Shown here piece by piece: positions 1-64,000 of a stretch of 64,000 nucleotides of DNA; within the stretch, counting starts at the first letter, position 1; each line of letters begins with the position of its first letter. The DNA is from Opitutia bacterium (GTDB lineage Bacteria; Verrucomicrobiota; Verrucomicrobiia; Opitutales; T3Sed10-336): positions 1 through 64,000 of the forward strand of contig JBJHCF010000002.1 of assembly GCA_050506795.1 (NCBI GenBank). The letters are read 5' to 3'. The position numbers and the translations under genes are program-made. The notes under the pieces are model-generated. The model saw only the letters and a program-made list of their open reading frames with translations, was not told where the DNA came from and searched no databases.

Positions 1-39
1 CGGTTTTGAGAAGAGGGTAGGTCTTCACTACACGCCGTT

Positions 40-360
40 TTGAACGAGCGACCTCGATTTTATGCGGGCTGGCGGTCGCCAACAGGGCGAAAAAAGTTGG
101 TTTTGCTCCTGAGTAGCGAAAGTCGGGTTAACCTTCGGGTGATTCCACCGGTGGCGTTGGAAGTCGATCGAGCCGCAACTGAGCTTCGACTTGGATTCAG
201 CACCGAGGAAGGCAACGCCTATGTGATCGAAACCTCCCAAAATCTGACAGCCTGGGAGGAATGGATGACGGTTCAGGGGAACGGAACCCGCCAATCCGTT
301 GCCATACCGCCTGATACGGAAGAGGATCACCAATTCTACCGCATACGGGTGGGGCGGTGA
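40..360 (+). CDS. Small ORF or gene remnant consisting of a verrucomicrobial-type C-terminal beta-sandwich domain
   Basis: LRLGFSTEEGNAYVIETSQNLTAWEEW...QFYRIRV resembles the 'Y-x-(V/I)-E-x-S-x-(D/N)-L-x-x-W ... FYR(I/V)' tail of verrucomicrobial secreted proteins. An in-frame TGA at 7-9 means the frame does not continue upstream. Confidence 0.45.
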   Translation: MNERPRFYAGWRSPTGRKKLVLLLSSESRVNLRVIPPVALEVDRAATELRLGFSTEEGNAYVIETSQNLTAWEEWMTVQGNGTRQSVAIPPDTEEDHQFYRIRVGR

Positions 361-436
361 CACCGCTTTGGGGTCGCCGGAACTGGAGCGGAGCGGGCGC
401 GATTGAGACTGCTGCGGCCGCAACAAAAGGAGGCCG

Positions 437-1159
437 TCAGGCCGAGGCGAACCTGATTTCGCCATCCAGCATCGAAATGCGCACATCACATTTGGCGGCG
501 ATTTCCGGGTTGTGGGTCACCATGATGACCGCGTGATCGCTTTCCCGGGCCAGTTCCACCAGGAGATTGGCCACTCGCTCCGCATTGGCCCCGTCCAGGT
601 TTCCCGTGGGTTCGTCCGCCAGAACCACCGATGGCGCATTCGCCAGAGCCCGCGCCACCGCCACTCGTTGCTGCTCGCCGCCGGAAAGGCGGCTCGCCAA
701 CCGGTCCGCTTTGGCCGCCAGGCCGACCCGGTCGAGGAGGTAAGTCGCCCGATCCCGCATCTCGTTCGCCTTGAGCCCTCCCTTGCGGTACATCGGCAAC
801 ATAAGATTCTCCAGTACCGAAAACTCAGGCAGGAGAAAGTGAAACTGGAAGACAAAACCCAGGGTGGAGGCCCGCACACGACTGCGCTCGTCGTCCGAGG
901 CCCGCGACAACGCCACCCCGCCCAGTCTCACCTCTCCCGAATCCGGACGATCGAGCAGGCCCAAAGAATAAAGCAGCGTGCTTTTGCCGCACCCGGAAGG
1001 GCCCTCCACCGCATAGGCCCGCCGCGGCTCGATCTCCAGCGAAACGCCACGCAGGACGTGCACCCGCCCCTCGCCTTCCCCGAGGTAGCGGTGCAGGCTA
1101 TGACAGGAAAGCACGGGATTCCGGTTCGGCGGTTCCAATGTGTTATTCGGATCTCTCAT
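437..1159 (-). CDS. ABC transporter ATP-binding protein (LolD/MacB-like)
   Basis: Walker [19 protein letters not shown], signature [15 protein letters not shown], Walker [12 protein letters not shown]-loop VTH. Confidence 0.95.
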
Positions 1160-1191
1160 TGAAAGCGGTTTTGATCGGTATCATTTTTTTG

Positions 1192-1293
1192 CCACAAAGA
1201 TCACAAGGAACACAAAAAGTTCCTATACCGTTCTAACCTGAAACATTTTGGCCCATCCAAGCTTTGTGCTCTTTGTGTTCTCTGTGGTTAATT
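1192..1293. repeat. Intergenic inverted repeat built from a CACAAAGA(A/T)-type 9-mer unit (REP-like dispersed repeat)
   Basis: ccacaaagatcacaaggaacacaaa (1192-1216) faces ctttgtgctctttgtgttctctgtgg (1262-1287). A further copy is at 3688-3719. Confidence 0.75.
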
Positions 1294-1308
1294 TCCCACA
1301 TCGAAAGA

Positions 1309-2562
1309 TCAGGCGGCGGCATTGCGAATGACGTCTCCCGGTTCAAGCCGGGCCGCCCGACGCGCCGGCAACAGGGTCGCGACAAAGACCACCACCGCGG
1401 CCACCCCGGCGGCCCAGAGATAGTGCGAAAGCGCCCACTCCACGACAAAGTGGTCCGTGGCGAAAATGCCTCGAATGCGAATGGGAATTCTGGATACCAG
1501 GGCAACCAGCGCGGCCCCCAGTGCCCAACCCAGAGCGACCCCGGCCCCCAGAACCATGCCCCCCTGCCAAAGAAACACGGTCATAATATCGGCGCGTCGG
1601 TAACCCATGGAGCGAAGAATGGCGATTTCCCGTTTTTTCTCCATCACGATCATGGCCAGGGTGTTGAACATGCCCAGGCCGGAGATGAGGATAATGGTCG
1701 ACACCGTGAGCGCGGAGGAAACCCGCAACGCCCTGAAGACCTCGAGCCAGGCGCGCTCCCGTTCCTGCCAGCTGTAGGCGAAATGGCCCACCACCGCCTC
1801 CATGCGGGCGGCATCGCGCACCGCGTTTCCCGGATCACGGAGCTCGACTTGCAGAAACGATGCCCCAAAGGGTTTTTTCAAAAGTGAACGGGCTTCTCCC
1901 AGATGCAGATAGACGCGCGTTTGGTCGATCTCGCGCACCCCCGTTTCATAAATCGCCGTGACCCGGTAACCCCGGCTTTGCTCAGCGGTCTCCAGGCGAA
2001 AGGTGTCCCCCACCTGCAATTGCAGCCGCCGCGCCAGTTCGGTTCCGAGCATCGCCCCCTGAGGGGTGCGTTGATAATAACCCAAATCCCCACGCACCAC
2101 CTGCCCGGCCAGATCGGTCACCGCCAAGTGATCTTCAAGCCGGATGCCGTAGACCCAAACGGGATCTCCCCGCACCGCGGTTCGGGCCCGCGCCGAACCG
2201 GAAACCACCTCTGACACTCCGGTGACATTGGAAAACTCCCGCAAGGCCTCGGAAACGGTCGCCGGCTCCTCCACGCCTTCCACATAGTGGCGGCTTTCGC
2301 GGTGCGCGATACGGAACCCCGAAGGGGATTCTTCGCCTCCCGCCTCCATCGTTCGCAGGGTATCCTGAAACCGATCGTGAACCTGTATGGCTCCGCTGGT
2401 TCCCAGGATGGTTTGAATGTAGAAACGCTCGAACCCGCCGGTTTGCGCCTGGGTGAGAATAAAAAACGCCACCCCAAAACCGATACCCGCCAAGCTCATG
2501 GCCATAGCGCGCTTTTTCGACAACAGAAAACGCACCGCGATATGGAACTCAGGGGACATCAT
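1309..2562 (-). CDS. ABC transporter permease (LolC/E, FtsX/MacB family)
   Basis: N-terminal TM helix, large periplasmic domain, EKKREIAILRSMG motif and C-terminal PARRAARLEP. Start placed at MMSPEF (2562/2559), overlapping the MFP stop. Confidence 0.92.
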   Translation of the reverse strand: MMSPEFHIAVRFLLSKKRAMAMSLAGIGFGVAFFILTQAQTGGFERFYIQTILGTSGAIQVHDRFQDTLRTMEAGGEESPSGFRIAHRESRHYVEGVEEPATVSEALREFSNVTGVSEVVSGSARARTAVRGDPVWVYGIRLEDHLAVTDLAGQVVRGDLGYYQRTPQGAMLGTELARRLQLQVGDTFRLETAEQSRGYRVTAIYETGVREIDQTRVYLHLGEARSLLKKPFGASFLQVELRDPGNAVRDAARMEAVVGHFAYSWQERERAWLEVFRALRVSSALTVSTIILISGLGMFNTLAMIVMEKKREIAILRSMGYRRADIMTVFLWQGGMVLGAGVALGWALGAALVALVSRIPIRIRGIFATDHFVVEWALSHYLWAAGVAAVVVFVATLLPARRAARLEPGDVIRNAAA

Positions 2563-3670
2563 TAAGCACCCGCACCCGATCCCCCTCGCGCAATCGGTCG
2601 AGGTTCTCGACCACCACTCGGTCCCCCTCCTCCAATCCGGAAAGGACTTCCGCACGGGTCAGGCTGATGAATCCGGGCTCCACTTCGCGCTCGCGCACCC
2701 GGCCCTCGGACACCACATATACCCGGTTGCCGAATAACGCCCTTCTGGGAACCACCAAAGCGTTCTCCCGCTCGCCCACCAGAATACTCACCTCCCCGCT
2801 CAATCCCGGAATCAGCAAGTCGTCATCCACCTCGACCTCCAGTAAAACGGTGTACCGTTGCGTTTCCGGATCAGCGGCCGGCAAACGGGCGCTCACCCTG
2901 GCGGGAAAGAGGCGCGACCCGTAACCCAGGAACCGAACGGTGGCCGCCTGCCCAACCTCAACGCCCGCGAAGTCCGCTTCGCTCACCGTCGCCTCCACCC
3001 GTCGTTCCGCCGCCAGCAGGCGGGCAAGGGGGGCGCGCGGAGCCACCAAATCCCCCGGATAGGCCAGGATGTCGATCAGGTCACCTTCCACCGGCGCCCG
3101 CAGAGTCATTCTTCCCCGCTGCCTTTCCAGCGACAACAGTTCCTCACGAAGCCCTTCCATGCGCGCCTGGTCGCGGATCCGCTCCCTTTCGATTTCCTCT
3201 CGCAATCGGGCCACCCGAAGCGCCCCCTGTTGAATCTCCAGGGAGGAATACCGTCCTTCCTGCCGCAAAACCTGCATACGCTCGAGTTCTTCCTCGGCTT
3301 CCGACAAATCGTGCCGAAGGGACGATCCGAGTTCCCGCAGGGCCTCTTCGGTTTCCAGTTCCCGGCGAACCCGGGCGATCTCGGAATCAAGATCGCTGGT
3401 ATCCAGAACAAACAAAAGCTCGCCGGCCGTAACTCGTTGTCCCGGCTCCAGTGTTCCTGAAACCACTCGTCCACCGTATTCGGATCGAATTTCGAATCGA
3501 TGCCGGGCGGAGATCTCAACCACTCCGGGCACCGCGCTAACCGCCCGCCCCCGTTCCACCGGCGCCACCTCCACCGGAACCCGGAACCAGGTGAGCACCG
3601 CCCAGAACACCCCCAGCGCGATCACAGGAATCAGCAACAACACCAGAATCCATCGAGATTTACCGTTCAT
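2549..3670 (-). CDS. Periplasmic adaptor (membrane fusion protein) of the ABC efflux system
   Basis: N-terminal anchor, lipoyl half-motifs (GRVV...PGQRVTAGELL; LRAPVEG), coiled coil, and EVLSGLEEGDRVV. Confidence 0.92.
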   Translation of the reverse strand: MNGKSRWILVLLLIPVIALGVFWAVLTWFRVPVEVAPVERGRAVSAVPGVVEISARHRFEIRSEYGGRVVSGTLEPGQRVTAGELLFVLDTSDLDSEIARVRRELETEEALRELGSSLRHDLSEAEEELERMQVLRQEGRYSSLEIQQGALRVARLREEIERERIRDQARMEGLREELLSLERQRGRMTLRAPVEGDLIDILAYPGDLVAPRAPLARLLAAERRVEATVSEADFAGVEVGQAATVRFLGYGSRLFPARVSARLPAADPETQRYTVLLEVEVDDDLLIPGLSGEVSILVGERENALVVPRRALFGNRVYVVSEGRVREREVEPGFISLTRAEVLSGLEEGDRVVVENLDRLREGDRVRVLNDVP

Positions 3671-3687
3671 TTCGCAAGATCGGCATC

Positions 3688-3719
3688 AATTAACCACATA
3701 GAACACAAAGATCACAAAG
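3688..3719. repeat. Dispersed repeat copy, reverse complement of 1262-1293
   Basis: aattaaccacatagaacacaaagatcacaaag matches the reverse complement of 1262-1293 at 30 of 32 positions. Confidence 0.8.
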
Positions 3720-3812
3720 ACAATCGCTTCCATCAAGCTCGAGCAATGCTACCTTTTTTGTTGAAAATGGCACCCATCCAGAAAAGACCTTCGAGGTTTC
3801 GCCCTCACGGCA

Positions 3813-5159
3813 TCAACGGTTTCGGGCAAACCAGAGCACCACCGGATCGCGGCCGGACTCCGAAATCAGCTCCGCCCACGCCATAAGGTAAGCGGCACGC
3901 TTTTCTCCGGCTGCCAGCCGCCTCTCGGCCATAAGCACTTCGCTGCGCGCCACTTCGATCGCCGAAAGACGTCCCGCCTCAAAATCCGCCCGGGCCCGTT
4001 CGAGCGACGCTTCAACCAGGTCCAACCGCCGGTCGGCCAACTCCATTTCCCGCTTGCTGAACTCCAACTGGCTTTCCAGGTACTCAAGATCGTAATGCCA
4101 ATCGTTCTCCAAACGCCCACGACGATTCTCCTCCAGCCTTAAACGCGAAGAAGCCGCCGCCCGGCGGCTGCGAGAGGCAAACCCATCGAAAATATTCCAA
4201 TTCACCTCGACCCCGGCAAAAAAGATGGTTCGATCGATATCCCTTCGATCGAACACCGCAACCTGATCCTGCAGGACGCCCGCCACCAGATCCAGGTTGG
4301 GTCGTGCCCGCGAACGCTCCGCCTCGCGTCGACGCTCTGCTTCCAACACCCGTTGATCGGCCGCCTGCAAAAAAGGAGGTCGGCTACGACCTTCCAAAAA
4401 GTCGACGAACTGCTCCTCCCAATCAAAGTCTTCCAACAGGGCCATCGATCGGGGAAGGCGCAATTCAGAACTCCGATTCGTTCCAGTCAGACGCGCAAGG
4501 GAACGCAGCGCCAGGTCATGATCCGCCTGGCGACGCTCGCGAACCAAGGTGGCCTCCTCGAGAGCCAGCGCAGAATCAAGGGCTTCATTGTCCTCGATTT
4601 CCCCTCGCTCCAACATTCGCCGCGTGGATCGCCACTCTTGCTCAGCCAAATCCAGTCGGCGTATCGCGACGTCGAGAGCCAGACGGTCGACCACCAACGA
4701 CAGGTACCGTGACCGCACCTCAAGGGCAAGAAGACGAAATGACTCATCCGTATTCCGTCGGGTCAATTCCTCCCGAATTCGCCCAATTCTGTCTTCCGCC
4801 TGCAGCGATCCCCAATGATAGAGCGGTTGCCGAAACGTCAGGCCCGCCTGCGGCTGAAACCCGCTGCGACCACTCTCCAGATCGCTCCTCTCTTCATACC
4901 TCGAGACCATTCTAGCGGTCCCCCGCACCGATGGATAACGCGGGGCTCGCAGGATCGCGGCTTCCTCTGCCGCCTCCGCCTCGCGAAGCAACTCTTCAAG
5001 TATTTGCGGAGCTTCCGTCGCGGCTGTTTTCAGGATCTCCTCCATCTCCGGAAACACCCTGTTAAAAGGATCCTGTTGCCAGGCCAGGTCATCCGAAACA
5101 CCGCGAACCACCGCAACCAAACAAACGGTGGTCGATAGCAACACCGGCAGGAATCGCAT
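3813..5159 (-). CDS. TolC-family outer membrane efflux protein
   Basis: Signal peptide from MRFLPVLL, two OEP-like halves (PRYPSV...RQPLYHWG; RPNLDL...WNIFDGF), long helices, and position beside the MFP and ABC genes. Confidence 0.88.
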   Translation of the reverse strand: MRFLPVLLSTTVCLVAVVRGVSDDLAWQQDPFNRVFPEMEEILKTAATEAPQILEELLREAEAAEEAAILRAPRYPSVRGTARMVSRYEERSDLESGRSGFQPQAGLTFRQPLYHWGSLQAEDRIGRIREELTRRNTDESFRLLALEVRSRYLSLVVDRLALDVAIRRLDLAEQEWRSTRRMLERGEIEDNEALDSALALEEATLVRERRQADHDLALRSLARLTGTNRSSELRLPRSMALLEDFDWEEQFVDFLEGRSRPPFLQAADQRVLEAERRREAERSRARPNLDLVAGVLQDQVAVFDRRDIDRTIFFAGVEVNWNIFDGFASRSRRAAASSRLRLEENRRGRLENDWHYDLEYLESQLEFSKREMELADRRLDLVEASLERARADFEAGRLSAIEVARSEVLMAERRLAAGEKRAAYLMAWAELISESGRDPVVLWFARNR

Positions 5160-5279
5160 CGTCCAGACGCAATTTCCACCTATGCGAGGTGTTTTGCGCT
5201 GATACGAAGCCTGCACCGCTTACAATCTACTTAGACAAAACCGCTTCCTGTTTTGCAGGAAGCGGCCATGCATAGAAAA

Positions 5280-5483
5280 TCACGGACCGGGCGGCTGAGA
5301 ACCCGGCGGCGGCGGTGGCTGAGTATCGGGATCTTCAGCCGGCGGCGCGGAATCCGGCGCACTGCGTCCGCCGTTGCTGCTGCTACTGCTGCTTCCTCCG
5401 CTACACCCGGTCAACAATGCCGCTACCAAAACCAACAGACCCACCAGACCCAGAAAACCGAAGTTCTTAAACTGTTTTTTCAT
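5280..5483 (-). CDS. Small Ser/Pro-rich lipoprotein
   Basis: MKKQFKNFGFLGLVGLLVLVAALLTG-C lipobox followed by a low-complexity S/G/P tail. Co-oriented directly after the 2009-aa gene. Confidence 0.7.
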   Translation of the reverse strand: MKKQFKNFGFLGLVGLLVLVAALLTGCSGGSSSSSSNGGRSAPDSAPPAEDPDTQPPPPPGSQPPGP

Positions 5484-5512
5484 CAACATAACAAATCTAT
5501 TCCTTGGCGTTA

Positions 5513-8500
5513 TCAATCAACCTGTTGCCACTCGTCGATCTTGTAGTTGAAGAACCAGCGGCCATTCGGATTTCCCCCTTCATAGTAGAACAACCATGTC
5601 TGTTCGGAATCCAGGTACATAAACGGATACACGGATGAATTCGTCCACACCCACGATCTCAGGATCTGATCGTAAGTCCAATCTGTATCATTGGAAGGAC
5701 GATACCACCACCCGTGCTCGGCATGTCTTATCCACCCGGAGTGGGTGCCATAGTCGAAATTGCGATCATCGTATCGCCCAAGCCAATCCGACTCCTTGGT
5801 GTTTAGTTCCACCTGAACCACAGATCCGAAGAAGGTTCTGATACTGTTAATATAGGCTGGACTTCCCAGGGCAACTCCAACTGCGTCGGTTCTGCTGCCG
5901 GAGTGCAATTGACTACGGGTTGCGGAATCCGGAATTTCCTGAGTCAAACCATAATACATCGCAACCCGCCGATGATTCTCACGCACCGCACTTGGGATGC
6001 GAACAGTGACCGAGGATTGCGGATTCTCCTCATCGAAGAACAGGAGTCCGCCAATCAAGGCCACAGCATAATTCGCACGCCCAATTTCTTCGACGCCCTC
6101 ACCTCCCTCAATGAGAAGATTGCCACGCACCAGATCGACACTGCTAGGGCTACGACCGAAATTCGAGAACAGGAACTCGATGTACTCCCGATTCAAACCG
6201 GCGAGGAAGGAACCACCGTAGCGACTGACAAACTCCGCCGAGGTTAACAGCGAGTTGGCCAATTGGATCAACCCGAGGATCCGCTCCTCATTGCCAACGA
6301 TCAAGCCGTCGGGCAATTCGTCGGGCAGGTCAACATCATCGTCGTCATCGAGCCCTTCGAACATTCGAATCATTCCGACAGCCTCCTGCATTTCGGCATC
6401 GGTGGGAGGACGGCCGAGAATGACCCAATAAGCACTGTAGGCATTGACCAGGGTTTCTTCAAAATCCTGGCTGCTCATCAGATCTGCGATAAACCTTTGC
6501 CGGGAAATCGCTCCGCTCGCCAATCGTGAGTTCGCCTGCTGCAACTCCAGCTCAGTCGGTTGTCTCCCAAGCAGACTGGAATATCCCCGCCTCACAAAAT
6601 CCGAGCTTCTGGCGATTGGATCAATTTGGCTGACCGTTACCGTGGCCACCCGCGAAGAGGCAACCTCCCCGCGATTGTCTCGAGCACGAGCGACAATGGA
6701 GTAAGTCCCCACCTGATCCGGCTGCCAATTGAAGGCATAAGGAGTCGCCGCCACGGTAGCCTCGACCAATCCGTTAATCAAAAACTCCACCGATTGGATT
6801 ACGGCCCCGCCGTGCCCGGTGTTGGCGAATGCGGAGGCGCGCAACTGGTGGGCAACCCCCAAACTCAATTGGGCGCCGTCCACGGGATTAATCAGATTCA
6901 CGAATGGCGGAAAGGTCGGTTCCGGCTGGTCAATCTCGGTCGGGAAGTTTCTATCATGGATAAAGATATTCCTAAATCCATTGTTGTTGATGGGATTCCG
7001 GTTGGTCATTCCGGCCGAAAGCGCGCCGCCGCGAAAACCACCATCGCCGGCATTTGGCTGCGGCGCGGGGGCGGTCCGGAAGGTGAAAGGACCATTGTCC
7101 GAAACAAAGATGACATAACGACCATCGGCGCTCATGACGGCGTTGCGGCTCGAACTGGGCACATTCAGGGTTGTGGTGTCGAATTCTCCGACACCAGGGG
7201 ATTCCCCAAAACGGTTGACGCTGACCCTTTCGTTGATATTGGTCTCCCGGTCGCGAATGTAAATCCGAGAAGTCATTCCGCTCTCAGTGAAGTTCTGAAT
7301 CCGGTCCTGTAACACGATTTCCTGGCTGAAAACGATCGGATTGTCGTCATCCGTCGTCTCGATCGGCCCCCCAATAGCAGTAGACAACACCGGACCATAA
7401 ACATTCGGGAAGATCACACCGTCCGAACGTTCGACTGTCAAAGGTTGCAGACCGGTGGTGGAGAAGAAACCAGGCGGGAAGATTACACCGTTATCGAAAT
7501 CAAAATCAAAATCAAAATCGAAATCGAATACGGTGACGGCCCCATGGGTACGGAACGAAACGTAACGTCCGTCCGCGCTGATCGCCGGTTCCAACGAACC
7601 GAAGGAACTGAAGGTTTCAAGCGGTGTGAGACTGATGGCCTCAGTCACAAATCCGCCCGGGACCGCTTCGTCGTAGACTCCCGTTTCGTTGGCATCACGA
7701 TCATGGACATAAATTTGCGGCAATCCGTTGCCCTGGAACCCACCTCCGCTCATTCCGGAGACCTGGAACGAAGGAATGACTGCGGGCAAAGTCGTAATCG
7801 CGACATTCCCGACCGGCCCAGGAGTCCAGTTGGTGAGGTTGGCGCTGGGCGCGCCCCCTTGAATACCAGGAACCACTGCAATCTGCAGATCAGAGTCGCG
7901 CAGGGCATCAATCAAATTCTCAAAGGTAATGGCAACCTGCTCGTTCGGTCCCAGCACCACCGGCACGTTTCCGGGAGATTCCTCCCCTTCTTCCTCCACG
8001 AATTCAAAGGTCGTGACAATACTGCCGTCACTCAAGGAGAAGCTCTCCCCGGGCACCGGGTTATTGCGCCCTTCAAGCAACTCCACCGTAACACCTTCGG
8101 GGAAATTCTCGGCGATCACAAACACATGATTGGGATCGGGAATGGCACCCCGCCGGTTGTTAACGACCCTAATGGCGGGATTCTCGGCGGTGACATCAAT
8201 CACGGTCACATTGAGGTTCGACTCCGAGATAGCCCGAAACAGATAATCCCTGGTGTCCGCGGCGCTCTGACCAACGGGCACGCCAATGACGCCCGGACCT
8301 GCGCCAACCCCCTCATCGATAAACTCGAAGGTCGCGGAGTTTGCCGTATCGTTGAAACTCAACACCGCCCCATCTCGAGGCAAATGAAACTCGCCGTCTT
8401 GAGTGGGTATCGGGAATTCCTGAAAAACTCCCGGATCGCCCGTGAAGTCGATGTTAAGAACGATTGTACTTACCCCACCGGGGGTAATATTTGAAATGAG

Positions 8501-11500
8501 AAGTTCGGAACCGTTGCCGTCAATGGTAGACACCGAAACCCAGGGAAGATTGAGTCCCCGAACCCGTTGCAGCAGGTTGCCGAGGGTTTCGTCTCCACTG
8601 TCACTGGAAGGCACCCAGAGATTATTGGAGCCCACCGATCCATCCGGGGAGTACTCCAAAGTGATCGCGCTCTTAAGCAGACCATGCTCGTAGAGCACTT
8701 GGGTGGTTCCCGGGTCGACGGACACCAGCGCGCCGCCCTCCATACTTTCCGCCGGGAAAGTGACCCAGATTACCGGCTCCTCTTCCTCATCGGGATCGTC
8801 CGGATCATCGGGATCGTCTGGATCGTCCGGATCGTCGGGCTCAGGCGGTACGGGAGCAAATGCAAAAGCGAGATTTCCCTGGGCTCCGACCTCGTTGTAA
8901 AGGAGCGTGATGGCCGGTTCGCCATCTTCGTCGGTTCCAGCGGTAGCGGTAAGATTCAAGACCGATCCCTGGATCGCCAGCAGGAGTCGGTCACGACTCT
9001 CTTCGACGTCCTCGCCAATGACAATAAGCACGGTTGCCGGATCCCGGAGGTCGATCACTTCGTCCTCGAAATCAAAATCCGGATCATCTTCATCCTCTTC
9101 AAACTCTTCGACAAAAACGAAATTGACCGGACCGATGGCAATATTGGCGCCGACTTCCGGGTCCGGGTTGGCGCGGAGGCTGATAGTACCCGTAGCGGGC
9201 GTATCTCCCACTCCTTCCGGCAGGTCGTCGAAATCGAACAGGGCGTTGATGTAGCGAACCAAATTGCCACGGGTGACCTCGAGACTCGGCCCGACAATGA
9301 CGGGAATTGCGGCGGGAGAAAGCCCGATTTCCGGATCAAACTGGATCCCGGCGCCGACAAACTGGAAAACTTGAGTGGTCCCCTGATGTTCGAAAACGTA
9401 GAACTCACCCGTCGAAGGATTCTCAGCCAAGGGGCCGACCAGGAACGTTCCTCCGGTGGTGGGGTTGGAGATGTTCGGAAGATCCAGTGCCATCAAATCC
9501 TCAATTGCACTGGCAATATTGTCGCGAGTTCCGCGTGCGGTTCCGGCGATTTGAATTTCATTCGGCGCCTGGGGATCACCGGTTACAAACGTAAAGACCG
9601 ACTCCAGTCCGGGACGGGTTTCGACGATCAGTTGATCGCCTGCCGACACGTTGTTGGTGGTGGCGCCGTCCATTCCTTCAATGTCAAGCACGCCATCCAC
9701 GTTCGTGGTCTGCATCGGCTGATTACCCGCCTCACCCTGGGCGGTGTTCTCCAGCAGGATGATCGGATTGGGGGACTCGCCCTCACTCATTGCGGCGGTA
9801 GCGCTGATGGTCAATTGGGACGCGTTGATGGCATCCCGCAGACGATTGCGGGTGGCTTCGCGGTTTGAGCCAACGACCAACCGCACATTCCCTTCCCCGA
9901 GTTGATACCCTTGGGCCACGGAGTTGGCAAACTCCCAGGTCACCGAATTGACACCGTCGTCGATCGTGATGGTACGCCTTTCAACCGTGTTCGGGACGGG
10001 ATTCTCCAAAAACTCGATCGAACCGGTGGCATTCACATCCGGAGTAAAGCTTAACAATCCGGTGGCCGGAACGGTCTCAGGAAAAGTGATTGTGGCCTGC
10101 TCGGGACGTCCGGACAACGTAACCGAACCGGTGGCCGGGCTGTTAAAGAGATTCAACGCTTCGGAAACAAAGGCAATGTATCTGCCGTCGGGTGTAATCG
10201 CCGGGCTATAGCTGTGATCGTCGGCAGGAAATGAACCGCCGGCCATGTCGAACCCGACACTCACCGGTACGGTCCGGTTGGAACTGCGATCATGAACGAA
10301 GACCTCCCAATTCGCACTGGCCGATCCGAGGTTGGTGGCCCGGGACTGAAACGCGATGTGACCGGCATTGCCGCTGATGACCGGATTGCGGCTGTGCCCG
10401 CCAATGGCCTGGGACCCGCCGTCGGTGACATTCACCCGGCGAACGGCACCGGTGTTCAGGTTGTAAAGGTAGATGTCCGCGAAATTGTTGGTGTCCTGCC
10501 CCGGAGGGAGGAGATTGCTCGCTTCCGATTCGAAGGCCACGAAACGATGGCCGCTCACGGGATCCGGATCGCTAATGCTGGCGTTGAAACTGGGCCCATT
10601 GGCCGCTCCTCCATTAGCGCCCTTTGAAATTCGCTGGAGGCTTCCGGTGATGCGGTCAAAAACATAGATGTCGGCGTGGGTGTTAACCGGTCCGGATACA
10701 AGGTTGGTGGCCGTGGAATGAAAGGTGACAAATCGACCGTCGGGGCTGATCTTGGGGTTCAAACTGTTGCCGTTGGAGAATTCGAGCAAGGCGGCGGGTT
10801 TGCTCACCAAAGTCACCGATCCATCGTTCCGGTCCTGAAGGAAAATGTCGGATACATTGGGAGAGGGCGTTCCGGTAGGGACTTCATCGTCATCGTCATC
10901 ACCCACACCAACAACCGGTGCCGATAGATTGGTTGCGGTGGAGGCAAAAACCACAAACCTGCCGTCGGCGCTCACCGATGGGTTTTCACTGTTTCCGTCG
11001 GTGCTGAAAACGCCATCTGATACGTTAAAATCAAAAAGCTCGTCGGAGATATTCGGGGAGCCGAAACTTCGGCTTAGCAATGAGGTGGTCGGAAACCGCC
11101 CCATTCCCTCGGACTGAAGGACGATGTTCACCGAACTCGAATGCGTGATGGCGGGCGACACAGGACCAATATCGCCGTAAAGTTCGAAGGTAACGTAAAA
11201 TTCACCGGTTAGGTTACCCGGCATGAACTGCACCCATTCGTATTGGTGTGACTGTGTGGGATAGAGCGTGCCGGAAAAGGTCTGCAACATGTGGTCCGAC
11301 GATTGCCGAAAGTTTTCGGCCGGGGGGCCGGGAGTCAGGTGGACGTCGAGCCAGTAATCGGCACCACCGCCCGGTGCTTGAGCGCCATTCTGAATCGTAA
11401 CCGACATCATTACGGGATCGCCCGGAAAATAGGTGCCGTTTTCGACCGAGAAAGACACCACGGAATTTTGCCCGAAGGCGTTTACCCAAAAAATTAAAGG

Positions 11501-11542
11501 GGTTAAAGCGAGTCCAAAAAACAGCTTGGTCAAGGTCTTCAT
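5513..11542 (-). CDS. 2009-aa secreted surface protein: TolB/PD40-like beta-propeller with a large repeat insertion, Ig-like domain, DUF4214-like helical region and Trp-rich C-terminal domain
   Basis: Sec signal; seven P-x-(I/V)S-x-DGR(F/Y)V-x-F-x-S-type blades; VEFLING...PYAFNWQPDQVGTYSIVARARDN (Ig); FVRRGYSSLLGRQP (DUF4214-like); SDWLG...GWIRHAEHGWWY...WLFY tail. Confidence 0.85.
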   Translation of the reverse strand: MKTLTKLFFGLALTPLIFWVNAFGQNSVVSFSVENGTYFPGDPVMMSVTIQNGAQAPGGGADYWLDVHLTPGPPAENFRQSSDHMLQTFSGTLYPTQSHQYEWVQFMPGNLTGEFYVTFELYGDIGPVSPAITHSSSVNIVLQSEGMGRFPTTSLLSRSFGSPNISDELFDFNVSDGVFSTDGNSENPSVSADGRFVVFASTATNLSAPVVGVGDDDDDEVPTGTPSPNVSDIFLQDRNDGSVTLVSKPAALLEFSNGNSLNPKISPDGRFVTFHSTATNLVSGPVNTHADIYVFDRITGSLQRISKGANGGAANGPSFNASISDPDPVSGHRFVAFESEASNLLPPGQDTNNFADIYLYNLNTGAVRRVNVTDGGSQAIGGHSRNPVISGNAGHIAFQSRATNLGSASANWEVFVHDRSSNRTVPVSVGFDMAGGSFPADDHSYSPAITPDGRYIAFVSEALNLFNSPATGSVTLSGRPEQATITFPETVPATGLLSFTPDVNATGSIEFLENPVPNTVERRTITIDDGVNSVTWEFANSVAQGYQLGEGNVRLVVGSNREATRNRLRDAINASQLTISATAAMSEGESPNPIILLENTAQGEAGNQPMQTTNVDGVLDIEGMDGATTNNVSAGDQLIVETRPGLESVFTFVTGDPQAPNEIQIAGTARGTRDNIASAIEDLMALDLPNISNPTTGGTFLVGPLAENPSTGEFYVFEHQGTTQVFQFVGAGIQFDPEIGLSPAAIPVIVGPSLEVTRGNLVRYINALFDFDDLPEGVGDTPATGTISLRANPDPEVGANIAIGPVNFVFVEEFEEDEDDPDFDFEDEVIDLRDPATVLIVIGEDVEESRDRLLLAIQGSVLNLTATAGTDEDGEPAITLLYNEVGAQGNLAFAFAPVPPEPDDPDDPDDPDDPDDPDEEEEPVIWVTFPAESMEGGALVSVDPGTTQVLYEHGLLKSAITLEYSPDGSVGSNNLWVPSSDSGDETLGNLLQRVRGLNLPWVSVSTIDGNGSELLISNITPGGVSTIVLNIDFTGDPGVFQEFPIPTQDGEFHLPRDGAVLSFNDTANSATFEFIDEGVGAGPGVIGVPVGQSAADTRDYLFRAISESNLNVTVIDVTAENPAIRVVNNRRGAIPDPNHVFVIAENFPEGVTVELLEGRNNPVPGESFSLSDGSIVTTFEFVEEEGEESPGNVPVVLGPNEQVAITFENLIDALRDSDLQIAVVPGIQGGAPSANLTNWTPGPVGNVAITTLPAVIPSFQVSGMSGGGFQGNGLPQIYVHDRDANETGVYDEAVPGGFVTEAISLTPLETFSSFGSLEPAISADGRYVSFRTHGAVTVFDFDFDFDFDFDNGVIFPPGFFSTTGLQPLTVERSDGVIFPNVYGPVLSTAIGGPIETTDDDNPIVFSQEIVLQDRIQNFTESGMTSRIYIRDRETNINERVSVNRFGESPGVGEFDTTTLNVPSSSRNAVMSADGRYVIFVSDNGPFTFRTAPAPQPNAGDGGFRGGALSAGMTNRNPINNNGFRNIFIHDRNFPTEIDQPEPTFPPFVNLINPVDGAQLSLGVAHQLRASAFANTGHGGAVIQSVEFLINGLVEATVAATPYAFNWQPDQVGTYSIVARARDNRGEVASSRVATVTVSQIDPIARSSDFVRRGYSSLLGRQPTELELQQANSRLASGAISRQRFIADLMSSQDFEETLVNAYSAYWVILGRPPTDAEMQEAVGMIRMFEGLDDDDDVDLPDELPDGLIVGNEERILGLIQLANSLLTSAEFVSRYGGSFLAGLNREYIEFLFSNFGRSPSSVDLVRGNLLIEGGEGVEEIGRANYAVALIGGLLFFDEENPQSSVTVRIPSAVRENHRRVAMYYGLTQEIPDSATRSQLHSGSRTDAVGVALGSPAYINSIRTFFGSVVQVELNTKESDWLGRYDDRNFDYGTHSGWIRHAEHGWWYRPSNDTDWTYDQILRSWVWTNSSVYPFMYLDSEQTWLFYYEGGNPNGRWFFNYKIDEWQQVD

Positions 11543-12002
11543 AGAATAATAAAAACGCGATCTTCAGTGAAAAGGCTGCGTAAGAAAAAGGTGGAAATCA
11601 AGCGATTTAGGCATGCGACTTAAGGGACCGGCCGAAAGATCGCGCGCACATTGTTCTTCGATGGCTGAAAAAAATGCTCAACATCACTCAATCAGGAAGG
11701 TTCGCCGGGGAAGCAGAAGGATGGAAATTGGTAATCTGGATCTCATAAGCTTCTCTTGATTAGTCGGTAACGCTCAAACTTGTGCCGGAGGGAAATCCTG
11801 ATCCTCATAAGAATCTCGGCTAGGCGAACACACCCTCTAGCAAAGAAGGTTCGGCAGGTGAGGTAAAGTCTTAAAATCGGCTTTTTCCACATTGAAAACC
11901 AGGAAGAAGGGGAGCGGGATGATGTGAACGGCGCCGGGGCGATCCACAGTCGCGGGGATTGATAGCGGTCGGACTGTATTCGTGTAACCAAGGTCATCAT
12001 CT

Positions 12003-12872
12003 TCAGGAAGGGAACCGTTTGGCCGCCTCTTGCAGGATTCCGTTCATTTCCATCGATTGCAAAAAAGCGGCCATACCCTGCGGATCAGCCGTTCCCCGCT
12101 CGATGGCAGGCAGCTTTAAATCGGAACGCAGATTCGTCAGTTTCAGATTCAAGAGCAGGTCCTGGTGTTTTTCCGCCACCTGAGCGCGAAAACGGTCCGG
12201 TTTAAGGAATCCGGCGTGGCGGATTACCCCGTCGACATCTCCATACTGCCGCAACCACTTGGAAGCCGTTTTCAGTCCGACTCCAGTCAATCCGGGAATA
12301 TTATCGGACGAATCCCCGGTCAACGCCAGGAGGTGGGCAATCTGCGAAGGAGGAACACCGAATTTTTCCTCGACCCCGCGGGGATCCAACTCCTGAAACC
12401 CGCTCTTCGCCTTGGCAGCCGGAACGGGTACAAGCATGGTGACACGATCATTGACACACTGTGCCAGATCCTTGTCGGCCGTAAGCATTAATACATCCTG
12501 ATCCTCGGCCGAGAATCGTCCGGCCAAGGTTGCAATGACGTCGTCAGCTTCGACCCCGTCCAGTTCCATCGTCGCCATTCCCGAGAGGTGGGAAAACTCC
12601 TTGAGACAGGGCAGTTGTTGTGCGAGCGCCTCCGGCATGCTGGAGCGCTGCTGTTTGTATTCCGGGAGCAATTCCAACCGCGCCGAATCTTCACCGGAGT
12701 CAAAAACAACCACCGTCTGAGTTGGCTGGTAAACATCCTGTACCCGCCACAGGGAACGCACCCACCCGCGCAGGGCATTGGTTGGGAACCCGTCTGAACG
12801 GGACAAATCCGGAATAGCGTGAAAACACCGATACGCCAGATTCAATCCATCTACTATTAGGCACCTGCCCAT
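12003..12872 (-). CDS. Stand-alone 5'-3' exonuclease / flap endonuclease (PolA N-terminal-like)
   Basis: IVDGLNLAYR, EYKQQR, EADDVIATL, TADKDL and GDSSDNIPG-x-x-GVG-x-KTA (H3TH) motifs. Confidence 0.93.
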   Translation of the reverse strand: MGRCLIVDGLNLAYRCFHAIPDLSRSDGFPTNALRGWVRSLWRVQDVYQPTQTVVVFDSGEDSARLELLPEYKQQRSSMPEALAQQLPCLKEFSHLSGMATMELDGVEADDVIATLAGRFSAEDQDVLMLTADKDLAQCVNDRVTMLVPVPAAKAKSGFQELDPRGVEEKFGVPPSQIAHLLALTGDSSDNIPGLTGVGLKTASKWLRQYGDVDGVIRHAGFLKPDRFRAQVAEKHQDLLLNLKLTNLRSDLKLPAIERGTADPQGMAAFLQSMEMNGILQEAAKRFPS

Positions 12873-12885
12873 GCTGCCAAAGGAA

Positions 12886-12924
12886 TAAAAGAAAGGCCCC
12901 GCTGTTTCCGGCGGGGCCTTTCTT
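12886..12924 (-). terminator. Rho-independent terminator after the secretin gene
   Basis: Minus strand reads AAGAAAGGCCCCGC-CGGAAACA-GCGGGGCCTTTCTTTT, a GC stem plus U tract just after the 12933 stop. Confidence 0.85.
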
Positions 12925-12932
12925 AAACAATT

Positions 12933-15740
12933 CTAATCTTCCCCACGTATTCTGGGAACCGGTCCGCCCGGAGTGACGTGAGTGGGCACCTGGAAAGTTG
13001 ATCCGGGAGACACGTTGCGGAGTTCCTGGCTTCGCAGAGAACCGCCCGGGCTTACAAGGTTGGCCGAAACAAAAATCAGCAAATTACGCTTTGTGCTGGC
13101 TTCGCCTTCGCTGCGGAACAAGCGACCGAGGAGGGGAATATCGCCCAACACCGGAACCTTGTCTTTGACGGTCCTGACTTCCTCCCGTGTCAGACCCCCC
13201 ATGACCAGGGTGGCCCCATCCCAGATCGTCACTCGGGTTTGGATCGAACGAGTGGCAAAGATCGGTTGGAAGAACCCGGACGGGATCGTGACGGTGGTAT
13301 CACCCTGAATGGCGATACTGGGTCCGCCGTATTCCACAAAGCCTTCGAATTCGGTCACCTGCGGGTTCAACTCCAGGCTGATGCTACGCTCATCGTCCTC
13401 AACCGTGGGAGTCACAATCAGCTCAACCCCGACGTTACGGGTCTGGAAGTTCTGCGGAGTACCCGCGGTGATCGTCACCCCGCCGGTCGACGTGCCGCCG
13501 ACTCCCGTACCACCGGCCTGGCTGACCTGACTCTGGGCATCGGAGTACTGCTCAGGGAAACGGAATTCCTGGGCGACGACGATTTGGGCGGTTTCCCCTG
13601 AAAGTACCGTGACCTTCGGCGCGCTGAGCAAATCGCTCCCAGTCTGGCGGGAAAGAGCCCGGATGGTCGCGTCCACACCAAAGCTGCCGATACTGCCGCT
13701 CAGGACCGCAAGGTTCCCGGCGGTACCGGCCAGAGGCAGTTCACCCGGCAAATCGGGTGCCGCCTGAGGGATGGACAAACTAACATCCGGACTGTCGACC
13801 GTAATCGCTGAACCGGAATCCAGCCCGGTTCGTGACTGCGACAGCGAACGGTTGTCCGTTCCAAACACCTGACGGAAACCTCCCACGACCTGACGACCCG
13901 AACTGTCTATAATCGGAAGGGTCGTAGCGGGATCGATCTGCGGAGTGCCTCCGCGCTGCAACTCATAATTAAAGCCTAATTCATCGAGAGCACCCTGCTG
14001 AACTTCCAGGAAGCGCGCCTCGATTTCAACCTGACGAACATCCGCGTAACGGGAAAGGAGGTTGCGAATCCGTTCAAGATTGCGAGGGGTCTGGGTCACA
14101 ATGATACCGGATCCGTCGTAGACCAGGTTGGTTCCTTCAGGAAAATTGATGCCGGCGCCAACGAAGAACTGGCGCAAACCCTGGCTGACTTGCCCGCCAC
14201 CTTCCTGCGGGGCCGCAAAAGGATCATCGGAATCGGGAGCAGCGGCGGCTCCGCCGGCACCCGTCATGCGAATCAGCGTGGCCTGGGCAATTCCAAAAAT
14301 TTCGGTCTGCAAATCGGTACGAACATCATCTGCCGGCGAAACCACCACCACATCGCGCTCCACTTCATACCGGAACCCGACATGATCGACGATGAAATCG
14401 AGGATGCGTCCGAGTGACATATTGCGGAGGGTGATGCTGACACCAGGATTGAGTTGTTCCCGATCCCGCAGGACGATATTCACGCCCTCGTTGGCATCAT
14501 CGTACTCGCGGGAAATATCGTTCAAGGTGGTGATGACCTGGCGGAGGGGCACGTCGCTGAAATTGACGCTGTCGATGACAATTTCACGCAACTTCACCGC
14601 AATAGGAGATTCCTCCTCGGGCTCTTCCTCCTCCATATCCGCGAGCCAAACCTGGGGACGCCGCCATGAGTCAGCGACTTCTTCCAACAATTGAGCCCGA
14701 GTGCGCTGGCGGTTGAGGTGAGCGGTGGATGCGCGTTCGGCGGAAATCCGTTCCATAAATGCTTTCGCCTGCGCGTTGTTGGAGTCCATGGCCTCCACCC
14801 GGCGAAAAGTGTCTTCGGCGCCGTAAAGGTCGCCGCTGATAAACTGAGCACGGCCCTGTCGCAGCAACTGGCGAATCCGTTCCCGGTCTTCCGGGAACTC
14901 CGGGTTGATATCCTCGATTCGGATAAAGCTCGGATCATCGAGGCCACGGATGACTTCCCGTGCCGCCTGCCGTGCTTCCATATTCGATTCCTCATATCCG
15001 TCGTAAATGGCCAAGGTCTCTTCAGCGGCGATGACCTGCCCCGCACGTAACTGTGCGAGCGCTTTTTTCGCCACGGCTTCCGAACGCACTTTCTTCAGCT
15101 CAACAATCAGTAAAGCGGTGCGAATGTTGTCTGGCAATTCGTCCAGGACGGCTTCGATCTCGTTGACGGCACGATCAAACTCTCCCGCCGCGATCCAATC
15201 CGGCGCCGCAGACAGCACAGCCCGGGCTTCGATACTGGCGGCTTCGATACGACGAATCTCTTCGAGGGATACCTCGCGATCCTCCAAATCAGCGATGAAT
15301 TCCTCGTAACGCGACCTCTGTTCCGGAAACTCTTCGACGATTGCATCCGCGATTCGCCGCGCTTCTTCGGCATCGCCGCGATTCCTCGCACTCGCCGCCT
15401 GAGACCAGAGTCCGGCGATTCGGATATTCACCCCAGGATCCGGCCGTTCGGTTGCCGGCGTCGGCTGAACGGCCGGCCTCGCTTCGATCGCGGTTTCCAC
15501 ATTCTCCAGCAGTCGTTGCACACCCCGGTCTTCAGGTGCAATTGCCTGCAGTTCCTGAAGTCTTTCCCGGGCGGTTTCCAGATCCCCGGCGTTGCGCGCG
15601 GTCAGAGCTTCCGACATCAGGCGGATCTTGGTTTCGGTTTCCGTTTCAGCCAACAAGGGAGTTACAAAAAAACCGGAGCCCAGGAACAAGCAACTGAGGA
15701 GGATGGTCAGGAGTTTTTTCGTCGCTTGGTAGATTTTCAT
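12933..15740 (-). CDS. Amuc_1098-family secretin (PilQ/GspD-like) with N-terminal TPR-like helices
   Basis: QVEIEARFLEV, DLLSAPKVT, RNVGVELIVTP, DKVPVLGDIPLLGRLFRS and NLLIFV secretin motifs; signal peptide; cluster context. Confidence 0.92.
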   Translation of the reverse strand: MKIYQATKKLLTILLSCLFLGSGFFVTPLLAETETETKIRLMSEALTARNAGDLETARERLQELQAIAPEDRGVQRLLENVETAIEARPAVQPTPATERPDPGVNIRIAGLWSQAASARNRGDAEEARRIADAIVEEFPEQRSRYEEFIADLEDREVSLEEIRRIEAASIEARAVLSAAPDWIAAGEFDRAVNEIEAVLDELPDNIRTALLIVELKKVRSEAVAKKALAQLRAGQVIAAEETLAIYDGYEESNMEARQAAREVIRGLDDPSFIRIEDINPEFPEDRERIRQLLRQGRAQFISGDLYGAEDTFRRVEAMDSNNAQAKAFMERISAERASTAHLNRQRTRAQLLEEVADSWRRPQVWLADMEEEEPEEESPIAVKLREIVIDSVNFSDVPLRQVITTLNDISREYDDANEGVNIVLRDREQLNPGVSITLRNMSLGRILDFIVDHVGFRYEVERDVVVVSPADDVRTDLQTEIFGIAQATLIRMTGAGGAAAAPDSDDPFAAPQEGGGQVSQGLRQFFVGAGINFPEGTNLVYDGSGIIVTQTPRNLERIRNLLSRYADVRQVEIEARFLEVQQGALDELGFNYELQRGGTPQIDPATTLPIIDSSGRQVVGGFRQVFGTDNRSLSQSRTGLDSGSAITVDSPDVSLSIPQAAPDLPGELPLAGTAGNLAVLSGSIGSFGVDATIRALSRQTGSDLLSAPKVTVLSGETAQIVVAQEFRFPEQYSDAQSQVSQAGGTGVGGTSTGGVTITAGTPQNFQTRNVGVELIVTPTVEDDERSISLELNPQVTEFEGFVEYGGPSIAIQGDTTVTIPSGFFQPIFATRSIQTRVTIWDGATLVMGGLTREEVRTVKDKVPVLGDIPLLGRLFRSEGEASTKRNLLIFVSANLVSPGGSLRSQELRNVSPGSTFQVPTHVTPGGPVPRIRGED

Positions 15741-15872
15741 AATGCGGGACAATTGAAGGAACATTTTGAATTAAAAGGCAAAGATTAATTTTTAAAAGTG
15801 AAGGGCCTAGCCTGACAAATCAGCAATTGGTGCGAATTTACCCGGGAGCCGGTGCCGTTGCATCCCCGGAGT

Positions 15873-16691
15873 CTAGAATCGCTGTCCAGGGCGAAGGGTG
15901 GCCCTCCGAGGTTCATCGCGATTCGGGCTGTACTTTATCATTATGATCTCAGGGGGATCGACGGTGTATTCTTCAACGAGATACGAGTACTCGCCGATAT
16001 CAAACATCTCGCCGGGGCGAGCGTTGATCGTGCGAGGCGGATCTTCGGAAGTAGTGACCACGATTGCCGGTTCATCAAGGTACTTGGTCTCTTCCTCCAG
16101 CAGCAACACTTCCTCCCCGGTGCGCCGATCGAAAATCACCGCTTCCGGAACTCGTGTGACCACTCCGTTACGCTCCTCCCGACGGACGTTAAAAGAACGC
16201 ACCTCGATATCCACCTCGGGAACCTCACGGTTTCTTCGGGTGAGAATCATCTCACCGGTTTCGTTGTCGAGAAAGGTGATCAAGGGATCTTCGTCGCGGC
16301 CGGCATATCCCGTAAGTTGAATCCGGTAGGGTTCCTCTTGAAATCCGATGAACTCGATTTCCAACTCGGCAACCTCCCCGTCCCTGGGACCGGGAGGTCG
16401 GGGAACAAATTCGTCAGCCGCTTCGTTGTAGAATATGTACGGCGGGGTGAAGATGTCGTAAACCCAGGCATCTCCGGCGCTCTGGGGCTGCGGGGTTTGC
16501 CACACTGGAAACTCCAGGGAAACGTCTTCCTGTGGGGTCATCTCGTATTGATAGACGTTCGAAACCGGAGGGAGATCCGTATGCAGCGCCCCCGCGATCT
16601 CCTCGCCCCTTTGAAAGAAAAGGACCGACAAGCCGATAAGAACGAGCAGTGATAAGGCGAGGAGGATTTTATCGTAATTCTTGCTAAGCAT
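15873..16691 (-). CDS. Amuc_1099-like pilus-system protein
   Basis: KNYDKILLAL N-terminal anchor, and position between the Amuc_1100-like and secretin genes. Confidence 0.65.
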   Translation of the reverse strand: MLSKNYDKILLALSLLVLIGLSVLFFQRGEEIAGALHTDLPPVSNVYQYEMTPQEDVSLEFPVWQTPQPQSAGDAWVYDIFTPPYIFYNEAADEFVPRPPGPRDGEVAELEIEFIGFQEEPYRIQLTGYAGRDEDPLITFLDNETGEMILTRRNREVPEVDIEVRSFNVRREERNGVVTRVPEAVIFDRRTGEEVLLLEEETKYLDEPAIVVTTSEDPPRTINARPGEMFDIGEYSYLVEEYTVDPPEIIMIKYSPNRDEPRRATLRPGQRF

Positions 16692-16713
16692 CTTTCAAAG
16701 ATTAGACGTTCGC

Positions 16714-17718
16714 TCAATCTTCCTCGAAGCCGATCTCGGGCGAAACGACGCCGTTGTCGAGCGAATCGGCGTCCTCGGGCGAAACCAGTTCGATGTACTC
16801 CACCGTAACGACGAACCGGCTGAGATGAGGAGTGACGATGGGCACCGCGCCATTATCCTCCCCTGCAGCTTCAGTGGCGGCGGGCGACGCAACGGGGATG
16901 CGCCGTTCGCGGGTAGCGGCGGTACCGCTTCCGGCCCCGTTTGCTGGGACCACCTCCACTCCCCGCACCAGCACAGGAACCTCGAAGGCCGACAGACGAT
17001 TGAGAAAATCGCGCAGGGTTGCGGTGTATCCGGTAAAGGTGAGCTGAAAGGCATAGGTTTCGACAAACCCGGGGATGCGGGCTGACATGGTTTCCGGTAT
17101 AGTGAATATGTCCTCGCGATCACCCCCGCCCGGAGCGTCTATACCACGTCGCTCCGCCACGTCTTCCCGGCGAATGCGGACCAACTCCACCGGACGCGCT
17201 TCGAAAAGAGTGTCCAGGAGGAATTCCGCAATCCGTCGTTGTTTGTGGACGTCCTCAATGAGCGCACTGGGCGGACCCCGAGTGCCATAGCGAGAAAAGC
17301 CGAAACTCTCATTATCGCGGAGGCGTACCCCTTCGCCTTCCTCACCGCCGACCTGGCGAGCACGCTCACGGTAGGCGTCCAAAAAATTCTGCAAATCGAA
17401 AAAGGCGTCCTGGCTGGTCGCCGGCGCCACTCCAAAAAAGTCTGCCACATCAGCCTCAGCGCCCAGAGCCGCCTTAATCGAGGCGAGATTGTCCTCGACG
17501 TTCCGGCGATCCTGCACGACCAGATCCAGGTTCTCCCGGGTCAGCGATGGGGAGTGATTGAGCAGGCGCTCGTACTCAAAAACTTTTGACTCATAGCTGC
17601 GCCGCACCTGTTCCAGGTTGTTTCGCTCGAGGACCAGCACAACCACCTGGGCCGCCAAAATGAGGCCCAGGATCGTGAGTATTGTACCGAAGACGGGATT
17701 TCGCTTAAACCAATGCAT
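16714..17718 (-). CDS. Amuc_1100-family pilus-like protein (PilO-like)
   Basis: MHWFKRNPVFG plus TM helix, coiled coil, FGFSRY, and FQLTFTGYTATLRDFLNRL; cluster context. Confidence 0.8.
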   Translation of the reverse strand: MHWFKRNPVFGTILTILGLILAAQVVVLVLERNNLEQVRRSYESKVFEYERLLNHSPSLTRENLDLVVQDRRNVEDNLASIKAALGAEADVADFFGVAPATSQDAFFDLQNFLDAYRERARQVGGEEGEGVRLRDNESFGFSRYGTRGPPSALIEDVHKQRRIAEFLLDTLFEARPVELVRIRREDVAERRGIDAPGGGDREDIFTIPETMSARIPGFVETYAFQLTFTGYTATLRDFLNRLSAFEVPVLVRGVEVVPANGAGSGTAATRERRIPVASPAATEAAGEDNGAVPIVTPHLSRFVVTVEYIELVSPEDADSLDNGVVSPEIGFEED

Positions 17719-17729
17719 GAGATTTCTGG

Positions 17730-19451
17730 TCAGAGAGGCCGATCCGGATCGACAACCAGTGTGACGTCGAATCGAAGAATACCGAGAGCACTGGTGTCAA
17801 ACTCCTCGTTGTACCTCCGCACAATATATTCAGATTCAAGAATGCTCTCGAACAGGGCGCTCACCCGGATGCGAGTATCCGGACTGGCACGCTCGAGCGG
17901 ATTTTCCCGGTCCAGCATGCGACCGGAAAGATGAATGCGTACTTCCGGACGCTGGTCTTCATCTTCATCGTCGACAAAGGCCTGCTGAGGCTGCTGGAAC
18001 AGCGAGGAGGTCTGCTGCCTTTGCTGGGCGGGAGCACCATTGCCGCGCACGATCTCCATTCGTTCCAGCCAAACGTCCTCCACACTCACCAGGCGCTGTT
18101 GGATGTCATTAAAGAAGTCCACCCAGTTGGCCCGCGATTCGCTCAGGCCTTTCAGTGCCGCGATTTGCTCGGTGGCCTCATCAATCCGGCCTGCCGCCTG
18201 TTGGTAATCGTTATAAATCCGCTGCACGGGAAAAAGCCTGCCATCCAATTCCGAAATGTTCTCCTCATAGATCAGCGCGGTCTGGCGGGCACTGTAAATC
18301 GGCATGATCAACGCCAAAACCAGAAGTGCCACCGCCGCCATCAGCACGGGCTTTCGCCGGCGAAAATCAATCTGCCGGGCGATAAGCGGAGGAATGAGAT
18401 TGAAATGGGTCTTGGTGCCGCCGAACTCCCTGAGCGCGCAGCCCAACAATTCGCCCACATTGTGTCGGTAACCTTCGACATAATCGGCATCGACCTCCGG
18501 TCCGATCACAATCCCCTCCAGCGGGTTATAGTATTCGGCCGGAAGATTGAGTTTTTCCTGCAGGTGCTCCACGACGCCGGGCACGAGCGCTCCGCCGCCG
18601 GTCACATAGATTCGGTCCACCTTTTCTTCTCCGCTCTGCCGCCGGAAATTGACGATCGAGCGGGTGGCCTCCATCACCAAGCGACGCAGGAAGGCGTCCA
18701 CATGCTTGCTGAAATCCCCGGAGGCTGATTCCGTGCCGGTGTGGGCCGCCGCGATGTAATCCCATTTCGCGGCTTCGGCATCGGCAGTATCCAGGCCGGT
18801 TTCCTCGGCGATCGCCTGGGTAACGGTGTTGCCGGCCAGGGTGATATTCCGAACGAAGAAGCCGGTTTCGCTGATGAACAACAGGTTGCTGGACTTTCCA
18901 CCGATATTGGCGATCAGGATGTTTTCGCCGGGCTCCGAGTGGGTGTGGTGAAACGCGTTGTACTGGGCCATGCAGGACGGCTCGACGAGATTGACCTCGA
19001 CTCCGAGGCGCGCGATCTCAGTGCAGAGCTGATCGATGATCTCCAGTTTCACCGCCACCAGCGCGACCTCGAACTCCGCCCCGTCATCAGCCACCACCTC
19101 ATAGTCCCAAACCACCTCATTCAAGGGGAACGGGATGTTCTGCTGGGCTTCGAACTGCACGATTTGATCCCGTTTCGACTTGGCGACGTGCGGAATCTTC
19201 AAAAACTTGGTCAGCAATAAATGTCCGGGAATCACGAGCGAAACCGCACCGGAAAACTTCCGCTGCTGGTGTATCGCCTTAAGGCCTTGAAAAACGGCCG
19301 TAATCCACTCCTCATCACTGGTGAAATCGGCGCCGATGTTTTCCGTGTAAAAGGCATCCAGCGAGATGTTGCCGTCCTTGGCGGAAAAGAATCCCGCCGC
19401 CACATGCGCGCCGCCGCAATCAATAACCTGGGCAATTTTCTGTGAACTCAT
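17730..19451 (-). CDS. pilM: PilM-like actin-fold protein fused to a PilN-like region (Amuc_1101 family)
   Basis: IVQFEAQQNIPFPLNEVVWDY, NIGGKSSNL, IYVTGGGA, then FNLIP plus a TM helix and a periplasmic PilN-like part. Confidence 0.9.
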   Translation of the reverse strand: MSSQKIAQVIDCGGAHVAAGFFSAKDGNISLDAFYTENIGADFTSDEEWITAVFQGLKAIHQQRKFSGAVSLVIPGHLLLTKFLKIPHVAKSKRDQIVQFEAQQNIPFPLNEVVWDYEVVADDGAEFEVALVAVKLEIIDQLCTEIARLGVEVNLVEPSCMAQYNAFHHTHSEPGENILIANIGGKSSNLLFISETGFFVRNITLAGNTVTQAIAEETGLDTADAEAAKWDYIAAAHTGTESASGDFSKHVDAFLRRLVMEATRSIVNFRRQSGEEKVDRIYVTGGGALVPGVVEHLQEKLNLPAEYYNPLEGIVIGPEVDADYVEGYRHNVGELLGCALREFGGTKTHFNLIPPLIARQIDFRRRKPVLMAAVALLVLALIMPIYSARQTALIYEENISELDGRLFPVQRIYNDYQQAAGRIDEATEQIAALKGLSESRANWVDFFNDIQQRLVSVEDVWLERMEIVRGNGAPAQQRQQTSSLFQQPQQAFVDDEDEDQRPEVRIHLSGRMLDRENPLERASPDTRIRVSALFESILESEYIVRRYNEEFDTSALGILRFDVTLVVDPDRPL

Positions 19452-19911
19452 GTTTTAGTGAATGCTGTGCCGCAAACGCCGCGGACCAACCGAGGCCTCT
19501 CCCTGAAACGCCTTTCCGGTAGGCGACCGATCCTGCGAGCCATACTCTTTATTTACAAACATTGTGCAGTAGCGGGGCAACAATATTCCGCCGATCAACA
19601 CGTAATCTCTCCTCAGCGCGCCAAAATCGTGTTCCGGGCGGAAGGGAAATCCCTCCCCGGCCGGCAAGCCCGTCTCACTCGTCGCCCGGGACAGGAACAC
19701 GGTCGAGCGGCCGTTAAAAAACTCTTGGCGCATCAAGTTAAACAGTAATTCCGTCCGCGGCGGATTAATCAACTCAAAAAATTATCCGCGGCTCCACGAT
19801 TCCATGTTCCCGCTTGCCAATTGCCGCCATCGATCCCAAGGCTTGCGAGATATGGAACGGTCAACCCGCAAACCCGCCTGACTGCGGCCGGGCACAGCAA
19901 AACCATCAAAC

Positions 19912-20466
19912 ATGACGGCCGAAACAAACACCGTATTGCCTTTTAAGATCAGCGTCCTGGTATTTCTGCAAAATCGTGAGGGAAAGGAACTCCTGATCTG
20001 CCGGCGCAAATCTCCCAACCAGGGGTGCTGGAGCCCAATCGGGGGAAAGCTCAAGATGTCCCTAGGTGAATCACCGTACGAATGTGCCATTCGCGAAATC
20101 GACGAGGAAGTCGGCTTGGCGGTCACCCAGGCGGATCTGCACTTGTTTTCCATCGTCTCGGAGAAGGCTTACGAGGGCTCCGGCCATTGGCTGATGTTTC
20201 TCTACAAATGTCGCAAGGCCCTGCCGTCGCTTCCCGATGCCATGGACGAAGGGCATTTCGGTTTTTTCTCCCGCGAACAGATCGATCACCTTGCCATTCC
20301 GGAAACCGATCGCCTGGCTCTCTGGCCCGTTTACGACGATCACAGCGATGGATTCGTCGCCCTGCGGGCGGATTGTTCCCCCGGGCGTTCGCCGGTGATC
20401 ACCCTGGAGGAAATCATCTCCGCCGGCCAGAGCGCCACGGCGCAAGCCCGGCCTTTCCCGAAATAG
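19912..20466 (+). CDS. NUDIX hydrolase
   Basis: Nudix box GGKLKMSLGESPYECAIREIDEEVGL. Confidence 0.9.
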   Translation: MTAETNTVLPFKISVLVFLQNREGKELLICRRKSPNQGCWSPIGGKLKMSLGESPYECAIREIDEEVGLAVTQADLHLFSIVSEKAYEGSGHWLMFLYKCRKALPSLPDAMDEGHFGFFSREQIDHLAIPETDRLALWPVYDDHSDGFVALRADCSPGRSPVITLEEIISAGQSATAQARPFPK

Positions 20467-20521
20467 CCTTGATTATTCCCTCGGTTCTCTGAATCTTCCC
20501 TTTTTCAATCTTTCCATCCCT

Positions 20522-21628
20522 GTGAATAAGAAAACGAGCCAATCCACTGCCAAGAGCGCCAAAAAAAAATCCACCGCCCAGGCGAAAAGAAAACTTTCGG
20601 GGGTAAACGCTTCCCTGTCCCGGGACGACAAACTCAAACTATATCGGGACATGGTCCGCATCCGGCGCTTTGAGGAGCGTTCCCTTCATGCCTATCAGCA
20701 GGGAAAAATCGGCGGATTCCTCCACTTGTACATCGGCCAGGAGGCGATCGCGGTCGCCACCGCTTCCCTGATGGGGGATAACGATCACATTATCACCGCG
20801 TATCGGGATCACGGCCAGGCCCTCTCGGTCGGCATGGGAATGAACGAGTGCATGGCGGAACTCTACGGCAAGTTCACCGGCTGCTCCAAAGGCAAGGGCG
20901 GATCGATGCACTACTTCGCTCCGGACAAAAACTTCTGGGGCGGCCACGGTATTGTCGGGGGCCAAACCCCGCTGGGGACGGGCATCGCGTTCGCTCTGAA
21001 GTACAAAAAGCTGGAAGGATGCTGCCTCTGCCTTCTGGGAGACGGCGCGGTCAATCAGGGGGCGTTTCATGAGTCCCTGAACCTGGCGGCCCTCTGGAAC
21101 CTGCCGGTAATCTACATTATCGAAAACAACCGCTACTCCATGGGCACCAGTCAAAAGCGCTCATCCGCGGGTTCCCCGCTCGCCCGCCGGGCCGAGGGCT
21201 ACGACATGGCTTGGGACCTCATCAACGGCAGTTCGGTCTACGAAATCAGGGAAAAACTGGCCCCGATCATGGACCGCGCTCGCAAGAAGCAGGAACCGGC
21301 GGTGGTGGAAGTCCAGACCTACCGCTACCGCGGGCACTCGGTGGCGGACGCCAATCACGAGAAATATCGCTCCAAGAAGGAAATCGAGGACTACAAGAAA
21401 AACCACGATCCCATCATGCTCTTTCAACGGACCCTGAGCGAGGAAGGTGTGCTGAGCGACGCTGACATCGAGGAAATCGACCGCGAAGCCAAAAAGGAGG
21501 CCGCCGACGCCGCCCGTTTCGCCGACGAAAGCCCCTTCCCGCCGGAGGAGGAAATTTTTACCGACGTCTACTGGGAGGTCGATCACAAGACGGGCAAGAA
21601 CGAAGGCCGTTTCTTCTTCAACGACTGA
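20522..21628 (+). CDS. pdhA: Pyruvate dehydrogenase E1 alpha subunit
   Basis: GFLHLYIGQEA, GKGGSMH, TPP motif GDGAVNQG...NN, and YRYRGHS. Confidence 0.97.
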   Translation: MNKKTSQSTAKSAKKKSTAQAKRKLSGVNASLSRDDKLKLYRDMVRIRRFEERSLHAYQQGKIGGFLHLYIGQEAIAVATASLMGDNDHIITAYRDHGQALSVGMGMNECMAELYGKFTGCSKGKGGSMHYFAPDKNFWGGHGIVGGQTPLGTGIAFALKYKKLEGCCLCLLGDGAVNQGAFHESLNLAALWNLPVIYIIENNRYSMGTSQKRSSAGSPLARRAEGYDMAWDLINGSSVYEIREKLAPIMDRARKKQEPAVVEVQTYRYRGHSVADANHEKYRSKKEIEDYKKNHDPIMLFQRTLSEEGVLSDADIEEIDREAKKEAADAARFADESPFPPEEEIFTDVYWEVDHKTGKNEGRFFFND

Positions 21629-21663
21629 TCTTCCGCCGCGCCGGAAACCTATTTTTACCAGCC

Positions 21664-22638
21664 ATGCCGCAAATTACCTATCGTAAAGCCTTGAACGACG
21701 CTTTCGCCGAAGAACTGGAACGCGACGAAAACGTGGTCCTGATCGGCGAGGAAATCGCCGAATACAACGGCGCCTATAAAGTCACCGAAGGGTTGCACGC
21801 CCGTTTCGGCGATCGCCGCGTGATGGACACACCCATCAGCGAGGCCGCTTTCTGCGGCCTGGGCATCGGGGCCTCCATGCTGGGCATCCGCCCGGTTATC
21901 GAACTGATGTTCTGGAGCTTTTCCTACGTCGCCTTCGACCAATTGTTCAACAACGCCGCTACCGTACGCTATATGTCCGGCGGGCTGATAAACGTCCCTA
22001 TCGTGGTACGCGGTCCGGCCAACGGCGGCACCAACGTCGGCGCAACCCACTCTCACACGCCGGAAAATTTTGCCGCCTACACCCCCGGATTGAAGGTGGT
22101 TTGTCCGGCCACCGCCTACGACGCCAAGGGTTTAATGAAATCCGCGATCCGGGACAACGACCCGGTCTTCGTGATGGAAAACACCCTGCTCTACGGCCAA
22201 AAATGGGAGGTGCCGGAGGAGGAATACCTTATTCCGCTCGGCCGGGCGGACGTTAAAAAGGAAGGCACGGACATTTCCCTCATCGCCCACGGCCGCTGCG
22301 TCATCACCTGCCTGGAGGCCGCCCGCCAGCTCAAAGAGGAACACGACATCGATGCCGAAGTGCTCGACCTGCGTTCTATCCGCCCTCTGGACCAGGAGGC
22401 TATTCTAAAGTCGGTACGCAAAACAAACCGTGCCGTGCTGGTGGAGGAAAACAAACCCTTCTGCGGGACCGCATCGCAAATCGCAGCCCTCATCCAGGAG
22501 CACGCGTTCGATCACCTCGACGCCCCGGTGCGCCGGGTTTCCGCCTACGACGCCCCGCAGATTTACAGCAAACCGCTGGAGGACGAGATGATTCCCAACA
22601 CCCGGCGCATAATCAAAACCGTCCTCGAAGTCCTTTGA
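21664..22638 (+). CDS. pdhB: Pyruvate dehydrogenase E1 beta subunit
   Basis: GAYKVTEGL, DTPISE, DAKGLMKSAIRDNDPV, DLRSIRPLD, LDAPV. Confidence 0.97.
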   Translation: MPQITYRKALNDAFAEELERDENVVLIGEEIAEYNGAYKVTEGLHARFGDRRVMDTPISEAAFCGLGIGASMLGIRPVIELMFWSFSYVAFDQLFNNAATVRYMSGGLINVPIVVRGPANGGTNVGATHSHTPENFAAYTPGLKVVCPATAYDAKGLMKSAIRDNDPVFVMENTLLYGQKWEVPEEEYLIPLGRADVKKEGTDISLIAHGRCVITCLEAARQLKEEHDIDAEVLDLRSIRPLDQEAILKSVRKTNRAVLVEENKPFCGTASQIAALIQEHAFDHLDAPVRRVSAYDAPQIYSKPLEDEMIPNTRRIIKTVLEVL

Positions 22639-22681
22639 ACCCTTTTCCTCTTTTCGATCGATAACTCTTCTCGAACATCCC

Positions 22682-24073
22682 ATGGCCACAATCATTGAAA
22701 TGCCCAAACTGAGTGATACCATGACCGCAGGCACGCTGGTCAAATGGTTGAAAAACGAAGGCGACGCCATCTCGGTGGGCGACATGCTGGCGGAAGTCGA
22801 AACCGACAAGGCCACCATGGAGCTGGAAAGCTTCGAAGAAGGCGTTCTGATCAAGCGCCTGGTCAGCGACGGCTCCGAAGTCGCGGTCGGCTCCCCGGTG
22901 GCGGCGATCGGCGAGAAGGGAGAGAAATTCGACGAGTCCTCAGTCAAGTCGGAAACTCCGGCCAAGGACTCGGATCAGGACTCCAAAGACTCGGATCAGG
23001 ACTCCAAAGACTCGGACCGGGAGAAAAAGGACGAGCAGTCGCCCAAAAAGGAAACCAAGAAATCCGACGAGGAGGACGACCGGAAACCCTCCGATAAAGA
23101 AGCCTCTTCCGAAGACGCTGCATCGGCCGACGACGACGATGGCGACACCGAGGGATCCTCGAAGCGCGTGAAGGTTTCTCCCCTCGCCCGCAAGCTCGCC
23201 CGCGAACACGGCGTGCCTGTGGAAGGCCTCAAAGGTTCGGGACCGGGCGGACGCATCGTGAAGGCCGACGTCCTGGCCGCGGTGGAAAAAGGCGGCGTCA
23301 AGGCCGCCAAAACCTCAGCCCCGAGCCCGGAAGCCAGCCTGCCGGCGGTTTCGGGTGGAGCCATCGCGGAAGCGCGTGACATTCCGGTCTCCAACATGCG
23401 CGGTACGATCGCCCGCCGCCTGCTCGAATCCAAAACCCAAATCCCCCACTATTATCTGGAAGCCGAAGTCGATGCCGGCCCTCTCCTTGAAGTGCGCGCC
23501 GCGATCAACACATCGCTCAAGGATGTGCCACCGGAAAAAGGCGGCGCCAAGCTGAGCGTCAACGACTTCGTAATGAAAGCCTGCGCCGAGGCCCTTCGGC
23601 GGGTACCCGCCGTCAACGCCTCCTGGGAAGGCTCTTCCATCAAACAGCATCCCGCAGCCCACGTCTCGTTCGCAGTGGCTATCGAGGACGGCTTGATCAC
23701 CCCGGTGATTTTCAACGCCCACGCCAAGACCTTGCGGCATATTAGCGCCGAAACCAAGGCACTGGCCGCCAAGGCCAAAGCCAAAAAACTCAAACCGGAA
23801 GAGTTCACCGGCGGCACCTTTTGCGTGTCCAACCTGGGAATGTTCGGCATCGACCGTTTCTCCGCTATTATCAACCCGCCCAACGCAGCTATTCTGGCCG
23901 TTGGAGGAACCCGAAAGGTTCCGGTGGTTAACGCCCGCGACCAGATCGAAATCGGTTACCGCATGGTGCTGACCCTGTCCTGCGACCATCGCGTGGTGGA
24001 CGGCGCGATGGGCGCCGAGTTCCTGTCCGCCCTGCGCGAAATGCTGGAGAACCCTGCGCTGATGCTGGTCTAA
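22682..24073 (+). CDS. pdhC: Pyruvate dehydrogenase E2, dihydrolipoamide acetyltransferase
   Basis: Lipoyl site ETDKATME, E3-binding SPLARKLA...GSGPGGRI, catalytic DHRVVDG. Confidence 0.97.
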   Translation: MATIIEMPKLSDTMTAGTLVKWLKNEGDAISVGDMLAEVETDKATMELESFEEGVLIKRLVSDGSEVAVGSPVAAIGEKGEKFDESSVKSETPAKDSDQDSKDSDQDSKDSDREKKDEQSPKKETKKSDEEDDRKPSDKEASSEDAASADDDDGDTEGSSKRVKVSPLARKLAREHGVPVEGLKGSGPGGRIVKADVLAAVEKGGVKAAKTSAPSPEASLPAVSGGAIAEARDIPVSNMRGTIARRLLESKTQIPHYYLEAEVDAGPLLEVRAAINTSLKDVPPEKGGAKLSVNDFVMKACAEALRRVPAVNASWEGSSIKQHPAAHVSFAVAIEDGLITPVIFNAHAKTLRHISAETKALAAKAKAKKLKPEEFTGGTFCVSNLGMFGIDRFSAIINPPNAAILAVGGTRKVPVVNARDQIEIGYRMVLTLSCDHRVVDGAMGAEFLSALREMLENPALMLV

Positions 24074-24093
24074 ACGGCTTCGCCGGTTCCTGC

Positions 24094-24220
24094 TTCCTGG
24101 TTCTTGGTTCTTGGTTCTTGGTTTTACTTAGGCCGGAGGTGGCACGTTCGGGAGACTGCTCTCACGACAATCCCGCCCAGTGGTCCACATCGCCCGGACA
24201 AAAAAACCAAGAACCAAGGA
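24094..24220. repeat. Heptamer (TTCTTGG)n tract with an inverted (CCAAGAA)n copy between convergent genes
   Basis: ttcctggttcttggttcttggttcttggtttt at 24094-24125 and aaaccaagaaccaagga at 24204-24220. Confidence 0.7.
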
Positions 24221-24229
24221 ATACCCCCC

Positions 24230-25084
24230 TTACCCTTTTTCCTGGTAGAGGTGGACGTCGCGTTGCGGGAACGGGATGCTGACACCGGCCTTGTCGAACT
24301 CCTGTTTCACCTTCTTGTTGAGCGCGAGTTTGGTCGGCCACCAGTCCGGACGTTTGGTCCAGGCATGAACCAGAAGATCGACCGAACTGTCGCCCAATCC
24401 CCCGACCGCCACCATTGGCGCGGGTTCCGTGAGGAAGCGCTCATCGGCGGCAATGATGTCCTTGACGATGCCAATGGCCTTGTCGATATCGTCGGAATAG
24501 GAGATACCGAAGGTTTCGTTCACCCGGCGGATATCGTTGTGGGTGCGGGACAAATTGGTGATGACGTTGCCCCAGATTTGTCCGTTAGGCAGGATCACGA
24601 AGGGTCCGTCGGGCACGTGTGCGCGAGTGATAAACAATCCGAGTTCGTCGACGATGTAAAAGTTGCCGCCAACGACAATTACCTCGCCCACGCTGAAGGG
24701 GCGAAAGATCATCATCATGACCCCCGCCGCCACGTTGGTCAGGGTGCCCTGCAACGCAAGGCCGATGGTGAGGCCGGCGGCGCCAATCAGAGCCACCAGG
24801 CCGGTGGTTTCCACTCCAAACGCTGAAAGTGTCGCGTACAACGTGAAACCGATCACGATGATCTTCGTCAACTTGACCAGCATGCCGCGGATAACCGGAT
24901 CGATACGCTCGGTCTTCGAACACGCTCGATCCACCCCGCGGGCGAGCACTTTCGCCACGTAAAAACCCACCAGCAGGATCAGGATCGCCCCAACGACCTG
25001 CAAGCCGTACTGGCTGACGCCCTCCAAGACGGCCTCGACCGCCTGACTTCCCCACTCCCCCTCGGTTGCGTTTGTGTCTGCCAT
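24230..25084 (-). CDS. mscS: Small-conductance mechanosensitive channel (MscS family)
   Basis: GAAGLTIGLALQGTLTNVAAG, RPFSVG, GISYSDD and IPFPQRDVHL. Confidence 0.93.
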   Translation of the reverse strand: MADTNATEGEWGSQAVEAVLEGVSQYGLQVVGAILILLVGFYVAKVLARGVDRACSKTERIDPVIRGMLVKLTKIIVIGFTLYATLSAFGVETTGLVALIGAAGLTIGLALQGTLTNVAAGVMMMIFRPFSVGEVIVVGGNFYIVDELGLFITRAHVPDGPFVILPNGQIWGNVITNLSRTHNDIRRVNETFGISYSDDIDKAIGIVKDIIAADERFLTEPAPMVAVGGLGDSSVDLLVHAWTKRPDWWPTKLALNKKVKQEFDKAGVSIPFPQRDVHLYQEKG

Positions 25085-25210
25085 AGGCCGTGATGAAAAC
25101 ACCCAAACTATTCGAGTTCAAACAAAAACAGCTTCCGAAACACAATTGCTTCGGCGGGATCCGTTTACAAAGCCTTTACAAAACAGACCCAATCCTCCAA
25201 CATCGCTCCC

Positions 25211-26005
25211 ATGTCGCACCACACTTCACCATCGCTTCGCCAATGCTTAGCCGCGGCCACCGCCGCCCTGGTCCTCATTTGCTTCTCCACGCCCGCCCTG
25301 CAGGCTCAGGATGAGGATACCGACGAAGATCCGGGCCACTTCTATCAAAACTGGAACGGTCGCTTCGAATTGGGATACACCTACCAGTCCGGCCGCACAG
25401 ATCGCAACGAACTCACCCTTCGGGCGCAAGCCGACCGGGAGGCGGGTATTCACAAATTCCGTGCCATTGCCGAATACGTCTACGGCGAACAAAAAACCGA
25501 TGCCGGCACCGTCAAGAGCAGCGATCGCTACGGGGCGAGCTTCCGCTGGAGACGAACCTTGAGTCAGTACTTCTTCACCCAGAGCCTCACCTCCTACGAG
25601 GTCGACCAGATTCGCCGCATCAAACAACGGGCGGAACAGAATCTCAGCCTGGGTTACCAATTTCTCGACCGCGAAAACATCGACGCCTCGGTGGCGCCCG
25701 GTTTCACCGCCCAATACAATCGTCAGATCGGGGTGGAAACGGGAATGAACTACCTGGCGACCTTTTTCCAGGACGTCAATTGGCAGATCACGGAAGCCTA
25801 CCGCTTTGAAGAAGACAGCACCTTCCTCATCGAACCGGATGACAGCGACAATTACATTTACCGTTTCAACGCCGGCCTGGTCGGCACAATGACCCAAAGC
25901 ATCAACCTCAGCCTGCGCTACAGCCTGATCTACGAAAACCAGGTGGCTCCCGACGTGGAACGCACCGAACACCGGGTCGTCGCCGCGCTGGGCTACACCT
26001 TCTGA
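25211..26005 (+). CDS. DUF481/YdiY-family outer membrane beta-barrel
   Basis: Signal peptide, alternating beta strands, C-terminal LGYTF. Confidence 0.8.
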   Translation: MSHHTSPSLRQCLAAATAALVLICFSTPALQAQDEDTDEDPGHFYQNWNGRFELGYTYQSGRTDRNELTLRAQADREAGIHKFRAIAEYVYGEQKTDAGTVKSSDRYGASFRWRRTLSQYFFTQSLTSYEVDQIRRIKQRAEQNLSLGYQFLDRENIDASVAPGFTAQYNRQIGVETGMNYLATFFQDVNWQITEAYRFEEDSTFLIEPDDSDNYIYRFNAGLVGTMTQSINLSLRYSLIYENQVAPDVERTEHRVVAALGYTF

Positions 26006-26382
26006 CGCGGTTCCGCCGGCAACAGGGTCTCCACCGCCACTTCCGGCGCGTCTTTCCAGAGCGAATCCAGCCGGTAGTAGTCACGGGTTTCCGGAAGAAA
26101 CAGGTGGACGATGATATCAAAGGCGTCCACCACGTTCCATCCGCTCGCGGCGGAGAGATCCTTGCCAATCACCTTCACCCGGTGATCCTTCAACACCTGG
26201 GAGACTTCGTTGGTCAGCGCCCGCAGGTGCGGCTCCGAGGTCCCGCTGGCGATAATGAAATAATCGGTGATGCTGGAAACCTCGCTGACATCGAGGACTT
26301 TCAGGTCCTCCGCTTTTTTGTCGTCCAACGCCCGGCAACAAAGCCGCAACGTCTCCATTTGATCAGGCTGTTCCTGGGTCAT
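25993..26382 (-). CDS. rsfS: Ribosome silencing factor
   Basis: DKKAEDL, DYFIIASG, W-x-x-x-D-x-x-DIIVHLF and RDYYRLDSLW; downstream of nadD. Confidence 0.95.
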   Translation of the reverse strand: MTQEQPDQMETLRLCCRALDDKKAEDLKVLDVSEVSSITDYFIIASGTSEPHLRALTNEVSQVLKDHRVKVIGKDLSAASGWNVVDAFDIIVHLFLPETRDYYRLDSLWKDAPEVAVETLLPAEPRQKV

Positions 26383-26500
26383 AACTCAATGTGTCCGGGG
26401 TAAAGCAACCTTTGCCGCGAAAACCGCCCCAACCGGCATTCCTTTCGTTTTATCATCTCACTTTTTTGGAATTTCATTAAACTCAATATTCGTATCCCCT

Positions 26501-27139
26501 TCAGCGGGATTGGCAATTCCCGGCATCGCTCTCCAGCAAGGACAAAACGGCTTCGGCCTTACGGTACCAGCCCTTCTCGGCGATCCGTGCCACCACCCTG
26601 GACGGAGTCAAAAAATGCAGGGCGCGCCCGGATCGAACACGCGCCCGAAGCTCGCTTGAACTAATATCGCAACCGTGGCCTTCAATACAGTGCATCCGCA
26701 AGCCGGCAATCCGCAGGTCGCAGTCCGGAACACGGCTCCCCGGTCGCCCGACCAAGGCAAATGACATCAACCGGGCCAGCTCCTCGATTCGGCACCACTG
26801 CGGCAAATTCGCCGCCTGATCCGCCCCGATAATCCAATACAATTCGTCCTCCGGATAAAGCTCCCCGAGCCGGCGGGCGGTTTCCACCGTATAGCTGACG
26901 CCCCCGCGCTCAATCTCCATGGTCGAAAGCTCGAATCGAGCAACCCCCTCCAGAGCAAGTGCAAGAAGCTCCATGCGGTCTTCGGCACCCAGACCCGGTT
27001 CGTTTTCCTTAAGAGGCGATTGGGCGCTGGGAACAAAGATCACCTTGTCCAGCCCAAGACCTTCCATGGCGTCCTGGGCCGCGAGCAAATGTCCGTGGTG
27101 GACGGGATCGAAACTACCTCCGAGGAAACCCAACTTCAT
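26501..27139 (-). CDS. nadD: Nicotinate-nucleotide adenylyltransferase
   Basis: GGSFDPVHHGH, SYTVET, IIGAD, ISSSELR. Confidence 0.96.
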   Translation of the reverse strand: MKLGFLGGSFDPVHHGHLLAAQDAMEGLGLDKVIFVPSAQSPLKENEPGLGAEDRMELLALALEGVARFELSTMEIERGGVSYTVETARRLGELYPEDELYWIIGADQAANLPQWCRIEELARLMSFALVGRPGSRVPDCDLRIAGLRMHCIEGHGCDISSSELRARVRSGRALHFLTPSRVVARIAEKGWYRKAEAVLSLLESDAGNCQSR

Positions 27140-28245
27140 CCATAAATTTCTTCAACGTACGGAGCCAGCGCGGATTGCAGCTTCTGCAGTCCACGCTTTT
27201 CACGCATGCTGACCTGCTGGTGCGAAATCCCGATCTTCTTTGAAATCTCCGACAAGGTGTGAACCCGCCCCTCGTCACCCAAACCGAACCGCATCTCCAG
27301 CACCTCGCGCTGCTTGGCGGTCAAATGGTGTACCAGCACCGAAACGAGGTTGCGCAGATCCTTCTTCGACACACTGGCCAGGGGGCTGTCCGCCATGTCA
27401 TCCGGCAACTTTTCCGAGAGCGAAAGGGAATCATCAAGCACCTCGTTGAGAGATACGCTCGGTTGCCGCAGCCGCTCCATGATCAGTGCCGCTTTTTTCT
27501 CGGCCGGATCCGGAGACCCCGAAGCCTCGTCGTCCTTCCGGCTGAGCGTCTTGCACGCCAAATTGATGGGGACGTGCACCGGGAAACGTTCTCCCATTAA
27601 AAAGTTCTTAACCTGCCGCTTGATCCAGCTCTGGGCGTAGGCGGCAAAGGAGGCATTCGAGTCCTCCACCTTGTCCACCGCGTGCAACAACGCCATCGAA
27701 CCTTCCTGGACCGCGTCATGCCGTTTGGCCGCATCAAAAACCGTGCGATTGACCGTCATCTCGATCAAATCGCGATACAGGTGGAACATGATGCCCTGCG
27801 CACGCTTATACCGGCGATGGTGGCGGGCCAGAACGAAAAGCAAATTGTCCCGGAAATCACTCCACTGCCGGTTGCTCAGGTACTCGTCCACCTCCAGCGA
27901 GCTGAACAGGTCCAGACCGAACATCCGGTCGATTCGCCGTGCGGCGGCTGTGGGGAAATGCTGGCGCAAACGCTGAAAAGTCCAGCGAATCAATTCGTAA
28001 CGGTTTTCCAGCAGGAGCGCCCCCAGGGAAGCCCGCAACCCGATTCCCTTCCGCGGACCCGGAAGCTCCAACGCACGCAATCCCTCCTCATAGGTGTCCT
28101 CAAGGCAGGGAAGCATGAGAAAATAATCCAGCTTTACCCGGTAATCGGCAATCACACGGCGACAGACCACCTCCTCAACGCTGAGACTGGAAGAACTCAC
28201 CTCCTGTCGCTCGGGCAGGGATTCGATGCCGATGGTACGGGTCAT
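27136..28245 (-). CDS. Sigma-70 family RNA polymerase sigma factor
   Basis: Region 2 DAVQEGSMALLHAVDK...FAAYAQSWIK; region 4 REVLEMRFGL...TLSEISKKIGISHQQVSMREKRGLQKL. Confidence 0.88.
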   Translation of the reverse strand: MTRTIGIESLPERQEVSSSSLSVEEVVCRRVIADYRVKLDYFLMLPCLEDTYEEGLRALELPGPRKGIGLRASLGALLLENRYELIRWTFQRLRQHFPTAAARRIDRMFGLDLFSSLEVDEYLSNRQWSDFRDNLLFVLARHHRRYKRAQGIMFHLYRDLIEMTVNRTVFDAAKRHDAVQEGSMALLHAVDKVEDSNASFAAYAQSWIKRQVKNFLMGERFPVHVPINLACKTLSRKDDEASGSPDPAEKKAALIMERLRQPSVSLNEVLDDSLSLSEKLPDDMADSPLASVSKKDLRNLVSVLVHHLTAKQREVLEMRFGLGDEGRVHTLSEISKKIGISHQQVSMREKRGLQKLQSALAPYVEEIYG

Positions 28246-28421
28246 AAAAAGCCTTTAATCCAAAAATGTCGCATTATCCTGGAAGGTCAACTCCCGGTTT
28301 GCCTTTTCCATATCACGTTCACGTCCACCATTTCCCCCGGTTTCCGGGCAAATCCCTCCAAACACCCCTCCAAATCGCGTTGACTCAATTTAACCTTTGC
28401 TCCACTACAGACTCCTTCCAA

Positions 28422-28504
28422 GCCCGGATGGCGGAATGGTAGACGCTGCGGACTTAAAATCCGTTCCTTGCAAAAGGGTGAGGGTTCGAGTCCCTCTCCG
28501 GGCA
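28422..28504 (+). tRNA. tRNA-Leu (anticodon TAA)
   Basis: Acceptor stem GCCCGGA/TCCGGGC, D-arm GGCGGAATGGTAGACGC, anticodon arm GCGGA-CTTAAAA-TCCGT, long variable arm, T-loop GGTTCGAGTCC. Followed by CCG, so CCA is not encoded. Confidence 0.96.
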
Positions 28505-28612
28505 CCGCCTCTGTTTATGCGGCATGTAGGCTAACTCCAGTGACTTACACGCAACGGTAGTCCGCAGGAGTTAGCTCTTGCCTTGCTCGGAAAAGTCGGC
28601 ATATAAGGCATA

Positions 28613-29902
28613 ATGCGACAATCGACCGGCACCAAAACCGGCACCAAAAAAGGTAGCAAACCCGAGCTCGGCCAAAAGGATCAGATCGTTGGAAAGAACG
28701 TCCTTCGGCGAGCCGCTTCGCCATATCTGTACTGCCTGGCCTACGTCAACGGACGGCGGATTCGTGAATCTCTAAAGATCGAGGCCGAGCCCCTGACCCA
28801 GGAAAAGCTACGGATGGCCGAAAAGAAAGCCCGGTTGAAGCTGGAGGCCCTCCGGAACGACGACGTCGCCATGTACGAAGCCGGGCGCGTGACGAAGTCA
28901 TGGCCAACGGTCGGCCAGCTCCTCGAAAGCTTTGAGGAGTACGCGAAGATTCGGAATCTATCCCATCGCACCCGCTTGACCTACCGGAGCGCCCTAAAAA
29001 ACACCATTCTAGCCGTTCACGGCCGTACCAATGGATGGAAAAACCGCAGCGTTTCGGACATCAATCCCAGCCTGGCGACCAAGTACGTGCAAGCTGTCAT
29101 CAAAGACAGGCCGGGCGCCCAGGACGACCGCACCGAACGCCAGAGCGCCGTCAACATGGCGCAAAGCCGTCTCAGGGATGCCGCCGCCATATTCTCCAGA
29201 ACCGCGCTTCGCTACTATGCCGAAACCGGTTTGCGCCTCCCGGAAATCAATTTCGGCCCGTCCCCTTATTTCGCCGCGACCCGCAAGGACTACACTCTCC
29301 CGCCTGCACCGCTCCTCAAGAAAACGATCGAAGCCTGCGAGAAGGCCAAGGATGAAGAACAGGACCACTATATTTGCTTTCTCCTCACCTTCGGACTGGC
29401 CTGCCGTGGATCCGAAGCCATCGCCGCCGAACACACCTGGATCGAGGAGACCCACGAGGGCGGCAAAGTCAAACACTGGCTGGCCATACGCGAGCGGCCG
29501 ACCTGGAAGCAAAAGCGCCGCGCCCACCGCAAGCCGATGTCCGATTACGTTTTCGCCGAGCTTCAGGATGTCGCCTCGGACCGGCTGCCTCTGCTTTCCG
29601 GAGAGACCCCGCACCTTCGCCGCGTGATCCTACAGCGGAATTTCGCGACCTTCCTGCGTGGCCTCGGGTGGGACTCCAACACCTATCCCTGCCCGGTACA
29701 CGAGCTCCGAAAAGCCATGGGCAACCATGTTTACCACTTTCGGAGCCCGGTAGCCGCCAAGCGCCTCCTGGGCCACTCCACCATCCTCACCACGGAACAG
29801 AGCTACTCGGAGAACACCGAAACGCCGCCGGAACTGGTACCTCTTTTCGAGCGGTACCTGGTTCAGGAGCCGAAAGCAAAGGATGCCCAGACCGCAAAAT
29901 AG
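28613..29902 (+). CDS. Tyrosine recombinase/integrase 1
   Basis: LACRGSEA (R), HELRK (HxxR), LLGHS and EQSY (Tyr nucleophile); tRNA-adjacent. Confidence 0.9.
   Translation: MRQSTGTKTGTKKGSKPELGQKDQIVGKNVLRRAASPYLYCLAYVNGRRIRESLKIEAEPLTQEKLRMAEKKARLKLEALRNDDVAMYEAGRVTKSWPTVGQLLESFEEYAKIRNLSHRTRLTYRSALKNTILAVHGRTNGWKNRSVSDINPSLATKYVQAVIKDRPGAQDDRTERQSAVNMAQSRLRDAAAIFSRTALRYYAETGLRLPEINFGPSPYFAATRKDYTLPPAPLLKKTIEACEKAKDEEQDHYICFLLTFGLACRGSEAIAAEHTWIEETHEGGKVKHWLAIRERPTWKQKRRAHRKPMSDYVFAELQDVASDRLPLLSGETPHLRRVILQRNFATFLRGLGWDSNTYPCPVHELRKAMGNHVYHFRSPVAAKRLLGHSTILTTEQSYSENTETPPELVPLFERYLVQEPKAKDAQTAK
28625..28648 (+). repeat. Tandem 12-bp direct repeat ACCGGCACCAAA x2, putative arm-type integrase site
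   Basis: Exact duplication at 28625-28636 and 28637-28648, about 120 bp from the tRNA 3' end. Confidence 0.6.
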
Positions 29903-29965
29903 CGCCGCCGGGGCTCACAATTCCCTCCCCTCCTCCACCGCCCATCAACCCGGCAACCTGCTCAG

Positions 29966-31123
29966 ATGAAACCCAAGAACCTCATCAAACGCGGAGACAC
30001 CTACCACTTCCGCGCGACCATCGACGGCAAACAAATCTGGCAGACCCTGGACACCTCCGACCGCCAACTGGCCGCCGCCCGTGCCCGCAAGCTCAAGGAA
30101 GAGCTCAAAGGTCGCCGCTGGGACGTCCTCATGGACGTCCGCCGCCGTAATTCCTGGTCCACTCTTGGCGAAGTATTCGATGCCTACCGCAGACGCGCGG
30201 AGACCGAGGACATCAACGCCCGGACCGTCAAAGAGAACATTTCGTGCCTCAGTCGAATCGTTCGGGCCGTTCACGGCAAGCACTGCGATCCGGAGGCCGA
30301 GAAGACCTCGATCCTCACCGCCGAGCTCGTCCGCGAGTACCAGGCCCGGAAACTGGAATCCGCCAAACCGGCCGGACCGCTCGCCCTCGACAAGGCAAAA
30401 TCCACCTCCTTCTCGACCGTCCGGCAGGCCCGTTCCCTCTTTTCGCGTGAGTGCCTCCAGTCCAGCGCCTACCGCGACCTTTCGCTCCCCGACTTGGCGG
30501 GATTCCTGGAAACCCGGCTGAAAAACAAAGAACGCCAACTCCGCCGGCCGCCGGACCCGAAACTGATCGCCGCAACCGCCGAGGCCGCCACCGAACTCAA
30601 GAAAACACATCCCGCCCGCTGGCTCGCGTTCATCCTCTGTTCGAACCTCGGCCTCCGCCGCTCCGAAGCCATCGCCGCCCGGTGGGATTGGATCGACGAA
30701 GTCACCGTCCACGGCGAGCAGAGCCAACCCGACGGCACCACAAAGACCGTGGAGACCACCTGCTACGTGATGAGCGTGATCAAACGCGACGACTTCGACC
30801 CGAAAGGCTCGCCGCGCCTGATCTCGATCCACCCGGAAGTCTGGCAGGACATGAAGCAAGCCCAGCTCTCCCTCGACACCATCATCCCCGGAACCCAGCC
30901 CGAACGACTCCAAGCCTGCAAAGAGAACGTCACCTGGCTCCGCGCCCTCGGCTGGAACGCCCGCCTCCCCAACCACGCCCTCCGGGGCCTCTTCGCCAGC
31001 ACCATCGCCAGCCAACACGGCCTCTTCGCCGCCCAAAGCGCCCTCGGCCACGCCGACCCCCGCACCACCACCGACAGCTACGCCGCCTGGCTCGGCTTGG
31101 ATAAGGTGGTGAAGGTCTTTTGA
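29966..31123 (+). CDS. Tyrosine recombinase/integrase 2, paralogous to integrase 1
   Basis: LGLRRSEA, NHALR, ALGHAD, TTDSY; N-terminal arm-binding-like YHFRATIDGKQIWQTLDT. Confidence 0.92.
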   Translation: MKPKNLIKRGDTYHFRATIDGKQIWQTLDTSDRQLAAARARKLKEELKGRRWDVLMDVRRRNSWSTLGEVFDAYRRRAETEDINARTVKENISCLSRIVRAVHGKHCDPEAEKTSILTAELVREYQARKLESAKPAGPLALDKAKSTSFSTVRQARSLFSRECLQSSAYRDLSLPDLAGFLETRLKNKERQLRRPPDPKLIAATAEAATELKKTHPARWLAFILCSNLGLRRSEAIAARWDWIDEVTVHGEQSQPDGTTKTVETTCYVMSVIKRDDFDPKGSPRLISIHPEVWQDMKQAQLSLDTIIPGTQPERLQACKENVTWLRALGWNARLPNHALRGLFASTIASQHGLFAAQSALGHADPRTTTDSYAAWLGLDKVVKVF

Positions 31124-31203
31124 GGGACCGCCATCCTTTCGCCGAATCCAAGCTTGAAAAGGCAGGGAAAAGGCACAAGGTTGAATCAACCTTTCAGGAA
31201 TCC

Positions 31204-31599
31204 ATGTCCAATCAGTTGGCAAAGTCCAAACGCCGCCAGTCGCTTGCCGAGCACGAAGCGGTCCTCGCCGCACTCAAAACCATCGCGGAGCGGGAGGAAA
31301 CGACCGTCATGGAACTCCTTCGACGCGGAGCCCGGGAATTGGTAGCCCGCCATACCCAAAACCCGGACGAGGCGGAAACCTTGCGCCGGACGGTCCTCGC
31401 ATTCACCCCACAAGTGCCCAGTAAATTCGAATCGGCCGCCCAAGTCGCCCGGTTCAAACGGGAACAGCGTGCCTTCGACCAGGTTCTCCAGGACCTTCAC
31501 CTCGCCACACCCCAAGAGATCCAGGCCAGGAATTCCCTGGTCCGGGGAAAGAAGAAGCAGCAGCTATTGGATTTCGAACGGTCCCATGCCTCCCTCTGA
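31204..31599 (+). CDS. Small putative DNA-binding protein (RHH-like), candidate antitoxin
   Basis: RQSLAEHEAVLAALKTIAEREETTVMELLRRGAREL fits a strand-helix-helix pattern; overlaps the next gene. Confidence 0.6.
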   Translation: MSNQLAKSKRRQSLAEHEAVLAALKTIAEREETTVMELLRRGARELVARHTQNPDEAETLRRTVLAFTPQVPSKFESAAQVARFKREQRAFDQVLQDLHLATPQEIQARNSLVRGKKKQQLLDFERSHASL

Positions 31600-32320
31600 T
31601 TACAGGCCACGGGAACCGGAGGATTTCGCCGATTTCCTGGACCTTCCGGAACCCCCGTTGCTTGTCGGCGGACAAGCAGTAAACCTCTGGGCTCTTCACT
31701 ACGGCGAGGAAACCGAGGGCCTCGCCCCATTTGTCTCAAGAGATGTGGACCTCCTTGGAAAACGCCAAACACTCTCGGACCTTGCGGCCCGGACCGGAAC
31801 GCGGCCCCAATTCTTTCCCCTTAAGCCACCCAGCAACTCCTGGGGTGTCGTTATCGCCGAAGACGCCCGGGGAGATCCTCTGCTCATCGAAGTCCTCCGG
31901 TATGCCAACGGCGTCAGCAACGAAGATCTGGAAAAACCCGCTTATACCTTCGTTATCGGAACAGGAGTACACGTCCGGGTCCCTGGCCCCATCGCCCTGC
32001 TCAAGGCAAAGATCGCGAATGCCTCGGACCTTCCCCAGGCGGATCGCCAGGACGAGCAGCACGTCGTCATCCTTTGCCGCCTGATGCCCGCCTACCTCTC
32101 CGACCTCGAACACGCGGCCGCCCATGGCAAAACCACAGAACGAGCCGTCCTCACGCTGCTGGAATACCTCTTGCAAGTCATCACGGCCGAAAAGGCAAAA
32201 ACCGTCCTCCACCGCCACGGAATCAACCGTGAATCACTCTTCTCGCCCCTCTCGAATTCCGTACTCCCAAAGATCCAAGCTTTCTACAAGCAACGCCTCC
32301 CGCGAGCTCTGGGAAGGTGA
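31586..32320 (+). CDS. Pol-beta-superfamily nucleotidyltransferase (AbiEii/MenT-like), candidate toxin
   Basis: LLVGGQAVNLW ... SRDVDLLG (GG plus DxD), then PIALLKAK and RQD. Start placed at ATG 31586. Confidence 0.72.
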   Translation: MPPSDYRPREPEDFADFLDLPEPPLLVGGQAVNLWALHYGEETEGLAPFVSRDVDLLGKRQTLSDLAARTGTRPQFFPLKPPSNSWGVVIAEDARGDPLLIEVLRYANGVSNEDLEKPAYTFVIGTGVHVRVPGPIALLKAKIANASDLPQADRQDEQHVVILCRLMPAYLSDLEHAAAHGKTTERAVLTLLEYLLQVITAEKAKTVLHRHGINRESLFSPLSNSVLPKIQAFYKQRLPRALGR

Positions 32321-32325
32321 CACGA

Positions 32326-32425
32326 CGAACGCCTTTTCGCCTACAAAGAGATCGTCACCCTGGCTCCGAGTCCTCGGCTGGGACGCCCGCCTCCCCAATC
32401 ACGCCCTCCAAGGTCTCTTCGCCAG
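32326..32425 (+). pseudogene. Degenerate ~100-bp copy of the integrase 2 catalytic region (30901-30999)
   Basis: Manual alignment gives about 85% identity with one 1-nt insertion. It translates to WLRVLGWDARLPNHALQGLFA versus WLRALGWNARLPNHALRGLFA. Confidence 0.9.
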
Positions 32426-32798
32426 ATCAACTGCATCCTCCCGATCCCAGTGACACAGACATTCCTGTCTGTCCCTCCGCCAAGTCCGACCCCAATACCT
32501 CGCAAACAGGAATTTCCGCCCCACTCCTGTCGATCACCATCGCCCCCTCGCCCCACGTCCCTCCACCCCTCCAATACTCCACCATTCCATCCCCCGCCCC
32601 CGCGCCCTAATTTCCCTTGCCCCAACAGCATCGGCATCCCTATAAATTTCATGCGATGCTCGAACTCCCCTTTATCCACATGGCTTCCTTTTGACACTCG
32701 ATTCAACAAAAACAACCCACCGAAGCCGACATCCGCACCACCCCTCCCTTGGACATGACCGTCACAAGCTACCACTCTCAACCTGAGCAAATCGCGGC

Positions 32799-35150
32799 AT
32801 GACGAAACAGGAAAAACAGCAACTCAGCGAAATCGACATCTGCGATCTGTTTATCACGCCCGCGATCAAAAACGCGGGTTGGGACCAGCCCACCCAGATC
32901 CGCCGCGAGGTTACCCTTGCTCCTGGCCCAGTCGTCGTTCGGGGAAACATGTCCTCGCGAAACACGAAGAAGAAAAAGTTCGCTGACTACGTTTTGCTTC
33001 GGGAGGCAGGGGTTCCCATCGCGATCGTCGAGGCCAAGGACAACAACCACACCGTCAGCCACGGCATGCAACAAGCCCTGGGCTACGCAGGCATTCTCGA
33101 CGTCCCCAGTGCCTTCAGTTCCAACGGCGACGCCTTCGCCTCCCACAATAAAGTCCCGGCACCTGGCGAAGAAATCGAGTGCGAATTGCCCCTCGATTCC
33201 TTCCCAACGCCCGCCGAACTTTGGAAGCGCTACAAGAAGCACCGGAACATTCGGGACAACGAAGAGGAACTGGTCCTCGAGCCCTACCATCTTGACGCCT
33301 ACGGCAAGGAGCCACGTTACTATCAGGCTGAGGCGATCAACCGCACTCTCGAAGCCATCGCAAAAGGCCGGAATCGTCTCCTTTTGGTCATGGCCACAGG
33401 CACCGGCAAGACCTACACGGTCTTCCAAATCATCTGGCGCCTTTGGAAAGCCAAAAAAGCCAAGCGCACCCTCTTCCTCGTCGACCGGAATGTTCTCGCC
33501 GACCAGACGCTCGTAAATGATTTCAAGCCGTTCGGCTCGGTCATGACCAAGATCAAGAACCGCAAGATCGATTCTTCCTACGAAATCTATCTCGGCCTCT
33601 ACCAGGCCCTCACCGGCCCCGACGAAGAAGACAAGATCTTCAAAAACGTCTCTCGCGACTTCTTCGACCTCATCATTATCGACGAGTGCCACCGCGGCAG
33701 CGCCGCGGATGACTCCGCTTGGCGCGAAATCCTCGAATACTTCTCCAACGCCACCCAGATCGGCCTGACCGCAACCCCCAAGGAAACCAAATACGCCTCC
33801 AACATCGCTTACTTTGGTGAACCCGTTTACACCTACAAGTTGAAGCAGGGCATCGAAGACGGTTTCCTCGCGCCCTACAAGGTCGTCCGCTACCACCTCG
33901 ACAAAGACCTCATCGGGTGGACACCCCCGCCGGGCATGACCGACGACCTCGGCAAGGACATCGAGCAACGCACCTACAACATGGCCGACATGGACCGCAT
34001 CCTGATTCTCAATCAGCGCACCAAGCTCGTCGCCAAGTGCGTCATGAAGCTTCTCAACGCCACCGACCCTTTTTCCAAAACGATCATCTTTTGCGAGGAC
34101 ATTGACCACGCCGAGCGCATGCGCGTGGCGATCACCAATGCGGCCGGTCAACTCGCCCTCGACAATCCCAAATACGTCATGCGCATCACCGGCGACAGCG
34201 TCGAGGGCAAGGCCGAGTTGGACAACTTCATCGACCCCGAGTCCAAGTTCCCCGTCATCGCCACCACTTCCGAGCTTCTCACCACCGGCGTCGATGCCAG
34301 GACCTGCAAACTCATCGTCCTGGACAAGACCATTAACTCCATGACCACCTTCAAGCAGATCGTTGGGCGCGGCACCCGCATCGAGGAAGAATTCGGAAAA
34401 TATTTCTTCACCGTCATGGACTTCAAGAACGCGACCGAACTCTTCAAGGATCCCGAGTTCGACGGCGATCCCGTCGTCATCTACGAGCCCGACCCCGACG
34501 ACGACCCAGTGCCTCCAGACCCCGACCCAGGTCCCGGTGATGGCGGTATCGAAGAAGACCCGGTTCCGTACAATTCGAAAAAAATCCGTGTGAGCGGAGT
34601 CGACGTCGTCATTCTCGCCAAAACCGTCGAATACCGCGACGACGATGGCCAGATGGTCACTGAGTCCTACTGCGACTACAGCCGAAAAAACATCCGCACC
34701 GAATACGCTTCGCTCGATGACTTCATCAACAAGTGGAACTCCACCAGGAAGAAGGAAGCCATCGTCAAGGAGCTGGAAGAATACGGCATCGAGCTTTCCA
34801 AACTCGCCGAGGAGGTCGGCAAAGACTACGGCGACTTCGACCTCATCTGCCACATCGCCTATGACCAGCCGCCCCTCACGCGAAAAGAGCGGGCCGACAA
34901 TGTCAGAAAGCGGGACTACTTCACCAAATACGGAGACAAGGCCCGCGCCGTCCTTGAAGCCCTCCTGGACAAATACGCCGACGAAGGCATTCTCACCATC
35001 GAGAGCCCCAGGGTTCTCAAACTCACTCCCTTCGACCAGATGGGCACGCCCGTCGAGATCATCAACGACGTCTTTGGCGGCAAGGCAAAATACGAATCCG
35101 CCCTCCAGGAACTCGAGCGCGCACTCTTTGATCAAAAACACTCAGCATGA
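32799..35150 (+). CDS. hsdR: Type I restriction enzyme R subunit (EcoAI-like)
   Basis: ADYVL...IVEAK nuclease, MATGTGKT, DECHRG, GLTATP, QIVGRGTR. Confidence 0.96.
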   Translation: MTKQEKQQLSEIDICDLFITPAIKNAGWDQPTQIRREVTLAPGPVVVRGNMSSRNTKKKKFADYVLLREAGVPIAIVEAKDNNHTVSHGMQQALGYAGILDVPSAFSSNGDAFASHNKVPAPGEEIECELPLDSFPTPAELWKRYKKHRNIRDNEEELVLEPYHLDAYGKEPRYYQAEAINRTLEAIAKGRNRLLLVMATGTGKTYTVFQIIWRLWKAKKAKRTLFLVDRNVLADQTLVNDFKPFGSVMTKIKNRKIDSSYEIYLGLYQALTGPDEEDKIFKNVSRDFFDLIIIDECHRGSAADDSAWREILEYFSNATQIGLTATPKETKYASNIAYFGEPVYTYKLKQGIEDGFLAPYKVVRYHLDKDLIGWTPPPGMTDDLGKDIEQRTYNMADMDRILILNQRTKLVAKCVMKLLNATDPFSKTIIFCEDIDHAERMRVAITNAAGQLALDNPKYVMRITGDSVEGKAELDNFIDPESKFPVIATTSELLTTGVDARTCKLIVLDKTINSMTTFKQIVGRGTRIEEEFGKYFFTVMDFKNATELFKDPEFDGDPVVIYEPDPDDDPVPPDPDPGPGDGGIEEDPVPYNSKKIRVSGVDVVILAKTVEYRDDDGQMVTESYCDYSRKNIRTEYASLDDFINKWNSTRKKEAIVKELEEYGIELSKLAEEVGKDYGDFDLICHIAYDQPPLTRKERADNVRKRDYFTKYGDKARAVLEALLDKYADEGILTIESPRVLKLTPFDQMGTPVEIINDVFGGKAKYESALQELERALFDQKHSA

Positions 35151-36631
35151 GCAACGTTAGCGGAATTATTAAGTCCATTCAGGACATCATGCGGAAGGAT
35201 GTCGGCGTTGACGGCGACGCCCAGCGCATCAGCCAACTGGTATGGATGTTCTTTCTCAAAATCTACGATGATCGCGAAGCGGAGATCGAACTTCTCGAAG
35301 ACGATTACAAGTCGCCCCTTCCCGAGAAGCTTCGCTGGCGCAACTGGGCCGCCGACCCCGAGGGCATGACGGGCAATGACCTCAGCGAGTTCGTCAATAA
35401 CGAGCTTTTCCCCACGCTCAAAGAAAAGCTGGTCCTCGAAGGTCCGAACGGCAAACGCGCCCAGGTCGTCCGCAATGTCTTCGAGGATGCTTACAACTAC
35501 ATGAAGTCGGGCACGTTGATACGCCAGGTCATCAACAAGATCAGCGAGATCAACTTCAACAACACCGAAGACCGCCACACCTTCGGCAGCATCTACGAGC
35601 AGATTCTCAAAGACCTGCAAAGCGCCGGCAACGCGGGCGAATTCTACACCCCCCGCGCTGTCACCCAGTTCATCGTCAACCGCGTCGATCCGAAGCTCGA
35701 CGAAATCGTCCTCGACCCCGCCTGCGGCACCGGCGGCTTCCTCGCCTGCACCATCGACCACAAGCGCAAGCATTACGTTAAATCCGCCAAGGACGAGGAG
35801 ACCCTCATCGCCAGCATCCACGGCGTCGAAAAGAAGGCCCTGCCGCACATGCTCTGCACGACGAACATGATCCTGCACGGCATCGACACCCCCACCAGTA
35901 TCCGCCACGACAACACCCTCAGCCGCCCCTACAAGGACTACGGCGAAAAGGACCGGGTCCATGTCATCGTCACCAACCCGCCTTTCGGCGGCACCGAGGA
36001 GGATGGCATCGAGAACAACTTCCCCGCCAACCTCCGCACCCGCGAGACCGCCGACCTTTTCATGGCGCTCATCGTCAAGCTGCTGAAAAACCAGGGCCGC
36101 GCCGCCGTCGTCCTTCCCGATGGTTTCCTCTTCGGCGAGGGCATGAAAACCCGCCTCAAGCAGGACCTGCTGGCGAAGTGCCACCTCCACACCCTCGTCC
36201 GCCTGCCCAACGGCGTTTTCGCTCCCTACACCGGAATCAAGACCAACATCCTCTTCTTCACCAAAAAACCCGAGAGCGAACAACCCGCCACCCGGGAAGT
36301 CTGGTTCTACGAGCACCCTTACCCGGAAGGGGTCACCAGCTACAACAAAACGAAGCCGATGCGCTTTGAGGAGTTCCAGACCGAGATCGACTGGTGGGGC
36401 TCCGAGGACGATGGCTTTGCCGGCCGCGTCCAAACCGAGCAAGCCTGGAAGGTCAGCATCGAAGACATCGCCGCGCGAAACTACAACCTCGACATCAGCA
36501 ACCCCCACGTCGGCGAAGCGGTCAACCACGACCCCGAGGAACTACTGGCTGAATACAACAAACAACAAGGGGAGATCCAAAGCCTGCGCGACCAGTTGAA
36601 ATCTATTTTGGGTGAGGCGCTCGGCCGATGA
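35147..36631 (+). CDS. hsdM: Type I R-M N6-adenine methyltransferase
   Basis: GEFYTPR, LDPACGTGGFL, TNPPFGG; ATGA overlap with hsdR. Confidence 0.97.
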   Translation: MSNVSGIIKSIQDIMRKDVGVDGDAQRISQLVWMFFLKIYDDREAEIELLEDDYKSPLPEKLRWRNWAADPEGMTGNDLSEFVNNELFPTLKEKLVLEGPNGKRAQVVRNVFEDAYNYMKSGTLIRQVINKISEINFNNTEDRHTFGSIYEQILKDLQSAGNAGEFYTPRAVTQFIVNRVDPKLDEIVLDPACGTGGFLACTIDHKRKHYVKSAKDEETLIASIHGVEKKALPHMLCTTNMILHGIDTPTSIRHDNTLSRPYKDYGEKDRVHVIVTNPPFGGTEEDGIENNFPANLRTRETADLFMALIVKLLKNQGRAAVVLPDGFLFGEGMKTRLKQDLLAKCHLHTLVRLPNGVFAPYTGIKTNILFFTKKPESEQPATREVWFYEHPYPEGVTSYNKTKPMRFEEFQTEIDWWGSEDDGFAGRVQTEQAWKVSIEDIAARNYNLDISNPHVGEAVNHDPEELLAEYNKQQGEIQSLRDQLKSILGEALGR

Positions 36632-37833
36632 AAAAGGATGAACTGGTCCTCTCCCGCGATCTCCTCAGCGAGATCAAGACCCGCGTCCGCGCGGGGCAGA
36701 ACCGCGCCGCCCTCTCGGCCAACGCCGAATTGATCGCCCTGTATTGGGACATCGGTCGCATGATCGCCACCCGACAAAAAGCCGAAGGCTGGGGCGCGGG
36801 CGTCATTCCCCGCTTAGCTGCGGATTTGAAAAACGAACTGCCGGAGGAGAAGGGGTTTTCGGAGCGAAATCTCAAGCGGATGGTTCGGTTCTTCCGCGAA
36901 TACTCCGATCTTGCCTCATTCATGCCGCAGGCTGCGGCACTATTATCCAAAGATGATCAAATTGAGGCGCAGGCAGCGCCACAGACCCATCCGCCCGCAA
37001 ATTTGCAGCAGCCCGCTGCAAAATTTGAAGAAACTGACGATAAGGAGTTTCCAAATGTGCCGCAGGCTGCGGCACATTTGCCCATTCCGCTCGATGTCTT
37101 ATTCGGACTTCCTTGGTTCCATCACGTCGTCCTTATTGAAAAACTGAAGGATTTACCGCTGAGATACTGGTATGCGCACCAAGCCCTCGAACAAGGCTGG
37201 TCCCGCGATACCTTAACCGAGCAGATCAAAAACCGCGCCCACGAGCGGCAAGGCGCCGCCGTGACCAACTTCGAGCGCACCCTTCCCGAGGCCCACGCGG
37301 CCATCGCCCAGAGCCTCCTCAAGGATCCGTATCTGTTCGATTTCCTCACCCTGGAAGGAACCTTCCACGAGCGCGAACTCGAGACCGGTCTGCTCGAGCA
37401 CATCCAGAAGTTCCTGCTCGAACTCGGGCGCGGCTTCGCCTTCGTCGGTCGTCAATACCGCCTGGAAATCAGCGAACGCGACTTCTACCTCGACCTCCTC
37501 TTCTACCACCTCCACCTCCGCTGTTTCGTCGTCGTGGACCTCAAGAAAGGCGAATTCAAACCCGAGTACGCGGGTAAAATGAATTTTTACTGCTCCGCCG
37601 TGGACGACCTCGTGCGCCACGAACAGGACGCCCCCACGATCGGCCTCATCCTCTGCCAGACCAAGGACCGCATCTTCGCCGAATACGCCCTGCGCGACAT
37701 CCACAAGCCCATTGGCCTCGCCGACTACGAACTCACCCGCTCCCTCCCCACCGAACTCGCCTCCAGCCTCCCCAGCATCGAAGCCATCGAAAACGAACTC
37801 GCCGATGATCTCGGAAAGGAGAAAAACGAATGA
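36628..37833 (+). CDS. YhcG/DUF1016-family PD-(D/E)XK nuclease
   Basis: LYWDIG, GFSERNL, KDPYLFDFL, ELGRGFAFVGRQ, DLLFYH...VDLK, GKMNFY. Confidence 0.93.
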   Translation: MKKDELVLSRDLLSEIKTRVRAGQNRAALSANAELIALYWDIGRMIATRQKAEGWGAGVIPRLAADLKNELPEEKGFSERNLKRMVRFFREYSDLASFMPQAAALLSKDDQIEAQAAPQTHPPANLQQPAAKFEETDDKEFPNVPQAAAHLPIPLDVLFGLPWFHHVVLIEKLKDLPLRYWYAHQALEQGWSRDTLTEQIKNRAHERQGAAVTNFERTLPEAHAAIAQSLLKDPYLFDFLTLEGTFHERELETGLLEHIQKFLLELGRGFAFVGRQYRLEISERDFYLDLLFYHLHLRCFVVVDLKKGEFKPEYAGKMNFYCSAVDDLVRHEQDAPTIGLILCQTKDRIFAEYALRDIHKPIGLADYELTRSLPTELASSLPSIEAIENELADDLGKEKNE

Positions 37834-39611
37834 ATCCCCACAACCCTCAACTTTCCTCCCTCATCACTCAGCACCTCGACACCTGGACTTCGGCGATCAA
37901 GGCGAAGGCATCTGCCGGACGGGGAGGCGGCAAGAAACAGGAGTTCTACGGCATCAAAAAACTGCGGGAGCTGATCCTGGAGTTGGCGGTGCGGGGATTG
38001 TTGGTGCCGCAGGATCCGAAGGATGAACCGGCAGTAGAATTATTGAGGAAAATTTCAGTGGAGCGCTCCAGTCTTATCCAAGCAGGTAAGCTTAAGAAGC
38101 AGCAGCCTTCTTCGTCGATCAAAGACGAAAACTCGCAATATCCTATCCCGAAGGGATGGGTTTGGACGCGAATTGGGACTATCGGAAATGTTTTCAATGG
38201 GAATAGCATCAGCTCTCGAGTGAAGGAAGAAAAGTATACTGGCATTGAAGGTTACCCATTCATTGCAACAAAAGATGTTGGATACGGCTTCGAAGGCCTC
38301 GATTATGAAAATGGAGTCGCAATTCCCGTAGATGAGGACAAATTCCAAGTTGCACGAAAAGGTTCGGTGCTAATCTGCGCTGAAGGCGGGAGTGCTGGTA
38401 AAAAGTGCGGCATCACAGACAGGGACATTTGTTTCGGAAACAAGCTCTTTGCCAATGAACTGATCGGAGGAATCTCTTCCAAATATATTCTTTCGGTTTA
38501 CTTATCCCCAACGTTCTTCTCAGCCTTTTCAGAGTCAATGACAGGAATCATTGGCGGGATTTCAAAATCGAAATTCGAAACACTGCTTTGCCCACTCCCG
38601 CCTCTCGCCGAACAACACCGGATCGTCGCAAAAGTCGATGAACTGATGGCGCTTTGCGATCAGCTCGAACAGCAGCAAGAGGACAGCGTGCGCACGCACG
38701 GCACCCTGGTGCAAACGCTCCTCGGCACCTTAACGGCCGCCAGCGAACCCGGTCAGCTCGCCCAAGCCTGGCAGCGCATCGCCGCCCACTTCGACCCCCT
38801 CTTCACCACCGAAAGCAGCATCGACCAACTCAAACAAACCATCCTCCAACTTGCCGTCATGGGCAAACTCGTCGAGCAAGATCCGGAAGATGAAAAGGCC
38901 TCTGAACTCCTCAAAAAAATCGCCACCGAAAAAGCCAAACTCATCAAAACCGGAAAAATCAAAAAGCAGAAAACACCGCCACCGGTATCAGATGATGAGA
39001 TGCCCTTCGAAAAGCCATATGGCTGGGAGTTTTGCCGACTTAAAGAATGTGCTTATGTTTTCTCAGGCAATGCTTTCAAAAGCGAAGATTTCAACAACAC
39101 TAATGGCATCAGGGTGATAAAGATCACTAATGCGGGCGTAGGAGAACTAATTGAAACTGAGGAGTTCCTACCTCCGTCTTTCGGAGCCGGATACGAAAAC
39201 TTTCAGGTCATTAAGGGCGACATGATTTTGGCCTTAACAAGGCCTTATATATCTACTGGTCTAAAAGTTAGCATATGCTCTGCAAAATACGACAATGCAC
39301 TATTGAATCAGCGTGTTGCCGCCATTCGTTGTTTTATCGATACGTCGTTCATGTATCAGTATATGCAAAGCACCTACGTTCTTGGCCTTTATCAAAAGAG
39401 ATTCAGCGGCTCAGGTCTCCAGCCCAATTTGAAGATGGCAGATGTAACTGAATTAATCACTCCTGTCCCACCCCTCGCCGAACAACGCCGCATCGTCGCC
39501 AGAGTCAGCGAGCTGATGACCTTGTGCGACCACCTAAAAGCAAATCTTCAGGCAGCGCAAACAACTCAACTCCAGCTCGCCGACAATGTCGTCGAAGCCG
39601 CGATCCGATAG
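37830..39611 (+). CDS. hsdS: Type I R-M specificity subunit
   Basis: Two TRDs flanked by IPKGWVW/KPYGWEF and PPLAEQ(H/R)RIVA; IL(E/Q)LAV(R/M)G repeats. Confidence 0.96.
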   Translation: MNPHNPQLSSLITQHLDTWTSAIKAKASAGRGGGKKQEFYGIKKLRELILELAVRGLLVPQDPKDEPAVELLRKISVERSSLIQAGKLKKQQPSSSIKDENSQYPIPKGWVWTRIGTIGNVFNGNSISSRVKEEKYTGIEGYPFIATKDVGYGFEGLDYENGVAIPVDEDKFQVARKGSVLICAEGGSAGKKCGITDRDICFGNKLFANELIGGISSKYILSVYLSPTFFSAFSESMTGIIGGISKSKFETLLCPLPPLAEQHRIVAKVDELMALCDQLEQQQEDSVRTHGTLVQTLLGTLTAASEPGQLAQAWQRIAAHFDPLFTTESSIDQLKQTILQLAVMGKLVEQDPEDEKASELLKKIATEKAKLIKTGKIKKQKTPPPVSDDEMPFEKPYGWEFCRLKECAYVFSGNAFKSEDFNNTNGIRVIKITNAGVGELIETEEFLPPSFGAGYENFQVIKGDMILALTRPYISTGLKVSICSAKYDNALLNQRVAAIRCFIDTSFMYQYMQSTYVLGLYQKRFSGSGLQPNLKMADVTELITPVPPLAEQRRIVARVSELMTLCDHLKANLQAAQTTQLQLADNVVEAAIR

Positions 39612-39645
39612 CCACCTTTCAATCACTTGACATCGAGTACCTTCT

Positions 39646-41529
39646 ATGCGCCTCAAGCACATCCACATAAGCGATTACAAGAACCTGAAGAACTTTGACC
39701 TCCATTTCGAGAGCGATAGTTACCTGGATGTATTCGTGGGAAAGAACGGCACCGGAAAATCGAACCTATTCGAGGCTCTTATCGAGATCTTTCACCATCT
39801 CAATGAGTTTAAGTCAAGCGGTTCCAGTATCGACTTCGACTACCGCATCACCTATGAAATCGAGGACAGAAGCACGTCCATCGAGTGGGCCGACAGCCAG
39901 CTCAAGATCAACGGGCGCAATCGCAAGAGTCTCGGCAAGACCCCTATCCCCGACAATATACTGGTCTATTACTCAGGACACAACGATACGGTTTCAACGC
40001 TGATCGGGAACTATCAAGCGGCGTTTCAAAGCAGGATCAAGAGCGCCAATTTCTCCGACTCACGCTATTTTCTTGGCATAGACTCTGCCTACAAACAGAT
40101 CCTCCTCGCAGCCAGTCTCCTCAGACCAAGCGACAGCCCCTGCCGCCGCTTCATTTGCCAGAAGCTCGGCATCGCGGAAACCGGAACCGAACTCCGAGTT
40201 ACACTCAAGCGGCCCTATTACGCGGCTTCTTCCGAATACGACGTCCAAAACAACGACGATGTCGACAAATTCTGGAAACCCCAAGGCATCACGAAAACTT
40301 TTTTGAACCAGCTCACAGCGTGCGCCGCTCCAGCCCCAAGGGGTGGCCGAGTCAGAACTGAAGGCTACCTTTCAGGCGAGGACAGATACATCCTCTACGT
40401 GGACACCGCTAAACTGGTAGAAGAATTCAAAGACGAAGCGTCGCACGAACTGTTCAACCGGTTCGACAATCTGAAGGTCCTCGAGATGCTCGAAGACATT
40501 TCGATCCCCCTCAAGCTCACCAACGGAGAACAAGCCAACACCTCCTTCTTCAGTGATGGCCAGTTCCAATCCGTTTACATTTTCGCGATCACCGAGATCT
40601 TCAAACAGCGCCATTGCCTGACGCTGCTTGACGAGCCCGACTGCTTCCTCCACCCCGAGTGGCAATACGAATTCCTCAGCCAAATATTCGAGATCTCAGA
40701 CGTCGCCACTCAAACCAACCACACCCTCCTCAGTAGCCACAGTGCGTCAACAATCTCATCGAGCAACGACAGCCTCATCAGCCTATTCGAAATAGACGGT
40801 AATACTGTCAAGGTCTCCCGTGTTCCCAAGGGCGAAGTCATCACCTCTCTCTCAGCGGGACTGATTACCTTCTCCGAGTCCGAAGCACGCCTAAATATCC
40901 AGCACGTCCTGAGCAACACGACAGGGCCGGTTCTCTTCACGGAGGGCATCACCGACGAGATCATCTTGGAAATCGCCTGGTCGAAACTGTATCCCGGCGT
41001 AGATCGGCCGTTCGAGATCCAGAATGCGTTTGATTGTGCTTTTTTGGGCAATCTCTTGCTGCGGGACGAACTTTACCAGAATCATTCGAAAAGGGTGTTC
41101 TTCGGTTTATTCGACTTTGATGAGGCATACCAGATGTGGAATCGCCTTAGCGGACCTGATGAAGAAATGGACCCCTGTAAATGCCTTACGAAGAAGCATG
41201 CTAAACATGAGGGTTATGGACTACTTCTTCCGGTTCCAACTGCCTCCTCGGTCAGAAATCAAGTATTAAACCCTACTACTGGTCGTACGTTTAAACATAA
41301 GTCACTGCTAACAACTGAACTGCTTTTTCACGACGTTCCCGGCTTGGAATCACATTTCGCGGTCGACACCGAACGGACGGACAGCTTCAAGAAATTCGTT
41401 GGGAATAAAGTCAATTTCGCAAAACAGATTGTCCCGACCCTTGATCCCGTTCACTTCAAGGTTTTCGAGCCCATCTTCGATTTCATAAAATCCAAAGGCA
41501 ACACACCCGCCACTCGCACATCAACATAA
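39646..41529 (+). CDS. ABC-type ATPase fused to a C-terminal TOPRIM-like domain (OLD/PARIS-like architecture)
   Basis: GKNGTGKS, FSDGQ, LLDEPD...HPEWQ, SSHS; then VLFTEGITD and FDFDE (TOPRIM Glu plus DxD). Confidence 0.8.
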   Translation: MRLKHIHISDYKNLKNFDLHFESDSYLDVFVGKNGTGKSNLFEALIEIFHHLNEFKSSGSSIDFDYRITYEIEDRSTSIEWADSQLKINGRNRKSLGKTPIPDNILVYYSGHNDTVSTLIGNYQAAFQSRIKSANFSDSRYFLGIDSAYKQILLAASLLRPSDSPCRRFICQKLGIAETGTELRVTLKRPYYAASSEYDVQNNDDVDKFWKPQGITKTFLNQLTACAAPAPRGGRVRTEGYLSGEDRYILYVDTAKLVEEFKDEASHELFNRFDNLKVLEMLEDISIPLKLTNGEQANTSFFSDGQFQSVYIFAITEIFKQRHCLTLLDEPDCFLHPEWQYEFLSQIFEISDVATQTNHTLLSSHSASTISSSNDSLISLFEIDGNTVKVSRVPKGEVITSLSAGLITFSESEARLNIQHVLSNTTGPVLFTEGITDEIILEIAWSKLYPGVDRPFEIQNAFDCAFLGNLLLRDELYQNHSKRVFFGLFDFDEAYQMWNRLSGPDEEMDPCKCLTKKHAKHEGYGLLLPVPTASSVRNQVLNPTTGRTFKHKSLLTTELLFHDVPGLESHFAVDTERTDSFKKFVGNKVNFAKQIVPTLDPVHFKVFEPIFDFIKSKGNTPATRTST

Positions 41530-41542
41530 CCAAATTAGCCCT

Positions 41543-43663
41543 ATGAATTTTGAACAGCCCAAGCCAGACTCCAAAAAGTATTCAGATCTCATTTCGAACA
41601 TCGAAAAAGGGATTATCAAGATCCCGAAATTCCAGCGCGAGTTCGTCTGGGGCATCGATAAGACAGCCAAGCTCCTGGACAGCATCTTGAAAGGCTATCC
41701 CATAGGCACTTTCATACTTTGGAAGACGGACGAGCGGATCAATGACATCAAGAATGTCGGCAATCTGGACATCCCCCCGACCCCGGACGGGACGAAGGTA
41801 GAATATGTCCTCGACGGCCAGCAGCGGATCACCTCCTTGTTCGCCGCCTATCGCGGGGCAAAGATCCAAAAGGTTGGCGAGAAGAAGGTGACGGACTACG
41901 GCGATATCGTAGTGAACATCGACGTCGAAATCAGCGATAGCGACGGCCAGGTGATTTCCGCAGAGCCAAATGGCCAGAAATCGGTCTCGTTGAATACAGT
42001 CCTGAACTTCAGCTTCGCCAAGGCCAAGGAGCTGGAATCGCAGTTTAGTGGCGACGAACTTCAGCTTATCGATTCCTATGCGACCGCGTTCCGCACGTAT
42101 GAATTCTCAACGGTCGTCCTGAGAAAAGAAGACATCGATTCTGCGATCGAAGTCTTCACCCGGATCAATACCGGAGGGCAGACCTTGACGCTGTTCGAAA
42201 TCATGTCTGCGAAAACCTACGATGAAGAGCAGAATTTCGACATGACAGTAAAGTGGGCTGACTTCATCAAAGACTTGAAGGACATCAAATACGAAGGGGT
42301 ATCCAGTTCAGTTGTACTGAGCCTTTTGTCCCTAGTCCTCAGCCGCACAAAGGAATGCAAACGCAAGACGATCCTGGCCCTGGAAAAACAAAACATCATC
42401 GATACATGGAGCGATGCCATCTCGGCGCTGAAGGACAGTATCGACTACTTTCGGACAACCTACCGGATTCCAGTCTCGCAGATTCTGCCATACGACGCAC
42501 TCCTGATCCCGTTCGCCTATTTTTTCTACTACAGGAAGGACAAGCCGAGCGGGGTGCAAAAGAAACTTCTTGAGGAGTTCTTTTGGCGGATGTCCCTCTC
42601 CTTCAGATATTCCAGCTCCACGGAATCCAAGCTGGCGCAGGACATCAAACGAATCGAAACGATCCTGGAGGAAAATCGTCCCGACTACTCTGACATCAAG
42701 GTCTATTTGGAATCGCCGCGAGCACTTGTGGAGACGAGCTTCAGCGCCGGGAACAGCTACTGCAAGGCCATCCTGTGCCTGTTGGCTTACCAGGAGCCCA
42801 AGGATTTCAGAGACAACGGTAAGGTGATTCTGGACAATTCCTGGCTCAAGATCGCAAACAGTAAGAACTACCATCACTTTTTTCCCAGAGCCTATCTCAA
42901 GGGGAAGGAGATTCCGAATGGAAACAGCTTGGTGAATATCACGTTTGTCAGTGACCATCTCAACAAACGCAAGATCGGCGCGAAAGCTCCCTCAGTCTAC
43001 ATCGGCGACTTCCACGACGACAACAGCGAAATCAACGTCGCACTAAGGTCTCATTTCATCGACCTCAATGGATTTGGAATCGAGAGTAATGACTACGCCA
43101 CATTTTTGGAGAAGAGATCCCGGCTGATCTATGACGCGCTGAAATCGCGGATCGAGCTGACCCATCAGGAATCCGTAAACGAGGAGTTGGAGCAGCTCAT
43201 AGTCGCGGGAGAAAGTGATCGGGTAGAATTCAAGTCGACTCTCCGCTACGATCTAAGAACCAAGGAAGTGAACAAGAAGCTGGAGTTCGTGATCGCAAAG
43301 ACTATCGCCGCTTTTCTGAATTCCGAAGGGGGAGACCTCCTGATCGGAATCGACGATGATTCAAATGCACTGGGTCTGGAGGACGACTTGAAAACGCTTG
43401 AGAAGCAGAATATCGACGGCTTCGAATTGCATCTGATCGGGATCATCAGGAAATATGTCGGCACCCAATATGGAGGCCACATCAAAATCTTATTCCCGCT
43501 CTACGACAGCCAGCAAATCTGTCGCATTCAGGTATCCCGAAGCGGCACTCCGGTTTTCACGTCATATGAAGGAAAGGACGAATTCTTCGTTCGCACTGGC
43601 TGCTCCTCCCAGCCCCTTAGCCGCGGGGAGCAAAGTATCTACGAGAAGGAACATTGGTCATAG
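41543..43663 (+). CDS. GmrSD-like protein (DUF262 plus HNH) with a C-terminal AlbA_2/Schlafen domain
   Basis: IPKFQREFVW, LDGQQRITSL, FTRINTGG; YHHFFP...NSLVNITFV...N; GESDRVEFKST...IAAFLNSEGGDLLIGIDD. Confidence 0.85.
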   Translation: MNFEQPKPDSKKYSDLISNIEKGIIKIPKFQREFVWGIDKTAKLLDSILKGYPIGTFILWKTDERINDIKNVGNLDIPPTPDGTKVEYVLDGQQRITSLFAAYRGAKIQKVGEKKVTDYGDIVVNIDVEISDSDGQVISAEPNGQKSVSLNTVLNFSFAKAKELESQFSGDELQLIDSYATAFRTYEFSTVVLRKEDIDSAIEVFTRINTGGQTLTLFEIMSAKTYDEEQNFDMTVKWADFIKDLKDIKYEGVSSSVVLSLLSLVLSRTKECKRKTILALEKQNIIDTWSDAISALKDSIDYFRTTYRIPVSQILPYDALLIPFAYFFYYRKDKPSGVQKKLLEEFFWRMSLSFRYSSSTESKLAQDIKRIETILEENRPDYSDIKVYLESPRALVETSFSAGNSYCKAILCLLAYQEPKDFRDNGKVILDNSWLKIANSKNYHHFFPRAYLKGKEIPNGNSLVNITFVSDHLNKRKIGAKAPSVYIGDFHDDNSEINVALRSHFIDLNGFGIESNDYATFLEKRSRLIYDALKSRIELTHQESVNEELEQLIVAGESDRVEFKSTLRYDLRTKEVNKKLEFVIAKTIAAFLNSEGGDLLIGIDDDSNALGLEDDLKTLEKQNIDGFELHLIGIIRKYVGTQYGGHIKILFPLYDSQQICRIQVSRSGTPVFTSYEGKDEFFVRTGCSSQPLSRGEQSIYEKEHWS

Positions 43664-43936
43664 GGAAGTGGTTCGACGAATTCGAGGTAGCGGAGATTGG
43701 GTCAGGCCAATATTTCATGATTGGGGAGGACAAACTGGAGTCGTCATCAGGCTCCAGTCAAGCTGCGAGCAGTCACCAGTCATGAAACGGGTAATATCAC
43801 CGCCCAGACTTGACGTCCTCCGCTTCCTTAAAAAGGCGTTGGTTGAGCGAATCGCAGTCATGGAACAATCTTTTCGCCCCTACCGTGAAAAACTGAAATT
43901 ATTTGCAAGTAAGGCCAAGTCTAAACCGAAGAAACT

Positions 43937-44812
43937 ATGCTTCTAAAGCTTCTTTATATCCTGCTTTGCTTTGTCCCAGTAATCATCTTTATCGCGTTAC
44001 TTTATCGCGACCGATTAAAGGCACGAACTACCAAGAGGTCACCTTTCACGCACGAGTTGCTCCGGCCTCCGGGGGAAAGTCTCCGGCTCAAAATCCAGGA
44101 AATGGATGAACGTCTTAACGGCCGGATTCTCGTGTTGGTGATAGTCCCAGTAGCATTCGCGTTCACGGGCTTCTCGAATCCTCAATGGCTTGGAAGTGGG
44201 TTAAGCGCCGTGATTGTCATCCCCCTCACCGCAGGCGTTCTCGCTGTAATGTTTGCGACCCTGGGACGCAAAGTGTGGAAACAAATTCAGGACATACACG
44301 ATTACGAACTTGGCTTCCAGGGTGAGCGGTATGTCGCCGAAGAGCTGAACCAATTACTCCGCCAGGGATTTCATGTGTTTCACGATATCCCTTTCGATAA
44401 ATTCAATATTGATCACGTCATTGTCGGAACGCTTGGAGTTTATGCCGTGGAAACCAAAACCCGGCGTAAATTCTCGGCTGCCGAGCGCGGGAAATCAGCC
44501 AACCGTATCCTATTTGACGGTAAGACGCTCACCTACCCTCACGGGAACGACAACCACGGCTTGGATCAGGCCAAACGCAATGCCGACTCCCTCGCCACAT
44601 GGCTGAGCAGCGCGACCGGTGACAAGGTTTCGGTTCATCCGATCTTGACCTTCCCGGGTTGGTGGGTGGAACGAACCGGGACCGGTACCGTGACGGTGGT
44701 CAACCCAAAGGAAATCCCAAAGGTCTTTCCAAAGACCATCCGAAAGCCCCTTGATGACAGCGAGATCCAGCGGATCGTCCACCAACTCGAACAAAAGTGC
44801 CGCACGCAGTAA
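43937..44812 (+). CDS. Membrane-anchored NERD-domain nuclease
   Basis: Three hydrophobic segments, then GERYVAEEL...FHDI...NIDHVIVG..GVYAVETK. Confidence 0.88.
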   Translation: MLLKLLYILLCFVPVIIFIALLYRDRLKARTTKRSPFTHELLRPPGESLRLKIQEMDERLNGRILVLVIVPVAFAFTGFSNPQWLGSGLSAVIVIPLTAGVLAVMFATLGRKVWKQIQDIHDYELGFQGERYVAEELNQLLRQGFHVFHDIPFDKFNIDHVIVGTLGVYAVETKTRRKFSAAERGKSANRILFDGKTLTYPHGNDNHGLDQAKRNADSLATWLSSATGDKVSVHPILTFPGWWVERTGTGTVTVVNPKEIPKVFPKTIRKPLDDSEIQRIVHQLEQKCRTQ

Positions 44813-45195
44813 GGCTGACCGGAACCTCTTTACCTCAACCCATTACAGTGGGGAGAGCAGAAGGAATCAGGTTTCGGTTCTTGAGAACCCCTCCCCGCAT
44901 TGTTTCCCGGCGGTCGGAATGGCCGGTTTTGGATTCTCCCCGGCGGTCGTACCGAGCGCACAGCGCGACATGCCGCCAATGGCGGCGTTTGAATCGCCAC
45001 CGGGCTGCTCTTTCAGGTGCATGGCGACCGTTCCCCGGTCGATCTCGAATTCCCTGGAGATACGGCATCGCGACCAACCTCACTCGGCCAAAGTTCGTAT
45101 TGTTTTAATAGTAGCCATCTTCAGATGATTTGTCATGACCGGCTAAAAAATCCCGGTTTTGGTAAACCGGCAACTTCCTCGCCGTTTGACTCAAG

Positions 45196-45222
45196 GTGGC
45201 TGGTTTTAAGTGACCGCTGACA
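45196..45222. mobile_element. Orphan IS21-like terminal repeat
   Basis: GTGGCTGGTTTTAAGTGACCGCTGACA ends in -TGACA and contains a TGG(C/T)(C/T)GGTTTT-type box like IS21-family ends. A similar box TGGCCGGTTTTG lies near 44920. No istA/istB present. Confidence 0.5.
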
Positions 45223-45241
45223 CGGGAGTGTCATTCTCAAC

Positions 45242-45985
45242 TTACGAACTGGGATCAAACCAAATCGGGTCGGGCGTTAGAGTTGAATCGTTGATTGGGC
45301 AGTCAATCCCCGAATTGTCGACTAGCGAGGTCACACGGGATTTCAGGTCGGAGGCAGCACCTGGGTTCAACCTGATTTCGTCGATCAGGGGCAAACCCTC
45401 GAACCCAGCTCTTTTAAAGGTCGGCCAGTGATCTGGTGGTGCCTCACCTAGTTGCGCAAAGTCATCGCGAATCATAAGATCCACATCCTCGTGAATCATC
45501 CGCAACTCCGCCTCAGATGCGAATTCGGGTCTCTTACGTATTGGTAACTGCCAATGTCCACCGGGCGGAACAGGGTTAGGCCACGGATCGTATATTACTT
45601 CTGCGACGTAGGAGTTCGGGAAAAAGTCGGCGATCGTAGACAGCTTCCCGACCGTCGACCGGATCACCACACCCTCACGGATCACCACACCCTCAGTGAC
45701 TCCACCATAGCTCGGCCACATCAAGGAATCTTCCTGCGGAAAAACATGCCAGCATGAAGCGAAGGCAATATGACGCCAGGCCCAAGCATGTCGTTGGCTA
45801 GCAACTTCAGAGACGGTCGGAACCGATCCAGAAGCGGGAATGTAACCCTCATATTTGTCTGCGAACTGATCTAGCCGCGACAAGTGCAGTTCTTTAGTGG
45901 TGATGAGATCGCTCAAGCGTTTAAACGACATGTAACGCCACACCACCAAATCAGAATCGGGTTCGGGAATCGATTGATGCCTCAT
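45242..45985 (-). CDS. DUF2971-like protein
   Basis: VWRYMS...F-x-D-x-x-EG...ASCWH...SLMWPSYG...GVVIRS...KRPEFASEAELR. Contains an 18-bp tandem duplication (EGVVIR x2). Confidence 0.65.
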   Translation of the reverse strand: MRHQSIPEPDSDLVVWRYMSFKRLSDLITTKELHLSRLDQFADKYEGYIPASGSVPTVSEVASQRHAWAWRHIAFASCWHVFPQEDSLMWPSYGGVTEGVVIREGVVIRSTVGKLSTIADFFPNSYVAEVIYDPWPNPVPPGGHWQLPIRKRPEFASEAELRMIHEDVDLMIRDDFAQLGEAPPDHWPTFKRAGFEGLPLIDEIRLNPGAASDLKSRVTSLVDNSGIDCPINDSTLTPDPIWFDPSS

Positions 45986-46210
45986 TCGTACAAGTGATTC
46001 TTCTTCAGCGCACCTCGATAAACGAGTGTGTGGCGCTTCGGGGATCGAATGGATCAGTTCTCGATTCTTGACAAGCGTTCATCAGATCTTCCTCAGCACT
46101 TTCGTTCCCGCATTTCCTCCGTAAACAAGACACTTACTACCAACTCACCTTCACCCAGGAAAGCAAAAAACCACCCGCTCTCCTTACCCCTTATTGGGTA
46201 CGCCCTCCCT

Positions 46211-46339
46211 TCAACCGCCCTGCCGGATCCCTAAATACCGCCTCCCCTCCCCCTTCGTCCGTAACTGGAAGTAGTCCCGGTAAATCACCTGCAGCGAATT
46301 CCCTGCCTCCCGCGCCACCCGCACCTCATCCCCGGCCTG
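46211..46339 (-). pseudogene. C-terminal remnant of a third, different tyrosine integrase
   Basis: Own translation QAGDEVRVAREAGNSLQVIYRDYFQLRTKGEGRRYLGIRQGG* resembles the 'VA-x-E-x-GNS-x-x-x-I-x-x-x-Y' integrase tail. No start codon. Confidence 0.6.
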
Positions 46340-46640
46340 ACATCCGCCATGTCCCCGACGGGGTCAAGGGGTTCCTCTTCGGTTCGACCCTTCATGGTCG
46401 ATCAAGTCCACCGGTTTCCTTGTTTTACGGCCATGGTCGCGCCCCAGGCTCCGGAAAAAACACCTAATTTGCCCGAGAACAATGAACTCCGACCCAGGGT
46501 TGGCCATTGCAATGCCTTTCCTTTTCGCTGGTAAGGCATTGCCCCGCCTTGACTTCAGGTGGTAGTCTCTTCATGTTTCGCTTCATGTTTGGTTTTCCTA
46601 CAGGGGACTTGCACTCCCTTTGCAACGCCCCCAAGCTGGG

Positions 46641-46699
46641 CGCACACAAGCCCAGCCAGCGGACCCGCTTCTGCGGGCCGCTGATGGGCGGCGTTATCA
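46641..46699 (+). other. attC-like integron recombination site (left end degenerate)
   Basis: cacaaGCCCAgcCAGCGGaCCCGC-ttct-GCGGG-CCGCTGaTGGGCggcGTTATCA: imperfect hairpin with unpaired bases and a terminal GTT. The expected AAC reads CAC. Confidence 0.65.
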
Positions 46700-46726
46700 C
46701 TCACTGACTCTTGCGGTCGTAACGGT

Positions 46727-46927
46727 ATGGCCAACGAAAACGACCACATAGTTATTCCGGAAACCGTCCAGCAGGTTTTGAAGACGTTTCTCGGGGCTAT
46801 ACGAGACGAGCCGGATATCCCGGAAGATGGGATAGCCCGATTGGAAACCCTCCTGCTCAAGGGCGAAACCCCAAAGCCTGAAGACATCAAAACGGCCCTG
46901 TTCGAGCCCTCAGAGGGGGAGACATGA
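46727..46927 (+). CDS. Small acidic hypothetical protein coupled to the SMC-like gene
   Basis: 66-aa helical ORF with an ATGA overlap onto the downstream gene. Confidence 0.7.
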   Translation: MANENDHIVIPETVQQVLKTFLGAIRDEPDIPEDGIARLETLLLKGETPKPEDIKTALFEPSEGET

Positions 46928-49395
46928 TTCGAGTCCAGACGCTCCAAATTCAGAATTTTCGCGGGGTGCGCGACCTGACCCTCAACCTCGATGGAAGAAA
47001 TTTTGGGATTTGCGGTCCCAACGGCACCGGCAAGAGCGGTGTTGTCGATGCAATCGAATTCTGTTTGACTGGCGATGTAACGCGTTTGTCAGGCCAAGGC
47101 ACTGCGGAGCTTTGTGTAAAGAACCATGCGCCCCACGTCGACCAGCGCACCCATCCTGGAAAGGCAAATGTCACCATCACCGGCGATATTCCTTCTCTCG
47201 GCAAAGTCGTAACTATTCACCGCTCGGTGAAGAATCCGAAGAAGGTGGAGATCAAACCGGCCGACCCGGCCATAAAGGCCGTTGTCACCCAACTGAAAGC
47301 CCATCCCGAATTCGCGCTCTCCCGCCGGGAGATCGTGAAATACATCATCACCCCGCCAGGTCAGCGCTCGATCGATGTCCAGACGCTATTGCGGCTGGAC
47401 CATATCGAGCGCCTGCGCAAGTCGTTCACAACCTTCAACAACAAACGCAAGGGCGAGGCGGATGAAGCGAAACGCAGTCGCATCAAAGCCGAGACGGACC
47501 TGAAAACCGCCCTGAAACTTGACAAGCTGGACTGCGGGTGTGTCCTCGAAAAGGTCAACGAGAAGCGGAAGATTCTCAGCCTGCCGGAACTGACCGAGCT
47601 GACCAAAAACACCTCCTTAAAGGCCGGCGTCGCTGTGCCTCAGGAAACGAACAAGAAACCGCCCCTTCGCAAGGCTGTCGCGCAGGCCGATCTCAATGCC
47701 CTTCAGACCGCGCTACAAGGCGGCGAACCGACCACGCTCGCTGACAGCCGTCAGGCGACCAAGGACGCTCTCGAAAAACTCCGGGACGATGATGAAGCCC
47801 TGACACTCGCTCGACGTCACGGCTTCATCAAGACCGGTCTTGATCTGATCACCGAAGACGCCTGCCCGCTATGCGATACACCGTGGAAGGCGGACAATCT
47901 ACGCGAGTACCTGCGCCAGAAAATTCTCAGCGCCGAAGAAACCGAAAAGCTTCTCGACACTCTTCGGACCGATATTAACGCCATTTTGGAAACCCTTGCC
48001 GAACGCATCCAGGCCGTTGCGCGCGTCATCCAGTACAGCAAGAGCCTGGAACCACCTGTGCCGAAAACCGAGACGGAAACCTACCTCAAAGAGTTGCAGG
48101 ACGCGGAAACCGCGCTCAAGGAATTTCTTGAAAATCACAGCCGGATTGCCCCCGCAATCACGGCTGTAACCAACTCGTGGTGGTCGCCGGCAGTGCCGCA
48201 GCGTGCACGGATCGATGAATGCCAGGCAGCGGTAAACGCCTTACCCGATACCTCGGCCGCCGACGAGGCGCACGACATACTCAGTGTCGCGCAGGACCGC
48301 TATGAGCGGCTGTTGGAGGCTACGCAGGCGGCAAGAAAGGGCGAGGAGCAGAGCGCTATCGCGCAAAAGGTGCTGGACCACTACAACACAAGCGCCACCG
48401 GAGTCTTGGAAGCGATTTACGACCAAGTCGCCACGGAATTTTCGACCTTCTACCGTGCCATCAATCGCGAGGACGAGGAAAAGTTTGTCGGCAAGTTGAC
48501 GTCCGAGCCGTCCAAGCTGTGCTTTGACGTAGATTTTTACGGCCGCGGCCTTTTTCCACCGGGTGCCTATCACAGCGAAGGTCATCAGGACGCCATGGGG
48601 CTGTGCCTTTACCTGGCTCTGATGAAACACACTCTCGGAGACAAGTTCACTTTTACAGTTCTCGACGATGTACTCATGTCGGTCGATACAGGCCACCGGC
48701 GGGAGGTTTGCCGACTTCTAAAGAAGGAATTTCCCAGCACCCAGTTTGTCCTTACCACCCATGATCGCGTTTGGCTCCGATACATGAAGACCGAAAACCT
48801 AATTTCTCGGAGCCAATCTTCCGGCGGGTGGACGGTCGATTCCGGTCCGCGCGTGTGGGATGACCACGACGTTTGGACAGAAATTCAAGGGGAACTGGTT
48901 AAGGAGAATGTCGCGCAAGCCGCCTGGCTCTTGCGCCGCTATCTCGAATATACAGCCTTCATCCTCGCCGATAACCTCCGTACCCGCATAGAGTTCCGGG
49001 GCGACGGCGTCTATGATCTGTCAGACCTTATGCCTCACGTTTTTAAGAGTTGGCGCAAATGGCTTGAAGACGGTGAGAAATCGGCGATAACGTGGAAACT
49101 CAATGAACAAAAAACCGCTCTTTCCGCAATGCGGGCCAAGGCTAAAGAGCTGGTTGCCAAAACGAATACGGAGCAGTGGGCCATCAACCCGTCCGTTCAT
49201 TTCAACGAATGGACCAATCTGCAGGCCCCTGAATTTCAGGAAGTGGTCGATGCCTTCAAAGCTCTTCTGGAATACCTCCGTTGCGAGAATCCGGCGTGTA
49301 ACTCATACCTCTATATCTCGCCGCGCAAGGGTCAACCTGAGGAACTGCGCTGCAATTGTGGAAAGATCTCAATTAACCTTAAACGTGCGCCCTAG
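46924..49395 (+). CDS. Rad50/SMC-like ABC ATPase with zinc hook and C-terminal extension (RloC-like layout)
   Basis: IQNFRG, GPNGTGKS, coiled coil with central CPLC, HSEGH, VLDD..SVD, TTHD; tail LRRYLE...NPSVH...CENPAC...CNC. Confidence 0.82.
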   Translation: MIRVQTLQIQNFRGVRDLTLNLDGRNFGICGPNGTGKSGVVDAIEFCLTGDVTRLSGQGTAELCVKNHAPHVDQRTHPGKANVTITGDIPSLGKVVTIHRSVKNPKKVEIKPADPAIKAVVTQLKAHPEFALSRREIVKYIITPPGQRSIDVQTLLRLDHIERLRKSFTTFNNKRKGEADEAKRSRIKAETDLKTALKLDKLDCGCVLEKVNEKRKILSLPELTELTKNTSLKAGVAVPQETNKKPPLRKAVAQADLNALQTALQGGEPTTLADSRQATKDALEKLRDDDEALTLARRHGFIKTGLDLITEDACPLCDTPWKADNLREYLRQKILSAEETEKLLDTLRTDINAILETLAERIQAVARVIQYSKSLEPPVPKTETETYLKELQDAETALKEFLENHSRIAPAITAVTNSWWSPAVPQRARIDECQAAVNALPDTSAADEAHDILSVAQDRYERLLEATQAARKGEEQSAIAQKVLDHYNTSATGVLEAIYDQVATEFSTFYRAINREDEEKFVGKLTSEPSKLCFDVDFYGRGLFPPGAYHSEGHQDAMGLCLYLALMKHTLGDKFTFTVLDDVLMSVDTGHRREVCRLLKKEFPSTQFVLTTHDRVWLRYMKTENLISRSQSSGGWTVDSGPRVWDDHDVWTEIQGELVKENVAQAAWLLRRYLEYTAFILADNLRTRIEFRGDGVYDLSDLMPHVFKSWRKWLEDGEKSAITWKLNEQKTALSAMRAKAKELVAKTNTEQWAINPSVHFNEWTNLQAPEFQEVVDAFKALLEYLRCENPACNSYLYISPRKGQPEELRCNCGKISINLKRAP

Positions 49396-49663
49396 ATAGG
49401 AAAGGATGGCATATATATCCCACCTGGGGCAAACCAGACGTGTTTCAGTCTTCCCTTCCACGCCTGTCACCGTAGCGACCCTTTCCGGTTTCGACCTGTA
49501 AGCGCGGCACGCAATTCAATGGCTGATCTGATCCCTCTCAGCGGAACGACACCCTGTCCCGCCGTAGGCCACAGGGAGTAGGCGGATCGGTAGCTTCTGT
49601 ATGGTTCTTACTTTGAGACCTCCGGATTTTCACCTGACAAGAAGCGCATACCTTCGCTTGGCG

Positions 49664-49737
49664 CAACAACGTCAAACTGAGGAACGGAATGAAGCTCGGA
49701 GCGAGTAACGGAGTCGTCCTCCCTGACTCTTTCGATC
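49664..49737 (-). other. Degenerate attC-like element immediately after the TIR gene stop
   Basis: Minus strand tcgaaaGAGTCAggGAGGA...TCCTCagttTGACGTT: GTCA/TGAC and GAGGA/TCCTC pair and a terminal GTT is present. The left AAC reads AAA. Confidence 0.4.
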
Positions 49738-49738
49738 T

Positions 49739-50833
49739 TTATATTAACGGAGTTGCAGAAGTCCAATGACTCTCAAAGGAATCTACAAGCTCTCGGCCAA
49801 AATCCGCATTAGAGTTCAATACGCTAAACGGTGCCTTTGTCAGTTTCTTAGCTCTACCATTATGATCAAGAGTAACTGGCGAATATATCACGGCGTCATC
49901 TGCAATCATGCATGTCACCGTTCGCTGGATATTATAAAGCCTGATGTGTTCACTTGGATCCAATCCTGCACCTTTTAGGACTCTTTTTGCTTTGGATAGG
50001 CATTCTCCTATCTGCTCCCTGAGGTCATTATCCTGATGGGCACAGTCAATAACCCAATCTGGCGAATCTGGAGACAAAAAAAGCACTCTGAAGTCAAATC
50101 CACACTCTTTCTTCTTTTTCATTTCCTTGAAGAATTCCCAATGCTCTTTGTCGAACAGTTTTCGATTCTTTCTCCCAAAAATGAATAACCTTTCTGAGGC
50201 AATATCTGTTAGAGTTGTGTATAGTCCATGGCTTTCGAAACCGCTCTTGAAGTAAGCTTGGCTGCCCATAACCGGATTGGGCAGTCCATAAGCAGCAAAT
50301 GCCTTAATCACGCTTGCAACTTTTGATCTAGTTCCCGGAATTTCGATACTAGATATCTCCTGCACTTTGGCTTCCAGGGCTGGCCAATTTTTCTCAAACG
50401 CATCATGCAGAATTTCTTTTGGAATAGCTATTTCTCCAAGCTCAACATTTAATGCCTGCAAGAGCTTCAAAACATCTTCCTTTTCGAGTACGGTAGATTG
50501 AAACTGAGTCAATGGGCCGCTCACCTCACTCGGATACATTCCTAGCAACACAGGGCAGACTTTAGAGCTACCGAGGGCTTTGGACAATGCACCCGCCTCA
50601 AACAATAGCCATGATGCCTTGTAGTTCTCAGGTGTGACGCATATTATTCCAATATCGTGCTTCTGTAAGCTCTCGCCGATTTCCGAAGACCAACGCTTTC
50701 CTTTCTCGATGTCGTTAGATGACATCCATGGGTTCGACAATTGTATGACCTGCTGGAGCCACCGCGAAAGGTACTCAGCAAGAGCTTGGCTACGTTTGCC
50801 AGACCAGCTAAGGAATATGTTGATTTTGCTCAT
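49739..50833 (-). CDS. TIR-domain protein with a C-terminal PLD-like (DUF5919-like) domain
   Basis: IFLSWSG...DIEKGKRW...IICVTPEN..WLLFEAGAL with catalytic Glu; tail FRVLFLSPDS...IRLY...IADD...P.....FESHW. AT-rich gene. Confidence 0.82.
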   Translation of the reverse strand: MSKINIFLSWSGKRSQALAEYLSRWLQQVIQLSNPWMSSNDIEKGKRWSSEIGESLQKHDIGIICVTPENYKASWLLFEAGALSKALGSSKVCPVLLGMYPSEVSGPLTQFQSTVLEKEDVLKLLQALNVELGEIAIPKEILHDAFEKNWPALEAKVQEISSIEIPGTRSKVASVIKAFAAYGLPNPVMGSQAYFKSGFESHGLYTTLTDIASERLFIFGRKNRKLFDKEHWEFFKEMKKKKECGFDFRVLFLSPDSPDWVIDCAHQDNDLREQIGECLSKAKRVLKGAGLDPSEHIRLYNIQRTVTCMIADDAVIYSPVTLDHNGRAKKLTKAPFSVLNSNADFGRELVDSFESHWTSATPLI

Positions 50834-51916
50834 TTATATTTTTGTGGAACGTATTAATAAAACAAAGGATTTTCATGATATGACGGAGGGTGTTTCCGTC
50901 AAAAGGCAAAAGCTCTTTAGGTTTCACAGGTGATCTCTGCTGATGGGGGTTCGTGGAAAAAATCACTGGTGTCGATGATCTGGGTTGACTTGCGGGCGTT
51001 GAATTATTCTCGGCATAAACGGCAATACCCCCAATTGTCGAGCCAGAAATGCTCACCGCGTGCAGCAATTTCCCGATGGAACGAATATCCTTAAGCATGA
51101 AACCGACGATCTCCGACGGCAGGATTTCCTCAATTCACCATGGAGAAGATTGACCACAGGGGCAGGACATTCCCCGCTCCTTGGTCCGCTTGGCTCACAG
51201 GATAGGACGCCTCCTGACGAAGCACCCGCCAGCGACTCCACGTTCTGGTTCCCCTGATGTTGCAAAAATCGCAGAAGTTCGGCTGGCAAGGCGGACCCAA
51301 AACCGGCGCAGGGATAGTACTTAAGTACGTGAGCGAGCCGGTTGCAGGGCCAACACCGCAAGGCGGGCTTGTGCGATTTAGCGTTGTGGCAAACCTAATT
51401 CAAAATGATGTTCTGGAAGCAGGAAACCTAAAGAGCTCTTGCCGCAACGCGTTTGCAATATTGGGGGTGATCTGGGCCTTTTTCGCCAGCAAAGCGGATT
51501 CCGCCAGCGATTTGGAATCCGATGGTCCCCAGCGGAGGGCGTTGGACGCCCGGCCTACCCCTAAACCGGACGTCCTTTAGTTACCCCAAAACTCCCGTTT
51601 CCGGGAGGATCGGCATTCGAATCCGTGAACATGGAGGGATCAAGAAGATTTTGCCTAAAAATGTGCTTCACCCCGCGGATATTCAAGAATGTTGGGGGTT
51701 AATTCCGTTCTCGCGAATCCTGGACCAATTCGGACAAGAACGCCAATGCAACCCCAGCGGCCCACCAGACTATCCCTGACAGCGCAATCACGACCACCCA
51801 TAAGAATCCTTCTCCGGGCATCACCTTCCCAAAAAACGTCACTATAACCACAGCCAGGCACTAGACATCGGAACATTTCGTCGTAACTATTATTTCACCC
51901 ATTCCTTTGGCACCCG

Positions 51917-54900
51917 TTATGGGCTAGGGAAAAGGACGGACTCCCCAGTGAGGCGAACGCGAATACGAAAGAATAGGCTGTCCGCTTCCTTGAACCAAGG
52001 CGGAATAATACCCTGCGGATCATCGTTCCATGTAATCGTTACCGTCTCGGTTCGACCGTCTGGGTTGGGGTCGATTGTTATCACTCGGCTGGGTACTGGC
52101 TCCCACCACTCGCCAAGAGACTCCGCAACATCTAGGGAATAGACGAGACCGTCATGGTGAACGGGCCGTGTGAATCGAATCAAAGGGCCTGCTTCTAAAG
52201 GATGATCCATTTCGCCACGCAGAGTCCCAAACGCCATCGCTTCGGGGAGGTGCCTCTGACTCGGCACGCTCCCGTCCATGGCGAACGCGGCGTAATGCAG
52301 ATTGGACAACCTGGAATCGTCACGGACGGACAGCGGGCCACTGACAGAAATGTCCATCCATTCCTGTTCGTCGATGTTCTCAACAACCCAGTCGTTATAG
52401 GGATGATCGTAAATCGGAATCACGGCCTCACTCTGGCTTCCACTCAAAAAGGATTCCTCGCCTTCCAGGGAATACACGATCGTCCGTGGACTGCTTATCG
52501 CTTCCGAAGCTACTGGCGTAAGGGTAACGAACTTCGAAGCTTCGCCGGAATTGAAATCGCTCATTTCTCCGCTTAGGGAGTAATCGCTTCCCTGTTCTGC
52601 ATCGCCCGAGACATCGACGGTAACCGAAAGAGCGTCATCAAGGAGCCCGGAACGGGCCATTACAACGCGTGTAGGCAAACCGTTCACCTTGCTGAGATAA
52701 CCCGGCCATGTCGTCGAAATCGAGACCATAGGCTTGTCCAACGGCAAGCTGGCGGTTTCGGATAGACCATAGGCGCCCATGTTGGGGCGCGTTCCATCCG
52801 GCCGCGGAGCACCAGCGGCGATAAGGGGACTATGTTCCTCATCGACGACCCAATCTCCCAAACCCGGGTCCCAGCGCCCCACGTGAGACTGGAGACGAAA
52901 GTCGCCGCTATCAGCGTCCGCAAAGAACGGGTCGAAGGCAGTGTTGCCATTCTCACCATAAGGAATCCGTTCATTTCCGCGAACATCAAGTCGATTGTTC
53001 CAGAAGTTATTAAAACGAACATCAAGTCCATTGATGACCATCAGCGCTTGCTCCTCAGGATAGCCGTGAGCCGGGATATTCGAGCTGGTCCGGTTTTGAC
53101 TGACTATATTATTGAGAAAAACGCCTCCATCAGAATGGCCGCGTCCATCATAGGCGACCAACACCGGATAGTCAGGAGATTGATTTCCATGGATAACGCA
53201 ATGCTCGATCCGGAATAGATTGCCGCGACTGATAAATACTCCACCTCCTTCTACCCCAGAAATATTGGCAACGATGAGATTGCCATTCAACACGGTCTCT
53301 CTCCAACCACTCGCCATCAAGCTCACTCCTCCGCCTCTGGGCGCCGCGTTTCGTTCAATTCTATTTCCATCAATGACAAGTCCTGCGATTGGCCCCTCCA
53401 CCTGCGAGAAAATCCCGCCCCCCTCGTCTTCGGCTGTGTTGGCGTAGATCACGTTGTTGGAGAGCAAAGCTTCACTGTCGATCAGATAAAGATGAACGCC
53501 TCCGCCTCGACCGGCGGCGAAATTACCGCTAATTTGATTTTGTTGAATCAGTAGCTTATCTTGCGAGCTTCCCTGGATCCGTCGCGCATAAATTCCCCCT
53601 CCTTCTCCGCTGGAATTGCCAAGAATTCGATTGTATTCAATAATGGGAGCCGAATTCTGGATTTCAATTCCAGAACCGCCTGTAGCGTATCGTATTGTAA
53701 ACCCGCGGACTTGCGTCCTATTGTCCTCTCCGTCTGCAATCCTTACAGCCGGACCCGAGTTCTCGCCTCCCGCTCGCCAAGCATCCAGAACTGTCGAGAT
53801 CACCGTATCCGAGTCCATTGGATCTGTGCCGGTCAAAATAACTGGCTTCCCGGAAGTATCGATCGTTTCAAAATAAACACCCGGTTCCACCAAAATTTTT
53901 GAGCTCTCCTCGGCTGAAGCCGCATCAATGGCATTTTGAATTGAATCAAACCGATCTTGCCCCCACCCAGGTGATTCCGGGTCGAAATCAAGACTGACCC
54001 TAAGAAGCGGTCCAACTTTCACCGTTGCGTCCAAACTGGAAACCATGCCCTCTTCATTCGCAATTTCTACACTATAGTTGCCGGCATCATCTGCCAACAT
54101 ACCTTCGACCACTAGGACATTTGTTTGCGCTCCGCTTTTACGCTCATCGTGATCAATAGGGTCATCGTTAAAAAACCATTGATAATCCAGATCGCCGCCC
54201 AACGGATCGATTGCCTCCACGATAAGCTCAATGCGTTCTCCTTCAAAAACCGATATTGACCGTGGCTGCCGGGTAATGAACGGAAAGTGCGTAATGACAG
54301 AAACTACAGCTCCATGGTCGCCAACCGCAATAAGTTGGTTTTCGTGATGGTACATGTTCCAAATCCATTCAGGAGGAGATGATGGAAAAGATGTGACCTG
54401 ATCCCAGTTGATACCGTCTGGAGAGACATACGCTGCAACGGGCCAACCACGACTTGACTGTCTGCCGGTGGCAATGTAGCCAACAGGAGACGAACAAATC
54501 GCCGATGGGATGAAACCTCGATCCACTTCAACGTAGCTCCATTTTTCTCCGTTCTTTGAATGAAGAACCAGAGGAAGCATATATTCGTCCACCCTCTCAT
54601 TGTACCCGAACACTAGGAATCCGTTCGTTCCGTGGATTACCCCTACCAAGTTCCCTTCGAAATGATGCGGTTCATATTCTACTGGAGGATTCGGAAGGGG
54701 CGATGTTTCCCACGAAAATGGATTCGATGCGTAGATAATACGGCCTTCTTGGCCCAGACCAAAGTGTTGTTCGAAGTGCTGACCGGATGCAACAGCGACA
54801 AACCGTCCGTTCCCGTAGGTAACGTCTCGGAAGTCCGAAACCCACCACTCGTTATGCATTTGAGGAGGCACCTCAACTCGCTGCCAATTCACGCCATTGG

Positions 54901-57900
54901 TTGAAACGGCGAGATAGTCTTCATGGCCCACCGCAACAAAATAGCCATCACCAAAGGTGATCGCGTTAATCCGCTTCCAGGTACCGGAGTCCTGCTCCGT
55001 CCATTCGATCCCGTCATCGGACGTCAACACAGTGCCCTGATGCCCTACAGCCACGAATGTGTCGTTTCCGTAGGCTACCCCGTACAGTCGCTCCTCACTA
55101 GTCGTCTCACGAACGGTCCAATGCTCCAGATCCGGGGATGATATAATGACGTTCTCCTTGGGCGCATTTGGATCGGAAAATTCGGAGGGGGGCCACCGGT
55201 ACCCACCACCTACCGCTACGTAAACCTCGCCATTGTAGGCGATGTCGCTCAACGGATCCGTGGTGGCCGCTGCTTCTCCGGACATTTTAGAAGGAACTTC
55301 TCCGCTCAGCAATGCCCCCGCATAGCCAGAGGCGATGAACCTATCTTTGAAATAGGCAATAGACCGTATCCCTTCCCAATGCCCTTCCAGCTCAAACCAC
55401 TGCCACTCCTCAGTATCATCTGAGATCAGCACCCTGGCGAAGCTATCCGAAAACGCAAACCCAGGATAAATTACCACCCAGGTACCATCGGCGAAAATCA
55501 CGTCGGATAGGAACATTCCTGCTTCCTCGTACTGGATTTCCCAACTAAATCCATCCAACGAGACAGCAACCGTACCTTCAGTACCCACGCCAACAAAAAT
55601 ACCTTCGTTTCTTGAAATCGCATAGAGCGGGACGTCCGGTGCCTCCGTCACCTCATCCCATGACTCCCCGAAGTCTGTCGAGATCATTATCTTGTTTTCC
55701 ACCATTCCACCGATCCCCTCAAGAGACACAAGGAATCGTCCATCGCCCCCATACACAACGTCCAAGACATGTTGCCGTCCGTCTACCGCTTCAAGTTCCA
55801 GCCGCTCCCAGGTGCTTCCATCTGAGGAACGAAAAACCACAATATCCTGGCGATTCTCAGAATAATTGTAATAATCGTACACTGCAACCCAAATTCCGTC
55901 GCCGTAAGCGATACCAAAACTGTGGCCCCTATCATCCTCATCAAGCACCGTCGTCCAGGTTAGGCCATCGGCACTTGAAAGAACATAGCCGGCACCTCCG
56001 ATCATCACTCGGCCGTCACCCGCTGCCGCCGCACGGATCGCCTCCTGCATACCGATATCAACGAAATCCCAGGATGCTCCATCCTCCGAACGCAAAACCG
56101 TTCCCTGAAATCCGACGGCCAGAATAAAATCGTCACCCACAGCAAAGTCAGTCAAATGGTTCCCTTGAGGTAATGGATTCTTCCACTTCCAATTTAACCA
56201 AGTTGCAACAGGTGGCACATTGACTTCGAAGCTACCAATTTTTGTATCTTCTATAAACTTACCGGCTATATTGCCTATTTGTCCTCCGCGTAACTTAATT
56301 GAGTAAATACCATTGTCTTGATTGCTCCAGGTATTACCTGGTCCCCAAACCTCGTAGATCACAGCGCGGAGCGAACTATCGACGGGGTCGTCGCTCGATA
56401 CATAATCAGCAAATGCTTCAAATCCACCCGGCCCAGTAACATAGATTGCGTCACTATTTTCAATGAATGTTGAAACGTCTAATCCAATATCATCCAGATA
56501 GTTTACAATTATCGTGTGTGGCACTGAAGATCGTTCAAAGACATCGCCGCTAATTGCATTCGCCATTGGCGCAACTAACATTTGTTGGCCTTCCACACTA
56601 ACATTTGTGCCTCCCGCCTGAAAAGCTTCAACAATTTCTTTTGTTAGCAAATCTGAACTCATATCCAGATAATTCCCTTCCAGGCTGAGCTCGTCTAAAT
56701 TTCCGATGCTCGCTAGTATCTCCAACCCAGAAAGGTCAAACACTCGGTTGTTCTTCAGTGAAAGATCTACCAATTCAATCAAAGCCCCTAAAGGAGTCAG
56801 ATCATTTATTTGATTAGAATCGAGAAGCAAAGTTTCTAAGTTCACCGCATGTTCAAGCCCATCTAACCTTTGTATTCCCTTATTCTTTGCGTTAAGACTT
56901 CTAATGGACTCCATATCCATTGCCGTAATCATATGACCGCTCCAGAACCCAAGCTCCCCAAGAACGGCTGCTCGCAGGTTTTCATCCGCAAACATTATCT
57001 CAAATAAACCCTCAAAAACTAAAACCATATCTTGTGACTCAAACCTATGCCACTCTTCATTAATCAAATCGAACACAGACAACTCTCCCGCTGGAAGCTC
57101 TACCACCCCATCAGGAGACTCGCGACTCAATGTAAACCAAACGCCTTGGTCTTCGTCTTCTAGCAAATCAAGATCAAAAATAAGTCTATCATCATTCAGT
57201 GCACCTGACCCACTTTCCTTTACAATTAAGCCAGCAGGTATCTTCTGAACAAATCTTCCCGACATTGTTGTACCAAATGGGTTTTTCAGGTTCACTTGTA
57301 TTTCGTACTCCCTACCATTCGGTAACATCCGTTTTCGTATTTGCAATGGATTCGGAATACGCACTGCATCAACAATCTCATCGTATTCAATTTCTTCACC
57401 AGAAGCACCATCGATATACACCGTATTGAATTGCGTTTTCGTTGAGTCAGCAAGCGTTAGGATATCTTTCTCAGCAATAAGCTGCAGATCAATTGGTCCT
57501 AATGGTATTTCGCCATTTCCTTGATCTACAAAATGTAATTTTTTTATGTGTGATTCTCCGGGTTCAAGTTGAATCGGATCTGCCGATATAGGCGTTTTCA
57601 TTTTATATTCTCGCCCAACAATTGAGATCCCTTTGGTCCGATACGAATGCATATACGACCCATGTACTGAAAACACTGCAGAAGTTTCGCCGGTATTGGT
57701 GACCAAGATCTCCAGAAATCCCTCTTTTTCTACGAAAACATTCTTCAGAAACCCAATGTCTATTCTCGGGGATAGCACTATCGTTGGAGATACTGTCATC
57801 TCACCTTTGGGAATTACAATCGCGCCCGGATCCTCAACCGAATCAAAAACCCGCTGAATGTTCTCCGCAATACCCAATACTGCCGACGTCGCATGTTTTA

Positions 57901-60900
57901 AGGCGCCCAGGGAAAGCATTGCCATATGATCGTCTGTATTGAGCTCACGCCTTATAGTGTCCATCGTTATTCCGAATTCCGAAAACTGTGTAACATATTT
58001 ACTGGCTCCACTCGTTTTCGCACTTAACGCAATACTCAGCAGCGAGGTTGACTGCGAGAACAGCTTTTCACCAAAGATATAAGAAAATGAATTCTCGTCG
58101 CTTTCTTTAATACCTTGAAAATCCACAGGCAATATTGCATGCATTCGGAAAACATCGTTGATTCGAAGAACACCCCCTATTATTTCATTCATTAAATCAG
58201 CCAACTGATTCTGCTCGATCGTACTAAGCGAAGCTGTACTCAATAAGAAATCATCGCGTTGTGACTCTAGCCGATTCCTTTTATGTTCTATCGTACTCCA
58301 TAAAGGAAGCACCCAGAATGTCCAAAAGTCTGATCCATTCTCGACATAGTTCTTGTAGGCTTCATCAACGTAATGTGTTACAAATCTTTTAAGCTCCCCT
58401 TTTGCCGTAGATTGCACAAAACCCGAAAACAGCTTTTTTGCTTCTTCTGTTGCTTTATGATCCAGCTGACCTGCAATCTCTTGCAACCTCTCATCAAACC
58501 AATCCACCTCCCCAAGCGCAATTCCGCCAAGAGCGAGCACTGGCTCCGTGATTTGTCGAAATCGCAATTCGTTCGCACCTCTAGAAAAATACGTGGCTGC
58601 AGCATCTAGTCGTTCGCTTAGGATTATAATTTCATCGTAAGCAGCATTACCATGTACCATAAGACGATCTAGCGCACTAATTAACGCGCGATCCACAACT
58701 TCGATTGACTTAATATACGTTGCGCTTGTCCCATTTGCTGCAAATATGGTCAGTTGTACGTCATACACACCTTGCGACTGAAACGTATGTGTCACTTCGA
58801 TTCCCTCGCTTATGGAGCCATCTCCAAAGTCCCATCTATATTCTTCAATATTTATGCGTCCACCGCTTGCAGAAGCACTCAGTTGGATAGATTCTCCACT
58901 AATAGCAAAACTCTTCACACTTGAACTGAAGAATGCCACTGGTTCATGCCGAATATTCACGGTAAAATCCGGAATCGTTTCATCCTCGCCACTATACGAA
59001 ACCCAATCACTGCTCATTCCCTGGCTATTCATGACCCGTGCCTGCCAATGGTACTCTCCTGAAGAAAGCTTCGACACTGTTGTTGATATCAGGCTACCTT
59101 CTCCGATTGGCCCGGTATGAGTTGGTGAATTTCTAAATGGCATATTGGCTGCTCTAACTTCTACCTGAAGCCTCATTGGCCCTGATTCCCCATGATCTGG
59201 TAGATCGACCTGAAATTGTATGGAATCTTCAGAGATTTCAGCACCACGTGACAAGGCGTACTGCCCATTTGAATCCCATTGGCTTAGCGTAACTGGTGGA
59301 TCCGGATGATCTAGAGAAGGCGTTTCGCCAGGATCAACTCCAATCACATCGTGACTAACGGTCAAGAAATCAACGGCAACCCATCCCTGAATTGAACTAT
59401 AATCCACCGGCAGCCATTGATAGCCGTCGAAGAAAACTGGATCGTTGCTCTGCAAAAGTACTTGTTCACCTTCGGGAAGTACCCTGATAATTTCGGCTAA
59501 CAAGTTCGGTTCCTCACGGAGGCGAAGCCCGATTCCATTGGTATTCGTGACCCATGCAGGTACTGGCTCAAACACCTCCACCTCTTCCTCCGTCGTGAAC
59601 GACCGTTGCTGGGAGAAGTTACTCTCGCGAATCAGATCGCCACCACTCTCCTCAAAAGCCTGTACCTGCCAGTAATAGGTCGTGTCTGAATCCAACGTCT
59701 CCCAAGATCCTTGTCTGTCAAATTCATTCCCTACCGTGTAACTTGTCTGGGAAGTCGCACCACTGATGATGGCGTGCGGCGCAGAATCTGCGGACGGATC
59801 ACTTGGCAGTTTGTCAGGCGCATCTGCGACGATGAGCCAGTATCCATTGGCACCACTTACTGGGTTCCACTCAAAGGTTGGTGATTGTGAAATCCCGCTG
59901 GCTCCGTTTAAGGGTGCTGATAGTAAAGGCGCTGGGAACTCTTCGAGTGGAATATGAGCAGTCACCGTATTCGAATAACTGGAGTCTCCAAAAGAATTAT
60001 AGGCGTAAACCCGGTACTGGTACGTTGTGCCAGGAACGATGTCATAGTCGATATACGCGCCAACGCCAGCGGTGGTTTCTGCAATTTCAGCCCACAAACC
60101 TGACGTGCCGATTCGTCGCTCGATCACGAAACCATTCTCGTTGTCCGAATTGTCATTCCAGGCTAGCGAGGCCAGATCGGAGGTCACGGAGGCTGCGAGT
60201 TGAGAGGGAGCAGCAGGGACGGTCCCGGCCTGCTCAGTCCCGAACAGCCGTTGCTGGGAGAAGTTACTCTCGCGAATCAGTTCGCCACCACTCTCTTCAA
60301 AAGCCTGTACCTGCCAGTAATAGGTCGTATTTGAATCCAATGTCTCCCAAAACCCTTGTCTGTCAAATTCATCGCCGACCGTGTAAGTAGTCTGGGAAGT
60401 TGAACCGCTGATGATAGCGTGCGGTGCCGAATCTGTGGTCGGATCAGTAGGCAGTTTGTTGGGCGCGTCTGCGACGATAAGCCAGTATCCATTCGCACTG
60501 TCAATCGCAGACCATTTAAAAGTAGGGGATTGCGAAATGTTCTCAGCCTGATGCGCAGGTGCGAGGAGTGTCGGAGCCGAGAGTTCCGGATATGGAATCG
60601 TGGCAGATACTGTATTGGAATAATTTGAAGAACCGAAGCTGTTATTTGCAAAGACTCGATACTCGTAGCTTATGCCATGCGTAACATCAAAGTCAAGATA
60701 AGCGCCCTCACCCGCCTGAGTAGTTGCTAGGGTGGCCCACGATCCGGTGCCACTGACTCTTCGTTGGACTTCAAACCATTCCTCATCTTCTGAGTTCGCA
60801 GTCCATGCTAATGAAACAAAATCCGAATTTGCTAGTGCCGCCAAGTTGGAGGGGGCATTCGGAGGCGATCCCACTTGGGCGATCATACTAACATCGTCGA

Positions 60901-61474
60901 TGCGGAAAACAGTCCTCAACGATGAGTCAGTAGTGGCGAGAAATTCAAGTTCCACCGTCTGTCCAGCATAGGAGGTTAGATCAAATTCTGGGGTTCGGGT
61001 ATACACTCCCGAAGTGCTATTTACATTGGACAGAGTATGTATCAGCGAACCCCCGGAATCGGTTTGGAGCCATACAGATATTACATCATAGGCAGTTGAT
61101 CCGCTCTCTTCAGTCGTTATATTGTACCAAAAGCTGAAAGTAACCTCGACAGCGTCGTTGGGAATAGTCACCGATTGAGACATTTTCCCAAAGGCATTGT
61201 CCTTCCAGACCCCACTGCTATCGACACCTCCAGCTGCGTAACCTGGCGCGCTACGATAGTTCGGAAGGTTTGTACCCGCCCAAAAGTCGTTCTGTAATGT
61301 CCATCCGGCCGAGCCATTGCTGAAACTTCCATTCTCAACCAATTCAGTCTGTGAGGTTCCAGACAACACGTTTGGCTCGAGTCCCGGAATTTTCGCTGTG
61401 ATACTTATTGAAGCAAACGCGACGAGAGAAATCAGAATACGGTAGCTCATGACAGATGTGGGGGTTACTTTCAT
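51917..61474 (-). CDS. 3185-aa multidomain secreted protein (jelly-roll, FN3 repeats, SH3b, PKD, unknown helical region, LRR, beta-propeller, Ig, beta-helix, Calx-beta-like, C-terminal domain)
   Basis: Signal peptide (alternative start 61450); YEYRVFA/YYWQVQA (FN3); GLRLREEP (SH3b); YRWDFGDG (PKD); FADENL...LETLLLDSNQINDLTPL (LRR); VAVG..G repeats; GGG(I/V) beta-helix repeats; tail FTRP...YSLDVAESLGEW...FFRIRV. Confidence 0.85.
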   Translation of the reverse strand: MKVTPTSVMSYRILISLVAFASISITAKIPGLEPNVLSGTSQTELVENGSFSNGSAGWTLQNDFWAGTNLPNYRSAPGYAAGGVDSSGVWKDNAFGKMSQSVTIPNDAVEVTFSFWYNITTEESGSTAYDVISVWLQTDSGGSLIHTLSNVNSTSGVYTRTPEFDLTSYAGQTVELEFLATTDSSLRTVFRIDDVSMIAQVGSPPNAPSNLAALANSDFVSLAWTANSEDEEWFEVQRRVSGTGSWATLATTQAGEGAYLDFDVTHGISYEYRVFANNSFGSSNYSNTVSATIPYPELSAPTLLAPAHQAENISQSPTFKWSAIDSANGYWLIVADAPNKLPTDPTTDSAPHAIISGSTSQTTYTVGDEFDRQGFWETLDSNTTYYWQVQAFEESGGELIRESNFSQQRLFGTEQAGTVPAAPSQLAASVTSDLASLAWNDNSDNENGFVIERRIGTSGLWAEIAETTAGVGAYIDYDIVPGTTYQYRVYAYNSFGDSSYSNTVTAHIPLEEFPAPLLSAPLNGASGISQSPTFEWNPVSGANGYWLIVADAPDKLPSDPSADSAPHAIISGATSQTSYTVGNEFDRQGSWETLDSDTTYYWQVQAFEESGGDLIRESNFSQQRSFTTEEEVEVFEPVPAWVTNTNGIGLRLREEPNLLAEIIRVLPEGEQVLLQSNDPVFFDGYQWLPVDYSSIQGWVAVDFLTVSHDVIGVDPGETPSLDHPDPPVTLSQWDSNGQYALSRGAEISEDSIQFQVDLPDHGESGPMRLQVEVRAANMPFRNSPTHTGPIGEGSLISTTVSKLSSGEYHWQARVMNSQGMSSDWVSYSGEDETIPDFTVNIRHEPVAFFSSSVKSFAISGESIQLSASASGGRINIEEYRWDFGDGSISEGIEVTHTFQSQGVYDVQLTIFAANGTSATYIKSIEVVDRALISALDRLMVHGNAAYDEIIILSERLDAAATYFSRGANELRFRQITEPVLALGGIALGEVDWFDERLQEIAGQLDHKATEEAKKLFSGFVQSTAKGELKRFVTHYVDEAYKNYVENGSDFWTFWVLPLWSTIEHKRNRLESQRDDFLLSTASLSTIEQNQLADLMNEIIGGVLRINDVFRMHAILPVDFQGIKESDENSFSYIFGEKLFSQSTSLLSIALSAKTSGASKYVTQFSEFGITMDTIRRELNTDDHMAMLSLGALKHATSAVLGIAENIQRVFDSVEDPGAIVIPKGEMTVSPTIVLSPRIDIGFLKNVFVEKEGFLEILVTNTGETSAVFSVHGSYMHSYRTKGISIVGREYKMKTPISADPIQLEPGESHIKKLHFVDQGNGEIPLGPIDLQLIAEKDILTLADSTKTQFNTVYIDGASGEEIEYDEIVDAVRIPNPLQIRKRMLPNGREYEIQVNLKNPFGTTMSGRFVQKIPAGLIVKESGSGALNDDRLIFDLDLLEDEDQGVWFTLSRESPDGVVELPAGELSVFDLINEEWHRFESQDMVLVFEGLFEIMFADENLRAAVLGELGFWSGHMITAMDMESIRSLNAKNKGIQRLDGLEHAVNLETLLLDSNQINDLTPLGALIELVDLSLKNNRVFDLSGLEILASIGNLDELSLEGNYLDMSSDLLTKEIVEAFQAGGTNVSVEGQQMLVAPMANAISGDVFERSSVPHTIIVNYLDDIGLDVSTFIENSDAIYVTGPGGFEAFADYVSSDDPVDSSLRAVIYEVWGPGNTWSNQDNGIYSIKLRGGQIGNIAGKFIEDTKIGSFEVNVPPVATWLNWKWKNPLPQGNHLTDFAVGDDFILAVGFQGTVLRSEDGASWDFVDIGMQEAIRAAAAGDGRVMIGGAGYVLSSADGLTWTTVLDEDDRGHSFGIAYGDGIWVAVYDYYNYSENRQDIVVFRSSDGSTWERLELEAVDGRQHVLDVVYGGDGRFLVSLEGIGGMVENKIMISTDFGESWDEVTEAPDVPLYAISRNEGIFVGVGTEGTVAVSLDGFSWEIQYEEAGMFLSDVIFADGTWVVIYPGFAFSDSFARVLISDDTEEWQWFELEGHWEGIRSIAYFKDRFIASGYAGALLSGEVPSKMSGEAAATTDPLSDIAYNGEVYVAVGGGYRWPPSEFSDPNAPKENVIISSPDLEHWTVRETTSEERLYGVAYGNDTFVAVGHQGTVLTSDDGIEWTEQDSGTWKRINAITFGDGYFVAVGHEDYLAVSTNGVNWQRVEVPPQMHNEWWVSDFRDVTYGNGRFVAVASGQHFEQHFGLGQEGRIIYASNPFSWETSPLPNPPVEYEPHHFEGNLVGVIHGTNGFLVFGYNERVDEYMLPLVLHSKNGEKWSYVEVDRGFIPSAICSSPVGYIATGRQSSRGWPVAAYVSPDGINWDQVTSFPSSPPEWIWNMYHHENQLIAVGDHGAVVSVITHFPFITRQPRSISVFEGERIELIVEAIDPLGGDLDYQWFFNDDPIDHDERKSGAQTNVLVVEGMLADDAGNYSVEIANEEGMVSSLDATVKVGPLLRVSLDFDPESPGWGQDRFDSIQNAIDAASAEESSKILVEPGVYFETIDTSGKPVILTGTDPMDSDTVISTVLDAWRAGGENSGPAVRIADGEDNRTQVRGFTIRYATGGSGIEIQNSAPIIEYNRILGNSSGEGGGIYARRIQGSSQDKLLIQQNQISGNFAAGRGGGVHLYLIDSEALLSNNVIYANTAEDEGGGIFSQVEGPIAGLVIDGNRIERNAAPRGGGVSLMASGWRETVLNGNLIVANISGVEGGGVFISRGNLFRIEHCVIHGNQSPDYPVLVAYDGRGHSDGGVFLNNIVSQNRTSSNIPAHGYPEEQALMVINGLDVRFNNFWNNRLDVRGNERIPYGENGNTAFDPFFADADSGDFRLQSHVGRWDPGLGDWVVDEEHSPLIAAGAPRPDGTRPNMGAYGLSETASLPLDKPMVSISTTWPGYLSKVNGLPTRVVMARSGLLDDALSVTVDVSGDAEQGSDYSLSGEMSDFNSGEASKFVTLTPVASEAISSPRTIVYSLEGEESFLSGSQSEAVIPIYDHPYNDWVVENIDEQEWMDISVSGPLSVRDDSRLSNLHYAAFAMDGSVPSQRHLPEAMAFGTLRGEMDHPLEAGPLIRFTRPVHHDGLVYSLDVAESLGEWWEPVPSRVITIDPNPDGRTETVTITWNDDPQGIIPPWFKEADSLFFRIRVRLTGESVLFPSP
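59590..60862 (-). repeat. Intragenic tandem duplication with a 645-bp (215-aa) period
   Basis: ccgttgctgggagaagttactctcgcgaatcag occurs at 59603 and 60248. The FN3-pair protein sequences are near-identical (GYWLIVADAP, TTYYWQVQAFEESGG). Confidence 0.92.
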
Positions 61475-62283
61475 TCTGGGCAGTGTTCTTTCAGTTGATC
61501 GATGATTTGGGGTCGAGATATTCGGCTCGGGTAAAAGAAAAAAATGAAATCGGATTTCGAAAACTCAGATACCTTTCTCTCCAAGAGACTGTTCTTTGTC
61601 AAAGTAGATTGAAGAAAACAGGGCATCACATGAGTCCGCTTCCAGGGTTTCACCGATGAGCCTACTGGGCAATAGGCGCGGTTTTCCGGAGTTGAAGAGG
61701 TAGACGTCATTAGGATCAATTTAAATATCAATTCCCTGAGAGGCTGGCCGCTGCTCTTCTCCGCGACGCTCGCATTTGGATGAGTATCCGCCCCTCTCCC
61801 CAGAGTCGCCCGCAAACGAGCGCGCCAAGTGAACTACTTCTTGTTTCCGCCGGAGCCCGGCCGACCGAAGCTCCTGAACTTGTCGGCAACCCGGTTGTTC
61901 ACCCCGCTTTTCCGCATCCTACCCTGATAGCTGGTCTACATTTTCCTGGTGGCGTCGGCCAGCCGCCCAGCATGTGGACCAGTTTCTGATGGATGGATCA
62001 GCGCGCTCAGTGCGGGCCGCTCGTTCAGTGCCTGGGTCATGGCGCGGAGTTCCTGCTGGTAGATCGCCGGTGCTGCGAAACGCGGTCCGGGTGAGGACGA
62101 TTCGCCACGGCCCATCGGTTCAGACGGTACTTTTCTGCAATCAGATTCCCAGGATTTCCGTCTGGCCGCCTTCAAGGCGTTCGGGGGGTATCCTGCTTCC
62201 TGTTCTTTCGCCGGAGCTTCGTCGAATCCTAAAACGCTTGTACCTCGCGCCGCAAATTCGGGTCGGCTGAAGGTTGGCGTTAT

Positions 62284-62363
62284 GGATAACCTTGTTTCAC
62301 GCGGTAAGGTTATCCTGATGGTTATCCGGTAGGTTATCCCGGAGGTTAACCGGGAGGTTATTC
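62284..62363. repeat. Iteron-like array: five GGTTATCC-type units at exact 12-bp spacing plus one inverted unit
   Basis: GGTTATCC at 62308, 62320 and 62332; GGTTAACC at 62344; GGTTATTC at 62356; inverted GGATAACC at 62284. Confidence 0.8.
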
Positions 62364-62613
62364 GAATTGGGTTCCCATCGTGCATCATGTGCTCCTCATA
62401 CTCCCAACCGACCGGCAGGGACCCGGTGATTGAAGAGCCGCTGAGCCTGGGTCGCCATCCAATGCCGTTCCCCACTGACGAAAGCGCCCTCGCCAATCAG
62501 AAGCTCCCTCGGAAGCATCCACCTGCCGTTCGGGGCTGGCAAGGCCGGTCTCTGGGCAGCAATTTCGACAAGGAAGGATCACTATTCCCGTCCTGGTTCC
62601 GGGTTCCGCTTGT

Positions 62614-62648
62614 GCGTGCTTGACGCGTGGGGCACGCGTCAAGCACGC
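62614..62648. repeat. Perfect 16-bp inverted repeat with a 3-nt loop
   Basis: GCGTGCTTGACGCGTG-GGG-CACGCGTCAAGCACGC; no U tract on either side. Confidence 0.92.
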
Positions 62649-62971
62649 GTCGGCCGGGTGTGGTTCTGCACTTCGCTTCGACAATCCTGTCGATCCCGTC
62701 AACGAGGCTTCTGGCGGTGGCAGCGAAATAGACCTCTTCTTGCCCCCCAGTGAGTCCGGGGAAAAATTTTTTTGAATTCATTTCCGGGCCAGTCTCCGGG
62801 CTGCGGTCGCGGGGTCGCTGGGAAATACCCTCTTTTCACCAACAATCCTCACCACAAAAACACATCCCAAGAACCAACCCGCAAGCACTCCAATCCCCCC
62901 ACCAGGGGCAATATCTAAAGCGTTTTGCCATTAAGCCACTGATTTCGAGATGTTTGCCAAAAACATTTCGG

Positions 62972-64000
62972 TTATTCGCCAACTATTGGACGGAACCCCA
63001 TTTTTCGGTGGTAAAATTCATCCATGACCCGCCTTAATTCCTCCTTCTGGGAAACAGGGACGATGAATGAGTCGTGACAGGTAAGGCACGGAAATCCTTT
63101 TTGGGCGAAATGGGACAGGATCTCAATGGCAATTTCGGATTCGATCCGCATCAGAACCACGCCGTAATCTTTGCAGAATCTGTGCTTGATTCTGTGGTGA
63201 ATCTTCAGCGCAAGGACATAGATTTGTGCGAACGACAATCCAGTCTCCTTCCAAGCCGAATAGAGGTCTACTGCCTTACGAAGAGATTTCCCGGATTTTT
63301 CGGTTCCATCCCCATTCTTGAATCTCATCGCCTTATTGCAGGCGTTGATCGCGCGCGTTCTACTCCGGACATTGATCGCAGCGTTGATCAACTTTTTCGC
63401 CAATGCTCTCTTTTCTGGTGTGGTCCTGGTGTCCCAAAGAGCATAAGGGTCGTCGCTAAAGGGAATTTTCTCCAGGTGATATAGCATCCGAGGGTGCATC
63501 CCACTGTAATCCAACTCGGCGGATTTCTCTCCGTCGAACTTGATGGTTTTCCGCTGGTGTTTGGACAGATTTTGATGTCCGTATTTCGTCGTATGAAGCC
63601 GACCATTCCACTCCCAATGCTGGGTGAATATTGCGCGGTGAATCGGACGTAGCTGTCGCTGGCTTTTCGAATGCCAAGGCCTATAGACTATCGTCGATGT
63701 GGAATTGACCTCGTTGATCAGAGTGAGTTTCAATTGTGCTTCTGTTGCTATCGGTTTGCTCCAATCAACCGGAAGATTCGTCTTTGCCTGGCGGTCACGC
63801 AACGAAACGTATACTTTCTCCACCTCTGGATCGAATTCCCATGGATCAATCGAACCAAAAAGCTCAACAATTGGAGAAAGCGGTAGCAAGCGACTCATCT
63901 TCCGACTCCCTCTTGGACTCCGGTGCTCGCGAAAGAGCCCTTCGTTGACGGCACTATCCACAACTTGTATGTAGATTCGCTTCGTGGTACCGGTATTCCG
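62972..64000 (-). CDS. Divergent family-A/T7-fold nucleic acid polymerase domain protein, 5'-truncated by the window edge
   Basis: NGRLH...QNL (motif 2), ELDYSGMHPRMLYHL (motif A), RALAK (motif B), CHDSFIV (motif C). The frame stays open from 63961 to 64000 (RNTGTTKRIYIQV). Confidence 0.72.
   Translation of the reverse strand, partial: RNTGTTKRIYIQVVDSAVNEGLFREHRSPRGSRKMSRLLPLSPIVELFGSIDPWEFDPEVEKVYVSLRDRQAKTNLPVDWSKPIATEAQLKLTLINEVNSTSTIVYRPWHSKSQRQLRPIHRAIFTQHWEWNGRLHTTKYGHQNLSKHQRKTIKFDGEKSAELDYSGMHPRMLYHLEKIPFSDDPYALWDTRTTPEKRALAKKLINAAINVRSRTRAINACNKAMRFKNGDGTEKSGKSLRKAVDLYSAWKETGLSFAQIYVLALKIHHRIKHRFCKDYGVVLMRIESEIAIEILSHFAQKGFPCLTCHDSFIVPVSQKEELRRVMDEFYHRKMGFRPIVGE

Follow-up and report, generated by a model that had tools for sequence, protein, structure and literature searches.

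BrxU is the described enzyme that the protein presented here most resembles. It is reported to cut DNA carrying 5mC, 5hmC or glc-5hmC, and to require its DGQQR and DHIYP motifs, including D474 of the latter, its HNH motif (PMC8565348). In the absence of nucleotide it forms a dimer, which gives way to a monomer once ATP is present, and DNA does not stimulate its NTPase (PMC8565348). The consensus HNH motif of GmrSD is (D/E)HxxP (PMC4619093). HEC-06 requires E471 of its HNH motif, and GmrSD-like genes are known to be embedded in BREX and type I loci (10.1101/2024.01.29.577857). According to a review of what DUF262 proteins do, SspE senses phosphorothioate marks and nicks DNA (PMC10952713).

In prokaryotes, Schlafens mostly serve as effectors with a sensor fused to them, and those with an Ex4(E/D)xK motif are tRNases that cut tRNA when the fused sensor is triggered (PMC13056530). 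In RzAgo, single Schlafen lobes pair through an ATP-driven oligomer, as seen in one structure (10.64898/2026.05.29.728809).

DUF262 and Schlafen also occur together. A survey in Nat Microbiol 2026 (PMC13056530) has 109 such proteins among 5,930, labelled pSlfn7, with a defence score of 0.76. One of these, EcoSlfn7, lowered the plating of T2, T3, T4, T5, T6 and T7 (−log10 EOP of 1.0, 0.52, 1.16, 1.25, 0.41 and 2.75) and gave no protection against lambda, P1, T1, M13, MS2 or Qbeta. The other tested member, EluSlfn7 (591 aa), was nearly inactive (PMC13056530).

The original prediction for the gene described here was a GmrSD-like nuclease fused to a Schlafen/AlbA_2 domain, with no known characterised example of this architecture. 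For the DUF262-Schlafen pair that last statement was too broad, given the pSlfn7 catalogue and the tested EcoSlfn7. For the three-domain form it stands: no study of a DUF262-HNH-Schlafen protein was found in the literature searched, a body that most subscription papers fall outside of, and the accessible parts of PMC12839542 and of the preprint version of PMC13056530 hold nothing further on it.

The gene and its domains

The window, which is the whole stretch of 64,000 nucleotides analysed here, comes from an Opitutia bacterium. At 41543..43663 a single intact open reading frame encodes a protein of 706 aa, in which a DUF262 domain, a helical linker, an HNH domain and a Schlafen domain follow each other. 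This gene is on the plus strand, as are all features below unless a minus sign is given. An AlphaFold2 model of the protein, built from 118 sequences, has a pLDDT of 89.9.

The DUF262 (GmrS) domain is at 41582..42214 (aa 14-224; Pfam PF03235), where GmrSD_N matches with E 5.7e-33, above its curated cut-off. It has a ParB/Srx fold: the N-terminus of the model matches ParB/Noc/sulfiredoxin folds with Z 5.3-7.3. Its motifs are FQR (30-32), KLLDS, DGQQR (91-95) and FTRIN, and these include the QR, DGQQR and FxxxN of GmrSD and BrxU, as given in PMC4619093. FQR and DGQQR are also where they had been predicted. S47 of KLLDS takes the place of S42 in the RLFDS of BrxU. The domain is predicted to be a switch that binds and hydrolyses NTP. 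Behind it, as in BrxU, comes an all-helical linker domain at 42215..42742 (about aa 225-400, from the secondary structure of the model).

The DUF1524-like His-Me/HNH domain takes up 42743..43162 (about aa 401-540). Pfam has no match in the protein between GmrSD_N and SLFN_AlbA_2, the HNH region included, and no NCBIfam model scores above its cut-off anywhere in the protein. In relatives there are Pfam GmrSD_C matches below the cut-off, for example with E 2.8e-4 in P0124, which is 59% identical. In the model, approximately aa 403-517 match the HNH domains of Cas9 at Z 5.0-5.3, a middling score, and the structural alignment to BrxU runs through this part up to aa 538. With the conserved H445, N465 and N474, this points to a His-Me/HNH (DUF1524) fold with an H-N-N site.

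The motif itself reads HHFFP, with H444-H445 at 42872-42877, followed by N465 and N474. Where an acidic residue (D/E) would precede the catalytic histidine there is H444, in 173 of 173 homologues. The predicted HNH-type region is thus borne out by the model, by the GmrSD_C matches of relatives and by its H-H-N-N residues, but its motif is not (D/E)HxxP. HH sites do occur in active HNH nucleases, such as the colicin DNases. By that analogy, HH instead of D/E-H would lower the case for membership of the GmrSD/BrxU group, and not the claim that the protein works like them. No tested HH-type member of the family was found in the literature covered.

The C-terminus is a predicted single-lobe Schlafen/AlbA_2 RNase domain at 43178..43660 (aa 546-706; Pfam PF04326). 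SLFN_AlbA_2 matches aa 557-692 with E 1.2e-15, over 117 of 118 profile positions and above the curated cut-off. The Ex4ExK motif, formed by E557, E562 and K564 (43211-43234), lies within ESDRVEFK (557-564). In the model this part has the fold of a Schlafen C-lobe: it matches DIP2311 with Z 13.8, the tRNase domain of SAMD9 with Z 12.5-12.9 and SLFN11 with Z 9.5, at an rmsd of 3.1-3.6 across Schlafen-type matches. The complete AlbA_2-like domain with ESDRVEFK that had been predicted is confirmed by both searches. A complex prediction with two copies of the Schlafen domain scored 0.01, which speaks neither for nor against their pairing.

BrxU (HEC-05; PDB 7P9K/7P9M) is the top Foldseek match of the model, with E 6.9e-14. 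Their structural alignment has Z 19.4 over aa 6-538 at 16-18% identity, and an rmsd of about 19 A that may be read as domain movement. The family profile finds BrxU with E 6.5e-36, scoring 111 bits over BrxU 7-362. The two proteins share the layout and fold of DUF262, helical part and HNH, the DGQQR motif, the LxDS serine, and their presence in BREX or type I loci. They differ in their HNH motif, DHIYP versus HHFFP, and in the C-terminal Schlafen domain that the window protein adds.

The best PADLOC profile is the candidate PDC-M55C (aa 5-533, E 6.8e-60), followed by HEC-05/BrxU. At 554 positions, the PDC-M55C profile does not reach the Schlafen domain. PDC-M55 partner genes are not among the matches listed for adjacent genes (the best 5-25 per neighbour), and the accessible main text of 10.1101/2024.01.29.577857 does not mention PDC-M55C.

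SspE, DndI and HEC-06 also have DUF262-HNH domains, with fold matches of Z 8.4-9.7 for SspE and 8.7 for 9JFL. They are more distant than BrxU, and an RNase tail is not described in the accessible accounts of them. RzAgo (SLFN-pAgo) and RorSlfn5 share something else, a Schlafen tRNase of one lobe that a fused sensor controls; the oligomer that rebuilds the active shape in RzAgo is driven by an NTP-binding domain (10.64898/2026.05.29.728809). Their sensors, Argonaute-GHKL and Ig-like, are unrelated however, and they have no GmrSD-type HNH.

The comparison with EcoSlfn7 takes more care. The window protein has GmrSD_N and SLFN_AlbA_2 in one chain, which is the Pfam rule for the pSlfn7 label. The EcoSlfn7 gene (E. 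coli UC4224) was located in NZ_CP104472.1, inside a P2-like prophage, and its 3' end agrees with the plasmid of PMC13056530. Like the gene in the window it is a single gene in a mobile defence slot, with GmrSD_N, then SLFN_AlbA_2, and an Ex4ExK motif. EcoSlfn7 however has 589 aa and DGLQR, versus 706 aa and DGQQR. BLASTP finds no full-length homology, only a 31-aa stretch of DUF262 with 42% identity. The EcoSlfn7 sequence has no [DEH]HxxP motif and scores less than 1 bit against the helical and HNH profiles of the long form. Against the Schlafen profile of the long-form family it scores 12 bits, versus 140-258 for long forms.

That the window protein is simply an EcoSlfn7 is ruled out by the 31-aa match, the absence of the HNH profile and the 12-bit Schlafen score. 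Going by sequence, the two are independent DUF262-Schlafen fusions. That EcoSlfn7 has no HNH is likewise a reading of its sequence, because the fold of a 73% relative, built from 6 sequences only, is too poor (pLDDT 49). The pSlfn7 Pfam sheet of PMC13056530 is without any HNH or DUF1524 label. Classed by domain spacing, and not by sequence, 35 of its 109 rows are long forms, in which at least about 330 aa separate the two domains, and 74 are short; both tested proteins, EcoSlfn7 and EluSlfn7, are in the short-spacing class.

Homologues and what stands behind the core

All of the best 120 homologues listed are full length and have both Pfam domains, at 75-92% identity. Scanning species genomes led to 413 confirmed stretches and a returned set of 79 loci, in many bacterial phyla and some archaea. 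The closest homologues in these loci are from Verrucomicrobiota, at 91-92% identity.

No other close full-length copy turned up in 61 genomes related to that of the window, the best match being 28% identical over aa 7-490. A distant blastn search with the fusion gene found no match in 5,426 E. coli genomes. In viral contigs, the scanned strand of the best 79 loci of 295 matches has no Schlafen of the long-form type; a Schlafen of the EcoSlfn7 type is present in 16 loci.

Conservation was assessed in 173 distinct homologues, made up of 121 proteins and 62 locus ORFs with duplicates removed. These are close relatives (at least 56% identity), and the HH motif was present in one of the six search patterns. 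FQR, DGQQR, FTRIN, H444, H445, N465, E557, E562 and K564 are invariant in all 173, and N474 is kept in 172. Q31, R32, S47, D91-R95, R207 and N209 are found in each of the 62 genome homologues, and all three site motifs in 61-62 of them. Per domain, 12-34% of columns are invariant in this set of 62. The catalytic-site residues stand out because this share is only 12% in the Schlafen domain and 26% in the HNH. The Schlafen domain is also the least conserved one, with a mean identity of 60% versus 69-71% in the others.

A wider set of 151 representatives, mostly without Schlafen, was examined for the HH motif. It is present in 133 of the 136 that span the site, and these HH-type proteins are mostly cores of 520-560 aa without a tail. 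The HH site is therefore the family's own, and decay of the HNH after the fusion is ruled out. Because such tail-free cores keep HH, the HNH is the only visible effector of most relatives.

What stands behind the core varies. Pfam was run on 49 representatives, mostly the longer ones among 150. Schlafen is found in 7, and 9 have HEPN_Swt1 matches C-terminal to the core (E <0.01, mostly under the cut-off). In other scanned relatives the core is followed by DUF4357, DUF4268 or DUF5655, or preceded by Mrr_N or EVE. In a tree of 117 cores (FastTree only), the 17 Schlafen-bearing rows require 4 changes, of which at least 3 are forced by strong branches. On the BrxU-like core there have been at least three gains or losses of Schlafen. 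A single origin of the fusion on this core is rejected, with an AU p of 4.9e-21 (9 fused versus 19 unfused rows). Close cores without Schlafen are L077, P0126, P0129 and P0132, and in L077 (60% identical) the protein stops exactly where the core does. One sequence of 401 aa, P0142, joins DUF262 directly to the long-form Schlafen type, with no HNH; as a single sequence it is weak.

The set also contains some odd members. P0265, P0271 and P0269 are distant DUF262-HNH-Schlafen proteins with N-terminal extras. In P0265 these are EVE and Mrr_N domains, which suggests added readers of modified DNA. Broken or truncated copies, with frameshifts, stops or inserts, are present in 6 of the 79 loci (L025, L030, L051, L061, L071 and L074), in keeping with a gene that is costly and frequently lost. 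At L082:114-2291, in a record with the title 'uncultured Clostridia', the homologue contains 30 TGA codons in frame, 17 of them aligned to Gly. With TGA read as sense, that contig has 9 long frames versus 1; it probably uses code 25 (Gracilibacteria-like), the record being mislabelled or misbinned.

Neighbourhood in the window and in other genomes

The fusion gene has a GC content of 50.4%, whereas five of the window's housekeeping genes have 57-61%, and it is therefore mobile cargo. Its upstream neighbour at 39646..41529 ends 13 nt before it on the same strand. This gene encodes an ABC-type ATPase of 627 aa (AAA_15/AAA_21, and PtuA/AriAB/ATPase-Toprim profiles) with a TOPRIM-like C-terminus, where EGITD and DFD can be read. 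It is not among the recurring neighbour clusters of homologous loci, hence no fixed partner, and is probably a separate one-gene defence system. At L025, a split AAA gene with a PtuA match is in the equivalent place beside the homologue.

Further upstream is a type I restriction-modification operon, hsdR-hsdM-yhcG-hsdS (32799..39611; Pfam and PADLOC). Before that come a tRNA-Leu(UAA) and two tandem tyrosine-integrase genes (28422..31123; integrase matches below the Pfam cut-off), which are the probable left end of a defence island. None of the 20 repeat families shown supplies a right-hand attachment repeat. Positions 28422-32425 also hold genes of 159 and 283 aa without significant family matches, and 32359-32425 is a 67-nt, 90% copy of the 3' part of the second integrase.

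Downstream of the fusion gene there are NERD, SMC-like and TIR genes. The island cargo includes a 247-aa gene with a PDC-S31 match (45242-45985, minus) and an 823-aa SMC/Rad50-like ATPase with a weak LmuB match (46924-49395). A 364-aa protein at 49739-50833 (minus, 44% GC) has an N-terminal TIR domain, with a PADLOC TIR-TM match of E 1.7e-63 over aa 5-165, and a C-terminal domain that no family was assigned to. A secreted-looking repeat protein of 3185 aa follows at 51917-61474 (minus), with a 266-nt internal repeat at 59588-60498. A promoter and terminator scan gave sites no more frequent than in shuffles.

In other genomes, the nearest ORF of at least 150 aa on each side was taken in 75 of the 79 loci, and the resulting 134 proteins were trimmed to 700 aa. 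In 19 of these 75 (a raw count, with no control set) the homologue has a restriction-modification or BREX gene next to it: 11 type I, 3 type IIG, 1 type III and 4 BrxL. There is some other PADLOC match in a neighbour in 16 further loci, a few probably spurious, and no PADLOC match in either neighbour in 40. In six loci the homologue has hsdR on one side and hsdM on the other, separated from it by 1-15 nt, and in four it comes after pglX-pglZ-brxL. Each of the two sets consists of kin, at 79-96% and 87-100% identity respectively.

A long prokaryotic Argonaute gene lies downstream of the homologue in L015, L021 and L038, in the same cluster. No dedicated partner gene recurs in homologous loci beyond restriction-modification, BREX and Argonaute genes.

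Mechanism and meaning

The fusion gene is real, conserved and very probably defensive. How it works is a more tentative matter. The favoured reading, held with something less than even confidence, is that of an NTP-switched, type IV-like DNase with a tRNase as backup, in a stand-alone accessory anti-phage protein. The DUF262 domain of the BrxU-like core (aa 1-540) would bind and hydrolyse NTP. The core would recognise invading DNA, which is most likely phage DNA with modified bases that the adjoining restriction-modification or BREX system fails to stop, and the HNH domain would cut it. A change of shape or oligomer, driven by NTP and DNA, would bring single Schlafen lobes together, and the joined lobes would cut tRNA, stopping translation as a backup.

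Not all parts of this are equally firm. A defence function is highly likely, and both nucleases are probably active. Base-modified DNA as the trigger could go either way, and control of the Schlafen domain by the oligomer state is conjectured. The trigger is the weakest step; it draws on the likeness to BrxU (16-18% identity), on the neighbourhood and on the EVE domain of one relative. DUF262 proteins answer other cues too, given that SspE senses phosphorothioate and EcoSlfn7 works best against T7. T7 DNA is not known to have hypermodified bases. The protection by EcoSlfn7, larger for T7 than for T2, T4 or T6, does not follow base modification; EcoSlfn7 is of a different lineage, though. The original idea was that one polypeptide may couple sensing of modified phage DNA to both DNA cleavage and translation shut-off. 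Fold, invariant catalytic residues and neighbourhood support the dual DNase and RNase role in it; the sensing of modified DNA is supposed by likeness.

The non-canonical HH motif also allows for a core that binds phage DNA or another cue without cutting, so that the Schlafen tRNase would be the sole effector, by abortive infection. Prokaryotic Schlafens are mostly effectors on sensors (PMC13056530), EcoSlfn7 defends with DUF262 and Schlafen and no detectable HNH, and P0142 joins the two directly. This is nonetheless unlikely, with H444, H445, N465 and N474 conserved like the Schlafen triad, and with an HNH that is the only visible effector in the 520-560 aa, tail-free HH cores that most relatives are.

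PrrC, which guards a type I enzyme, is the model for another reading. Here, a phage anti-restriction protein would set off the Schlafen domain by binding or blocking either the core or the adjoining type I or BREX complex. The position of homologues inside type I operons (6 loci) and after brxL (4 loci) agrees with this, phages are known to have inhibitors of type IV enzymes (PMC11322646), and embedded guards are discussed in 10.1101/2024.01.29.577857. There is however no fixed partner, a type I gene being adjacent in only 11 of 75 loci, and guarding is unlikely.

The NTP switch could also be the sensor. DUF262 would then read NTP or dNTP, and pools drained by infection would leave a nucleotide-free dimer that pairs the Schlafen lobes, so that tRNA is cut regardless of DNA modification. 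The nucleotide-dependent dimer of BrxU and its NTPase, unstimulated by DNA (PMC8565348), would suit this, as would the pairing of single lobes in RzAgo (10.64898/2026.05.29.728809) and the broad phage range of EcoSlfn7. It leaves the conserved HNH unexplained, and is improbable.

A Schlafen domain that is a mere passenger, a non-catalytic module for nucleic-acid binding or oligomers on an ordinary type IV-like DNase, would match its low conservation and its absence from the four close cores, but it is very improbable in view of E557, E562 and K564, invariant in 173 of 173 while only 12% of Schlafen columns are, and of the HEPN RNase domains that fill the equivalent slot in other relatives.

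The favoured DNase with a tRNase backup can be taken one step further, with more doubt. The protein would be a restriction enzyme with a fail-safe in one chain, where the NTP-driven oligomer switch of an HH-type DNase also licenses the Schlafen tRNase. Translation would then stop upon either modified phage DNA or a phage inhibitor that jams the DNase. In the HH-type family, the C-terminus would act as a socket in which different RNase domains can be swapped. The name pSlfn7 would stand for two inventions that are unrelated and differ in mechanism.

The separate parts were known before, as was the concept of an RNase serving as backup. For GmrSD and BrxU enzymes, the link between the use of NTP, the recognition of DNA and its cleavage is a standing question (PMC8565348). 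Here the same switch would have tRNA cleavage as a further output that is simple to read, and this would let point mutants in the three sites separate these steps. The pSlfn7 label covers the window protein, but its tested member is a different invention, with no HNH seen in its sequence. The published pSlfn7 group would combine two fusions of independent origin, and phage tests have covered only the HNH-less one. The other would be a restriction enzyme of a type IV-like kind that carries its own abortive backup.
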